Positions 1 through 64,000 of a stretch of DNA of 64,000 bases are shown here, piece after piece. Numbering within the stretch: the stretch's first letter is position 1; each line of letters begins with the position of its first letter. Source of the stretch: Utricularia gibba (Eukaryota > Plantae > Magnoliophyta); NCBI GenBank assembly GCA_002189035.1, contig CM007989.1, positions 4,836,001 to 4,900,000 on the forward strand, in the 5' to 3' direction. Made by a program: the position numbers and the translations under genes. The notes under the pieces were generated by a model that saw only the letters and a program-made list of their open reading frames with translations, ran no database searches and was not told where the DNA came from.

Positions 1-1442
1 TCCCTTTCCTTTGGGTTTGCCTCTACCTATTCCTTTATCTTTGCTTGTGCCCGCAGTTGTAGAACGTATGTTTCTTTGTTGAGCCATTGCTATAATATCG
101 TTTTCATTCAATTGAGCTTGCAATCTGTGAAGTTGTAATTCTTCCTTTAACACCTGTATTTTTTCATTCAGCTTCATTATTTCCAATTGAAAGTTGATAG
201 ATTTTTGTTGTCCAGCAATCAATTCATTGACTTTCATCTTCAATTCAACCTTGTATACAGATTGGTGTGCTACCAAGTCATCTATTCTGTTTTTGTTTTT
301 CTGAATCTGAAACTTCAGATCTGTTATCTATAGAAGAAAAAAAAACTAAATTAGAAAACATAAAAAAACAACTATCACATTTATTAGCAAAATTAGTTTC
401 ATTTTTATTACCTCATTTTCCATTCGTTGAATGTGTTTAAATTGGTTTAAAATGAGTTCTTTGTCATGTTGGCGTGCAACCGAGAGCTCCTCATTAATAT
501 ACATTTCAGCTTCCTCATGAATAGGCACTTCATTCTTCTCATCTCCATTTTCTTGTTCAGAATTCTCCTATACAAAAAATTTTTTATATTGCAAACCTTA
601 TTTATTTGAAGAGAAAATTAAAAATTTAAATAATATTCCTACTTTATTTACCTGTTGTTCATTGCTATTGATGTTTAGCTTAATGGGTTGTTCATAAACA
701 ACAAGCTGATGATGATTTCGCCTTGATATTGGTGTAGACCGCCACTCAACGACACCATGAATGTTTCGACATGCTGTCATAGTGTTAAATAAATAAGTAA
801 AATAACATATTTGAAAAATAATGTAAATTAACAAGACTTACTTCGAATTTGAGCAGACTTCGGGATGATGTCTTCAATCATATATCTCTTTGATTACAAA
901 AGACTTTTTAATGCATGTTTAGTTTCCTCATTCACATTGATTTTTTTCAATACGAGAATTTATAACATCATCCCCTGGATATGTCAATGGATAATGCCTT
1001 GAGATTTCAAAAGATGAAGGTGGTACAATCCATAAAAGAAGTTTATGCTATCGTGCCACAGTTCTAGGTATGTTTTGATAAAATCTATTATTTGGTAATT
1101 CTTGAAAATACCATGTTCCAGTAGCAGCTTTTTTTGGAACAGATAGTGCAAAAAATTTGACAATGAAGTTTCCACATATTCTTCTTCACACAAGTGTAAG
1201 AAAGCTAAGATAATACTATAGGAAGATGGTGCTAAAAACCCAATAGGCAATCTCAAGTAGTTGAGCACATCAAGAGCAAATGGATGAATAGGTAGCCTAA
1301 GACCAGCATCAAATGTTTTATGAGACACAAGCCAAGCATTGGGATGTTCATGAGGGGGATTGGCATCAAGAGGTGTGTTTTGCGGAGCAGGAATTGTCAA
1401 CCAATCGGTTGGGATGAAATATTTAACACGAAATCTATCCAT
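1..1442 (-). pseudogene. Spliced TRP28 (Transposase_28-like) gene with acidic linker and C-terminal coiled coil, running off the window edge
   Basis: ORF 984-1442 has the TRP28 core (FDAGLRLPIHPFALDVLNYLRLPIGFLAPSSY). A frameshift in the A7 run near 1130 restores GTWYFQELPNNRF...R*HKLLLWIVPP. Downstream GT-AG exons lie at about 410-588 (ENSEQENGDEKNE...RMENE) and 327-1; the latter is 109 open codons, coiled-coil-like, ending KGIGRGKPKGKG. Confidence 0.65.
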
Positions 1443-1784
1443 TATCTAATCAATAAAGGATATATAATAATAATGAAATTCTAAAAATAAGGAAATGAAA
1501 AACAACAAAACAAACATGATATTAACAATGAAAAATGCAGCTAAACCCAACTAAATACATAATTATATGAATTTTTAATAACTAAACCCAACTTAATATA
1601 TAACGCATACTGCAGCAACAAATGCATAGAATACATTTCACAAAAATAATGTAAGTTGCAACAACAAGATTACCCGATTTTAAGCCGACGAATTTTTGGT
1701 TTTCAGAAGCGCGACGACCCTGATAAGAAGAGACTTTGTATGTAGCAAAAGGTGATGTAAACTAGGTAGGTTTGTGCACTTATA

Positions 1785-3065
1785 TTGTGGACGCCAACTT
1801 TTTCAGAAAAACATATTGCATAGAATAATTCACATCCATATATGTCTAAATCAATTGTTTAAAATAATTAAAAAAATTGCAGCACCTACAAAATACTCAT
1901 TGTTTGATGGGCCGTCTCAAATTTCAAATTTTCAGTATTTTAAAAATGATAAACAAAAAAGGTTATGCATATATTTCATCGACATCTATGCATTACGTGT
2001 GTTTGTATGTACCTTCTCAAAATCCAACGATGTTTACATTTTCTTAAAAAATGAACAGAATTTATTTCACATTTCATTGTTCTAAACCCATAATTAAGCT
2101 ACACATTTTAAATTTTAGTAGTTTTTGTTCATAGTAATGAAGTTTACCATCACCAAAATTGCAACGATAAAAATAATAAAAATCACGTTTCTTTCCAAAT
2201 ATATGTTCAATATTTTTTTTATAAAACATTATAATATTTGACATTTAAATTAGAGAACACGATACATTAGTGTCTAATGTAAATGTGGATGATTATTTAT
2301 AAACTTAGTGTCATTATGTTGCCATTGAATTATACATTTGTAATTTCAGATTTTTGAACCAATTTTTTTAAATAAAAGTTCGATACAAAAAATATTTTGT
2401 ATCTAATGGACGTCAATTTTAATTGTAAATTATTTAATAAATAATTTACATCCGTAAGTACATTTGAGACTGTTTCCATAAATTGTTTTTGTCGCCCCTA
2501 CAAAACGCAATGTTACATATGTGCCATCCAAAATTTCACATTTGCAACATATTAAAAAGGCGGGAATATTTAAGATATTTTATTTACCCTAAACCCTAAA
2601 ACCCTGAAAACCCTAAACCACGAAGTGGAAATTTATGTTTTCTTTAATACAAATGGTCCTTGATGATGACGTTTATCAGCATAAATGTTGTAATGCGCTG
2701 AATATTCAAGGTATGATATAAAAATTAAGTTTTATACACAAGTATATGTATATTGTATCTCAAATGTTTTCCTTTACTAAACGTCACAACATTTGAGATT
2801 AAGTTAGATAAGAACTTACATTCGTATCATATTTTTGCTAAAATTGTTTTAAATTAGAATGTGATTGTACGTCAACATTACACTTATAATTATGTGTTTT
2901 AGCATAAAATTATTTAAAATAATTACGCACGAAAAAATATTTTTTAAAATATGGATGCCAATTGTAATTGGAAATCATTTAATAAACAATTAACATCCGT
3001 AATCAAATTTAATAGTATTTCAATATTTTGGTGGCCTCTACAAGAAACATTTTTATGTATTTCCC
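1785..3065. repeat. Three degenerate copies of a long-period AT-rich repeat (spacing about 545-620 bp)
   Basis: The motif order GGA(C/T)G(C/T)CAA...ACATCC...C(C/T)CTACAA recurs near 1790, 2408 and 2953. Confidence 0.45.
2587..2618 (+). repeat. Short telomere-like (CCCTAAA)n cluster
   Basis: ccctaaaccctaaaaccctgaaaaccctaaac: four imperfect plant telomere units. Confidence 0.6.
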
Positions 3066-3256
3066 GTCCCTTTAAATTAATTTAAAAAATCAAAATAAGC
3101 GCCATACAGTATAAATAAGTTGTTTCGTAGGTATTGTCAGAAATTTATCCATTTATTTTAAAATAAATTCAATGGCATAATTAAAATGTGACATTTCGTA
3201 AGTGTATGTCTAATTGAAAATAAATGGGACGGCTCTTTAGAAATCAGAGACTCCTT

Positions 3257-5141
3257 CTAACAATCTTGTAGGCATACATAATACTCCCATAAGGCATGTC
3301 CCTAACGTATGGAAGGCTGGCCTATTCGATTGTCATTAATATAATTTAGAACATCATTAGGATACTGTAACCCTTCAAGGAAAGTCCGCATCTCACCATC
3401 AACATTGAGTGATGGATCATCCCTATTAGTTGTGATGTATAACCAAGTGTATGCAAGAGTATACTAGCAAAAAATGACTTACCGGATTTTTCATTGATTT
3501 GTGAGGTGAATCATCAATTAATAAGGTATTGTGACGGTCATATCTTGTATTCAATCCATTATTGACAACCCATACACGACTCAACTACTTAATGTAAACC
3601 GTGGTGCTAGGATTATTGTGAACACGTACGCCGGTGTCCGTCGTCATGGTTTGGTCCCATACGAAAATGAGATTGTCAAATAATGAAGGTGGAAAGACCC
3701 ATTTAGTGATTGCTTGTAGTTGCTCCCTACAAAATAAATCACTTACAAGTGTTTGCACCAATTATAAATACCAACAAAAAACAAAATGCAACATACGTAC
3801 CCCCACGGGATGACCATAAGACTACATCAAAATTATCCAAACACCACCTAATAAAATCACGGGCATGTGGACGTAGAAAGACTGCATAATTTGCATCAAA
3901 AGTTACCTATGATATCTCACAAATCATGAATACACATAACATCCAAAAATAAGTATTGTGTTAACGTACTTGATCGGCCATATATGATTTTATCTGGAGG
4001 GATTCGTGACCTTGATGCTCCAGCCCTGTAAACGATGTCTTCTAGCACACCATTTACATCCAAGATAATCAGATTTCGTTGAGGCTCAGAGGCACTAAAA
4101 GGAGGTGTGGTATATACCCAACAACTCTCATGCCAATCCAACTTGTAGTAAAGTTCTTCATTCTCCTTTGTTATAAATTCAAGTCTGTCATCAACATCAT
4201 CAGGACCATGTGTGAGCTCATCCCCTTCAACATCATTCCCATCTTGTATCCTCTCATTCATAGACAAGTCTTCATTCTTTTGGAAGACTCGATGATTTTT
4301 CAACACACCACACCAATAGCGTTTTGTCCCCGTGCATCCACAAATGGTGGTAAAATGTCAACAAAACTCCTTTGCATACTTGAGAAGAGGAGAATAGCAT
4401 CTTGTATATCCCTCTTGGACAAGGTATCAAATCCTACAATAAAAGTAAATTTATTAATAATATATTCAACAAAAATGTTGAATAAGAATATTCAACATGA
4501 TAAATGTAAAAATATTCAAAAAGGGTATTAAAAGAGTGGATTAAAAAAAACACTCAATAATAATACCTTCAATAAAAAAATTCAATACAAATATGGAATA
4601 TTTTTATTCATATTTCTTCTAACAATACAAAGCAAGATTTACCTTTCGCCTTGCCTACTTCGCTCGAATTAGTGTAAATTTGAGGAAATTTGGTTTCCAT
4701 TGGAGGACATATTCAAACAAAACTTGTCCACTATTCTTCAAATCCTCTTCTCACATCGTTCACTAGCACCAACCCTTTTATCCCTTTTAAGGTGTAGTGG
4801 TTATTGTTTACAGTCCTAGAGCATACACTTACAGCAAAAAAATAGCGAAGTTCCACATCAAGACATAACTCCTCACAAATACTAACAAAGGCCAACACAT
4901 ATGAGATAGATCTTGGAGTCAAATGAGATAAAAGAATCTCTAAACATTCTAATATTTCTTCTAAAAAGGACAATAATGGTAAGCGCAAACCACAACGAAA
5001 ATGTTCCGTGCTTTAGGCAAATCCCATTGGACCCACACGGTTTGAAATTTCATTCTCAATCAACTCATCTGGTTCTTTGCCCCAAATCTCATATTCATTC
5101 GGTATCAAGAATCTAGTTCTCAATTTTTCAGAAGTGTGCAT
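3257..5141 (-). pseudogene. TRP28-domain / FCP1-like (NIF, HAD-family) phosphatase fusion pseudogene, copy 1
   Basis: Exon 5141-4643 encodes TRP28 (MHTSEKLRTRFLIP...STEHFRCGLRLP...WTSFV*ICPP). A phase-1 intron (4642-4434) leads to exon 4433-3970 (GFDTLSK...LIILDVNGVLEDIVY...GRS). Exon 3881-3801 reads IFLRPHARDFIRWCLDNFDVVLWSSRG. Exon 3726-about 3483 reads LIFVWDQ...NTLLIDDSPHKSMKNP. The last exon ends ...GEMRTFLEGL...IGQPSI...WEYY. Several in-frame stops and frameshifts are present. Confidence 0.8.
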
Positions 5142-5835
5142 CTAAGAACACCCATAGGAATTGTATAAAAATTCAAACTACAATAATTCAATATGGTACT
5201 ACAAATTGGAACATAGATCAGTAACCCATGGTGGAAAATAAATCACTTACCTTATTTAATTTAAATAACACTCCAAGTAGGTGATGGGACTGTGGGGGGT
5301 TCCGGTCGCTTTCGGCTGGAGGGGGGGGAGGGGAAAGAGGTAGGAAAATTTTCTTATCAGATGGGTGGTGATTAGGGTTGTCTTACTTGACAATGTGGGG
5401 AGTGGGGTGGTGATGTGTAGCACTGTATATGGGTGCGTGGGGATTTGGTTTAATACACCAAATCATAAGATAATGATTAAGCGCAATGATATCCCTACTT
5501 TCGTAGGTTGTCGGTAATAGCTTCCGTTGTTTTCAGACAAGGTGTGTGCCGCTTGTTTGAATCGATGCGAACCCATCGTGTAATTAATACTCCAATTTTG
5601 AGGCACCCAGAATCGCTAATGTGGGCGAATGGCACAAGAAATACAAAATTAGGCACCCCTACCCGAAATTTGGGGATTGCGCAATCTTTGAAAGTATTCT
5701 TAATTTTCATAAATATAAAAATATGTTAGTGCATTAATTGGAATATAAAAATCTGAAAATGAAATGATTTTATATATCCTAATTACTAAAAAATTATTTC
5801 AATAAATAAAGAATATTTGTCTATCGCTTAGACCA

Positions 5836-6250
5836 TTTTCTATACACCCATATTGCCTCGTGTGGGTGTCTGGAAAGAGAGTCGGATATCCTTTTCTAGG
5901 CACCTACAAGGCCTTGTGTGGGTGTCTTGAAAGAGTGGGTAAGGCCATTTCCAGGCGCCCACTTCTGTTATACGGGTGCCTGGTAAGGAGTATTTGAGAC
6001 AGTTTTCTAGATACCCTCTTCCCTAATGTCGGTGCCTCGGGAGAGTGTACAAGAAAGATTGTTGGACGCCACCTACAAAATAATGCATTGTGTGGGTGTA
6101 TGGGAAGTGTGATTTCCAGGCACCCACTTTGGTTATATGGGTGCCTGGGAAGGAGTATATGAGACATTTTTCCAGACACCCTCTTCCCTAATGTGGGTGC
6201 CTTGGAAGGATGTTTGCGAGTCTGCGATCGAATTCCAGGCACCCACTTTT
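5836..6250. repeat. Array of about 7.5 short hairpin units (period about 55 bp), consensus TTCCAGGCACCCAC...GTGGGTGCCTGGAA
   Basis: Units start near 5836, 5893, 5948, 6003, 6061, 6113 and 6168, with a half unit at 6232. 5948-6041 is repeated at 6113-6207. Isolated AGGCACCC motifs also occur at 5600-5670. Confidence 0.8.
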
Positions 6251-6353
6251 AATTAAAAACATGAATACAACATTTTCTTATAAAGTAATATTATTTCATG
6301 GAACACTAAATGTTTCCAAATTAGGAGTCTTCAATTTCATCTTCACTTGAACT

Positions 6354-6788
6354 CTAGGATAAGGTTTGATTTCTTTTCACAGCCTCCAGCCAATCCTTTA
6401 GACAAATGTATGCCTCTAGAGTCTCTACGTTCAATCTGGAGCGCTTGTGATTAAGAACTCGTCCTCCTGTACTAAACGCACTTTCAGATGCCACTGTAGA
6501 TGCTGAAGATGTTAGAAGATCTTTGGCCATTCTAGCCAAGATATGGTAAGTAGTAGAATTTGTCTTCCACCAATCCAATATATCAAAGTTGTCATCATCA
6601 ATACACTTAACAATAGGAGTATTATTGTAAAGTGTAAGTTGGTCAACAGAGTTTAGTGAGGATGATGAAGAGGAAGACACAAATGAACTATGCTTCCTAT
6701 GAATAATGTCCATTGGATTGCGACTACCAAGTGTCGAATTGTTACATGCTTTAGGAATATGAACACTAGGATCACTATATTTTCTCAA
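6354..6788 (-). mobile_element. hAT transposase C-terminal (dimerisation domain) fragment
   Basis: FDILDWWKTNSTTYHILARMAKDLLTSSASTVASESAFSTGGRVLNHKRSRLNVETLEAYICLKDW is the typical hAT dimerisation motif. It is truncated upstream by Copia sequence. Confidence 0.9.
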
Positions 6789-7620
6789 TGGTGAGCTACA
6801 TGAAAATATTTTGATAGATCTTTCACAAGGCTATCAATAACATCTTTATCCCCATCCATCTCATAAATATACATGCAAGCATAACTGAGCACTATATGGT
6901 CTCAACCATCCTGAAAATAGAATTCTAAATTCATAGAGATATTGCAAGGCCATGGTTATTGGTCATCAACTTTAAACCATTCTTTATTTATTAGATCAAT
7001 AGGGAGTGTTGTAATACTTGTATAACTATTTTAAGTTGACGATATCTTAATGAATGGTACTTTCATAGTTGAACATCATAAAGGAGTACAACTCTTGACA
7101 GATCCTTTCAAACTGAAGGATTTTGAAAATCCAAAATATTTTCTTGGACTCAAAATTCCTAGATCTTATTAAGGAATCAATCTATGTAAGAGAGAATAGA
7201 CATTAGATATGTTAGACAAACATAGTCTTTTTCGAGTTAAGCCAAAGACTACTAAAATAAAAACATGATAAAGATATGTTAAACATCCTTATACTTTTTT
7301 TAGGATCCTCATGCATATAGATGACTAATCCAATGGAAATAAGAGTTAATCGTTTGGGATTCCACTGACTGAATATCAAACAATGTTTTGTACTGCATGA
7401 GCTCAATGTCCAATAAACTAGAATAACCATGTTGAAATGTGACCATACCTCTGCACTTCATATGCCAACAAGTCCATTAATGCATGAAAAGACTAATTAA
7501 TTCTCTTTTGACTAGCATTTTATACTCGTGGTGATCATATTTGAGAATATATAAGTTAAATAAATACATTCAATCAGAAACGCAAGTTGCTAATTTATTC
7601 AATGAAGGATTTAGTATTTC
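6781..7620 (+). mobile_element. Degenerate Ty1/Copia RT-RNase H remnant
   Basis: Broken frames give FLNGELHENILIDLSQGY, ALYGL, VDDILM, LKDFENPKYFLGL and CDHTSALH...HEKT. Confidence 0.75.
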
Positions 7621-7999
7621 AAGACATTAGTCAAAGGTAATAAAAATATACTTGTTGAATGCATTTTGATAACCCTATATATAAGTAAAAACAATAATGT
7701 AATTTTTGAATAGAAAAAAATAATCAATTCTTCTTGTGACTTTCTCTTTCTTTTAGGTTTATGAGAGGTTCTCCTTATGAGTTTCTCCCGCTTTTGGGTT
7801 TCTCATAGCTTTCAATCAGTTGGATATTACTCTGAATTCTTGTTTTCTTAGTGAAAAGTACTTTATTCTAGTGTAATACAAGATAATTATTATTTATGTA
7901 ATTTTTTTTCATGCATATAACTTATTGCTGCTGGTGCAAGTATGGATCATGACAGTCATAGTATTAATAGATAAATACATGTTGATGAAGATATATTAA

Positions 8000-9220
8000 T
8001 GTTGCGTGTCGTTTCCTTAACAAATTTTAAATATTTATAAAACGTAAAAAACAAAAAACTGTAGTACGAGTATCGATCTCAGAGAGTTGTTTTTCATGAA
8101 AAGTGTTTGTAAGAAACTTTCACAAAATGTCATGGTTTTGCAAAAAGGGGTTTTTGAGATAAAGAAATAAAAGTTAAAACCTAAATGATGGGCCTTGACT
8201 ATAGGACGTTTTTTCTGGGAATGAGATTCCATCTCCTTCCTTTGTCCATCCTTGCCTCGGTTTTCACTGATTTCTTCTGAATAGCTGGTTATAGGAGTAA
8301 GGAATAGTCTACTCTCCCTTACACTCTGATTGACAAGGAGGCACGGGAATAGTCTCATGTGATTCCCCCTTGGACGATTAGGAAAACAAGAGGATTGACT
8401 TCAAAACTGAATTGCGCGCGTGTGCTCAGTTGTTGTCAATGGCCAATGGCAGGTCCGAGGTCACAAACAATCCACTACTTCCCTCGAACCGGCATGGTTG
8501 GAGTTGGTGCTCTTCACCTCAATCTTCACCAAAATCCGCGAGTGGCCTACTACTCATGGACCTTGACTTGGAGTTGACTGCAACAATATGCTGGAAGTAT
8601 GCAAAATCCAAATTGAATTCAACGAAGAACCGATTGTATTGCTCAAAACTTGGAAGGAAACTTCATCTACTCCCAGAAACTATAGGGTTTTAGCCACAAA
8701 TGACCATGAAAACAGAAATGAAATTAAATAATAAGTGTTCTTGGAGGAAGAACTCAAAAGTTCTAAGTCTAGAAATAAAGGTTGAAATGTTCGAAATTAA
8801 GTGCTCCAAGTGGCTTTTATATCACTCCCCACGTGCATTAACTCCTTTGGGTCCCCTTCCCATCATTCATTCTGTCTTGCGTGCACAAGCAGTTTTCCTT
8901 TGCGTGCAAGTTAGTGCCCAATCATTGTTGCAGACTTTGACATGCCGTAAGTTAGGAGCCTTGATCAGTGTCAGTCTTCCGCCCACAATCGTTCCAAGTC
9001 GCGTACAAGGCATGAAAAGTCAGACTCTAACCACCTGCAATACTCCACGACAGTATCCTGGCATGTCTCGGTCAATGTGTGAGAAAAAATATAGAAAATA
9101 TATACAAAATAGGAAAATACGAATTTTCTAATAAAATTCAAATACTTAATAATAAGACTCTTAAACACTAGATTAACACCTAATAATACTTAATAAATAA
9201 CTAGAAAATGACACTTAATA
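8000..9220 (-). mobile_element. Solo LTR, family A (same family as the Athila LTRs at 51115 and 58684)
   Basis: Begins tgttgcgtgtcgtttcc as at 58684 and ends gaaaatgacacttaata (CA decayed to TA). Perfect 5-bp TSD ATTAA at 7995-7999 and 9221-9225. Confidence 0.9.
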
Positions 9221-9249
9221 ATTAATGAAACTAATGACTTTCGACGCAT

Positions 9250-9720
9250 CATTCCTCGACATTGGAAATGCGAAAGAGGCGAGTGTATGCCAATCCTTTG
9301 TAGTATAAGTTTTTTGTATAACAAAGAAGGAAAATGTTGGACCTCATTCTCCATGTACCAATTGCTCACAAAAGCATTATCTTCCAATTAGTTGCTATTG
9401 GCATTCGAAAGCCTAATTCACCATCTTCATAGGCAAATGTCACATGTAGATGGTATATCCCTCCAAGAAACATTAACAAAGCATCCGCAAACTATCTATG
9501 CCGAATAATATTGGAAATATTGTAGAAAAATAGAATGATATATCCTTTAATGATCCTAATAGAATTTCAAAATTCCAATTTTTTTTGTGTGTAGCAAATC
9601 CTTTCTAACAAAATTTATTAATTACATGAATAAGCTTGTTGGTCCATTTATTGTTTTATTAAACTTTAATCAATAATTTTCATTGTTTACCTCAAGATGA
9701 AGACTTTCCTTAAATTCTGG
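9250..9720 (-). mobile_element. Degenerate LINE (L1) RT C-terminal remnant
   Basis: Minus-strand fragments VSWRD...EDGELGFR...N resemble the L1 VSWxxVCxPKxEGGLGIR motif. Heavily decayed. Confidence 0.4.
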
Positions 9721-10840
9721 CAATGGTTTTCAAATGCATTTACTGAGTAAGCCTCATTCAAAATCTAAACTATTCTCTTTGATATCCATCATGAACAAAG
9801 GATAGATAGAAGAGGAAAGTGAACTATAGTTGAGACTGTTTGCTTATAGCAAGAAGACACTTACTCTTATAGAATAACTTTGGATTTGTCAATGATATTG
9901 CCCAAGAAGCGGGCCATCCCAAAAGGAGAAGTTCGTGCATGAGAGCATTGAGACAACTTCATCTAATTGATGTAATTTGTATTTTTATATTACAATTTTA
10001 ATTTTTATAGTATGTGTAGAAATTTTTTTGAGTGGTGCTCTTAGATAAATACCACTCACATGTATGTGGTTTTAACTATATTTGACATGATCCATCTTTA
10101 TCGTGAATATAAACACTTGGTTTTTATATAGAAAGATTCAGTTATACATCTTTATTTAGGGGAGCTAAAATAAGATTAGATTATGAGTGTTTTGGAAAAA
10201 GCTTATAGTTTACCAAAATGTGAATGAGATTATTTTAATTTTAAATGATGTTTATAAAACTTCTATACTTTTTAAATAATTGTACTAAATGATATTTATT
10301 TCTATTTTTTATCTTGTAATAATTTTATTGATTATTCAAATTACTTTCGAGAACAAGTATCTTAAATCCAATTGTAAATATTTGACTTGTGGGTTGTGGT
10401 GTTGCATTTTGAGATGATGTAAACAACGATAATAGAGTTGTCTATGACCTAATTTGACGTGAAAAGATTTGACCCATACACAGATGCATGTTTATCTATT
10501 ACATGTTTTGCTATATAATGGATCATCTAGGAGTTGAATTGTCAATGTGTAGTGTATTAGATATTGCATACGAGTTATTTTCTATTGGTCATGATATTAT
10601 TCATGTACTTTCCTAAACTTTAGCATTAACACAAATATGTGAAATGACAATCCTGTTTTGTTCTCAATAGTTGAGCCCTATAAAAGTCTTGAGTTGGCTC
10701 ACCTTAACTCTTGTTACCTCTTGTTATGTTATACTAGAAGATTCATCCTCTTTAAAAAACTTGAGAGGTTTATCAAGTTGTAACACTTTTATCTTTAAGT
10801 GCATTTCTTCATGGTCATTGTGGTCCTCTTATTAGGTCTA

Positions 10841-12085
10841 TGATAACACAAAAACTTTCATGTTTTAGGATAAGATAATCATAGCTTTTTAATTATGCTT
10901 TCGTTGCTTATTTTATAGTTTTATTTATTTCTATATAACTTATGAAATATGTGATTTTTATGTGTTAGTATGCTAAATCCTTTTATATAACCAACCCAAT
11001 GTTCTAATCCAATTGTGAGTCTATCACCAAGTCTTAAAATAATGGAAAGACACAAAGGTTTCATGCAAGTCAGCATGTAGTAGGAGGAGCAAAAGGCAAT
11101 GGGTGCACTTCTCTCACACCTGTATGCAACTCAAGAGCAGGACCAGTAGTGGTGTCAAAGATTGTACTTGCTTTGGGAGTAAGAAAGAAGAAAAAAATAT
11201 GGAGAGAGAATTAAAAAAGTGAGCTTGAGCAAGAGCGACACATAGAAGGCTTCTCGCAAAAAAAGCCTCCTCACCTACTAGAACACTACTACCATCTAGT
11301 TTAGCGTTATTATTCCATACTTTAAACTATAGCTAACGTGAATTAGAACAATTCTTTACTTCATTTTTGTTTGCTGAATGTTTTTTTTTTGTTTCTATGA
11401 TTGACTTTCTCACAATGTTTCTTTTACTTTAGGTTTTTAATCTTAATGACATTACGTTTTATCCTCCAAGTATGAGTAGTTAAAACTTAGGAATATCTTA
11501 ATGTGTAGAATGGTGATATGGAGCTAGGGTTAATAATGTATATGATTTTTGTTTTTAATTTTTTTTTTATCATTCAATAGGTAGACCTTAGGGGAGAATA
11601 AGTGACTTCACAATTCATATGTTTGATTTAGAGGTAGATCAATAAATCAAGGCGAGAGCAGTAGGTATTAGTCCAAAGTAGAAATATGATGAATGACCTG
11701 GGTAGACTTCGTTGTTTGAAGTTGTAAGTATAAGGATATAGTAAATTAAATTAGGTATATTAATACCACGTCACTTGCATTGTCTTAAGGCATCTTAGTA
11801 TCATCCTATACTCAAAACTAACACTTTTTATTTCCTACTTTGCAACTTGACTTTACTTAATGAGTTTTTCTATTACTATTAGTTTAAGCTTAGATTAAGA
11901 ACAACGTTTATTCTGAATTCTGCATATGCTAAAACATTTTGCAAGCATCAGCTCCTTGTGATCGACCCTAAATTCCATTTTACATTTTAGGTTTAATTTG
12001 TATCATGTGAGGATTATGATTTATAAATTTATTTGATACAAAGATTTCATTTATTGTAATGATTTTAGGAAAATTCCGTTTATCA
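10841..12085 (+). mobile_element. Solo LTR, family B (TGATAACAC...TTTATCA, Athila-like)
   Basis: TG...CA termini. Flanks GTCTA/ATCTA (4/5 TSD). The 3' half is homologous to 13800-14548 and 35609-36167 (ggtagacc..., gctccttgtgatcgaccc). Confidence 0.8.
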
Positions 12086-13169
12086 ATCTAATATTAGTTA
12101 TTCCTACATTATGTATTCCTTATTAATCATCTTATAATATAGAGTGTTTTTTGCATTAGACCTATCTTGTATACTCTTATTAAGTTTATTCATACTTTAT
12201 ATCAAAAAACCTTGAATCTAAACTATTGAAGAATTATCCTTTGAAGTTTGCATAAGAAATTCCTTGTATAGATGAATATTTTTTATGGCTAATGAGTTGT
12301 AGATATCACACATGTGAGATTCTTAAATTGATGTAATCTTTCATACCTATGTCCGTTTTTGGAAGCCTTCTTTTATATGCTAATCGTACCGTGATTTTAT
12401 AAGCTAGTGAAAAAAACTGAGTAATTAATTGCCCTAACTTAGAACTTGACCTTCGCTTTGAATACAAGTATAATAGTTAATAACAATTTATTTGCATCAT
12501 GCAATGCGGAAATTTCGTGTGAATTAATGGAATCTTTTCACATGGGGTTCACATTTATTTGGAGAAATTCAATCAGTGAGCAGTCTTATGCATTTTAACA
12601 TCAACTTTAGAAAATGCTTGCTACCTTAAGACTTTAAATGTAAAAAAAATGTGACATTTATTCACGTTTTTTTATGGCACTTGTACATAAAGAAAAGAAA
12701 ATGTATACCATACCACATCATTGCTCTTATGGTTCATTGTAGATCACATACATTATTGAAGTGTAAAATAAATGAGCCACATCTAGTATGTTGAAATAAA
12801 TATACACTCCAAAAAAATTAAAAAAAAAATACAAGATGCACATTATTAAGTGCAATTTAATGCTAATAGAATTTACCTTGCACATGTCTCTATTTTTGGA
12901 TGCGTATGTGATGTTAAAAGAGCAATCTCTTGTGATGTCAATATTGAAATATATATCAATTGGTGGTAGACATAACAAAGAAAGTAATGTTAGTGACGTA
13001 CATATAGTTTGGGACATGAGTTTTGCTTAAATGTATCAATGAGTAACTAACAGGGAATATTGATCCAAATTTATGACAATCATGCTATACTAACTATGGC
13101 TAAGTTTAGGTGATTTCATATTTAAGCCAGATATATTTACTCCATGATCCATCATGTCATTTATATAAT

Positions 13170-14548
13170 TGATAACACACATTTCACTAGTGTTTTTAAG
13201 TTATAAAATTGATATGTTTAATGATAGAATTAGGAATTTTAATTATGATTTTAATATTTTGTTAACTGTAGTGTTATTTGTATTTTTATGCATAATATAC
13301 ATGATTTAATCTATATTATGATTTCTAATATTCTTCTAAGTGTTAGCAGCAACATTGTGGATCACATTTTGCAAGTTTATGAGCACAATTCGAAGGGGCA
13401 CAAGACACAAGGAGAAGACATGATTAATATTCAGCCGTCTACAATCTGCAGGTTCAAGCAGGAATAGTATAGATGTCAGGAACAATGGACTGACTTTGGA
13501 AAATAAAAAAAGAGATGTGAAGATATTTTTGAAGAGGGGAGAAGGAGGAGAACACTATCAGACACCAAGAGGGGGGGGGGGAGGAGGGGAGGAAGAATAT
13601 AGAGGAAGGAAGACAAAGACGATTTCTCTAGAAGGAAGACCAAAGACTTGAAGAATAACATCAAAGACTCAATTCAACACTACTGTTCCAGGCAGTGAAT
13701 AGTAGTAGATTGCGAACAAAACACTCAAGTTTATCTTTAGTTTGATGGATATTTCGTTACTTTGATTGTTGTTTTACAATGTCTTTGTTATTCTCTTCAG
13801 TTTATGTTAATGATATCATACTTTATCTTTCATATATGAGTAGCTAAAACATTAGAGATGTCTTAAGGTAAAGTATGGTGGCGTGGATCTAGAATTAATA
13901 ATGAAATTTTTGTTCGTTTTTTAGTTCTTGTTTCTGTGATTCCATGGGTAGACCTAAGAAGGGAAAAAAGTAACTTTGCAACTAAGATGCTTGATTTAGA
14001 GGTAGACCAACAAGCCAAGACGAGAGCATTAGATATTAGTCCAGAGTAGAACCAATAGAACCGGATAGACTTAGTGCTATATACTTTGTATGCGAATAGA
14101 CCTAATTGCAATATTGGTAATGATATTGAGGACTACCTTAACTGAAATATGATGAATGACATGAATAGACTTAGGTTGTTTAAAGTTGTAAGCATAGAAA
14201 CATAAAGAATTAAATTAGGCATCTTAGCACCACACTACCTAAAGACCCTTAAGGCATCTTCGCATTAGTCTATGTTAAATCTAGTAATTGTTACTTTCAG
14301 CGTTGAGACCTAATTTTTTTTATTGAACTTGCTTACCTCGTTTAGTTCGAGCTTGGACTAAGACCACTATTATTCCGAATTTTACATCTGCAAAAACACT
14401 TTGCAAGCACAAGCTCCTTGTGATCGACCCCGAAATCCAATATATAAGTTTTCTAAATTTGTATTTTGTATAGATTAATACTTATAAATTTATTTGATAC
14501 GAAAATTTTATTTTATTGTAATGACATTGCTAAAATTTTTATTTATCA
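13170..14548 (+). mobile_element. Solo LTR, family B
   Basis: Starts TGATAACACAC and ends TTTATCA. Perfect TSD ATAAT on both sides. Confidence 0.88.
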
Positions 14549-16690
14549 ATAATTTATTCATTGAAGTTCCCATGAAAATACACACATATTTTCTAAGAAA
14601 AATGTAGTCATTATGCATATGGAAAGAGAGTATTAAAAGAAGAATTATCTTGTTAAATATTTGGGCTAAAGGCAAGAAATGAAGAAATTTATATCAAGAA
14701 CAATGTCGCATTTATAAAGTTATATGAGAATTGCGGATTTTCATTCATGTTTGTGCATTGTTTCAAATGGAAAAGTATTCAATAGTCGCTCAAAGAAATC
14801 ATTTCATCATATCAACAAAGGTGAAAATCAAAATCATATCAAGTTTAGTAGATTCATATAGAGATGTAAAAAAAGTTTCGAATGCAATTACAACGGAAGA
14901 AAAAGTGGTTAATTTATCGAGAAAATTTTTGAAGTCATTAAATATTGAACCAACTAATGGATAAAAATATTTTTATTATACATATCACTTTATTAGATTG
15001 ATTCTTTATATAGTATGATACTCGTTGGAGGATAATGGTTGTCGCAACATATGACGCATAATTGTTATGAAATTTATAATTCCAATTCAAATAGATAAAT
15101 AAATGATATTTCGTCGAATGTCATGCAAGTATTTAATACATTACATTTTATCACTCTAATTATATCCTTAGTAATGATATTCATTTTTTCTTTGTAATTT
15201 ATCTAAGGCCAAACTTCTTCAGGTTTTTAGATCGATGTACGAAAATGATTGATGTTAAATTTTGGTTCTCTTTGATTGTTTTACATTAGATTTACATATA
15301 AATAACCAACGTTATTCTTGTAGATCATAAATAACCATCTTTATGCATAAACAGAAGCTTTAGCAACATTAAATTTAAAAACTTTCTGTGAATTTGGAAC
15401 AATAATAGAACATTCAAGAATCACTCCAAAATTGAATAATGAACATATTCTTTTATACAAAGAACTTATCTATATTGACATCTTTTCACCTTATTCATTA
15501 GGTAAATAATGGAATATTTTTCTTTTCTTAAAAGATGATGCCAAAGGATGCATTATAGAGTTATGTGTACGTTATATTATTTTGAAAATTTATGTGAAAT
15601 GGATTGCATGCCACTTACATTGAAATATTTCAATGTATACAATCTCAATTCAAGGTCATGAACATTGAAGGTCCAAGAATTAATGAAAATAAATATATGT
15701 AATTCTGTTGTATTAGGAAAATTTAATTATGTGAACTTATCATTAATTATATTAAGAAAATATAATAATTGAAATATGTAATTTTGATGAATAATATGAA
15801 AAAATTAAAATATTTTTACATTTTTTCTTTTGAAAAAGGTTAAAAATTAAAAAATTACTTTCAGAAAACCAGAGTTTTTTAATAGGAAATTTTATAAACT
15901 TTCTGAAAGGATATATGTTTTTTTTCTGAAGAATTTATTTTTTAGATACATTTATACGTTATATACAGTATATGAAAGTTATATTATTGAACTTTTATAT
16001 TTTTCAAATAATTTTATAAAATATTTTTAACTATATATCATGTTTTCAAAATAGTCAGCGAATATTTTTGAAAAAAAAGATTTTTGTAATACAATAGATA
16101 AATTATCAAACAAAGAATTCGATTTGATTTTCAAATTGGGTTTTCAATGGAATGGATATTTCATGGATTTTATTTCGAAATCTGATTTGGAAACACAGTT
16201 CTAACATATTGACCCTGCATTTAGGGTGATTGATTGAACATTTTTCCGAAATAAATTGCTTTGTGTCATTAACAAGTTTTTTATTCTTTAATGCAAATAA
16301 ACTTAAACATGTAATATTTTTATCAACTTAAAAAGTATGCTTGTAAGAAACCCAGATATTAGTTATCGTGTTTTTAAAATGATGAATAATAATAACTATC
16401 TATTTGCCTGTTTTCATTGTGATGAGCCTGGGCGCGCTCTTCTACTTGGTGTAGTTACTCAACTGCACACGAGGTATTTATTAAACGCTCCAACGTTGGT
16501 GGAGATTTTCGGCGTACGACTTCGTTAGGAAAGCGTAATCCTCGGAAGGGAGGAGGATTTGTGTCCATAATTCTTACAAATTTTCCCATAAACATATTAT
16601 TTTCCGGAAGTTAATTGCAGTAAATTTGGTCAAAAAGGCAATTGACACTCCTTTTTTTGAAAAAACGAATGTTGCTGCGATTTCGTCAAC

Positions 16691-16698
16691 TATTTATA
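16691..16698 (+). promoter_or_regulatory. Candidate TATA box of the polygalacturonase gene
   Basis: TATTTATA about 60 bp upstream of the ATG at 16756. Confidence 0.35.
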
Positions 16699-16755
16699 CA
16701 GGATGCCCCCGTCGCTCTCGGAAACCCAAATAAATTCCTATCTCGACCGCGCGTC

Positions 16756-18501
16756 ATGAAGCATCATCTCTCCCTTGCAGCGGCGTTGGGGTTTCTCTAC
16801 ATTGTCGCCGCCGCAGCCGCGCTGCCCGACGATGAGAAACTCAATTACCAGGCGATCGCCTCCTGCAGGAAACACGCGGCGGTTATCACCGAGTTCGGCG
16901 GGAAAGGCGACGGGAAGACCGTCAACACTGAGGCGTTCGTCGCAGCAATCAAGCACCTGGGCGGGGTCGCCGCGGACGGCGGCGCTATCCTCATCGTCCC
17001 TCCCGGAACATGGCTCACTGGATCTTTCAGTCTCATCAGCCATTTCACTCTTTACATCCACAAGGACGCTGTTCTTCTGGGATCCGAGGTTGGTATCCTC
17101 GGATGGGCAAGTATTTCGACTACAGATATCCGATAACTCTCCATTTGATTTTTTTTGGTAGGACGAGTCCGCGTATCCGTTGCTCGATCCTCTTCCGTCC
17201 TACGGAGTAGGCCGAGACGGTGGGAAGAGATACGCGAGTCTCATCTGGGGGACGAATCTGACTGACGTCTCCATTACAGGTACCCCAAACTACATGATTA
17301 CGCCGTAATTAGTTTTTTCTTATAATTTTTGTAATTGTGATTGGGCAGGGGGCAACGGGGTGATCGACGGCCAGGGCGCCATCTGGTGGAAAAAAATCAA
17401 GAACAAGGAGCTGGAGAACACGAGACCTTATCTGATTGAATTGCTGCACTCCAACAACGTGCAGATTTCCAATTTAACCCTGGTTAACTCCCCTTCATGG
17501 CATGTTCACCCCACTTACTGCAGGTAAAATTTTTTTGACGTTCTTTCGATCCTGATCTGTTCCTGAGGGCTGAGGGTTGGATGCGAATGCAGTGACGTCA
17601 TCATCGAGCACATTACAGTGATTGCTCCCGTAGACTCTCCCAACACCGACGGCATCAATCCAGGTAAAAGATAATAAACTTACTCCACCCCTTTATTTTG
17701 ATCCTTTATTTTAATGAGGTCGTTGGGTTTTTCTGTGTGTCAGATTCTTGCAACAACACGAGGATTTGGGACAGTTCTGTGGTGTCTGGGGACGACTGCA
17801 TAGCGGTGAAGAGCGGGTGGGATGAGTACGGAATCGCGTACGGCATACCGACGGAGCACCTGAGCATTAAGCGCTTCCACTGCAAGTCTCCAGACAGCGC
17901 AGTCATCGCCCTCGGGAGCGAAATGTCGGGGGGCATACGCGACGTTCGTGCAGAGGACATCTTCGCCGTGGACTCCCAATCGGGAGTGCGGATCAAGACG
18001 GCACCCGGCCGCGGCGGGTACGTGGAAGATATTTTCGTCAGAAACTTCCAGATGTACTCGATGAAGTACATGTTTTGGATGACCGGCGCGTACGGTTCGC
18101 ACCCCGATGGTCACTGGGACCCGAAAGCGATCCCCGTCGTGAAGAACATCAATTATATGAACATGCTGGGAACCAACGTCACAATGCCGGGGCAACTCGC
18201 CGGAATTGATGATAGTCCTTTCACCGGAATCTGCATTCAGAATGTGACCGCGGGGTTGGCCAAGGGGACGCTTGATTCGCAGTCGTCGTGGTGGTCCTGG
18301 GAGCAGTTCAATTTGCTGAAGAAGAAAGATTTGCCGGCCTGGAATTGCACGGACATAGAAGGAGTATCGAATAACGTTGTGCCCAAGACGTGCGCTTTGC
18401 TGCCGCAGAAGAACGTGGACTGCAGTTTCCCGGCGGATGTATTGCCCATTGATCAAGTAGAGCTTAAAAGCTGCGCCGTACGATTGTACCGTGGGCATTA
18501 A
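16756..18501 (+). CDS. Polygalacturonase (GH28, GSEMSGG-type clade), 5 exons: 16756-17088, 17162-17279, 17349-17523, 17593-17663, 17744-18501; 484 aa
   Basis: GT-AG introns with consistent phases. Hydrophobic N-terminal signal-like segment. Motifs SPNTDG, SGDDCIAVKSGWD, GSEMSGG and RIKT. Confidence 0.95.
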
Positions 18502-20046
18502 TCCAGTTTATTTACAAAGTGGATACTGTGTGTTTTTATTATAAAAACGTCAATCTTTTTTTTTTCGTAAAAAACCAAAATTTTATTTTATAAAATGATA
18601 TACGGTATTTTTTTAAGAAAATTATATTGACGCCATATCACAACAATTTCATGTTAATGTCAATTTAATTTTTAAAATGGTTAAATGTTAAAATTTCATA
18701 AATCACATTTTCTTTTAAATTCTTCAGCCATTAATTAACAAATTTGAAATCCAGAATTTTTCATCAAATTTCTGTAAAATGTTTTTATAGAAAAAGTATA
18801 ACAATGTATTTTGAAATAACATTAAATGTGTTTTCAGATAATTGTAATACTTTACAATTTCATATTATGACATTGTAAAAACTAGTTAAATTTTTATTTT
18901 AAATTTTTGGCACTTTTCAATTCTATTAATATGTAAAGACTTTTAGAGTATGTTCTAATATTATTCTCATTTTTCATTTCCCTTATCCTTAGAATGAGAA
19001 TAGTAATAATTTCATTTTCCTTGTCATTTTAAGAAGTAAAATACACAATATAACATGTTATGTTTGAAAAAGAAAAAGGTAAATTTAATAACAATATAAA
19101 TAATATATTTAGGCTAATAACGCAATGTATTTTTCAAGAATGTCGCTTAATTTATTTTGCAACCACATTCAGATAAAGGCCAAATTAAGTAATGTTGTTT
19201 TATTGACAACGGGCTCATCGGCCACTTGAATTCCAATCGGAGGCTATTGATAGAGACCTACCTTGCTTATAGAATGCATGAAGGTTGATATTTATGATTA
19301 GTTTATTTGTATTTATTTCCATGTAATGCGAATTCTGAATTATATTTAAAAATTGAAAGTCTTCAGTCCTTGTTATCATAAATTTCACTCAACATTAAAT
19401 TTCAATAAAAACTGGTTAAAAGTAAAAGGAAACAGGAAAGCTATGATAGATACATAACCAACAACAAATGCACAATGTTGATTTACAAAAACATAAATAT
19501 ATTTGTATGAAATTTCAATGAAATTTTTTATGTTTTCATTTAATTTGTATGAATCTCGGCATCGTGTTTTGCCACAAGGACGGTGCTTCATGCTTGAGAG
19601 CCAATAATACTAAATTAAGATAATGAGGTTATTTTGTTTTATGTGATCAATGAAGCTAATAAATGTAAATAGGCCCCTTGACGTTCATTACATCATGCAC
19701 ATCATTCTCATTTTGAAAGTATTATAAAAAAACATAAAAAAGCTAATAAAAACATAAACACATCTAATGGACATTTTACTTGATTGGTGAATCGTTTTTG
19801 AAGGAAGTGTCAATGCTAAAGAAGTCCGAAAACAATTCATGATAAACTGATTTTGATGAACAAATATAGAGCAATATGTCATACAAGATCTTCCTCAACA
19901 GCTAATTGTCATCAGCTAGGATTATATTTTTTATTTAATCTCATCATTTTCTAGTCCAACTCTTGATTCTGATCACAAAAGTCTTGAAACCACAGGGATC
20001 AAGCCACTTATTTTTTACTTGTTTCGTTATATATTCAGTTCATGAT

Positions 20047-21223
20047 TGATAAACGAAACATTTTATGCAATATCGTTAATTTACAAATTTTCCTCTCAAA
20101 TAAAATTTATAAACCTAATTCACATCAAATCATATGAAAAATATGTGCATAGTGGACTAGAGTCGAACACAATGAGTTAAGTGCTTGCTATGTGAAAGTT
20201 AATGCATGCAATAAGTGTCACATTGATAAATTTGGTTTAACCAGGACTAAGGCAGAGTTGCGATAAAATACAGTAAAGAACAGTAATAAACTTTTGAACT
20301 CGATTATTCTTGAAATGAAATAAATGATGCCTTATGACTTTTAGGGGATGTATGTTTATCACTAAACAAGCTCACAAAAACCATAAATCAAATAACTAAT
20401 AAACAAAGTCTAGGTCTACCCAGCTTTTGTTTTTCTCCTAATCTTTGGTCTACCTTTAATTAGGGTTGTTAAGATGTATTTCACTACTCCCTCCTGGATC
20501 TATCCTACTTTGTTAAGGAAGTGATGTGATCTATGGTTAATAAGGTCAAATAATTGACTAGCACATTATACCTCTTTGGTACCAAGACACCTCTCTAAAC
20601 ACTTAGCTACTCATAACAAGGGAAAGGAAAACGTTTTCATACCATATCTTAAGCAATATTCTGATCTCAAAGTTAAACAACAATAACATGCATTGCATAA
20701 TAGAAATAGAAGATACAAATGGTTAACGCAGTAAAACTAAAGTTAGTCTTAGCTAAGAACAGTTCATCAATAATGGAAAAAAATCTTCAAAAGAGAAATT
20801 TGTTCTTCTCTTTGTCTTCCCCCTCCTTCCTCCAGAAAAATTCTTTAGAAAGCAGTGTCATGTGTCTCCAATGGGAGGGATCTTTTTGTCTCTCCATCTT
20901 GTCCTCTTTTTGTCCAAAATCCTCCTTTTTCCATCTCCTTAGATTTTGTGTTCTTCTTTTCATACTTTTGACTTATCTTCTATCACCACACTGTTCATAT
21001 CTAGTTCCTTGGGATATGTGTTGCCGACATTTGCTGTATTGTTCAAAGAAAACTATTAGAAGTAAGATTGAGACTAAATCGTACATTTAATCCCAACTAA
21101 GACTAAAATAACACAACTACGATACTATACGTAAAAATATAGAACTAAGTAGTTAAACTAAATTTTTGTAGTACAGTATGAGTCATTTCACTGTATTCAA
21201 TCACTCAAAAATATGTGTTATCA
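20047..21223 (-). mobile_element. Solo LTR, family B, reverse orientation
   Basis: Reverse complement starts TGATAACACA and ends CGTTTATCA. Perfect TSD ATGAT at 20042-20046 and 21224-21228. Confidence 0.85.
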
Positions 21224-24141
21224 ATGATATTTGATTCAATTTATCTAAAAAAGTCAACCGGTTTTATCAAAAGCTGTTGTGGGTTTGCTTCCAGCGACAT
21301 CTTCTACACATGTATCTAAAAATATTGGAAGCCATCTGGATATCTTTTCTCATTGTGCATTACCCTTGAATCTAACTGTTGCTCTGTTTAATTGCTTTTC
21401 TTTATTCATTAAAAGAATATAACTAAAATAAACTCAAATAATAGAATTGTGTAGAAATCAGAATGTTAGATACAACTAGTAGAAAAATTTGGAGTAAATT
21501 TATCATAATAATTCTCATGCATAAAACAAATACTAGATGTAGAAAACAAAAATCTTAACATCTATTTAATATATCAAAATCGTATGAGAAGATAAGCAAT
21601 TTTCGAACAACTTACAATTAACATAATCCATCTTATCCCATTCTTAATCTTGACCAAAGGAAAGTAAGAACAAAGAAAAAAATAGCATCAACCTAAAAAT
21701 ACCCAATATTGACGAGAACATGATTTGAATTTCTTGTGATAGGGCTTTGATATTCTTTAATGAATTGAGAACATTGTGAATAGAAAGATAAATTCATCTA
21801 CTTTTTTAAGGAAGAAATTAAATAAAAAGATAAAAATCAGTATCCATCTCATTTCATTTATTGTTTGAGAATACTTCTATTCTTGTAGTTGTTGAAGTAG
21901 AAGTTAATAAAGGTGTGTAGAACATCTTATTACAAATGAGTTAAATGTTTTTTTTAATAGTGGTATCTCTTGAATTTTTTTTATTTTTAGTGTACTTTAT
22001 AAATTTTATAAATGAATAAACTAATTTAAATATACCTAGATATCTATAAATTATTAAACTAATTCGCTGGGTAAAATATACAATTTCAATATTTGTCTAA
22101 TTATATTGACTAAAGAGACAATGCATTGAAGATAGCGAACGTACTTAATATTGCTATATGTTGTTATATAATATGACTGGAACATCGATATATTTATGTA
22201 ATTGATTTGTAACAAACCATATTATTATTTGTTTATAAATGATAAAAATGTTAGATGTAAAAAAAGATATGATATAATAGAGTTAATTATCATATTGATT
22301 TTCATTTGTAATAAGTCATTATAAATCAATCTCTCAAATGAATAATTCATCAACTCCTCATTTTCACTCACTTCTAGTCCTTTTTTGTTATAGTCAATGT
22401 CATATTGTGTATTCTATTGAACAAATGACTATTTTTTTTTCTATTTTGTCAAATTATATTTTATAAATATTATTTGTAAAACATATATAAATGAATAAAT
22501 GTTTTTTTATTTCAAGTGTACCTAAACGTAATGTTACTTACATTACATATCCAAACTTTTATATTACTTCAAATATTTTTAAACATTCATTTTCCTAAAT
22601 AAAATATGATCTTAACAATTTTTTTGACCATTTATTGCAAGTATGTGCATAAAAAAATAGTTAAAAATAGAATGATTACAAAGTTTAATATTTCATCATA
22701 TATATTATTCTATGTCATTTCTTTAACAAATTTATATATATATTCTATTTTGTGTTACCATTCTTGAAAAATAAAAAGTTAAAAAGATCATTGTATACAA
22801 TAAAATTATCATATCAAATAAAATCATAATCTCAATTCACTCAAAAAAAGTATTCAAATGAAAATGTTTAATTAATAGAAGTTGGAGATGAATAAACTCT
22901 ACTTCTAATGTTTTAGTAAGATGCAAAAAATCACAAATATCCAATATATCAAATCTTATTTAATATTATCAATAATCTATTGAATCAATAAGTAAAGTTA
23001 AGTAAAAAGCTAAAAGATAAAAAATATTAATTTGATACCAGCATAAAAGTAATTCAAGTGGAATTGATTGACCTCTTATTCTTCTTTAAAATCCATATGT
23101 TATGGGTAAAATCGGTATCAGAGGCGAGATCGATTTTAGGGTGATAGATGAGGTCGAGGATATCGCGCTCAATTACATTTTTCACAGTTGTTTCGGCCTG
23201 ATTGATTGAAACAAGAGTGGGCGAAGATTTTTACGTGGAAACCGCCGGACGACGGAAAAACCACGGAGCTATTGAAGCTCGCCGAAGAATATTTCCACTA
23301 GGAGGTGATCAAGAAGATGATACAAGCCCCAGAGTTTTTAGCATCCAACCCCATTTCCATTATGGTTCCTTCTATTTATAGAAGAGCTCGTTCTGGCCGA
23401 ATCCTGACGTCTACCAATATCGGTTGCTTTCTCCCCCTGCTATACAATCTCGTTTTTCAGATATCGGCCACCTGTTATGCCGTAATTCGACCGCTTTTCA
23501 GACTATGCCATATGGCCATATCTGTCAGATTTCTGATAGATATCGGTCTGTCGTCTGGCATTCTCCCTTCAAGATCTCTTTCGGCAGCCTTTGAGGAGCC
23601 GATTACACTCTATTGATTTATCCCCCATCATTCAGCCCCTCTGATTTGCCAATATTGGCTCTTTCGGGACGAGTCGAAGAATCAGAATCACTACAATGCC
23701 AATTTCTGAGGTGCCGCTTTCCACGAATGAGCTGCAGACTGCTTTGGCCCGACACCTCCGTCACGTGTCAGCTCATCAACATGCCACGTTTTTTCCCGCT
23801 CATTTTGGGTACCTCAAACGTCACGTCGCTTTGTCTCTTGAATATCTCTGTTATAAATATGCGCAGCTCCTGTCTTTTCTCTCCTTTGCTTTCTTTGTTC
23901 CCTCACGAGATTCCAGCGTTCTTCGAACTCCGCCATGCTCGCCGCCGTGTTACCCACCGGAGACTACACATTTTCCAGGTATCCACGCCCTCTCTGCAAC
24001 TTTTTGCATTTCTGAGTCTGCCTACCTTTCCGTTAGGTCTTCGAATCTTCTTTCGCCCCATTCTCACTTTTTCTTAGGGTTTCCACTCTTTTCTTCCAAA
24101 TCCCTTGAAAAAACTTTCCTTTTTTTATTCCTAAAAACGAT

Positions 24142-25900
24142 ATGGGTAGGAAATCTAGTGAGTTGAATATACCTGCTATTCGGTCCAAGTATTCGATTCC
24201 TGAGGAATACGTCATTTCCCAGGCGAGGGATAGCCAAATCCCTTGGGGGTCTGGGGAAGGACCCCTCTCCCGTTTCAACCTTCCAATCCCCCTCGCCTAC
24301 TTAGAAAGCGGCCCCCGCTTTCCTCTCCATCCTCTACTTGTTCAATTTCTCAACATGTTTTCGATTACGCTCTATTGCCTCGCCCCCTAATTCGATTTTC
24401 TGCTTCACAATATTTCTCTTCTATTCGGCTGGCATGGACCCGAACATGATGCTAGTTGATTTCTTCCAACTTTTCAAGTTCGCTGTTCGCAAGGCGAAAC
24501 GCCTGATGCATGGCTTCTCCCACTTCCAATTTCGTCGGTTTGAAGACCACCCCGACTTCATTTTAAAAGCTCCCGATACTCACCACGACTGGTGGTCTTC
24601 TTTCATCTGGGTCGCTCCCCCATTGGGGGCTAGATGGAATTTTCCAGTTAAACCCCCAACCCCTTTCAAAGTAAAACTCTTTGGTCGTTTCCGCCCCTCT
24701 GACAAGTCTCGTAGGGAGGTATATCATAGACTGGGTGACTGTTCGATTAGGTTCGAGTCTCGGGCCTCAATGCTCTCGCGTGATTCCTTACTGGCCTGCA
24801 GGATCCTTGGTCGTAATCGGGATGGGTAGTGGCCTGACTTCGTTATTCCTCCAGGTTCTGAATTAGAATACCATCACCTCCTACAATCTCCACCTCGTAT
24901 CCCTCCTGAGTCGGCAATGCCTCCCGCTTCTGATCCAATAGCCCCCACTCCCTCTGATTCGGTTCCCGAATCCTCCGTTCGACCCTGCTTCTCCGGTTTT
25001 TGTATGCAGCGGAAGAGATGGCACAAAGGAACGCCCTGGAGGATTCAGTGATGGCACGTTTTTCAGCCGAGATGCGTCGAATGCAAGAATTGGATGCGGT
25101 TCCTTCTGCGCAGGTTTGTCTGATTTCTGGTGGCCCGTTGCTAAGAGTATCTGACTCTAACCTTTTGACATTCCTCCCAGGCAGATTCTCCCTCAGCTCA
25201 CTCAGATGCTGCCGGTCATCTTCCGAGGATCAAGTAGTTGAGGTTTCCGGGACTTGGGAATCAACTCCTCCTCCGTCGGTAAAAGGAAAAGAAAGGCTCC
25301 CGCCTTCACCGATGCCCACCGACAGTCCCGTTCTCGGCATTGGATTTATTTCGGTCGGTGCATCCACATCGGTTCCTCTGAGTAATGCAGGGGGTTTCTA
25401 CTCCTCCCATTGAGGTAAGGGAGGATCCCGCTCTTCCCCCTCTTCATTCCCCTTGGAGCTGCGAAGGGCCTTAGAAGAGGCTACTCCCAATCCTTCGGGA
25501 GTTCAGTCGGAAATTATACTTAAAGGAATTTGACATGTATTCTCGCTCTTTTTTGGGATCATATATATCCGGTTCCTAACTTACCGATTGTATCTTAGGC
25601 TTTGACCTTCAGATGGGGGATGGCCAAGGAAATGGGATCCCATTCGGAGGAAGTCTCAGCTTCAAGCTCAAATCGCGGCTCAAGATGCCAAGATAAAGTT
25701 AATGGGGGAAGAAAGGAGTGTATTGAGAAGTATTGACGACGCCAACTCCGTGAAAGAGAGTTTTAAAGTGCAACACGAGGTAGCGGAGGCAGAGTTGAAA
25801 CAAGCCAAGGATTGCGCTTCGGTCTTGGAGGCGGAGCTGCTCAACATGGAGGCATCTCGCAGGAGACTTTTGGGGGAACAGCCCCATAACATCCACTCCC
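24142..25900 (+). pseudogene. Antisense additional ORF of the Tat element: TRP28 domain, Pro/Ser linker and coiled coil (spliced, frameshifted)
   Basis: GPRFPLHPLLVQFL / PNSIFCF...HHDWWSSFIWVAPP in ORFs 24142-24390 and 24338-24829. Coiled-coil EAELKQAKDCASVLEAELLNMEASRR in 25702-25920. Orientation is opposite to gag-pol. Confidence 0.8.
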
Positions 25901-25919
25901 CATCGATCGAATGGGCATG

Positions 25920-28900
25920 AGAATGGTAGAGAGGTCAAGCCGTTTACTGGTTTCCTTGGTATACTTGCATGGTATTGGCATACTCTGCATTTCTTCATCA
26001 TTTTGGTAATATCCCGCTTCATCATTGGCCAATAATATCCGGTTCTCAAAACTTTCCTACATAAGGATCGTATCCCAACATGGCTGCCGCATTCCCCTTC
26101 ATGCAGATCGGTGATAAGTTCTTGAGAGTGCCTTGTCCCGATGCACCTCAATAGGGGTCCATCTATCGATCTTCGGTAGAGAATTCCGTTCACCAGTGTA
26201 TATCTAGTGAGAGTGCCTTTTTCCCCGTTTTGCAGGTATCGGATGTAGGGCGATGTCCAATCTTCAAGGGGGCTCAGCTGCGGAGAGATGTCATTTTCCA
26301 ATCGTTGGGTAATATGATTCACTGTCTGCGAAGTTACCGAAGGCTGATCCCGTAACCGGATCGTCACGCTCCCCTCCTTTAATTCCGGAAAACCCGCTGC
26401 AAATCTGGCGAGGCTGTCCGCAGATCAAATTTGACGTGCGACATGTGACAAGGTGTACTCTTTGAAGGTCTTTGCTAACTCCTTTACCTTAGTACAGTAT
26501 AGAGCCATCATGGGATCATGGGTTTCATATTCACCCGAATACTGTCCTTGTACTAGCCGTGAGTCCGTATAAGCGTCGAGCTCTACAACACCAAGCTCCT
26601 TGGCAATTTTCATCCCTTCAACCAAGGCCTCATATTCGGCTACATTGTTGGAGGCAGGGAATACTTCACCGTGATGTAGATATGTTTTTTGTCCCAAGTT
26701 CGGATATCGATTCCTCCACCGGCCCGGTTGTATGTGGAGCTGTCGATGTACATTGTCCATCGGTCGTTGCTTTCTACGAAACGGTCAATAGGTCTGGTCA
26801 TTTCGACCACGAAATTGGCAAGAGGTTGGGGCTTGATTGCTGTTCTCGACTTAAACTCAATATCCATCGTACTCAATTCGACCGCCCATTTGGCAACCCT
26901 TTCAAAAATCTCTGGTCGAGACAGGATATTCTTCAGAGGTTGATTTATGAACACCACGATGTGCCGATCTTGGAAATATGACATCAACTTGGTGACCGCC
27001 ATCTTTAGTGCCAAGATGAATTTTTCTGTCACCGTGTACCGGGTTTCAGCCGGTAGTAGGACCCTCCTCACATAATACACCGGCAAGTGTTTATCTTCCG
27101 AGATGGTCGTCAAGACTGCGCTGACTACAACGGGCGATATCGACATATAAAGTTCCAGAGGCTCCCCTGCCTTCGGAGCCACAAGAAGCGGGGGTGATGA
27201 GAGACATTCCTTGAGTTTTTCGAAGCCAATCCGGCAATCTTCGCTCCATTCTAAAGCATTTCCCTTTCGCAGGACCTTGAAGAAAGATGCCGACTTATCG
27301 GCTGACCGAGATATGAAACGGCTGAGGGCAGCCAATTTACCCGTGAGACTTTGGTACTCCTTGACTGTCCGTGGGGTTGCATTTCGCATATAGCTTTAAT
27401 CTTCTCGGGATCGGCTTCGATTCCTCTCTCCGATACATAATGCCCAAGGAATTTTCCACTTTGTACCCCGAAGCAACATTTCAGTGGGTTGAGTTTTAAC
27501 CCATACGACCGACATAAAGAGAAATAGGAGTCCAAATACGCTAAATGGTCCTCTTCATTCATAGATTTCACGATCATATCGTCAACATACACTTCCATCG
27601 AGGTACATAGCAACAACCTCTGATAAGTTGCTCCAGCATTCTTCAAACCGAAGGGCATCACTACATAGCACCAAACCCCATCCTTGGTATAGAAGGTGGT
27701 TTTCGGTTGGTCCTTCTCGGCAACGAAGATTTGATGATATCCCGAATAGGCATCCATGGTGCTCAGGAATCAGGATCCAGCAATAGCGTCCACCAGCTTA
27801 TCAATCTTTGGCAAGGGGTAAGGATCCCTTTCGCAACAGGCATTGAGGTCGGTGAAATCGACGCACATCCTCCATTTTCCCCCGGGCTTTGGGATGACAA
27901 TTGGGATGGCTACCCACTCGGAGTACTGGATCTCCTTTACGTATCCAGCTTCGCGGAGCTCCCTCGTTTTTTCTTTGATAATTCGGCACTTCTCCTCGGA
28001 GAAATGCCGTTGCTTCTGTCGAATTGGTTTTGCCCCCGGTTAGGTATCAATATGATGCTCAGCAACGAATCGATCAATGCCTACAAAGTCTACAGCAATC
28101 CAGGAAAAAATATCGGCATTCCTTATCAAAAGCTCAGCTAACCTTTTCTCGAATTCGGTGTCCAGGTTAGCACCAATGCGGGTTGCCTTATGCGCATCTC
28201 CTAGTTGCACCCACTTGTACCCCACCGGTTTCATTGCTTGTATGGGAGGTTCCCATGGTTCCTTGCCCACCATCATCACTCTCGGCTTTTTCGCATAGGG
28301 ATCCCGACAGAAAGATACATAGCAAGACCGGGCAGCTGGTTGGTCGATATCCAACGTGCAGATGCCCCTTGGTGTTGGAAATTTAATTTTCAGATGCACA
28401 GTTGAGGGTAGCATACTGAGTTGATTGATGTCTTGATCCCTATCGTGGCTCGGGACTCTGCCAGCTCGTGGAGCTCCCTCTGCTACTTTTGATGGGAACT
28501 TCGGATATCAATTGCCTTCGTTCCAGGTCCGGTCGTTACGTCCTCTTTTCCGGTCCATCATCGGTGCAGGGTTCCGCACCGCATTGTTTATTCCCCTACC
28601 AGCATGATATTGCTCGATCATCCTCTTCATTACTCGGCAGTTGGCAGTATCATGCCCGGTGGTCCTGTGTATCTCGCAGTAGGCATCTGTTCTAGTGGGT
28701 TCCACTTGATATACCTCACTGCGCTTATTCGGCCTGGGGCCCCGTATAGGTTGGGTCTCTTGCTGTGGGACCGGATGAATCTCCACGCGGTTTTTCATCT
28801 CGGCCCTGAGGTTGTCGTCAACCTGGATGTATTTCATAATTTTCCTTAGCAATTCTCCGAGATTCTTTTGTGGGGACTTTGATAGACTCTTTCCCAGTTT

Positions 28901-29272
28901 CGACATTCCTAAGGCCCGCTTCATTATTTCCACCCTTTCTTTTAAATCCAACTGGACATCTTGTGCCAGGTAGTTGAATCGGTCGATGAATCTTCGTAAG
29001 CTCTCCTTCCTGTGATCGTATCGAATAGAATATAAGGCTGCCTTTGAAGGCGGGGCTTCGATGTTGACAGCATATCGGGTAGTAAAGAGTAACACCAACT
29101 CTCGATAGGATGCCACACTACATGGTTCTAATTGTTTAAACCAAGTTTTCGCTCCCTTTTGGAGTGAGCAAGTGAACAGCTTACATTTCATGGCTTCCGA
29201 ATGTCGAACTGTGGACATCCTCATATTGAAGTCGGTTACATGTGATATGGGGTCCCCCATTCCGTCATACAT
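25920..29272 (-). pseudogene. Tat gag-pol remnant (gag, RT, RNase H, second RNase H, N-terminal integrase); protease and most of integrase deleted
   Basis: Gag YDGMGDPISHV...KTWF. RT DAYSGYHQI and YVDDMIV. RH YYVRRVLLPAETRY. Second RH SNNVAEYEAL...TDSRLV. Integrase LHEGECGSH...CRVC...WGVDVMG then breaks off. Multiple frameshifts. Confidence 0.9.
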
Positions 29273-31399
29273 GGGTAGTCCGTCCGGGACTTTGAATCCC
29301 CTCTCGGGTTCTTCCCCGATTAAGTCATCCGAGAAAGGGTCATAGCGCAGCTTTGTGGTTCCAACTGCTCCTTCAACTCCGCTCTTTAGGGCCAGATCAA
29401 TATCGACCAGAACATCCCCTCTCCCAATGCATACATTCTGATCGAAAACGTAATTCGACCGCTTTTCAGATTGTGCGATACGGCCATATTTGTCAGATTT
29501 CTGACAGATATCGGTCTGTCGTCTGGCATTATCCTTTCAATATCTCTTTTGGCAGCCTTTTAGGAGCCAATTACGCTCTATTGATTTATCCCCCATCACT
29601 ATACTTTTTAATCTTTTGGTTTAAATTCTATTGTTGTGTTGCATACTTGGAAAAATATATCCATTTTCCTAGTTTTAAATTTTTTCAAACTTGTCTTAAC
29701 TTTTTCTATGTACTATTATGCCTTGAATCTAGCTATCATTATATATAGTTTACTTTTTGTTGTTGCTAAATGATTTATTAAAAAAAATTTCCCATTTTCC
29801 TTGTGCACTTGCCCAATTGATATTTTGTTTCCACCTCATATTTCATAACATGTGTTTTGTATTTTATGTTGTAAATCGAAATATTGCTGCAATATTACTA
29901 TTTAGAATATGGAAAAAAATAATGTCAACTAAATCAGTCCACTTTTTGAAAAGAAAATAAAACAAAAATAAGTTTGAAATTGTTAAAAGCCATACTAAAA
30001 TCAAAGATTTTTTCTAGTAAATAAATCCTTATATAATATAAAATTTCTAACATAATATATATCATAATACGTCTAAATGGTAAAATAAAGACAATTGATT
30101 CTTTAATTCATCTAGTGACATATTACTTTTAAAATTTTATCATTATAACTAAAGATTGATCATACGTTTGATATGTGATGTAATAGTTTTTGATATTTCT
30201 ATTGAATAAAATGTTTATCATGATGAAAGAAATCTATATGTTATACTAAATTAGTTACACTTTCAAAATGACAACAGTAGTTTTGATCAAATGAATGTAA
30301 AGATGGAGAAATTCATGCTAATGATGAAAGAATATTTAAAGTTAAAGGAAATGAAGAAAAGAACAATTAAAACACAAGACTATGATTTTTTTTTCACAAC
30401 TTGTATATTTTTAAAATTTTTGAATAAATATTTGAAATTTTTTTTTGATGGATGAAATATATTTACTGCATATGCAATGTTTTATGTTATATTAAAAATG
30501 AAATCTAAATATAAATTAACGATATTCAATATATTTTTCTAAATTATATTTTTGAATATTATATATATGGCATGGTATTGCAATATTATTTTAATATTAT
30601 ATTTGAACCAATTTTATGCCTTTGAAAAATTGTATCATGTAAATTAAACTCACACATTTTTATCAAATACAATATAAGAAATTCTAATTATTTTTAATTT
30701 TATTGTTAATAATTTAAATACAAGGTTTATTTTTCTCACATATGAGTGATAACTGATAAGATGGGTAATTGTCTAAAATATACAGCATTAATCTATAAAT
30801 AAAAAAATAACTTATTTCCCTAATTAAAAGTAAAAATGATATTCTGAGGATTTTTTTTTTAATTGGAGACTAAAAATAAAAAAATATACGTTCATGATAT
30901 TCTGTCCGATGAAAAATTATTAATAGCTGTCTATTTTTATTGTCCGATTTACTAAACAGACATACCTATCTTGAAATATTTAATATATTTATCATGATTC
31001 TTACAAATACACATGGCTATTTGTATATTTATTCTTGATATTTATCACGAACGACAAATTTACATTCAAGATATTTAGACAATATTATTAATTTGAAATA
31101 TCTAGGAAATATGGCATAGAGCATTCAGTGGCCAGCACGACAAAAATCCTCTATACTCTTCCATTGTGTGTTTCCTAGCAGCACCACAACATATACAAGC
31201 AACAAGTAGACTTTATTCCTTCCTGTTCAACAAGAAACACACGAGCGCAGATACTGTGATACAGCGACCACAAAACGCCCGCATCCGCATCGGCGAAGCG
31301 AGCTTCTGCGGACTACCGGTCAACACTGATCGTAAGACCGAAGCAAACGTCAGGGACGGGACTTACATTTACATACATACAACACGGAAGAAGCCTAAG

Positions 31400-33700
31400 T
31401 TAAGCTGCATTCTGGGATGGGATTCTTGTGATGGGATCAGACGCATCAACCTCATATGAAGAGAGTAGGCGCCTCTGAAAAAGGTCATCGGCAAATATTG
31501 AGATGCGATGGATGGGAGGTGGAATATTGGGATAAACGAGCAAAGATGAACACTAGCATACAAATCTATGCCATGCTAAAGCAATACTCACATGATGTTC
31601 AAATTCCGGACTGGCCAAGTTGAATGAAAGATTTCTCATCAACAACAGCACCTGTAGGGTTCAACAGAACACACTGGCTGAAAGGTATATGATGAAATTT
31701 AATAGACATTTGCATTCAAAATACGCTAGAGATTTGAAAACAAGAAGGATGATTTCCTAGAGTTTACAGTTCCATGGTGAAAAGAAACATAAAGCCATGT
31801 TTAGCCAGCTGTGGAAAATTTCACACCAGCTCATATCAATGTACACTATTCGCAGTTATGCTTATTATTGAAATATAATTGATCTAGATGTATTCATACC
31901 GTTTCAATGTCAATCGCGTCCATCTTCTTCAACTTTTGTAAATGCCCACTTGTGTTTGGATCAAAGATGGAGCCTATGAAACTGTATACTTGGCCGAAAT
32001 CTGGAAGAACTGTTTTCACGAAAACAAAAGCAAGATTACCAAGGCATGATTGACTGAAAAACGAAATCCACCAGAAAAATGAAGATACTAAAATGGCCAG
32101 ACGACCACATTGCGAAATTGGAGATCAAGTCAAGGAAATGCAGTAGGTATCAAAAATTAAAAATGATCTTCCTAGTGGCACATGCTAGATCACCTGCAGT
32201 CTTTGTTCTTGGGGTGCTTTCAATGCTTCCAGATGAGTAAACATTAAGCAATGGCTGGCCAACATATCCGCTTTCACCTGGAATAAAGCACTCTTTTTGT
32301 ACAGTTCTTCTGGTAATAAAGAAACTGCCAAGTATTGTCAATCTGCCTATAACAATTTTTGTGTGAAAATAGAAACCTTTAACCGGTTTTCCCGTCCAGC
32401 TTGATGCGGTTAAAGCAGCCTCAGGATGTAGATGCGCAGCAGACGAATCAGGTCTCCATAAGGATCTGGGGTCAGGTACACTGGTGGATGTTTGGGCTGA
32501 TGGTACTTCTGAAGTCACATAGGCATAAAGCAGGCTAAGAGAAGATACTACAAAACAATAAATTTTACATTCAATAGTCACAGTTTGCTTAGATACCGAT
32601 TTTAGTAGCCTTCTGAGGATATGGATGTGCTGCTTTCCGTTTAGGCCGAGGTGGAGGGAGATGCTCATGTGTTCCACTCTTCTGAACTTTAAGAAAATAC
32701 TTTTGAGCATGGCTGCGTATCTGCAAAAGTATAAAATCCTCATAAAAAGGACACTAAAGCAGAAATGAGGGAGTCAAAATGTAAATTGAAGGGCACTACT
32801 TACCTGAATTACTGTTTTTGATCCAATAAACGCTTCTATCTTCTTCCAATCCCGTTCAAAACTTTAGTTCGGAAGAAACACATCAGAAACAAATGAGAGT
32901 TTCAGAAAACTACAAGATGATTCTTCGTCCACACAAGCACTATTCCATTTTACACTATAAGCCTTACATACACCAAGAATTCAGCCAGAAATCAAACCCT
33001 ATTATGGACTTAACACACCAAGTTTACAAGCCATCAGGAAATCTTTTCAGGAGATAACCACAATACCGCTAGCATAACATGAAAAAATTCCTATAAGAGG
33101 ATCATAGATCAGTCATTCAGCAGAAACCTCGCTTGCTTTGCATTGACATAAAAGACCTAAGCTATTCCAGAATACGTAGCGGGTAACAAATCTTCGTCAA
33201 GGCATAGTTCAAACACCCACCATTGCCTCACAAAAAACAGCCAAACAAGAGCCCAAAGAATCTGCTTGAAGCATTTTTTTTAAAAAAATTACACCCTGAA
33301 TAGAGAGTACTCTGAATCTAATTCTTTAAAATTGAACCGAATTAGACCCATAGCGATAATCACCCACGTAACCCAGCTCAAAAACGGAAGAGAGTAAAAC
33401 TGAACCCCTAACATCATGCAGCACAATAGCCCCCAAAATTCAAAGAGCCAAAGAAACCAATCAAATTGAAACTCACAGCTGAAGCGCTTCAACAAACTTG
33501 TCGTGCTCAGGCTCTGTCCAGCTCTCGCGCGACTTAGTAATGGTGTAGGGCTTCCGCACCTTCTTGCTGGGGTCTTCGAGCGCGGCGTCCTTACTACTCC
33601 CAGGTACCGGAGAAGACAGTGAATCTAACTCCGGCAAAGCCATTCCTGACGGATCCAGGTGGAAGATAGCCTCAGGTGGATTCGAGTTCAGCGACACCAT
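31400..33700 (-). CDS. RVE6-like: REVEILLE/LCL single-MYB circadian transcription factor (RVE4/6/8 clade), about 8 exons: 33700-33477, 32861-32804, 32720-32597, 32508(or 32547)-32377, 32277-about 32194, 32009-31900, 31651-31592, 31474-31400
   Basis: [79 protein letters not shown] and the LCL domain [18 protein letters not shown]...[18 protein letters not shown]. The exon 5 donor is uncertain. Confidence 0.9.
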
Positions 33701-33833
33701 ACGACGCGAAAAGGGGGGATGGATGCGTACGCCTCTTGCCCCAAACTAAAGTCAAATAGGCAGCACCCGCAACTGGCAATCGAATTAGCGAAAAGGAAAA
33801 TACCATGAATTATTCGGACCGCCACCTTACATT

Positions 33834-33992
33834 ATATATATGAAAAAAATATTCAATTTCATAAATAGTCCTGAATGACTGAGCTTCCCCGGGCCAAATA
33901 TGTGCTGGGCCGCCATATTGGGTTCGGATTTGAGACCCAGTCACGTCCAAATCGGCCACGATCCATGCATACATGGCCCGGCCCACAAACTA
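33834..33992 (-). promoter_or_regulatory. RVE proximal promoter: TATA-like box and site II (TGGGCC) motifs
   Basis: TATATATA near 33835-33842. TGGGCC/GGCCCA motifs near 33906 and 33982. Confidence 0.35.
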
Positions 33993-34688
33993 AACATCCT
34001 TTTTTCGACCCACAACCAAAACCGCAGAAAAGAAATCTCAATATTATTTTTATATTTTTTTTTAAAAAAAAAGAATGCAAAAAAGCACCCAAGGCCTTGT
34101 TGCCGTATCTTACTCTATACTATTTAGAAAGGGTAGAGTAGAAGCAACGAAGGGGGAACTATAAAACGTCAACTATTAGTGATTCAAGTTTTAGAAAAGT
34201 AACAATCCTGTCTCCTATCCATTTGAAAACTAACCATCAATTTTTTTTTATTTGAAAACTAACCATCTCTTTTAATTTATTAAACATTAATCATTATATA
34301 TATATATTTTCAAATTAATAAATACCAATCCATCTGTTTTTTTTTAAATTTCTAGTTATATATATAAATAATAAAATGCATTTAATTTTAAGTTTTAAAA
34401 TATAAATTATTATATTTTTAATATTTACTCAATGTTCAATACATTTATAAGAAATAAATTTATTTTATACAAAAAAATAAAAAAAAATTTATTTATTATT
34501 TAGTAGAATCTAAGAAATAATATTCATTTATCATAATTATTAAATATATAAGTGTATTTATGACTTTAATTAACAAAAATCTTGTTTGATAAAATTAATC
34601 TTAGGGATCTTCTTTTGATTTATAATTTTTATAACAATTGTCTTTTATAACACCAATTAATATTTAATTTAATACCTATATGGGATTT

Positions 34689-35607
34689 TGTTAGCGATGA
34701 GATCATATCTCAAGTAATTGCATTAAAGCCTAACAGTAAGTCCTAGGCCCAGGGTAATGACACTCGAATTGTTTGAGTAGGTCATTGAGTGTTAGTGCTT
34801 GAATGCAATTATAAGTTCGATACATTAGAAAGACACACACCCATGTTCTAATATCGAATGAGATATAAGTATGATGAAAGCTATTCACTGCATGGTGGCT
34901 GGTCATGGAAAGGCTCAATCAGTTCACCTGATTATTCTTACATCTTGGGGATCATGATATGTTGCTAGACATCACTCATGATCGATAATGATGGATTTGA
35001 TTAATTAAGAGTTAATTAATAAATCCATTATTACGGCATTGATTGAAGAAGCCTATAGGGTCACACACAATAGTGGAGTCACTCAACAATATAAAATAAA
35101 ATGACACAATTACATGAGATGTAATTGGTAAAGTGGATAAATTAAATTGAGAGTTATTTTGAGATTAATTAAACTCAAAATAAAAGATCATATATAGATA
35201 AGATTTGGAACATTATACATATCTCCACAAGATAAGATCTTTACGGAGATATGATTTGATATGTTACCATATATCTATCAAAAAAAAGATTTAGATCTTG
35301 AGATCTGTTCCAATGGTCTTCGTGCTCTCTGAGACTAATCCACAAGGGGGCGTTTTTCTCTACTAGCACCTGAGGAATTCGACTAGCATTCAAGAGCCTT
35401 GAGAAGGTTATCGTCGGAGTGCTCCACGTGTGGATACCATAGAGGCCGTCTCCTATTGGCGGTTGGTGAACAACGGAGTCATCTGAAAGGTATTTCAGCA
35501 TCCCTTAGTCTGATGTATACCGTATTCCAAGATCTGCATTGGGGGTTTCTCAAAATTTTAAAATTCCGCTGCATTTGAGACATACGATGTCTACGAGAAA
35601 CCCAACA
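34689..35607 (+). mobile_element. LTR fragment, probably Ty1/Copia (Angela-like)
   Basis: Ends ...AAAATTCCGCTGC...GAAACCCAACA, resembling Angela-type U5 ends as recalled. The 5' boundary and TSD were not found. Confidence 0.45.
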
Positions 35608-35608
35608 C

Positions 35609-36167
35609 TTGATTTATAGGTAGATCAACAAATCAAGGCGAGAGCAGTAGGTATTAGTCTAGGGTAGAACTATTAGAATCGGATAGACCTAGTTCTATGC
35701 ACTTCGCATGTGGGTAGACCTAATTACAATGTTGGTAATGATATTGGGGACTAGCTTAGCTGAAAATATGATGAATGACTTGGGTAGACTTAAGTTGTTT
35801 AGAGTTGTGAGTATATAAACATGATAAATTAAACTAGGCATCTTAGTACCAAATCACCTGCAGACCTTTAAAACATCTTAATATTACTTTGAGTTGGAAC
35901 CAGTACTTGTTATCATCAACGTTGAGACTTGATACTGTTTACTGAACTTGCTTACCATTGTTAGTTCAAATTTAAACTAAGACTCACTGTTATTCCGAAT
36001 TCTACATCTGTTGAAACACTTAACAAGCACAAACTTCTTATGATCGATCTCGAATTCCACTATAAATTTTGTGTTTAATTTGTATTTTTTGAGAATTAAG
36101 GCTTATAAATTTATTTGATATGAAATTCTATTTTTATTACAATGATATTAGGAATTTCCATTTATCA
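35609..36167 (+). mobile_element. 3' half of a family B LTR
   Basis: Homologous to 11625-12085 and 13990-14548 (ggtagatcaacaaatcaaggcgagagcag...tttatca). Confidence 0.8.
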
Positions 36168-37813
36168 TCAAAGCATTTGATTCCCAAGTTGTCAACATGC
36201 CATTGGTGTACACCCAGGTAGGTCTTCTATGTAGAGAGACACGTGTATGCTAAGACACACTACATTTTAGATTGGAGGCTTGTGTACGTGTATGCTCCCC
36301 CTGCACATTGTACATGGAGTTGGGATTTACGCTTCTCCCATGTTCTGTGCACAACTCAACATGAAGTGGAATTCTGTCTATTTTGACAAGCTGCTAGCCT
36401 GCTTCCGAGCAATAAATCTTATCTCTAACCTGTACATTCGAGTATTATGAGATGAATTTAATCACATAAAATTATTAAAATATCTTTCCAAATCATGTAC
36501 ATATGTGGAGTTGCTGAATTATATAATATCTTTTAAAATATATTAAAAGATTACCCTTTGACTACATGCACTCGCCGATTAGAACATGCTGCTGCTAAGT
36601 TCTTATGCCGATAAGATGGATTTAATCCACTTCTACAACACACACAGCACAAAAAACACAAATAACATCAGAAAATCACGTTCAAAATCTAATTCGATCA
36701 ATAATGATATCAAGATCACGGTAAAAAAATGTGTGTTATCTACTACCATTGGTTACATATACTAGAGATGTATATCACCATCATAAAGGTTAGATATTTG
36801 TCTTTTTTAATTTTATCATCTATATTTTTTTATTCTATAATTTATTTCTTCATTTTTTATTAATAGCTTTTCCTGATATACAGTATATTTTGTTGGATGA
36901 CAATATGGAGCAATCAGAGAAAGCATCCTCGATTTCTAAAGAAATGGCTGCTATGAATGAAGACAATACTGTGATAAAGTTTGAAAAGGCACACACATGT
37001 ACCACATTGTCAACTTAATATAACGATCTATTCCAAATCAATTATCTACCACCGCATCCACACTTTGAAACTCCACCAACCACCACTATATATTACCACT
37101 TCCAATCGTTAGGTAATTTTTAAATAAATAACATGAGCTTGACTGAATTATTGGAATTTATTGCATGCGTGTATTTCGTAAATTCCTTTTAGAAAAAAAT
37201 AAATAATTTTTAATATGCTTTTAAAGGAACAATTTCTTTTTTAATAAATATTTATTCACATACCCCAAGATTCATGTGGGATAAATTAATTTTTTTAAAC
37301 ACAATGATTGAATTTTTTAAAATTTTAAAATGAAATCTAAAAAACAACAAAGATAAGATTAGGAGTATTTTTTATTGCATGCATGACATGAAAGATCACC
37401 ACTATTTATTAAAATGACACGTTTGACTTCCATTATGTAATAAAAATGGCACACTTAATACTTATTCAAAAAATAGGTCGTCAATTTTCAGGTATTGGAC
37501 AATTAATTCTCAACTTGGGACATAATGGGTAGCCGGCATCGAGTGAAGTAAATTCAATTGGGGAAAAAAATAGGATTTCATATTGGGGACCAATTTTGCT
37601 ATAATTGCAAACATTGGAGATTATTTTTGTTCAATTTTGAAATATTATAAGATCAATTATACTACATGATTTTCAACTAATAGAGATGAAAATGTTGTTT
37701 TTGGGGACTAATTATATGGTGGGGAGTATGTATTCAATTATATCATTTTTTATTATAAAATTAATATAAAATATTGTATATAAATTAACAAATTGTTTAC
37801 CAATTTCTTTCAT

Positions 37814-38854
37814 ATGAAGCAGGTACAGTGATGGGTGAAAGGGAGGAAGCTTCTGTTAGTGGGCGTCCATATCAACTTCGCCGGCAACCTTGACTTGGCC
37901 AAATTTGTTTTGATTGGGTGTTCATAGGATAACCACTTAAGTGGATGCAGTTGTCGATGTACCCATCACTTCTGCTCATACTTGCACAACTGTTTTGCGC
38001 TCGCCCAGGGAGCTGCAGAGGCTATTTCAAGATGAGTGTGAGTTGGGCTTAACTTGGCTGCCTACTTCCTGTTCGACCACTTGTCACGCTGAATGTTTTT
38101 CTCGGTTGTTACTTTTTTCACAAGGCTTTCAAGTGTTGGATTTTGGAGGTTCTTTTTCTTTGGAAATTTCGGCTTTTTTTGGGCGTGGATTCCAGATTCT
38201 TGTTTGATTGTGGACATGTTGGTATATCTTGAGGATTCTCTTGATTTCCTTCTGGTTCTTACGGACACTGGTATTGAAAATTGGCTACGCCGATGAAAGA
38301 ACCAAGGTGAAGGCCCTGAAGGAAGTTGCACGCTTCCGAGGTACTGATCATAATTTCGAGAAACATCCTTGTTTTGTTTTGTTTTTGTTTTTTTTTTTTC
38401 GGATCCTCCTCTTGCTGGTCTCCGGTACCCGTTACTGAATTCTGAAGTTTGATAGCTCGCTGAATTTTACGACGAATGGGGCGAAATCTTTGTCCTTGTT
38501 ATTGAAACAGGGATTTCTTCAATTGCTCTTGATGAAGAGGAGAAAGAGGTGACCATCACTGGAGTCATGAATCCGATCGCGTTAACAGGGAGTGTGAAGG
38601 AGATCTGCGATGCGCACATAATCCGCTTCGGCCCACAGCAACCGGAGAAGAAGAACGGGAAGGAGAAGAAGATTAAACAAGTACAGTGGGGGTATCCCCT
38701 TTCCTCTCCATCTTACATTTCCTATACTCCACGGCTGCCACCGTCACCACCGCTGCCGTACGATTATACAGTGACGGCACTGCCACCGCCGCTGCCGTAC
38801 GATTATAAAGTGGTGGATGGTGAGCATTCAAATGATGGCTGCGTTATCATTTGA
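37814..38854 (+). pseudogene. Heavy-metal-associated isoprenylated plant protein (HIPP39-like clade); exon-2 acceptor mutated
   Basis: Exon 1 ATG AAG CAG|GT at 37814-37822. Exon 2 at 38265-38340 (TLVLKIGYADERTKVKALKEVARFR). Exon 3 at 38511-38854 (GISSIALDEEEKEVTITGVMNP...; Pro-rich tail with a 39-nt duplication) ends in the CaaX motif CVII*. The acceptor before 38265 reads TACGG instead of TACAG. Confidence 0.75.
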
Positions 38855-39888
38855 AAGGAATCTATCATAAGATGTAGCACTATAAAACAATAAACGCATG
38901 GTATGGTATGAATATTTCATTCTGCATCTTCTCCTAAAAAACTGCATTTCACTGCACATTGCACAAACTACTTATCATAATTCATAACACTATTACACCA
39001 TTATATTTTTTGTACATGTGTATTTTGTGTAATCCATTCAACCGTGTCTTTTAAAATTCATATGATTAAAAACTCATATCTCATATGAGTTTTATTAATT
39101 ATAACTTATTTTAGATCGATTATTCTAAATACATCAATTAAATAAAATATTATTTTAAATACATATTTATAAAATTTCGTATATCTAATATTTTTTTAAC
39201 TTTAATTATATTTATATAATACATATTTATTAAAATATAAATAATTTAAATATATAATTAAACTACCCTAAAACTAAAAATCATTATTTTGATTCTTACA
39301 ATTCTAAAATATATATATAAATCATTGAAATAATAAATAAAAATCGTATCTATATTATATGTTTTGGATTTTATTAAAAGAAATACAAAAAAAATAAAAA
39401 AAATAAAATTAAAACATGAGTTTTAAAATAAAAAAAAATAGATTTGGATCAAAAATCTAGTATGACACCTGTTAATCTACTCATGAAAAATCATTAGGTT
39501 TTAATGATTGTTGGTCTAATTAAGTAAAAACACCAGTTTTTTATGCATCAATTAAAATTGAAACGATTTTTATATATTTAATGATTTTATGTGAAAAACA
39601 AATTGATGCCAAAAGTGAAAAAAAAGAAGGTAAATTCAGCCTTGAATGAAATTCTCCTTGAGCTATGGTGCTTGATTAATTTATTGTCTTCAATCACTTA
39701 AAACAGCTATTAATTGATTGTAATTAAAAATCAAATTGCTTTTCTAACCACAATACATTAGGATCTCTTTGACACGTATTTTGATTTTAGAAAAATGTTT
39801 CAAAATTAATTCTATTATTAAATATGAGTAACTTAGGTTACAAAAGGAGCATAAATCTAGAATTAATTTTAATTTTTTTAAAAAATAA

Positions 39889-40990
39889 TGATGGTGATTC
39901 TGCAGGTGAACAGAAACCATCTAAGTAATAAAATAAGATCGTATCCACAGAGAATTGTTATTAGAATTTTCTTTTCAAACAAAGACTCAAAAAGACCGAA
40001 AACAAAAGAAAGATTTAGTTTTAAAAACAAGAAGAAAAGTGGCATTGGACCTATGATCCATCTTGCTCAAAACTCGCCCAACTTGTATGTGTAAACCTTG
40101 AAGACTGACTTGGTTGCGCAAGTTCTGGGGATGTTATTCTAAAATAGTGCTACTCGATGACCGTTATAACACCGTCCCTCGTTTAGTGGGATTATGGAAT
40201 CAATCACGTCACCAGAGCCATTTCACCTCTTGTGATAACCCATGTTTTCTCTACACCCAAATCTAACCCCTACACCTCACACTTCGTAGACAGATTAGAC
40301 AGAATGTGCCTTACCAACGATGTCCAATTGAGCCCTTCTCCTTAAGTGCTTGAAGCCAACCTTTGATTCTCCCACACTCCTTTAGGGTTATATGGTACTA
40401 AAGAGCACGTTGGTAAAGAAAACGTTGCGAAAAACAGAATCAAACCTCAATTTAAATGTCGAAAAACATAGAAAAACAGTCATACGTGCAAGACTTGCGC
40501 AAGCAAGGCTTCACCACAAATCCTCAGCCGCAAGCACCTACACGCGCAGACTCGACTCAAATATGAAAATAGATACGAAAATAGGAAAGATTCAAATTAA
40601 AAGTGGTCAAAGACGTTTCTAATGATTGAGAGGGTGGGGTATTTATATGAGTGTAGATTCAAGTATTCGTATTGAGCTTATTCGATGGGTTTAGATAAGA
40701 TCTTCTATCCAAATCTTTTATCCAAATCTTCAAAGATCTTATTCACATCTCTATCTTATCCACGAATCTTGGACCAAATCTTCATCGTTTGACCGAGTTT
40801 TGGGTTGGGATTCGTGGCCCATCAAGTTCATAATTTGGTGGATCTTGTTTCTTCTCAAATTAATCCAAAAGTACCCTAAAAATCCACAAAATACAATTTC
40901 TCTCCAAAAAGATCAAAGTAGTGTGAAATATGTAAAATCAATTGAGAATAATAAGAAAGTGCGATCTAAGATAAGCAAAAACAACACTCA
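39889..40990 (-). mobile_element. LTR, family C, reverse orientation, outer end eroded
   Basis: Reverse-complement homolog of 47652-48843 (tgatggtga(t/a)tctgc...). The right boundary is approximate and no TSD was found. Confidence 0.8.
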
Positions 40991-41406
40991 AGAATAGTAG
41001 AAGAACATGTTTTGGAATACTATATACTTTTAAAATATCAATTTCTTAAATTTTGTGATGTCTACGGAGTGAGTCAGAAAACGACAAGGGCAAGATTGCT
41101 ATTTGCTTACCGGAGGAAGTGAAATTCGGCGTGGGCTGAGGCCTGAGATTGCTGTTTGCCGCTTCATGTGCCTTTTGTTGAAAGGGGCTCGCGGTTGGGC
41201 CGTTTTATAGAGGGAGCCGAACCATTGACAATTTTCCGTTGCGGAGTCGATCAGAATTAATTTGAACTTCGGTTGTCAAAGGCTGACGAGATCTGCAACC
41301 GTTTCTCTTGGGATATTGGATTCTGAGTCTGTGACCCTGAGATTCGCATGCCCCTTTTCATTCAGGAAGGTCAATTGCTTATCATTGGAGATCGAGCGAA
41401 GGCTAA

Positions 41407-44371
41407 ATGCAGGGGAGGGGATCGAATGTGCGTTTCGCAGGGACGGGGATCCGTTCCGGGATTCCAACACTTATGCTTTTCATGGCGGCGACTTTTGCTT
41501 CTCTATACGTGGCGGGAAGGTTAGTGTAGTCGAGTTCTGTATGCTTTGTGACGGGACTTGGAAATTTATTTTCGTCACTCCCTTATGAAGTTGTTTGTGT
41601 GCTTTTGAGACAAAGTGATGGTTTTATTCATTAGTTAATCTGAGATGCGAGCCCTTATCGGTGCTTTTCTTTTCTGGTGTAGTCGTTGTTTGATCGATCA
41701 ATTTTGAAATTTCAATTTAAAGATTGTTTTGCGTTACAATCTGATGGATCCGTTTTGATGTACCATGTGGTACGGCACAGACTGTGGCAAGATGCAGAGA
41801 ATAGGGTTCATCTAATAAAAGAGCTAGACAGAATTACGGGACAGGTAAAACATATTTCCCCAAGTATTTGGTGCTGTTATAGTCGGTCAAACTTGTTATT
41901 ACTCTGCCAAAATTTTGGATCCTTTCCTTTTTTTTTTTCTAGTCAGACAGGAGGCATAGAGTTCAAATTTCTTGGGGGTGCCCCTAGGCTAATGGTTTAA
42001 AATCCTCACGAGGTGTCTTTTATAGATGGGTAAGGCATGAAGCTTGAGTTTGGCACATCGAAATTTGATTCTCACCAATTTCTTTGTCATACAAAATATC
42101 TCTAGATTGACTTCTAGCCCAAGGGGACTTAGTTGTTGCGTTCATGTTAGATTTGTATGAAAAGTGAAGTTGGATTCTTCCTTATTAAGGGGTCTCAGTT
42201 AATCATTCGTACCAACGTCCACACACATCCCATTCACCATGGTTATATTCATTATGCACTCTAAGTGCCAAGAGGTTCTGAGAATCGTTCTCTATGTTAT
42301 GTGCAACTCAAGTGTTAACATGATATTATCATATTTCGCCTCAGGGAAAGTCTGTCATTTCAGTAGATGAATCATGGAAAATCCTAGAGTGCAGGTGACA
42401 TGGACTCGTTAGCTTGCATATGGTGCATACTTTAGACATACGTTGTGTGAGATATTTATAAACATTGGGTACATAACAGAGAAAAGATGAAGAAACTGTC
42501 AAGCATGGAGATGGAACTCGCAGCTGCCAGGCAGGAGGGTTTTGTCTCCAAGCATTTTTCTGAGGTCAGCAGGACATTGAATACGAAGCCCCTGTTAGTT
42601 ATAGGGATACTTACAGGATTTGGAGCTAGAGAAAGAAGAGATGTCATCCGAAAAACATGGATGGCCACTGGTATGCACATCCGATTCTAGTAATGGCATA
42701 CTGAGTTCTATGAAAAAGTTCTTAGCCGTTAATGGCTTTTGAGTCATTAATTTTATTCCAGTTGCTATACAGCGTGTATGCTATCATATATTTCATCTTA
42801 CATGCTAAGTTCACTACCAAGTTCGATCTCATTGTATGTTTCCATTTATTTGTGTAGAATGAAAAAATAATTCTGGCATATAATTTTTTAGGCATGACTT
42901 TGAAGAAGAACATGAAGGAACAAAACAGCATTGTCATTCGTTTTGTTGTGGGCCGAAGGTATGGGTGTGTTGTTTCCATTGAGAAGATAGTTTGTTATTA
43001 AAGGCTGTGTAATTCCAGTTCCAACCGTGGAGACAGCTTGGACAAAAGCATTGATGATGAAAACAGACAAACAAATGATATATTTGTTCTTGTAAGCTGT
43101 TGGCTTCATCTTACTTAAATTCTTGTTTACGTTGGCGTATGATTCATTCCAATGGTTGCCAATGAGGAACATTCAATTCATGAGTTGAGCATTGCCCTTC
43201 ATCATCTTATTTGTGCTGATTAAGTCGTTTTTTACAGAAAAATAGACAAAATCTAGGGAACTTTCTGTTGTGCGATGCAAAAGTATAACTAAATTACAAA
43301 AAATATTGTCCAGGAAAATCATGTTGAAGATCCTGAGGAAGTATCAAAGAAGATGAAATTATTTTTTGCCTATGCGGTGGATAATTGGGATGCTAGCTAT
43401 TATGCAAAAGTAAATGATGATATCTTTGTAAATATTGGTAGGTGCAATTTTTGATACCTCAGTCACTTATGATTCATCCTTGTGTAGAATGCCCTAGAAG
43501 TTTTTTCATTCTTTCAATCTGATAGTAATTATCTGCATATCTTCCCACAGACTCATTAAACAACATTCTCATGGCTCATTTGGATAAGCCTCGTGTTTAT
43601 ATAGGATGCATGAAATCAGGAGAAGTTTTTTCTGAACGGTGAGTATGTTTAAGCTGTAGTGACCTGCCAACTTAATGCTAAGCACATTCTTGCTTCCATT
43701 TGTTGCTTCTGGTTTAGGAAACTCTTAGCTGTTGCTTGAATTTTGGCAGGGGCCATAGATGGTATGAACCTGAGTGGTGGAAATTTGGAGATGGAAAAAG
43801 GTGACCGCTGCTACTTTACCCATATTCCATATTAGTCCTCCGTTGCTCAATCCCAAAACATGGTCTAGAGAAATAACACATCTTTGGACAGTTACTTCCG
43901 GCATGCATCAGGTGAGATTTTTGTGATTTCCCAGGCAATGGCTAAGTTCATATCCATTAATAGGTAAGCAACGCTTTCCCTTAAGGCACCACTACTATCC
44001 TTAGAGATGCTTCAGTTATTAGATATATAACTGCGCTCCCTGGGTTTTCAGAGATGTGCTCGGGTCTTATGCACATGATGATGTTAGTGCCGGCTCTTGG
44101 TTCATTGGTTTAGATGTCAAGCATATTGATGAAAAGAAGTTTTGCTGCTCTTCATGGTCCTCAGGTTCCCTGTATCTCTCTCCCGGCCTACTACTTTTGG
44201 TTGCTTGGATTAAAACTAGGCCAGCAGGGTGTGCCTGAGAATGCTTATTGATTACTTTGTTGAAAGCATAGATTTTATGCAAACGCAGGCAAAGCATTTA
44301 TTGAATCTGAATGCTTCTGCACTTTGCTGACGAGGTTTTGGTTTGCAGGAGCTGTCTGTTCAAGTGTATGA
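41407..44371 (+). CDS. HPGT1: Hydroxyproline O-galactosyltransferase (GT31), 12 exons: 41407-41519, 41781-41844, 42345-42394, 42480-42670, 42892-42958, 43019-43091, 43314-43437, 43551-43638, 43750-43800, 43892-43963, 44052-44164, 44349-44371; 342 aa
   Basis: All introns are GT-AG with matching phases. RLWQDAENRVHLIKELDRITGQ, YYAKVNDDIFVNI, YIGCMKSGEVFSE, WYEPEWWKFGD and YAHDDVSAGSWFIGLDVKHIDE match the HPGT family. Confidence 0.93.
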
Positions 44372-45639
44372 TTGACGTCACAAAGAGTTTTGAGATCTAA
44401 TACAACGAAACAAGAGTTCACTGATTATTATAGATGATAATTGACTTGAGGTGGAGGCTTTTCCATGATATGGTACTCTTACTTCTTTTCGAAATGGAAA
44501 AAGAAAAAACAAAACACAAGCACCGCAAGGACAACACAGGTAGTCAATCCTTGCCTTTTTTATAAATTTTTGTAAAGACAAATCATGCAAGCCTTGTAAG
44601 TGAACTTGTGGTGTTTGTCGATTTTTTATATAAAGTAAATCCCAAGCACACTGCATTTGAACATTAATGGTGCCGGAGTATTTGTTTTTAAAAAAATGAG
44701 GACATCAACTACAGATCTATAAAAGGGTTTGAGATTCAATTTTTTTGTAAAAAAAAATCTTCTTGTTCAATTTTGTTGTAAAACTTTCTCATAAGCAATG
44801 GAATTCTTAAAAAATTTCGTCCATCCCTTGACTTGGTTTAAAAAAGTTGAAAAAAGTCAAGCACTTGCCCTTTTTATTTCTTTCTTTTCTTTCACAAACA
44901 GGCGACTTTTTTTTAACAAAAAAAAAGGAGCATAGCAATTACACATCAACCAAATATGGTAATGAAATAGAGATTGCAATTCTTGCTGATGATTTTAATG
45001 CATATTACATTTGAAGATTTAGAGGTAATCACATAATTTCATACATAAAACCCTTAAATCTATCAATTTTAAATCAATGTATCAAATGGAAAAAAAAAAT
45101 TAATTCAAATAATTCTAATTCACCTCAAACAGGTTTTTTTTAAAAAAAATCCTATAGCTTGTTTAAAAATATCCAAATAAACTAAATTCAGATTAAATGC
45201 AAACACACGTATCTAACAGACCCTAATAAATATAATCAGAAGAGTCTAGAAAATACTAACACTTCCAAGTAGGTTCATCCATGGTTAAAACGACGCACAC
45301 TTTGTCCATAGCTGTGATAGTCAAAGGAGATAGGGCTCGACTGGGGAAGGCTCTTAGTTATTTTTTTCACATCAGTGGACAACTTAAATTGTTGAACAAA
45401 CTCAAACTTGTGGATGGATCAGGATTTGACATCAGCTTTGGAGGATTGAAGGATCTTCTTATTCTAGATAAGTAAATATGGTAGTTAGCATGGATAAGTG
45501 TTGTTAGTTATACTAATTAATATCAATGTAAGGGATGATAATGTTTTAGTGATTAGGGAATAGTGAAGCATTTTCTAGTTTCATTTCTAAAATTTCCTAC
45601 AAAGTGGGATTATAGAAATAATAATTTGATGCACAAAAC

Positions 45640-46200
45640 TTCCCCAACTCTTCCTATTTCAATTTTAATCAAGGACATTTATGTAAATTTAGGTCTCAAA
45701 ATGAAAACCTTGTTTGGTATATATGAAACACTTCATGTAATGGAAGAAGAGGCACACGAGAATGATGTAGTATCCCAATGGAAGGATAAGAAGATATTAT
45801 AATATCCATAATTTACCAAGCATTAGATGACCACACATTTGAGAAAGTTTCAACTATTACATCTGCCAAACAAGCATGGGATTTGATTGCCACTTCATTT
45901 TAAGGTGTCAAATATATAAAGAAAGTCAAGCTTCAAAGCTTGAAAGGTGAGTTTGAGGCTGTTAAACAAAAGACAGAAAAAGATATTTCCATGAGTACTA
46001 TCCATGTTCTGAGTATTACTATTAACATGACTCAATCTCAAAGAAATTGGATGATGGAAGAATCACGGAAAAACTTGGATTCTAAATATGATCACATTAC
46101 TGTGGCAATTGAGAAGGTAAATGACATTAAGAAAATGTCATTGGATGAGAAAATTGGGTCTCTCCAAACAAATGAGACATGGCTGGAGAAACTTACTATG
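45640..46200 (+). mobile_element. Degenerate Ty1/Copia gag (UBN2-type) remnant
   Basis: EKVSTITSAKQAWDLI...KKVKLQSLKGEFE...KYDHITVAIEK...LDEKIGSLQTNE. Confidence 0.75.
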
Positions 46201-47399
46201 CAACTTCTTCTAGCCAAAATTGCACATATAGTCAACATGAAAAAAATGATTAAATTAATACAGAATGATAAATGTGCTACGTTTAGTTTTGGTACAAACG
46301 TAGGATTATTTCATGCATTTGAACACACACGTTTATAAAAATCAGATTGAAAACAAATGTTTCTTGATAATTAAGTGATTTGATGCAATCATTTTCATAA
46401 ATTTGATTTTGAAGCAAACGTTTGTGAAAACGCAATGTTTTCAATACAAATGTTTACCAATTAATATTTGTAGTATGTACATTTTGATGAATGTATTGAA
46501 ATAAATACAGACCTATTAACACCTTAATTATTAGATCTAACATTTGCTAAAAAATACATAAATCAATTCAAAATTAGGGTTTTGATTTAAAAGCCAAATT
46601 AAGTTTCATTCTTTTAGAAACCTCCATCGTGTTCTAATTCCAAAGAGCTGCAAGACAGCCGATCGATCCTGGGCTTGAAATTTCTCAAATGAGGATCTAG
46701 TGAACCAATGCCAACACGTCGGTACCTTCAACAACCTATTGTGCTTCTTTCTGATCTTTTATGGTAAATTGTTGATGCATGAGGGTGCCTCTGGGCTCTT
46801 TATGACAGCCCATATCCTGCCTTCAGGTTGAAATGCTTAGAGATTGTAAAGATTCTCCATGGATTTTCCTTCCTTTTCTTTTTTTTTACCGCTTTGGAAA
46901 GATACAAAATCCAATAGGGAGGCAATGCCCCTACTATGGTAAAATATAGAGAATCGACCATATGACTTTCTTTCCAACCTTCTCTTCTATGTTGGTTTAA
47001 TAAATCAATTTTTGAATAGATTCTCAATTCCATTTCATCAATTTATTGATTGAAAAACTGTGCCCTTTTTGATTGCATCAATTGGTTTAATGTCAAAACG
47101 GTGCCATATAATAGCATGAAGTTTCAAGTCTAAGATCTAGGTAATCATGGTTTTTTTGTGGATTTAATGATGTAATAATGTTATTTGTAGTGTAAATATT
47201 TTTTTTAAAGAGTTTGAATATCTTCCTAAATTCAAAATGCTTAAGGAAAACCAGGCTCATTATTTATTTTGATTTTAAAAAGAATCTCTAAGTCAAGAGG
47301 AGGATCAAATACCTGAATGTTTTACTGAAATATTTCATCAAGATCTTTGACATTTCAATGGACAGAGAGAAGAATTCTTGGATTTATTAGTGGCAATAG

Positions 47400-50190
47400 A
47401 AATTAGTTTGAAAGGATATTGTGTTAATCCAACTTTTACATTAAACCAACAACTAAAAACTGTTTGCTCTCTATGGATCGGCATGAACTTACTGCTACTA
47501 CATTAACTTCTTTATGAATGAAATGTGGTTTTTTTGCTCTCTATGGATCGGCATTAACTACTTTTGATGGAGAAAACCTTTACACTTGCGACATCTATAG
47601 AATTTTCCATCCATCAAATGTGGACCAACATATTTTACCATTAGCGTTTGCTGATAAGTGATTTTGTGTCACTTATATTTGTGCTTTTGATGACTCACTT
47701 AGATGAGTTTTGCATTCTTTTTATCCCATTTTCTTTATGTTTTTAGAAGAATTTTATATCTTTTATACCACTTTGATCTTTTTGGAGGGAAAGTGTGTTT
47801 TGTGATTTTTCAGGACAATTTTGGCATAATTTGGAGGATTTTCGAGTTGACTTTCATGGAGGCAAAGATTTGGTCTATTCAGATTAAGACTCAGTCAAAG
47901 ATTCTCAGATAAGATAAGATTCACATCTTGTCTTGGAAAACTTGGATCTTAACGTAGAAGATATATATCAAATCTTAGAAGATCCGAATAGAAGATTTGA
48001 TGTGAGCCCATCAAGAAAGCTTGACAAGTCCCCACAGTTATATAAAGATCCAAACACGAAAATCAAAGGAGTTAGTCATCATGGACTATCAGAGAGTCAA
48101 TTTAGCGTTTAGAGTCGAGTCTAGCATGTTTTTTATGTCTTCTCTGTTGTTTTTCATCAACTTTTGTTGTTTAGAGTCGAGTCTACGCGTGTAGGCGCTT
48201 GCGGCTGAGGATCTGCTGTGAAGCCTTGCTTGCGCAAGTTCTGCGCATGTGACTGTCTTACCATGTTTTTCAACATTTAATTTGAGGTCTAATTCTGTTT
48301 TTCGCAACGTTTTCTTTACCAACGTGATCTTTAGTACCATATAGCCCTAAAAGAGTGTGGAAGAATCAAAGGTTGGCCTCAAGCACCTAAGGAGAAGTGC
48401 TCAATCGGACATCGTTGGTAAGACACATTTTGTCTAATCGTTTTGCGAGGTGAGAGGTGTAGGGGTTAGATTTGAGTGTGGGGAAAACATGGGTTATCAC
48501 AAGAGGTGAAATGGCTCTGGTGGCGTGGTTGATTCTATAATCTCACAAAACAAGGGACGGTACTATAACGGTCACCGAGTAGCACTATTTTAGCATAACA
48601 CCCCAAATCTTGCGCAAGCAGGTCAGTATTCAAGGTTTACACACACAAGTTTGGGCGAGATTTAAGCAAGGTGAATCTTGGATCTAAAGCCAATTTTCTT
48701 ATTGTTTTTAAACCCAAATCTTTCTTTTGTTTTTAGTCTTTTTGAGTTTTTGTTTCAAAAGAAAATTCCAATAACAATTCCCTGTGGATATGATCTTATT
48801 TTATTACTTCGACGGTTTCTGTGCACTTGCAGATTCACCATCATTTGCAATTGTTGACATTAAAAGCAAAGAAACATTGACATGGTTCTTGATTCTTCTA
48901 AAGGTCGATTTGAGCATTGCGACTAATAATATGAACCAGTTCACCTTCATGCTAGATAGAGGGTCTGGTTTGAAGCTTGCAATGCGTACTGTACTTTCAT
49001 TTGTGCATGTAAGAATTACTTTTGTTTATGCTAATTCTGATAGTATTCAAATAATTTGAGTTATAACTTGTTTTGTGTAGCTGCGCCACTATGTTCGTCA
49101 TCTATAAGATATTGTTGGTGCATGCTCAAATGCTGTCAAGACGCAAGTGTGGAAGTGTGCAACAGCTTCCACACCTGTTACATGGAAAATGGAGATGGAG
49201 GCACTTGGGCGGTTGAACAACAATGCATATGAGAAGCTTATCAAAATAAATCATGGTAGGTGGACTCATGCATACTTCACAGAGGATACCAAGTGTGACG
49301 CCTAAATAGACAATATTTCAGAATCCCATAATGCTTCCCTATAAGCTGCACGTCGTTTTCCAATCTTAAGTATGTTAGATGAGGTTGGATGGACAATGGC
49401 AGATTGATTCAACAAGTTACGTGATGAGATTACTAAATGGAAGGCACGGTACTCACTAGCGGCAATGCAAACAATTGAGAGCAACTCTGTTTTACAGATT
49501 GGTGTGGAGATGTGCTCAATGAATCCCATGCAATGAGAATGGGTTAAAAGGTTGTATTAGTATTGTATTAACTTAAGAGTTTGAACCTGCTCATGCCAGA
49601 TGTGGCAAATTACATATATAGTTTTGTTTCCTTCTAGTCTACCCTAGCATTACATTATCACTTTAACATTCCAAATCGTAGGTTTACCATGTAAACACAC
49701 CATGTGAGCGATACTCATTAAGCGTGACAACCTGAGAGACTAGAGACATGAGCAGTATGATGACACCCATTTTAGAGAGAAATAGGTATTGTTGATACAT
49801 GGTAAGTGGACTGCATACATGATTATTTATGTGAGTGTTATAATGACACCCATAGAAACTTACGTATTGTTGATACATAGGTTTACAGTTTTGTACATAA
49901 ATGTTTGAATCGTTATAGGAGTGTTCGATAGTATAGAATGACCTATTATTTATTTGAAAGTGTTCGTACATAAATGTTTGTGTCGGTATAGGAGTACCGG
50001 ATGGTAGAGAATGGCCTATATTGGATGATAAGATCATAATGCCACCATTGTCCACAACACACCTCGTGGGAGGCCACAAAAGCATAGAAAACAAGCAAAA
50101 AATAGAAAAAAGCTAGCATAAGACAACGATAATTTTGCCGTACATGTGAGTTCACAAGGCACAATGCATGAACATGTGAAAAGAGCAAAA
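47400..50190 (+). mobile_element. Mutator (MuDR/MULE) transposase pseudogene, split by a solo LTR
   Basis: HILPLAF|AIVDIKSKETLTWFL...FTFMLDRGSGL spans the LTR. Also NISESHNA, SWIM-like TCSCQMWQIT, GRPQKHR and the zinc knuckle CRTCEFTRHNA*TC. Confidence 0.85.
47652..48843 (+). mobile_element. Solo LTR, family C (Athila-like), inserted in the MULE transposase
   Basis: TGATAAG...CACCATCA termini. Perfect TSD TTTGC at 47647-47651 and 48844-48848. Confidence 0.92.
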
Positions 50191-50784
50191 CAAAGGTAAA
50201 TTTAGTAGTTTGTGTACGGTTAAGTATCTCGTATGATTATGAACACATCGTTTGTATCTTTAAGTAGGATGAACAAAATGCTTTTAGTAAGAGAAGTCAA
50301 GAAGGAAATTTTGGGATAGATCCATCTTCTTCTAAGATGGTGCCACCTAAGGGAGTAAATTTGCATAGAATTTTTTTAAATTTTTTTAACATTTAACACA
50401 TTTGTATACACATGAGACATATGAATCTTCCAAAGGAACCACCTCTAAGGTGATGACAGATCAAGAGAAAAAAGCAAGTAGGTGTAATGATAAAAAGGAT
50501 GCACCCCTTTCTAGATGAGAAGGTCTTCTGTTTTTTATTGAATATGCCAGCTTTTTGGTTCATATAGTTGTGTAGCTCATTCATAGGCCTCACCATTGAA
50601 GCTAAAAAAAGCATCCAGTACTGAGAGCTCTAACCCAACTACAAAATAAGGTCAATGGTTTGTCAATTTTCAAAACATCATACTAACATCGGATAACTCC
50701 ACTATTGTGAATCATGTGCAAGGAAAAAAACGAAAGACAAAGAATGTCAAAAAGAAATGAGATCTAGGTTTTCATAAGTATGGT

Positions 50785-51114
50785 ATGCTAAGTGATTATA
50801 ATTTTACTCAAGTATTATGCCATATAAGATCTGAGATCCCAAATGAGCGTCCTAACATGTTTGATTTTATTGATCCATTGTATTTCAACGAGTGGGTTGG
50901 TATTGCGGAGAGAGTTCATTGGATTTTCAACAATAGGCCAGCCTTCTTAATTTGTCCATATGTTGTGTGGCCAATTCTATACCAGTAAGGTTTAAATTTT
51001 ACTATTGAATAACTAGGAGGAATTGTAACTTACATACACAACCTATTATATAAGCAAGATGCAATGGGTGTTCGTGGTCTGCTGCAATTTTGGAGATGCA
51101 TCTAGTAGGATTAT
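50785..51114 (+). pseudogene. Possible Ulp1/C48-protease-like passenger fragment of the MULE
   Basis: FDFIDP...FLICPYV followed by (M)QWVFVVC resembles the FIDP...APYN-HWxLxV pattern, but the His is absent. Cut by the LTR at 51115. Confidence 0.3.
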
Positions 51115-52148
51115 TGTTAAGTGTCATTTTCTAGTTATTATTTAGGTATTATTATGTATTAATTAAGTGCTAAGTCGCCCAATTAGGAGTCTTATTATTA
51201 AGTATTTGATTTTTACTAGAAAATTCCTATTTTTCCATTTTGTGTATATTTTATGCCTTTTTTCTCACACTTTGACTGAGGCATGTCAGGAGACTATCAG
51301 GAGTGTTGCAGGAGTATTGCAGGTGGTCAGACTCTGAGTTTTCGTGCCTTGTACGCGAGTTGGAATGATTGTGGGTGGAAGACTGACACTGGTCAAGGCC
51401 CATGACTTACGGCATGTCAGAGTCTGCAGCAATTATTGGGCGCTAACTTGCATGCAAAGAAAGGCTGCTGGCGCACGCAAGACAGAAGGAATGATGGGAA
51501 GGGGACCCAAAGGAGTTAATGCACGTGGGAAGTCATATAAAAGCCACTTGGAGCACTTAGTTGAGAACTTTTGAACATTTTTTCTTGTACTTAGAACTTT
51601 TGAGTTCTTCCTCCTCTCAAGGAGGAAGAACACTTAGCTTTCTTTTAATTTCTGTTTCTATGGCCCTTTCGGGCTAAAAACCTTTAGTTTCTGGGAAGTA
51701 GATAAAGTTTCCTTCCAAGTCATGAGCAATACACTCGGTTCTTCACTGAATTCAATTTGGATTCCGCATACTTCCACGCATCTTGTTGCAGTCTTTCTGT
51801 AACGACTCTCAGTCAAGGTCCATGAGTAGCAGGCCACTTCTCGCGGATTTTGGTGAAGATCAAGGTGAAGAGCACCAACTCCAACCCTGCTGGTTCGAGG
51901 GAAGTAGTAGATTGTTTGTGGCCTAGGTACCGCGACAGTGGACAGGTTGTGACCTCGGACCTGCCATTGGCCATTGGCAACAGCTGGGCACACGCGCACA
52001 ATTCGGTTTTGAAGGCAATCGAAGGCAATCCTCTTGTCTTCCTAATCGTCCAAGGGGGAATCACATGAGGCTATTCCCGTGCCTCCTTGTCAATCAGAGT
52101 GTAAGGGAGAGTAGGCTATTCCTTGCTCCTATAACCAGCTATTCGGAA
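51115..52148 (+). mobile_element. Family A LTR, 5' part only, in opposite orientation to the adjoining Athila internal region
   Basis: Starts TGTTAAGTGTCATTTTCTAG. It is the reverse complement of about 58950-59818 and breaks off at attcggaa|ctctagg (52148). Confidence 0.9.
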
Positions 52149-55100
52149 CTCTAGGCATGGCCCTTCGTTAGCGGCACGCTCCATTTCAGAAATCTAGAGA
52201 TCGACCTCTTCGTCGATGTTGATCTCTTCAGGTGAATCTTAGTCCTGTGCTGGAGAAGGGAATGAATGAATAATAGGAATTTCTTTTTCCGTACCTTTTT
52301 CTCCAGCAAGTTCTTCCGGTTGTATGGGCTGCGGGCTCTCGGGAGCAGAAATTGCTGCTGGGGAATTTGGTTCTGAGGACTCAGGTGCATCAGAAGCAAC
52401 AGTAGCGGTAGTAGGGATTGGGTATCACTCCAGGTACAGCACCGGAGACACAATGGTAAGAGGCGTGGCTTCAATCGGAACAGTTCCGTCGCAACGCCTA
52501 GAGATGGCTCATGAGTAGTGGGAATAGAAGCATCTGCTGGGTTGTTGGTGCGGTGACGCTGGGTCCTTCGGGATGGTCCAGCAGCAGCAGGTTGGCGCTT
52601 CCGAGTTGCTACCTTGGCAGCACTTGTGCTTCGGGTAACCGGAGATGTGGGGCGTCCAGACATGGTGGGTCGGAAGATCAGAGAATTTCAGGCGAGAGAA
52701 GGAAGAATTAGAGCGTAGGCACAACAGCGAAGTGCGGTAACGGTTAGTAAAAATGGGAATGCCAAAAGATAAAAAGGGAGATTGAGTGTAGGAACGGTTA
52801 AGGGAGTAAGTGGTGGCGTGGGGCAGGTGAAAGTAAAGTCACTTGGAGTAGTGGGTGATAAAAACGAGGAAATAGTAACGGTTACGAATTTAAAGTCATG
52901 GGTTGCCTCCCATGCAGCACCAATTTACAGTCATTGGCCGACTGTGACACCTGTTAATGACCCTCGACTAGCAGTAAGCTGCACACACTGTGCGGCTTAA
53001 ACTTCTCATAAAATGGCTTCAATCGGTGTCCATTCACCTTAATGCTTTTCCCTATCTCAAATGAGCGAATAATAACAGCACCAGAGGGAAAAACATTCAC
53101 AACTTCATAAGGTCCAAGCCACTTAGAACACAATTTACCAGGAAAGAGTTTCAAGGTAGTATCAAATAAGAGAACTTTTTGACCTACAAAAAATTGCTTC
53201 CCATGTAACTTACTGTCATGGTAGTGTTTTACCTTTTCCTTGTGCAGGAGCTGGTTAGTGTAGGCATTGAGGCGAATTTCATCCAACTCATTTAGGTCTA
53301 AAAGTCTACTCTCCCCAACTTGATCACTAGTCAGGTTGCATGACTTGACGGCCCAGTATGCCCTGTGATGCAATTCAAAAGGTAGATGACATGCCTTACC
53401 ATAGATCATTCGATATGGAGACATTCCTATAGGATTCTTGTAAGCTGTACAGTATGCTCAAAGTGCATCATTGAGCCTTGAGCTCCAATCTCGCCTATTT
53501 GGGTTGACGGTACGCTCCAAGATCCTTTTCACCTCTCTATTTGATATTTCCGCCATGCCATTTGTTTGGGGATGCCTAGCTGTGGACAAGCGGTGGTTGA
53601 CTCCATATTTGGCCAATGCACTCTTGATGACATGATTCACGAAATGGGTGCCACGATCTGAAATAATGATCTTGGGATGTCCAAACCTAGGGAACAAAAT
53701 ATTAGTCAAGAAATTACCCACGGTTTTGGCATCATCCCTTTCACAAGCATTTCACAAGAAATTACCCACGGTTTCTAAATGGCCTCCACCCATTTAGAAA
53801 CATAATCAACAGCAATAAGTATGTAGAGCTTCCCTTGAGAAGGCGGAAATGGTCCCATGAAGTCAATGCCTCATGCATCAAAGATCTCACACATGATAAT
53901 GGGTTGAAGGGGCATTTGATCCTTATATCCCAAATTTCCTCCTCTTTGACAATTTGGGTATGCCTTGCAATGAAGGTAGGCATCCTTGAATATGGTAGGC
54001 TAATAAAATCCAGCCTCCAGAACCTTTTTTGCAGTAACTTTTGCACCAAAATGTCCACCGCAAGGTAGCTCATGGCAATGTGAAAGAATAGAGTGCACTT
54101 CATCTTGGGGGATGCATCTCCTAATAATTTGATCAGTTCCGATTTTCCAGAGATATGGATCGTCCCATATGAAGTTCAGGCTATCACTCCTCAGTTTCTC
54201 CTTCTGGTAGTGCTGGAAATCTGCAGGAAACTGTCCAGTCACTAAAAAATTAGCGATGTCAGCGTACCAGGGACTCTCGTCATGGATCATGAATAAGTGT
54301 TCATCCGGGAAGCTGTCATCGATAAGACTTGATTTTTCTCCAGAAGTGATGCGGCTGAGATGGTCTGCAACTAAATTTTCGCATCCTTTCTTGTCCTTGA
54401 TCTCCAAATCAAATTCTTGAAGCAATAAGATCCATCTAATGAGTCTAGGCTTCGAATCCTTCTTGGTAAGGAGATATCTCAAGGCGGCATGGTCTGAATA
54501 GACTATGACTTTGGCTCCTAGCAAATAAGATCGAAATTTCTTCAGGGCAAACACAATGGCCAGCAGCTCCTTTTCTGTAGTGGTGTAGCTCTTTTGGGCA
54601 TCATCAAGGCACTTGGACGCATAGTGGATAACATGGGATTGTTTATCCACCTTTTGTCCCAAAACCGCACCTAGAGCTACATCACTTGCATCACACATTA
54701 GTTCAAATGGTAGGCTCCAATTTGGAACCTGAATAATGGGAGCGGAAACAAGCTTCTCTTTCAAAACATCAAAGGCGTGCATGCATTTTTCATCAAAATG
54801 AAACTCAACATCTTTATGCAATAAGGCACATAGAGGAGATGCAATTTTTGAAAAATCTTGAATAAACCTACGATAAAATCCAGCATGTCCAAGGAAAGAA
54901 CGTACATTTCTCACACAAGTAGGATAAGGTAATTTTTGGATTACCTCAATTTTGGCCTTGTCAACCTCAATTCCCTTTTGGGAAACAACATGTACTAAAA
55001 TGATACCTTGTTCTACCATGAAATGACATTTCTCATAATTCAAAACAAGGTTAGTCTCTACACAATGTTTCAGAATCAAAGACAAATTAACAAGACATTC

Positions 55101-58100
55101 ATCAAAGCTATTTCCATAAACCATAAAGTCATCCATAAAAACCTCTATAATATTCTCAACATATTCAGAAAAAATACTAACCATGCATCTCTGAAATGTT
55201 GCTGGTGCATTGCAAAGTCCAAAAGGCATTTTATGGTAAGCAAAAGTTCCAAAAGGGCAAACGAAAACAACCTTAGATTGGTCCTCAAGAGCCACGGGTA
55301 TTTGATGGAAACCGCAGTATCCATCCAAGCAGCAATAATGGCTCCTTCCATCAAGTCTTTCCAACATTTGGTCAATGAATGGAAGTGGGTAGTGGTCCTT
55401 CTTGGTGGCTGCATTCAATTTTCGGTAATCTACGCACATTCGCCAGCCATTTTGCACTCTTGTAGGCAGGAGTTCCCCTTGGTCATTGGCCATGACTGTG
55501 ATACCTGTTTTCTTCGGGACAACCTGCATAGGACTAACCCACTCACTATCAGAAATAGGATAGATTATACCTGCAGCCAATAACTTCAGAGTTTCCTTCT
55601 TGACCACTTCAATCATAAGTGGATTCAATCTCCTCTGAGGTTGGCGAATTGGCTTTGTTCCCTCCTCCAAATAGATGCGGTGAGTGCATATGGAGGGGCT
55701 TATTCCTTTGATATCCGCCAATGTCCACCCAATTGCCTGTTTGTGCTCCTGGAGCACACTCCTAAGTTTTTCCTCCTGTTCCAGGATTAGTGTACTAGAG
55801 ATAATAACAGATAAAGTCTCATTTTCGCTTAGAAATAAATATTTCAAATGTTTAGGCAGTGTTTTTAACTCTAGTAATGGGGCATGAATAACAGAAGGGA
55901 TTAGCAGTTTCTCAAGCATTTCTAAACTCAGAAAAGCAATGTCAGAAAATTCAGGTTTTTCACGGAAATAATCAAGATAATTTAAAAGTTCGGAATCAGA
56001 AAAAGAAATACGATCAGAATCAAAGTTTTCAGTAAGACATTTGAGCAAGGGATCTTGCTCATGGACCATCGCTAAGTGTTCTACATCTGCGTCAGATGTA
56101 GATATTGAGCAAATCTCGTTAATTTGGTCCGAATATTGCATGGCTTTGTCCAGGCTAAAGTCCAGCACCTGTCCATCAAACTGTAGAGAAATTGTGCCGG
56201 CTTGGACATCAATTTTGGTGCCTGCAGTAGCCATAAACGGTCGTCCCAAAATGATGGACTCCGAAATCATGGGATTTTCGCTCTCCATTGGAATAACTAA
56301 AAAGTCAGCAGGAAAAATCAAATTTTCAACATGCACAAACACATCATCAACCCTACCATCAGGCTTCACATGTGATCTATCAGCTAATTGACAAACAACA
56401 CTAGTAGGTTCAAGTTTACCTAGCTTAGATGCAAGAGAAAGATAGAGAGATCTAGGCATAACATTAACCGATGCTCCTAAATCACACATGGCCACTGAAA
56501 TTTTGGTCTCACCAATAGTAACAGGTATTGAAAACATACCTGGATCCTTACACTTTCTTGGAAGCCTTCTCTGAATAATTGCTGAAATATTTTCAGTCAA
56601 GGGAATTACCTCTTCCACTTTTTCCTTCTTCTTGGGGTCACATAAATCCTTCAACATTTTCGCATATTTCGGCACTTGATCTATCATGTCCAACAAGGGA
56701 ATATTCACGTTCACCTTCTTCATCACCTCCATGAATGCTTTCAGTCCACGTTTGTCCTTATTTTTCCTGCGAAGTCTCATAGGAAAAGGAGGTGGAATGA
56801 CTAGAGACTTGGGTTGATCAACTTCTTTCGACTCCTCCTCCTTCACTTCTTTAGGTGGCATTGGTACAGGAGTATTCTGGACTGGAGAATCATCAGGATG
56901 CTCTAAAATAATCTCCTCATCCACGTCATCATCGTCATCCAAGACTTCTAATTCTTTTTCATCAGATCTGTCCACCTTAGTCATGAACCATGGGTAAGGT
57001 TCCGGTAGATCCTTCCCACTTCTTAAGGATATGGCGTTGATGTGCTCTGGGTTCTTCACTGGTTGGGATGGCAGTGCACCTTGCGTCTCCAGTCAGTTCA
57101 TGGGTTGAACCAGCTGGGTAATCTGGGTTTGCATGCTTGTAATTCGTCCATCCATGTCTTTTTGTGCAGCATGCATTTTAGTGGTGCTTTCGGCAAGGGA
57201 CTTCACCAAGGACTCCAGATTATGATTTGGCTGATAAGGAACAAGAGGTTGATCTGGAACTCCAGTGATTTGCAAAGGTTGAGGCGGAGCAGTGAGAGTT
57301 TTCTGAGAAACAGCAGGTTCCCTAGTGATGGGGCTTGACCAGGAGGCACTGGTTGTCTCCAGCGGAAACCAGGATGATCTCTTCGCGGCATTTGGTAGTT
57401 TCCGTAATTATAACTTCCTCCTTGGTTCTGGTAGAATGCATTCACCTCTTCTACTTGCATCTCGTGTATCATAGGTCCTGGATCAAAAAGATGAGAGGTT
57501 GAAGATCCGTGATACCTTCCTTGTTGTTGGAGAAGTGATTGGAAGCCAAGCTTCAAGGTATCACTCATAGCAGTAAGTTGAGCTAAAACTTCGGAATTAT
57601 CCACTTCGTGCACTGATTTTACAGGCTGAGAATTTCCTCCAGGTGCTCGGTATGAGTAGTCATAACGACTGGAAGTAGAATAAGAGTTGGCAGCCATTTG
57701 TTCTATCAATCTGCGGGCATCAGCGCTGTGGCGGTTCTCTAGTAATGACCCATTACAAGTGGCATCCATTTGTCCTCTAATCATGGGGGTCAGTCCTTCG
57801 TAGAAATGTTGTAAAATTTGACCTTCAGTAAGCCCATGCTGTGGATAAGTGTTACAGATCCGGTTGAATCTGTCATAATACTCCTGTAAATACTCCTGTA
57901 AATTCTCTCCTTCACTTTGTAGCATGATAGCTAAAGCTCTTCTTCCCGCGGAGGCTCTTCCTAGGGGCGCATATCTATCAAGAAACTTTTGAACCATTTG
58001 CTCACAGGTAGCAATAGAGGATGGTGGTAGTCCATACAGCCACTCCAAGGCTCGCTCAGTGAGACTGAAAGGGAAGACCCGCAGCTTGACTTGGTTCTCC

Positions 58101-59818
58101 GTAGCACCTTTTGGGCGCATGGATGCACAAGCCGTGTGCAACTCTCTAAGATGACGATTTGGGTCGTCATTTTCTCTCCCAGCGAACTTAGGAAGTGTCT
58201 GGAACAAATATGATCGAAGCTCAAAGTCCTCTTCCGCGTCAAAGATGATACAAAGTGGTCGGTCAGCATGGCTGGCGGTGATTTCTTCTTTTATGGTCCT
58301 TAGTGCTGGGCCATGATTAGTGATCGGTAGAACTAGAAAAAATTGCGGATGCTGTTGCTCCTGTTCTCCATGCATTGTGGGGACTCCAGTAGGTGGTTGA
58401 GCATCCATTTCTTCGTCAGGAGATAGATTTGAAGTTAGTTCCCTCTTTTTCGCCAGAAATGTGCGCTCAATCTCCGGATCTAAAGGGCACAAGATGTCTC
58501 GGTATGATCTTAAGCTTCGGTGTCCTTTTGGTGCAGCTGAATGCATAAAAACAGAGAAAAACAGCAGCAAAACGGAAATAAAAGAAAAACAAGAAGAAAG
58601 AAAGAAAAAGAAAACAAAAAGAAAAACTATACACAACACTAAACACAAAAATACACAACTCCCCGGCAACGGCGCCAAAAATTTGTTGCGTGTCGTTTCC
58701 TCAGCAAATTTTAAATATTTAAAAACGTAAAACACTAGAAAGTGTAGTACGAGTATTGATCTCAGGGAGTTGTTTTTCGTGAAAAGTGTTTGCAAGCAAC
58801 TTCTACAAAATGTCACGGTTTTGTAAAAGGGGATTTTTAAGATGCAAAAATGAAAGATACCACCTAAGTAATGGGCCTTATTTACGGGACACAGTTCCTG
58901 GGAATAACACTCCATCTCCTTCCTTCGCCCGTCCTTGCCTCGGTTTTCACTGATTTCTTCCGAATAGCTGGTTATAGGAGCAAGGAATAGCCTACTCTCC
59001 CTTACACTCTGATTGACAAGGAGGCACGGGAATAGCCTCATGTGATTCTCCTTGGACGATTAGGAAGACAAGAGGATTGCCTTTGATTGCCTTCAAAACC
59101 GAATTGTGCGCGTGTGCCCAGCTGTTGCCAATGGCCAGTGGCAGGTCCGAGGTCACAACCTGTCCACTGTCGCGGTACCTAGGCCACAAACAATCTGCTA
59201 CTTCCCTCGAACCAGCAGGGTTGGAGTTGGTGCTCTTCACCTTGATCTTCACCAAAATCCGCGAGAAGTGGCCTGCTACTCATGGACCTTGACTGAGAGT
59301 CGTTACAGAAAGACTGCAACAAGATGCGTGGAAGTATGCGGAATCCGAATTGAATTCAGTGAAGAACCGAGTGTATTACTCATGACTTGGAAGGAAACTT
59401 CATCTACTTCCCAGAAACTAAAGGTTTTTAGCCCGAAAGGGCCATAGAAACAGAAACGAAAAGAAAGCTAAGTGTTCTTCCTCCTTGAGAGGAGGAAGAA
59501 CTCAAAAGTTCTAAGTACAAGGAAAAATGTTCAAAACTCCGAAACTAAGTGCTCCAAGTGGTTTTTATATGACTTCCCACGTGCATTAACTCCTTTGGGT
59601 CCCCTTCCCATCATTCCTTCTGTCTTGCGTGCGCCAACAGACTTTCTTTGCATGCAAGTTTGCGCCCAATAATTGCTGCAGACTCTAACATGCCGTAAGT
59701 CATGGGCCTTGACTAGTGTCAGTCTTCCGCCCACAGTCATTCCAACTCGCGTACAAGGCACGAAAACTCAGAGTCTGACCACCTGCAATACTCCTGCAAC
59801 ACTCCTGACAGTCTCCTG
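52149..59818 (-). mobile_element. Athila-lineage Ty3/gypsy retrotransposon: truncated 5' LTR (58684-59818), PBS, gag-pol (58546 to about 52990) and start of an additional 3' ORF (52663-52151); 3' LTR missing
   Basis: Gag LPKFAGRENDDPNRHL...FPFSLTERALEW. Protease MCDLGASVNVMP. RT CLDGYCGFHQI and FMDDF. RH MCDASD...TTTEKELLA. Integrase HCHELPCGGH, IISDRGTHF and VNGHRLKPF. Frameshifts occur near 57340, 53990 and 53750. Confidence 0.95.
58660..58677 (-). promoter_or_regulatory. Primer-binding site (tRNA-Asp type, typical of Athila)
   Basis: TGGCGCCGTTGCCGGGGA lies 6 nt inside the LTR end ...GCAACA. Confidence 0.88.
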
Positions 59819-60876
59819 CAAAACTCGCGTACTATTTCGCGCATGTATCAGAGCATCTGGTTTCCGATGCAACCTTTGGTACTTGGCTTTGAAGACAATG
59901 TCTGCTAGCACTCTGTTGACGTCTAACATAAGGAGCTTGCACACTTGTTGCTTGGGCGATGAACTGGGGCTAGTGTATGCGCACCTGCTTTCATACCAAT
60001 CTAGCCTTGCACGTAGTTGGGCATTCTCTTCTAGAATTCGATCCACATCCATGCTAGCAGTTTGTTGCGGGTTGTCTTCCTCCACATTGCTCCCTACATC
60101 CTGCTGTCGATTAGATGCAAATGCTAGTGACATCTCCTCCTCAATGATCACGTTGTCAGGCTTTGGGCTCTTGCATATCACTCTTCCCTAAAAACACCAG
60201 AAGTGGCGAGTACCAACAGCGTCCATCACAGGGGGTACTATGTCACTCACTGCCTTGCTCTTTTCACTAAACATAGTCAACAAGGCATCCACCCCTTGCT
60301 TTGATAGTTTATCAAATCCTACAACATGAATAATCGAATAACATAAATCACAATACACTAGCCATGCAACCATACTACATCACACATTACCCTTCCTTGC
60401 CAATTGTCTTGGAGGAGCAGAGAGTAGTCGGAATTCATAGGTCTTCCGGTGGACACACCCAAATGAAGCTTGTCCACCATGCATCATATCCACTCCGAAT
60501 AGAATTCACAAGTGCAATACCTGGATTACCCTTCAGCGTGAAATGATTAGTTTTCCAGTTTCGAATACACACACTTACGGAAAAATAATTTGTAGGGCCG
60601 GAGTAATTTGTTCCTCCATGCACACACTCAAAAAGGCCAACACATGAGCTAATTGAGCAGGGTGTCAGGTGGGATAATGGGACCTCCAAACATGCCAGCA
60701 ACTCGCATATGAATGATGGTGGTGGCAAGCGAAGTATACACCGAAAGTGTTCGGTGGACACCGAGAAACCCGGTTACTCCAACCATTGGTGGAACCTCAC
60801 CGTCGATTGTCTTGTCCCATAGATTGTACGTCTCTGGAATTGCGAACCGAACTTGGAGTTTCTTGGAAGTAAGCAT
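59819..60876 (-). pseudogene. TRP28-domain / FCP1-like HAD phosphatase fusion pseudogene, copy 2 (truncated in its second intron by the Athila LTR)
   Basis: Exon 60876-60391 reads MLTSKKLQVRFAIP...STEHFRCILRLP...WWTSFIWVCPP. Intron 60390-60319. Exon 60318-about 59833 reads GFDKLSK...WCF*GRV...LLMLDVNRVLADIVF, in one frame with a single TAG. It ends at an A|GTACG donor as in copy 1. Confidence 0.8.
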
Positions 60877-61065
60877 TTCTTGAGAGAGACAGATTAGAGG
60901 GAAGCAAATGGTGGAGGAACCATGCGGTTAAGGTGGGGACAGTGTGCCGTGCTTTGCAGTGTGCGGCGATTAGGTGCGTGGTGAAGAGAGGTGACGATTG
61001 GGCCGGAGGGTTTGTTATGAGGCCCAGATATTTGAGGCTTGATATTCATTCCGGCGGGTGATTGC

Positions 61066-61458
61066 TCCAGGCACCGCGAACAAAGGTTGCAGTGTCTAAA
61101 ACATGTCTTCCAGACACCGAGAGCGGCATTCTACACTACCTGGAACGCATGTCTCCCAGACATTGAGAGCAGCCATTTGCAGTGCCTAGAAGGGGTATCT
61201 TGTAGACACTGAGACCAAAATTTTGCAGTGCCTGGTACACTGGTCTTCCAGGAACCGATAGCGGCATTCGACGATGCTAGGAACACATTCTATCCAGATA
61301 CCGAGAGCAGGAATTTGCAGTGCCTAGATTGCAATTCTTCCAATGTGCATGGATATAGTGTAGAGCATGCAATAGTTGCACCTATACGTATGAGTGAATG
61401 GTGTGTGTAAACCTGAAGCATCCTTCAGGTTATCCTATCTTTCCAGGCACTGCAAATT
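61066..61458. repeat. Array of short hairpin units (period about 45 bp), consensus TTCCAGRCACYG...GCAGTGCCTGGAA
   Basis: Units start near 61066, 61109, 61155, 61199, 61246 and 61292, with a terminal half unit TTCCAGGCAC at 61441. Confidence 0.75.
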
Positions 61459-61704
61459 CCGATTACCAGTGACTGTATCACATTGTTGTGACAACAGTTC
61501 AGCATAAATAAGGCAATTCACCGTGGGAAATAACCCAATGTAAGAAACAAATCAACTTTGGAATAACTGATGTGTTTGCACAATATGAATACAGCAGAAG
61601 GCAATGCTTATCAACAATTGGAAAATGAAATAAAATGTCTTTAAGCCAAACCAATAAAATATCATCATTCATTAGTACACCTTATACCCTTCTTCATGTG
61701 GTCT

Positions 61705-63057
61705 CTCGCCATTACGCAAACATTCTCTGAGCCATTAAATACCACCACTGGGTCCACTCCTCTGAGTTTCCTATGGAGGAAATATGTTAATCATCTTCAT
61801 AGTCCTGTGAATCCGGATTGCGGTACTCTTCTGGAATGACTTCTTCCCATGGATCAGTTGGCATTTCTCGCCGAATAAAATTGTGAAGTAGGGCACATGC
61901 AAGTATGATACAATTTTGTGTTTTAATGGGATAAAAACTATAACTTCGTAAAATACCCCACCTCATTTTCATTAGACCCCATGCCCTCTCAATAACATTC
62001 CTCGCAAAAGCATGCCGCATGTTGAAATATTCCTTCACATTCTGTGGAGCATTGGACCCGGCAACCCACTCTTTCAGATGGTACCGAACACCTGTAGGGT
62101 GCTAGAAATCCCTCTACGTTTGTGTTGCCATTATCACACAAGTAATAATGCCCTACAAAAAAATGGAATGCATGAAAGTTACTCATAACTATAGACTCCT
62201 ACACATTGTAAGCTCTTACCTTTGCATACAGTAATTGCTCTTTGTCGACAAACTGCATCTCACAGCACCTTACTATCAGCAGCGGATCCCTCCCAACTGG
62301 GCAACAAATAGATGAACATGAGCTTATCATCATACACTCCTAGCACATTAGTGGACACGATTCCCTTACGATTCCTCCACTTTGATTTATCCTGATTCTT
62401 GAATTTCACTTGGAAATATGAACCATCCAATGTGCCCAAGCAATTCTGAAAAATAAAGCAGAAAGTTACAGCATGCAGAATACACGTTACACATCCACAA
62501 CTACAATGAAAAATTTTGTTGCATACCTTGAAAAATCTGAAGCTAGAATTAGGATAAAAAAGATCAATTGGCATAGGTGTCTTAACTAAATTTTGGTGCA
62601 ATGACAGTATTGCTGACAATACCACATTGAAATATTTGGATACTGTCCAGCTGCTTCGCATGAATTCGAATTTATGTTGCCTTGTTTTCCAGTAATGACC
62701 TAAAATACCCAAAAACAATGCAACCAGCTCTGGAACATCGACATATCATGATGTGGTTAGTCTACGATTACTTCGAAGAACATAGCATAACTTGTTGAAG
62801 ACATCTGCACTTAAGTGTAAGTTTTCAAGACAAGCACCCATTGAATCTGATAACAAGTCAGTCAAATGCTCTATTTTTTGTGATATCTTTTCTCGATATG
62901 AGAACCGAATTCTCTTATCGGATGGTGTACAACAGAAATGCAACATTATAACAATCATAATTCGCATAAGACATAGGTGTTGACCAACGCAATGCGCCGT
63001 AGCAAAGGAAGCCAAAATAATCTTCTTTGAAACCATTGCAACAGCCTCAATAAGCAA
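61705..63057 (-). mobile_element. PIF/Harbinger transposase pseudogene (spliced, frameshifted)
   Basis: CLGTLDGSY, RNRKGIVSTNVLGV...WEGSAADSKVL, YYLCDNG...FLAPYR and FNMRHAFARNVIERAWGLMKMRWGIL match plant Harbinger DDE transposases. Confidence 0.9.
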
Positions 63058-63466
63058 TGCACAACCTATTGCAATTTTCGGAAAAAAAAATCACCCGACT
63101 CCACCATATGCGAAACAAAAAATAAGAACTCATTGGCTTAAATTGAAGTATGGGTTTTCATCGAAATATCAGAATTCGAACTCACTCACCATGTACCTAC
63201 AAAAACCAAACAGATTTGTGTTGAAGAGGATGAACCAATATACAAATTTACTGTTGCGAATTTGTTTATGGAGTAGAGGGGTATTATCGACAAAGTTGTA
63301 TTTGTATGAGATGGGTTTCTCAAAACCACCTCACAAGTGGGTTTTGTGAAACCAACACCTGCAAGTTTATTTCGAGATAATACAAGCCCATGTGTTTTAC
63401 TAAACTACCCCAACAAACACATACAATACTTTTTACCTAAGGGTTTAGAGGGCTAAACCCACCTAG

Positions 63467-63480
63467 CAAATAAGGCCTAA
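63467..63480 (-). repeat. Harbinger terminal inverted repeat plus TAA target site
   Basis: CAAATAAGGCC followed by TAA (GGCCTTATTTG on -), about 410 bp upstream of the transposase. No partner TIR was found in the window. Confidence 0.65.
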
Positions 63481-64000
63481 GGGACCATTTTTTCCCATCT
63501 CATTTCATTCCATGTGCTTCTTTACTTTAAAAAAAACAAGGAACTTTCATTCACTTTACATAGTCCATCTTATTGTGCTATTCCGTTTTTTTTTTTTTTT
63601 TTTTTGGTAATCATTCAGGTAGGAATTCCAACTCCTAACAACTAAAAACTTCACCTTATACTTTATTTTTTAAAAATAAGAAATGATGAAGAAGGTTTTA
63701 TATCCTAATCTCTTTGATAGGGGGACCAAGAGGTAGATGGTCACACATTACACTCTTCATTGATTTCTCTACTATACAAGTACAACAACAACTTGATAGA
63801 TATAGTAAAAGGGTGGGTATTTTGTGGAACAAACAATTTCTGATGCATCTTGAATAAAAAACTAACCTTTTGGGAGCAAAAACCTTGTTATATACTATAG
63901 TTTGTAAAATGGAAACTTTTAAAAGTTTTTGGAACACCCATTTCACAAGTCGATTTATTTTGTAGTATAAGGTGTAACTAAGTTATGGGAAATTATAATT

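Follow-up and report, generated by a model that had tools for sequence, protein, structure and literature searches.

A decayed TRP28 gene with a likely NIF/FCP1-like C-terminal half in mobile-element DNA of Utricularia gibba

TRP28 genes and comparable transposon-associated modules

Extra ORFs carrying the TRP28 domain (PF04195) are a documented feature of Retand retrotransposons, as a first, sequence-only reading of the locus described here had stated, and are reported in both PMC6317226 and PMC11963269; the domain is present in 23% of Retand elements (Neumann et al., PMC6317226). In a Retand survey from 2025, 97% of clusters had antisense TRP28 ORFs, and tandem arrays often lay close by; DNA binding was predicted for TRP28, its partner domains included Smc and topoisomerase and no phosphatase, and the domain was confined to transposable elements, with no similarity to other known elements (PMC11963269). 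The gene that we describe here is present in two copies in a 64-kb stretch of U. gibba DNA (hereafter the window; about 37% G+C, AT-rich plant DNA dense in mobile elements). It resembles the Retand ORFs in having an N-terminal domain of the same family, above the Pfam cut-off, and repeat arrays nearby, DNA binding being likewise predicted only. Unlike in those ORFs, TRP28 is here spliced to a putative NIF-like HAD domain, and the gene lies downstream of hAT or Harbinger transposases in the sense orientation, whereas the Retand ORFs are antisense to gypsy pol.

A pairing of comparable kind is found in the PMD-PP7 module (MAIN/MAIL1 with PP7L, and the MAIL3 fusion), which affects transposon silencing and gene expression and likewise combines a transposon-derived domain of unclear biochemistry with a phosphatase-type domain in cis (PMC7156037). 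The components differ, however, since PMD takes the place of TRP28 and a PPP metallophosphatase that of the HAD domain, and MAIL3 is a host gene whereas the present gene lies in multicopy mobile-element DNA. The parallel that had been drawn with this module is an analogy only and does not extend to membership: neither PMD (PF10536) nor a PPP-type phosphatase domain appeared in Pfam scans of all pieces. VANC of the VANDAL MULEs (PMC5735166) offers another likeness, that of an accessory gene in a DNA transposon together with dense short-motif arrays in the non-coding DNA of the element; there is no sequence relation, and the VANC motifs have one orientation and proven binding, whereas those described below alternate and are known from sequence alone.

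A literature search returned no paper with both PF04195 and PF03031 and none describing a TRP28-phosphatase fusion, in agreement with the earlier remark that no such fusion had been described, and the TRP28-NIF-like family looks undescribed. Searches for relatives were equally blank: an exhaustive HMMER search with the 112-aa exon-2 piece gave 0 matches among 1.84 billion representative proteins; word-indexed protein searches with exon 2b, the TRP28 piece of copy 2 and a 152-aa TRP28 ORF gave 0 matches each, under length limits and with poor plant-transposon coverage; ten ORFs of the window were absent from a protein collection by exact look-up; and two metagenome scans with two-copy profiles found no relatives. 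Because such collections hold few plant transposon proteins, these results show neither absence nor novelty.

Gene model and domains of copy 1

Copy 1 can be traced as one spliced gene on the minus strand from 5141 to 3302, with the TRP28 module in exon 1 and a NIF/FCP1-like HAD motif series in the later exons (Table 1). As had been proposed, the TRP28 exon is joined in phase 1, at AAA G/GT...TGTAG/GA TTT GAT (slashes mark the splice sites), to an exon whose end reads LIILDVNGVL (motif I Asp at 4060-4058 and Asn at 4054-4052), and the other stretches quoted at the time, IFLRP...FDVVLWSSR, LIFVWDQ, LLIDDSP and GEMRTFLEGL...IGQ, are all found in the minus-strand sequence. The sequence-only reading had the short ORFs joined throughout by GT-AG introns, which holds for introns 1 and 2, both in frame, the latter with the frame retained into exon 3; but intron 3 leaves copy 1 one base off, and the proposed last intron (3482-3423, 60 nt) breaks the frame and is probably not an intron. 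Four contigs from other genomic copies have coding-looking sequence across 3482-3423, differing just upstream of 3430, in frame with the C-terminal part, and because these copies read in frame across the interval the last exon is probably continuous from 3726 to 3302. An intact protein would be about 470 aa long, with an N-terminal TRP28 module, an acidic linker and a C-terminal NIF/FCP1-like HAD-fold domain. Copy 1 itself is dead, as had been claimed: with at least six in-frame stops and three frame breaks, it makes no TRP28-NIF-like protein.

Table 1. Features of the two gene copies and of their surroundings in the 64-kb window
Feature	Position	Strand	Remarks
Minus-strand TRP28 ORF	987-1442	-	With coiled-coil frames; 1.8 kb downstream of copy 1
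Copy 1, last exon	3302..3726	-	LIFVWDQ; candidate motif III Lys; motif IV DD (3515-3510) in LLIDDSP; GEMRTFLEGL...IGQ; stop 3304-3302
Copy 1, intron 3	3727..3800	-	74 nt; GT..AG; frame one base off across it
Copy 1, exon 3	3801..3881	-	IFLRP...FDVVLWSS(R); HAD motif II region; PF03031 match
Copy 1, intron 2	3882..3969	-	88 nt; GT..AG; phase 1; donor A/GTACG also in copy 2
Copy 1, exon 2	3970..4433	-	Conserved FD-LSK segment; acidic linker; LDW-ES helix-like stretch; HAD motif I L-D-V-N-G
Copy 1, intron 1	4434..4642	-	209 nt; GT..AG; phase 1; joins TRP28 to linker/HAD exon
Copy 1, exon 1 (TRP28 module)	4643..5141	-	ATG at 5141; N-terminal RF-IP motif; PF04195 core; WTSF-CPP tail; colinear with copy 2
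Copy 1, in-frame stops in exon 1	5015-5013, 4733-4731, 4715-4713	-	
Copy 1, in-frame stops in last exon	3587-3585, 3481-3479, 3466-3464	-	
Copy 1, frame breaks	near 4327-4332; exon 3/4 joint; near 3483-3490	-	First in exon 2, one base
Motif array of copy 1	5866..6242	.	About 10 CCAGGCAC/GTGCCTGG-type motifs, both orientations, some forming hairpins; 0.7 kb upstream of ATG
hAT transposase, C-terminal dimerisation domain	6357..6788	-	PF05699, 87.5 bits; ends 1.2 kb upstream of copy 1, same strand
Retand-like element with antisense TRP28-like ORF	23481-29598		Textbook case
Copy 2	59819..60876	-	TRP28 exon, intron, exon 2 with LDVN; PF04195, 19.8 bits
Motif array of copy 2	61066..61450	.	CCAGGCAC-type motif, 46-nt period; upstream of copy 2
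PIF/Harbinger transposase pieces (DDE_Tnp_4)	61790..63057	-	End 0.9 kb upstream of copy 2, same strand

Domain profiles were scored on short stop-free pieces, not on the whole spliced protein. The stop-free piece 4734-5003 of copy 1 matched PF04195 (Transposase_28/TRP28) at 35.9 bits (E 8.6e-09), above the Pfam gathering cut-off of 26.2 bits, so that the profile check suggested for this half of the protein came out positive; copy 2 scored below that cut-off, its TRP28 core being 48% identical to that of copy 1. For the other half, PF03031 was seen on the 28-aa exon 3 alone (profile positions 37-61 of 160), at 16.9 bits and E 0.005, below its cut-off of 21.8 bits, and there was no Pfam match to it on the other stop-free pieces of copy 1, scored singly. 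In the ESM-Atlas, the two best named clusters for the motif I exon were NIF (0.89 and 0.88), with other HAD families lower, and the 34-aa LLIDDSP piece (3483-3584) found NIF clusters at 0.92, with 83 of 100 matches in NIF; the C-terminal 43-aa piece gave no usable match there. A two-copy profile of the motif I exon had KdsC HAD phosphatases as its best three matches in the PDB (E 0.3), the LDVN-VL of both copies aligning to the KdsC motif I LDVDGVL with Asn opposite the second Asp, while a PDB sequence search with single pieces returned no match. HAD motifs I to IV are colinear (LDVNG, then about 30 aa, FLRP...VVLWSS, FVWDQ, a Lys and LLIDDSP), at a spacing that fits the NIF profile as in the NIF/FCP1/SCP small CTD phosphatases. 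These signals are several, weak, independent and colinear, none of them significant singly, and taken together they make a NIF/FCP1-like fold for the C-terminal half likely. The earlier claim of a TRP28 domain fused to an FCP1/NIF-type domain is thus significant on the TRP28 side and accompanied by a colinear NIF-like motif series, but in the short pieces scored it falls short of the PF03031 cut-off.

The catalytic residues argue for a more restrained view than the designation of HAD phosphatase that the domain had been given. Copy 1 retains the nucleophile Asp, the motif II Ser, a candidate motif III Lys and the Asp-Asp of motif IV, as the NIF/FCP1/SCP phosphatases do, but motif I is D-V-N-G in copy 1 and D-V-N-R in copy 2, in place of D-x-D-x-T, so that both copies lack the second Asp of the HAD signature D-x-D-x-(T/V) and the general-acid Asp has become Asn. 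Since the Asn is present in both strongly diverged copies, D-x-N is a trait of the family rather than a product of decay. From HAD enzymology, a D-x-N protein should bind substrate with very slow turnover or none. The NIF-like motif series stands, but the missing general acid speaks against normal turnover, and a pseudophosphatase, or a crippled enzyme, seems a better description of the domain than a phosphatase. Tim50 is a non-catalytic member of NIF, and the TRP28-NIF-like family would resemble such members.

The second copy, other genomic copies and the transposon setting

Copy 2 was located by tblastn and phmmer of copy 1 pieces against the window. It begins as copy 1 does (M-x-T-S-x-K-L...R-F-x-I-P) and also has in common with it the tail W-T-S-F...C-P-P, the FD-LSK start of exon 2, the LDW-ES...LDVN stretch of motif I and the A/GTACG donor after exon 2; its intron (60390-60319), 72 nt long versus 209 nt in copy 1, interrupts the same codon in phase 1 (G/GT...AG/GA TTT GAT). 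Between the two copies blastn detected no DNA similarity, and over 297 aligned codons the protein identity is 45%, with identities of 0.57/0.65/0.34 at the three codon positions, a pN of 0.38 and a pS of 0.85, which is saturated. Because the start, the phase-1 intron and the exon-2 donor have been kept in copies without detectable DNA similarity, the proposal of one spliced TRP28 and NIF-like gene, not two neighbours, is supported. Neutral drift to a saturated pS would have wiped out the protein similarity; selection therefore long kept the TRP28 module together with the exon for linker and motif I, as coding sequence.

This comparison bears on the possibility that the gene is a meaningless chimera of the Pack type, in which a transposon captured a host NIF-like fragment beside a TRP28 ORF and no working protein was ever made. 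Plant DNA transposons often capture fragments of host genes, copy 1 is full of stops and no RNA was seen, all of which such an origin would accommodate; but the 45% protein identity spans both domains despite synonymous saturation, and the two copies have the same start, intron phase and motif I, their disabling lesions being not the same but private to each. We consider a chimera that never worked very unlikely.

Copy 2 ends about 15 nt past the exon-2 donor, inside intron 2, where it abuts gypsy-family DNA at 59818. Elsewhere in the window the same gypsy unit occurs in two further copies, which continue together for about 190 nt beyond the point matching 59818; this position is therefore a rearrangement breakpoint and not the end of an element. 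A search below the gypsy block did not recover exons 3-5 of copy 2. The notion that copy 2 is an extra ORF upstream of gypsy gag was rejected, 59818 being a breakpoint within a longer repeat unit.

The gene is not limited to these two copies. In a DNA run of the same organism (X5), 942 contigs matched the 2.3 kb from 3100 to 5400 at a likeness of at least 80% (65 at 99% or more, 195 at 95-99%, 342 at 90-95% and 340 below 90%), covering each position with 10-34 contigs, and the TRP28-NIF-like family is multicopy, as had been suspected. The differences from the window are transition-rich, half of them being C>T or G>A, which agrees with the expectation for methylated repeats. At 3100-3250, just below the gene, read depth falls about tenfold (about 1000 to 93), and it dips also in intron 1. 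At two of the stop positions of copy 1 most of the other genomic copies, as represented by X5 contigs, have a different letter, and nine contigs have an extra base at the site of the exon-2 frame break; the ancestors of copy 1 were therefore open. Three runs presumed to be RNA had no contigs on the gene, which is not proof of silence, and no RNA support for splicing was found in them.

Both copies have a transposase upstream on the same strand, and the two transposases are of different kinds. Near copy 1 the C-terminal dimerisation domain of a hAT transposase is present and the remainder was not seen, while the PIF/Harbinger pieces near copy 2 match PF13359 in two places, 61790-62038 (32.4 bits) and 62263-62718 (19.2 bits). 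At both loci a motif array, its motifs alternating in orientation, lies between transposase and gene. The arrays, which were delimited by motif counts and neither of which was reported by Tandem Repeats Finder, contain all seven (7/7) exact CCAGGCAC/GTGCCTGG 8-mers of the 64 kb and 10 of the 11 occurrences of the 9-mer GTGYCTRGA (1.06 expected). Gene and array are thus conserved as a pair next to transposases of different types. No Rfam family was found in the window.

No convincing terminal inverted repeats or target-site duplications were found around the gene, one end of the copy 2 element lying beyond the window and the other having been lost at the 59818 breakpoint, and carriage by a hAT or Harbinger element is for that reason a matter of adjacency, not proof. 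The gene had been called transposon-borne; transposases do adjoin both copies, but the carriers look like cut-and-paste transposons of the hAT and PIF/Harbinger types and not like Tat/Retand elements, and no element ends were found. The same gap lends some room to the view that the gene is domesticated, or belongs to a host family dispersed in the genome, and merely lies in transposon-rich DNA, the neighbouring transposases being coincidental, since the adjacency has been seen in two copies only. Copies that number in the tens, show 80-99% likeness and have decayed in a transition-rich manner are hard to reconcile with it, however, as is a same-strand transposase upstream with the same motif array between in 2/2 copies, and we regard a host gene as highly improbable.

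Copy 1 might instead be the antisense extra ORF in the region between pol and the 3' LTR of a plus-strand Retand element, with gag-pol before the start of the window, and thus not the cargo of a DNA transposon. Retand elements have antisense TRP28 ORFs and tandem arrays in a pol-to-3' LTR region of 2.9-6.6 kb (PMC11963269), a repeat array lies upstream of copy 1, a second minus-strand TRP28 ORF with coiled-coil frames lies downstream of it, and the window begins too early to show any plus-strand pol. A Retand-like element with an antisense TRP28 ORF does occur farther along (Table 1), so that both kinds of TRP28 gene, the Retand antisense ORF and the NIF-like fusion, coexist in the window. Against this placement, a hAT domain lies directly upstream of copy 1 on the same strand, copy 2 lacks an antisense pol and follows a Harbinger transposase, the drop in depth at 3100-3250 suggests that the ORF at 987-1442 belongs to another unit, and the Retand survey lists no phosphatase domain among extra ORFs (PMC11963269). 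A Retand origin of copy 1 is accordingly unlikely. We favor the reading in which plant mobile elements carry an accessory gene, multicopy and with introns, that encodes TRP28 and a NIF/FCP1-like domain, copy 1 being one of its decayed representatives, and put the probability of this reading at roughly three in four.

Possible function and significance

If that reading is correct, the TRP28 module of intact copies would direct the protein to its own element, at the level of DNA or chromatin and possibly at the motif arrays. The NIF-like domain would bind a phosphoprotein, or dephosphorylate it very slowly, and thereby change how the element is transcribed or silenced, either helping transcription or countering silencing. 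An AlphaFold model of the TRP28 piece from a 4-row alignment was unusable (pLDDT 38.6), and DNA binding by TRP28 consequently rests solely on the published prediction (PMC11963269). Binding of TRP28 to the motif arrays in intact copies seems less likely than not, and we propose it tentatively. Given the fold alone, the Pol II CTD would be the obvious candidate ligand, which is speculation, as is an anti-silencing or Pol II CTD role of the fusion protein. A bolder reading would make of the array and the TRP28-NIF-like gene a self-contained cassette exchanged among unrelated superfamilies (hAT, PIF/Harbinger), with the TRP28 module shared with Retand: TRP28 would bind the CCAGGCAC arrays and the Asp-to-Asn NIF-like domain would hold a phosphoprotein, for which the Pol II CTD and silencing factors are examples. 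A pseudophosphatase would then underlie a system that, in the manner of VANC, governs transcription or counters silencing of specific elements. We mention this reading as a long shot.

As a dead copy, copy 1 adds little by itself. What the window contributes is the hAT and Harbinger pair side by side, the conserved motif array, evidence from codon positions of past selection and the correction of the gene model at its 3' end. Few transposon domains of flowering plants are commoner than TRP28, for which no function is known, and the literature views it as a Retand-specific antisense ORF without relatives in other transposons. If a selected fusion of TRP28 with a phosphatase fold does exist in cut-and-paste transposons behind a conserved array, it would provide the first functional handle on TRP28, through a partner domain with a predictable class of ligand; it would be evidence that accessory modules pass between transposon classes; and it would constitute a second, independent case of the theme of a transposon domain joined to a phosphatase that is represented by PMD and PP7L.

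Distribution of TRP28 reading frames

Downstream of the TRP28 ORF at the beginning of the window come long reading frames of coiled-coil-like character (region 1-1442), an arrangement akin to the TRP28/Smc-like antisense ORFs of Retand retrotransposons, and the NIF part of the decayed TRP28-NIF fusion gene is absent from this region. A Retand-like element, bounded by direct repeats of 150 nt, one per end, with 91% identity, carries a TRP28-like ORF in the stretch that separates its integrase from its 3' repeat.

Features of the window outside the fusion-gene copies
Feature	Position	Strand	Details
TRP28 ORF	987-1442	minus	152 aa, intact-looking; PF04195, 42.7 bits
Motif array	5866-6242	both, alternating	upstream of fusion-gene copy 1
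Polygalacturonase/pectate-lyase-like ORFs	16642-18498	plus	PF00295, 47.7 bits; pectate-lyase-like matches
Retand-like Ty3/gypsy element	23481-29598	minus	gag, RT, RNase H, integrase; terminal direct repeats
TRP28-like ORF of this element	24305-24826	plus	antisense to element
Inverted repeat pair	39887-40561, 48171-48845		675 nt each; 88% identical
Gypsy gag-pol block	52151-59041	minus	inside 51113-59818
Motif array	61066-61450	both, alternating	upstream of fusion-gene copy 2

Motif arrays at the fusion-gene loci

Both arrays are built from the CCAGGCAC/GTGCCTGG motif in alternating orientation, and all seven exact 8-mers of this motif in the window fall inside them. Despite the common motif, the DNA surrounding the two arrays is not alignable.

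Inverted repeats and a host gene candidate

The gypsy block carries 862-nt copies of one sequence on both sides, inverted rather than direct (97% identity), with a third copy at 8000-9222 (82%); this odd layout perhaps reflects two elements placed tail to tail, or a rearrangement. The 675-nt inverted repeats, separated by approximately 7.6 kb, may delimit a DNA transposon with long TIRs. The polygalacturonase-like locus is probably the sole host gene of the window.
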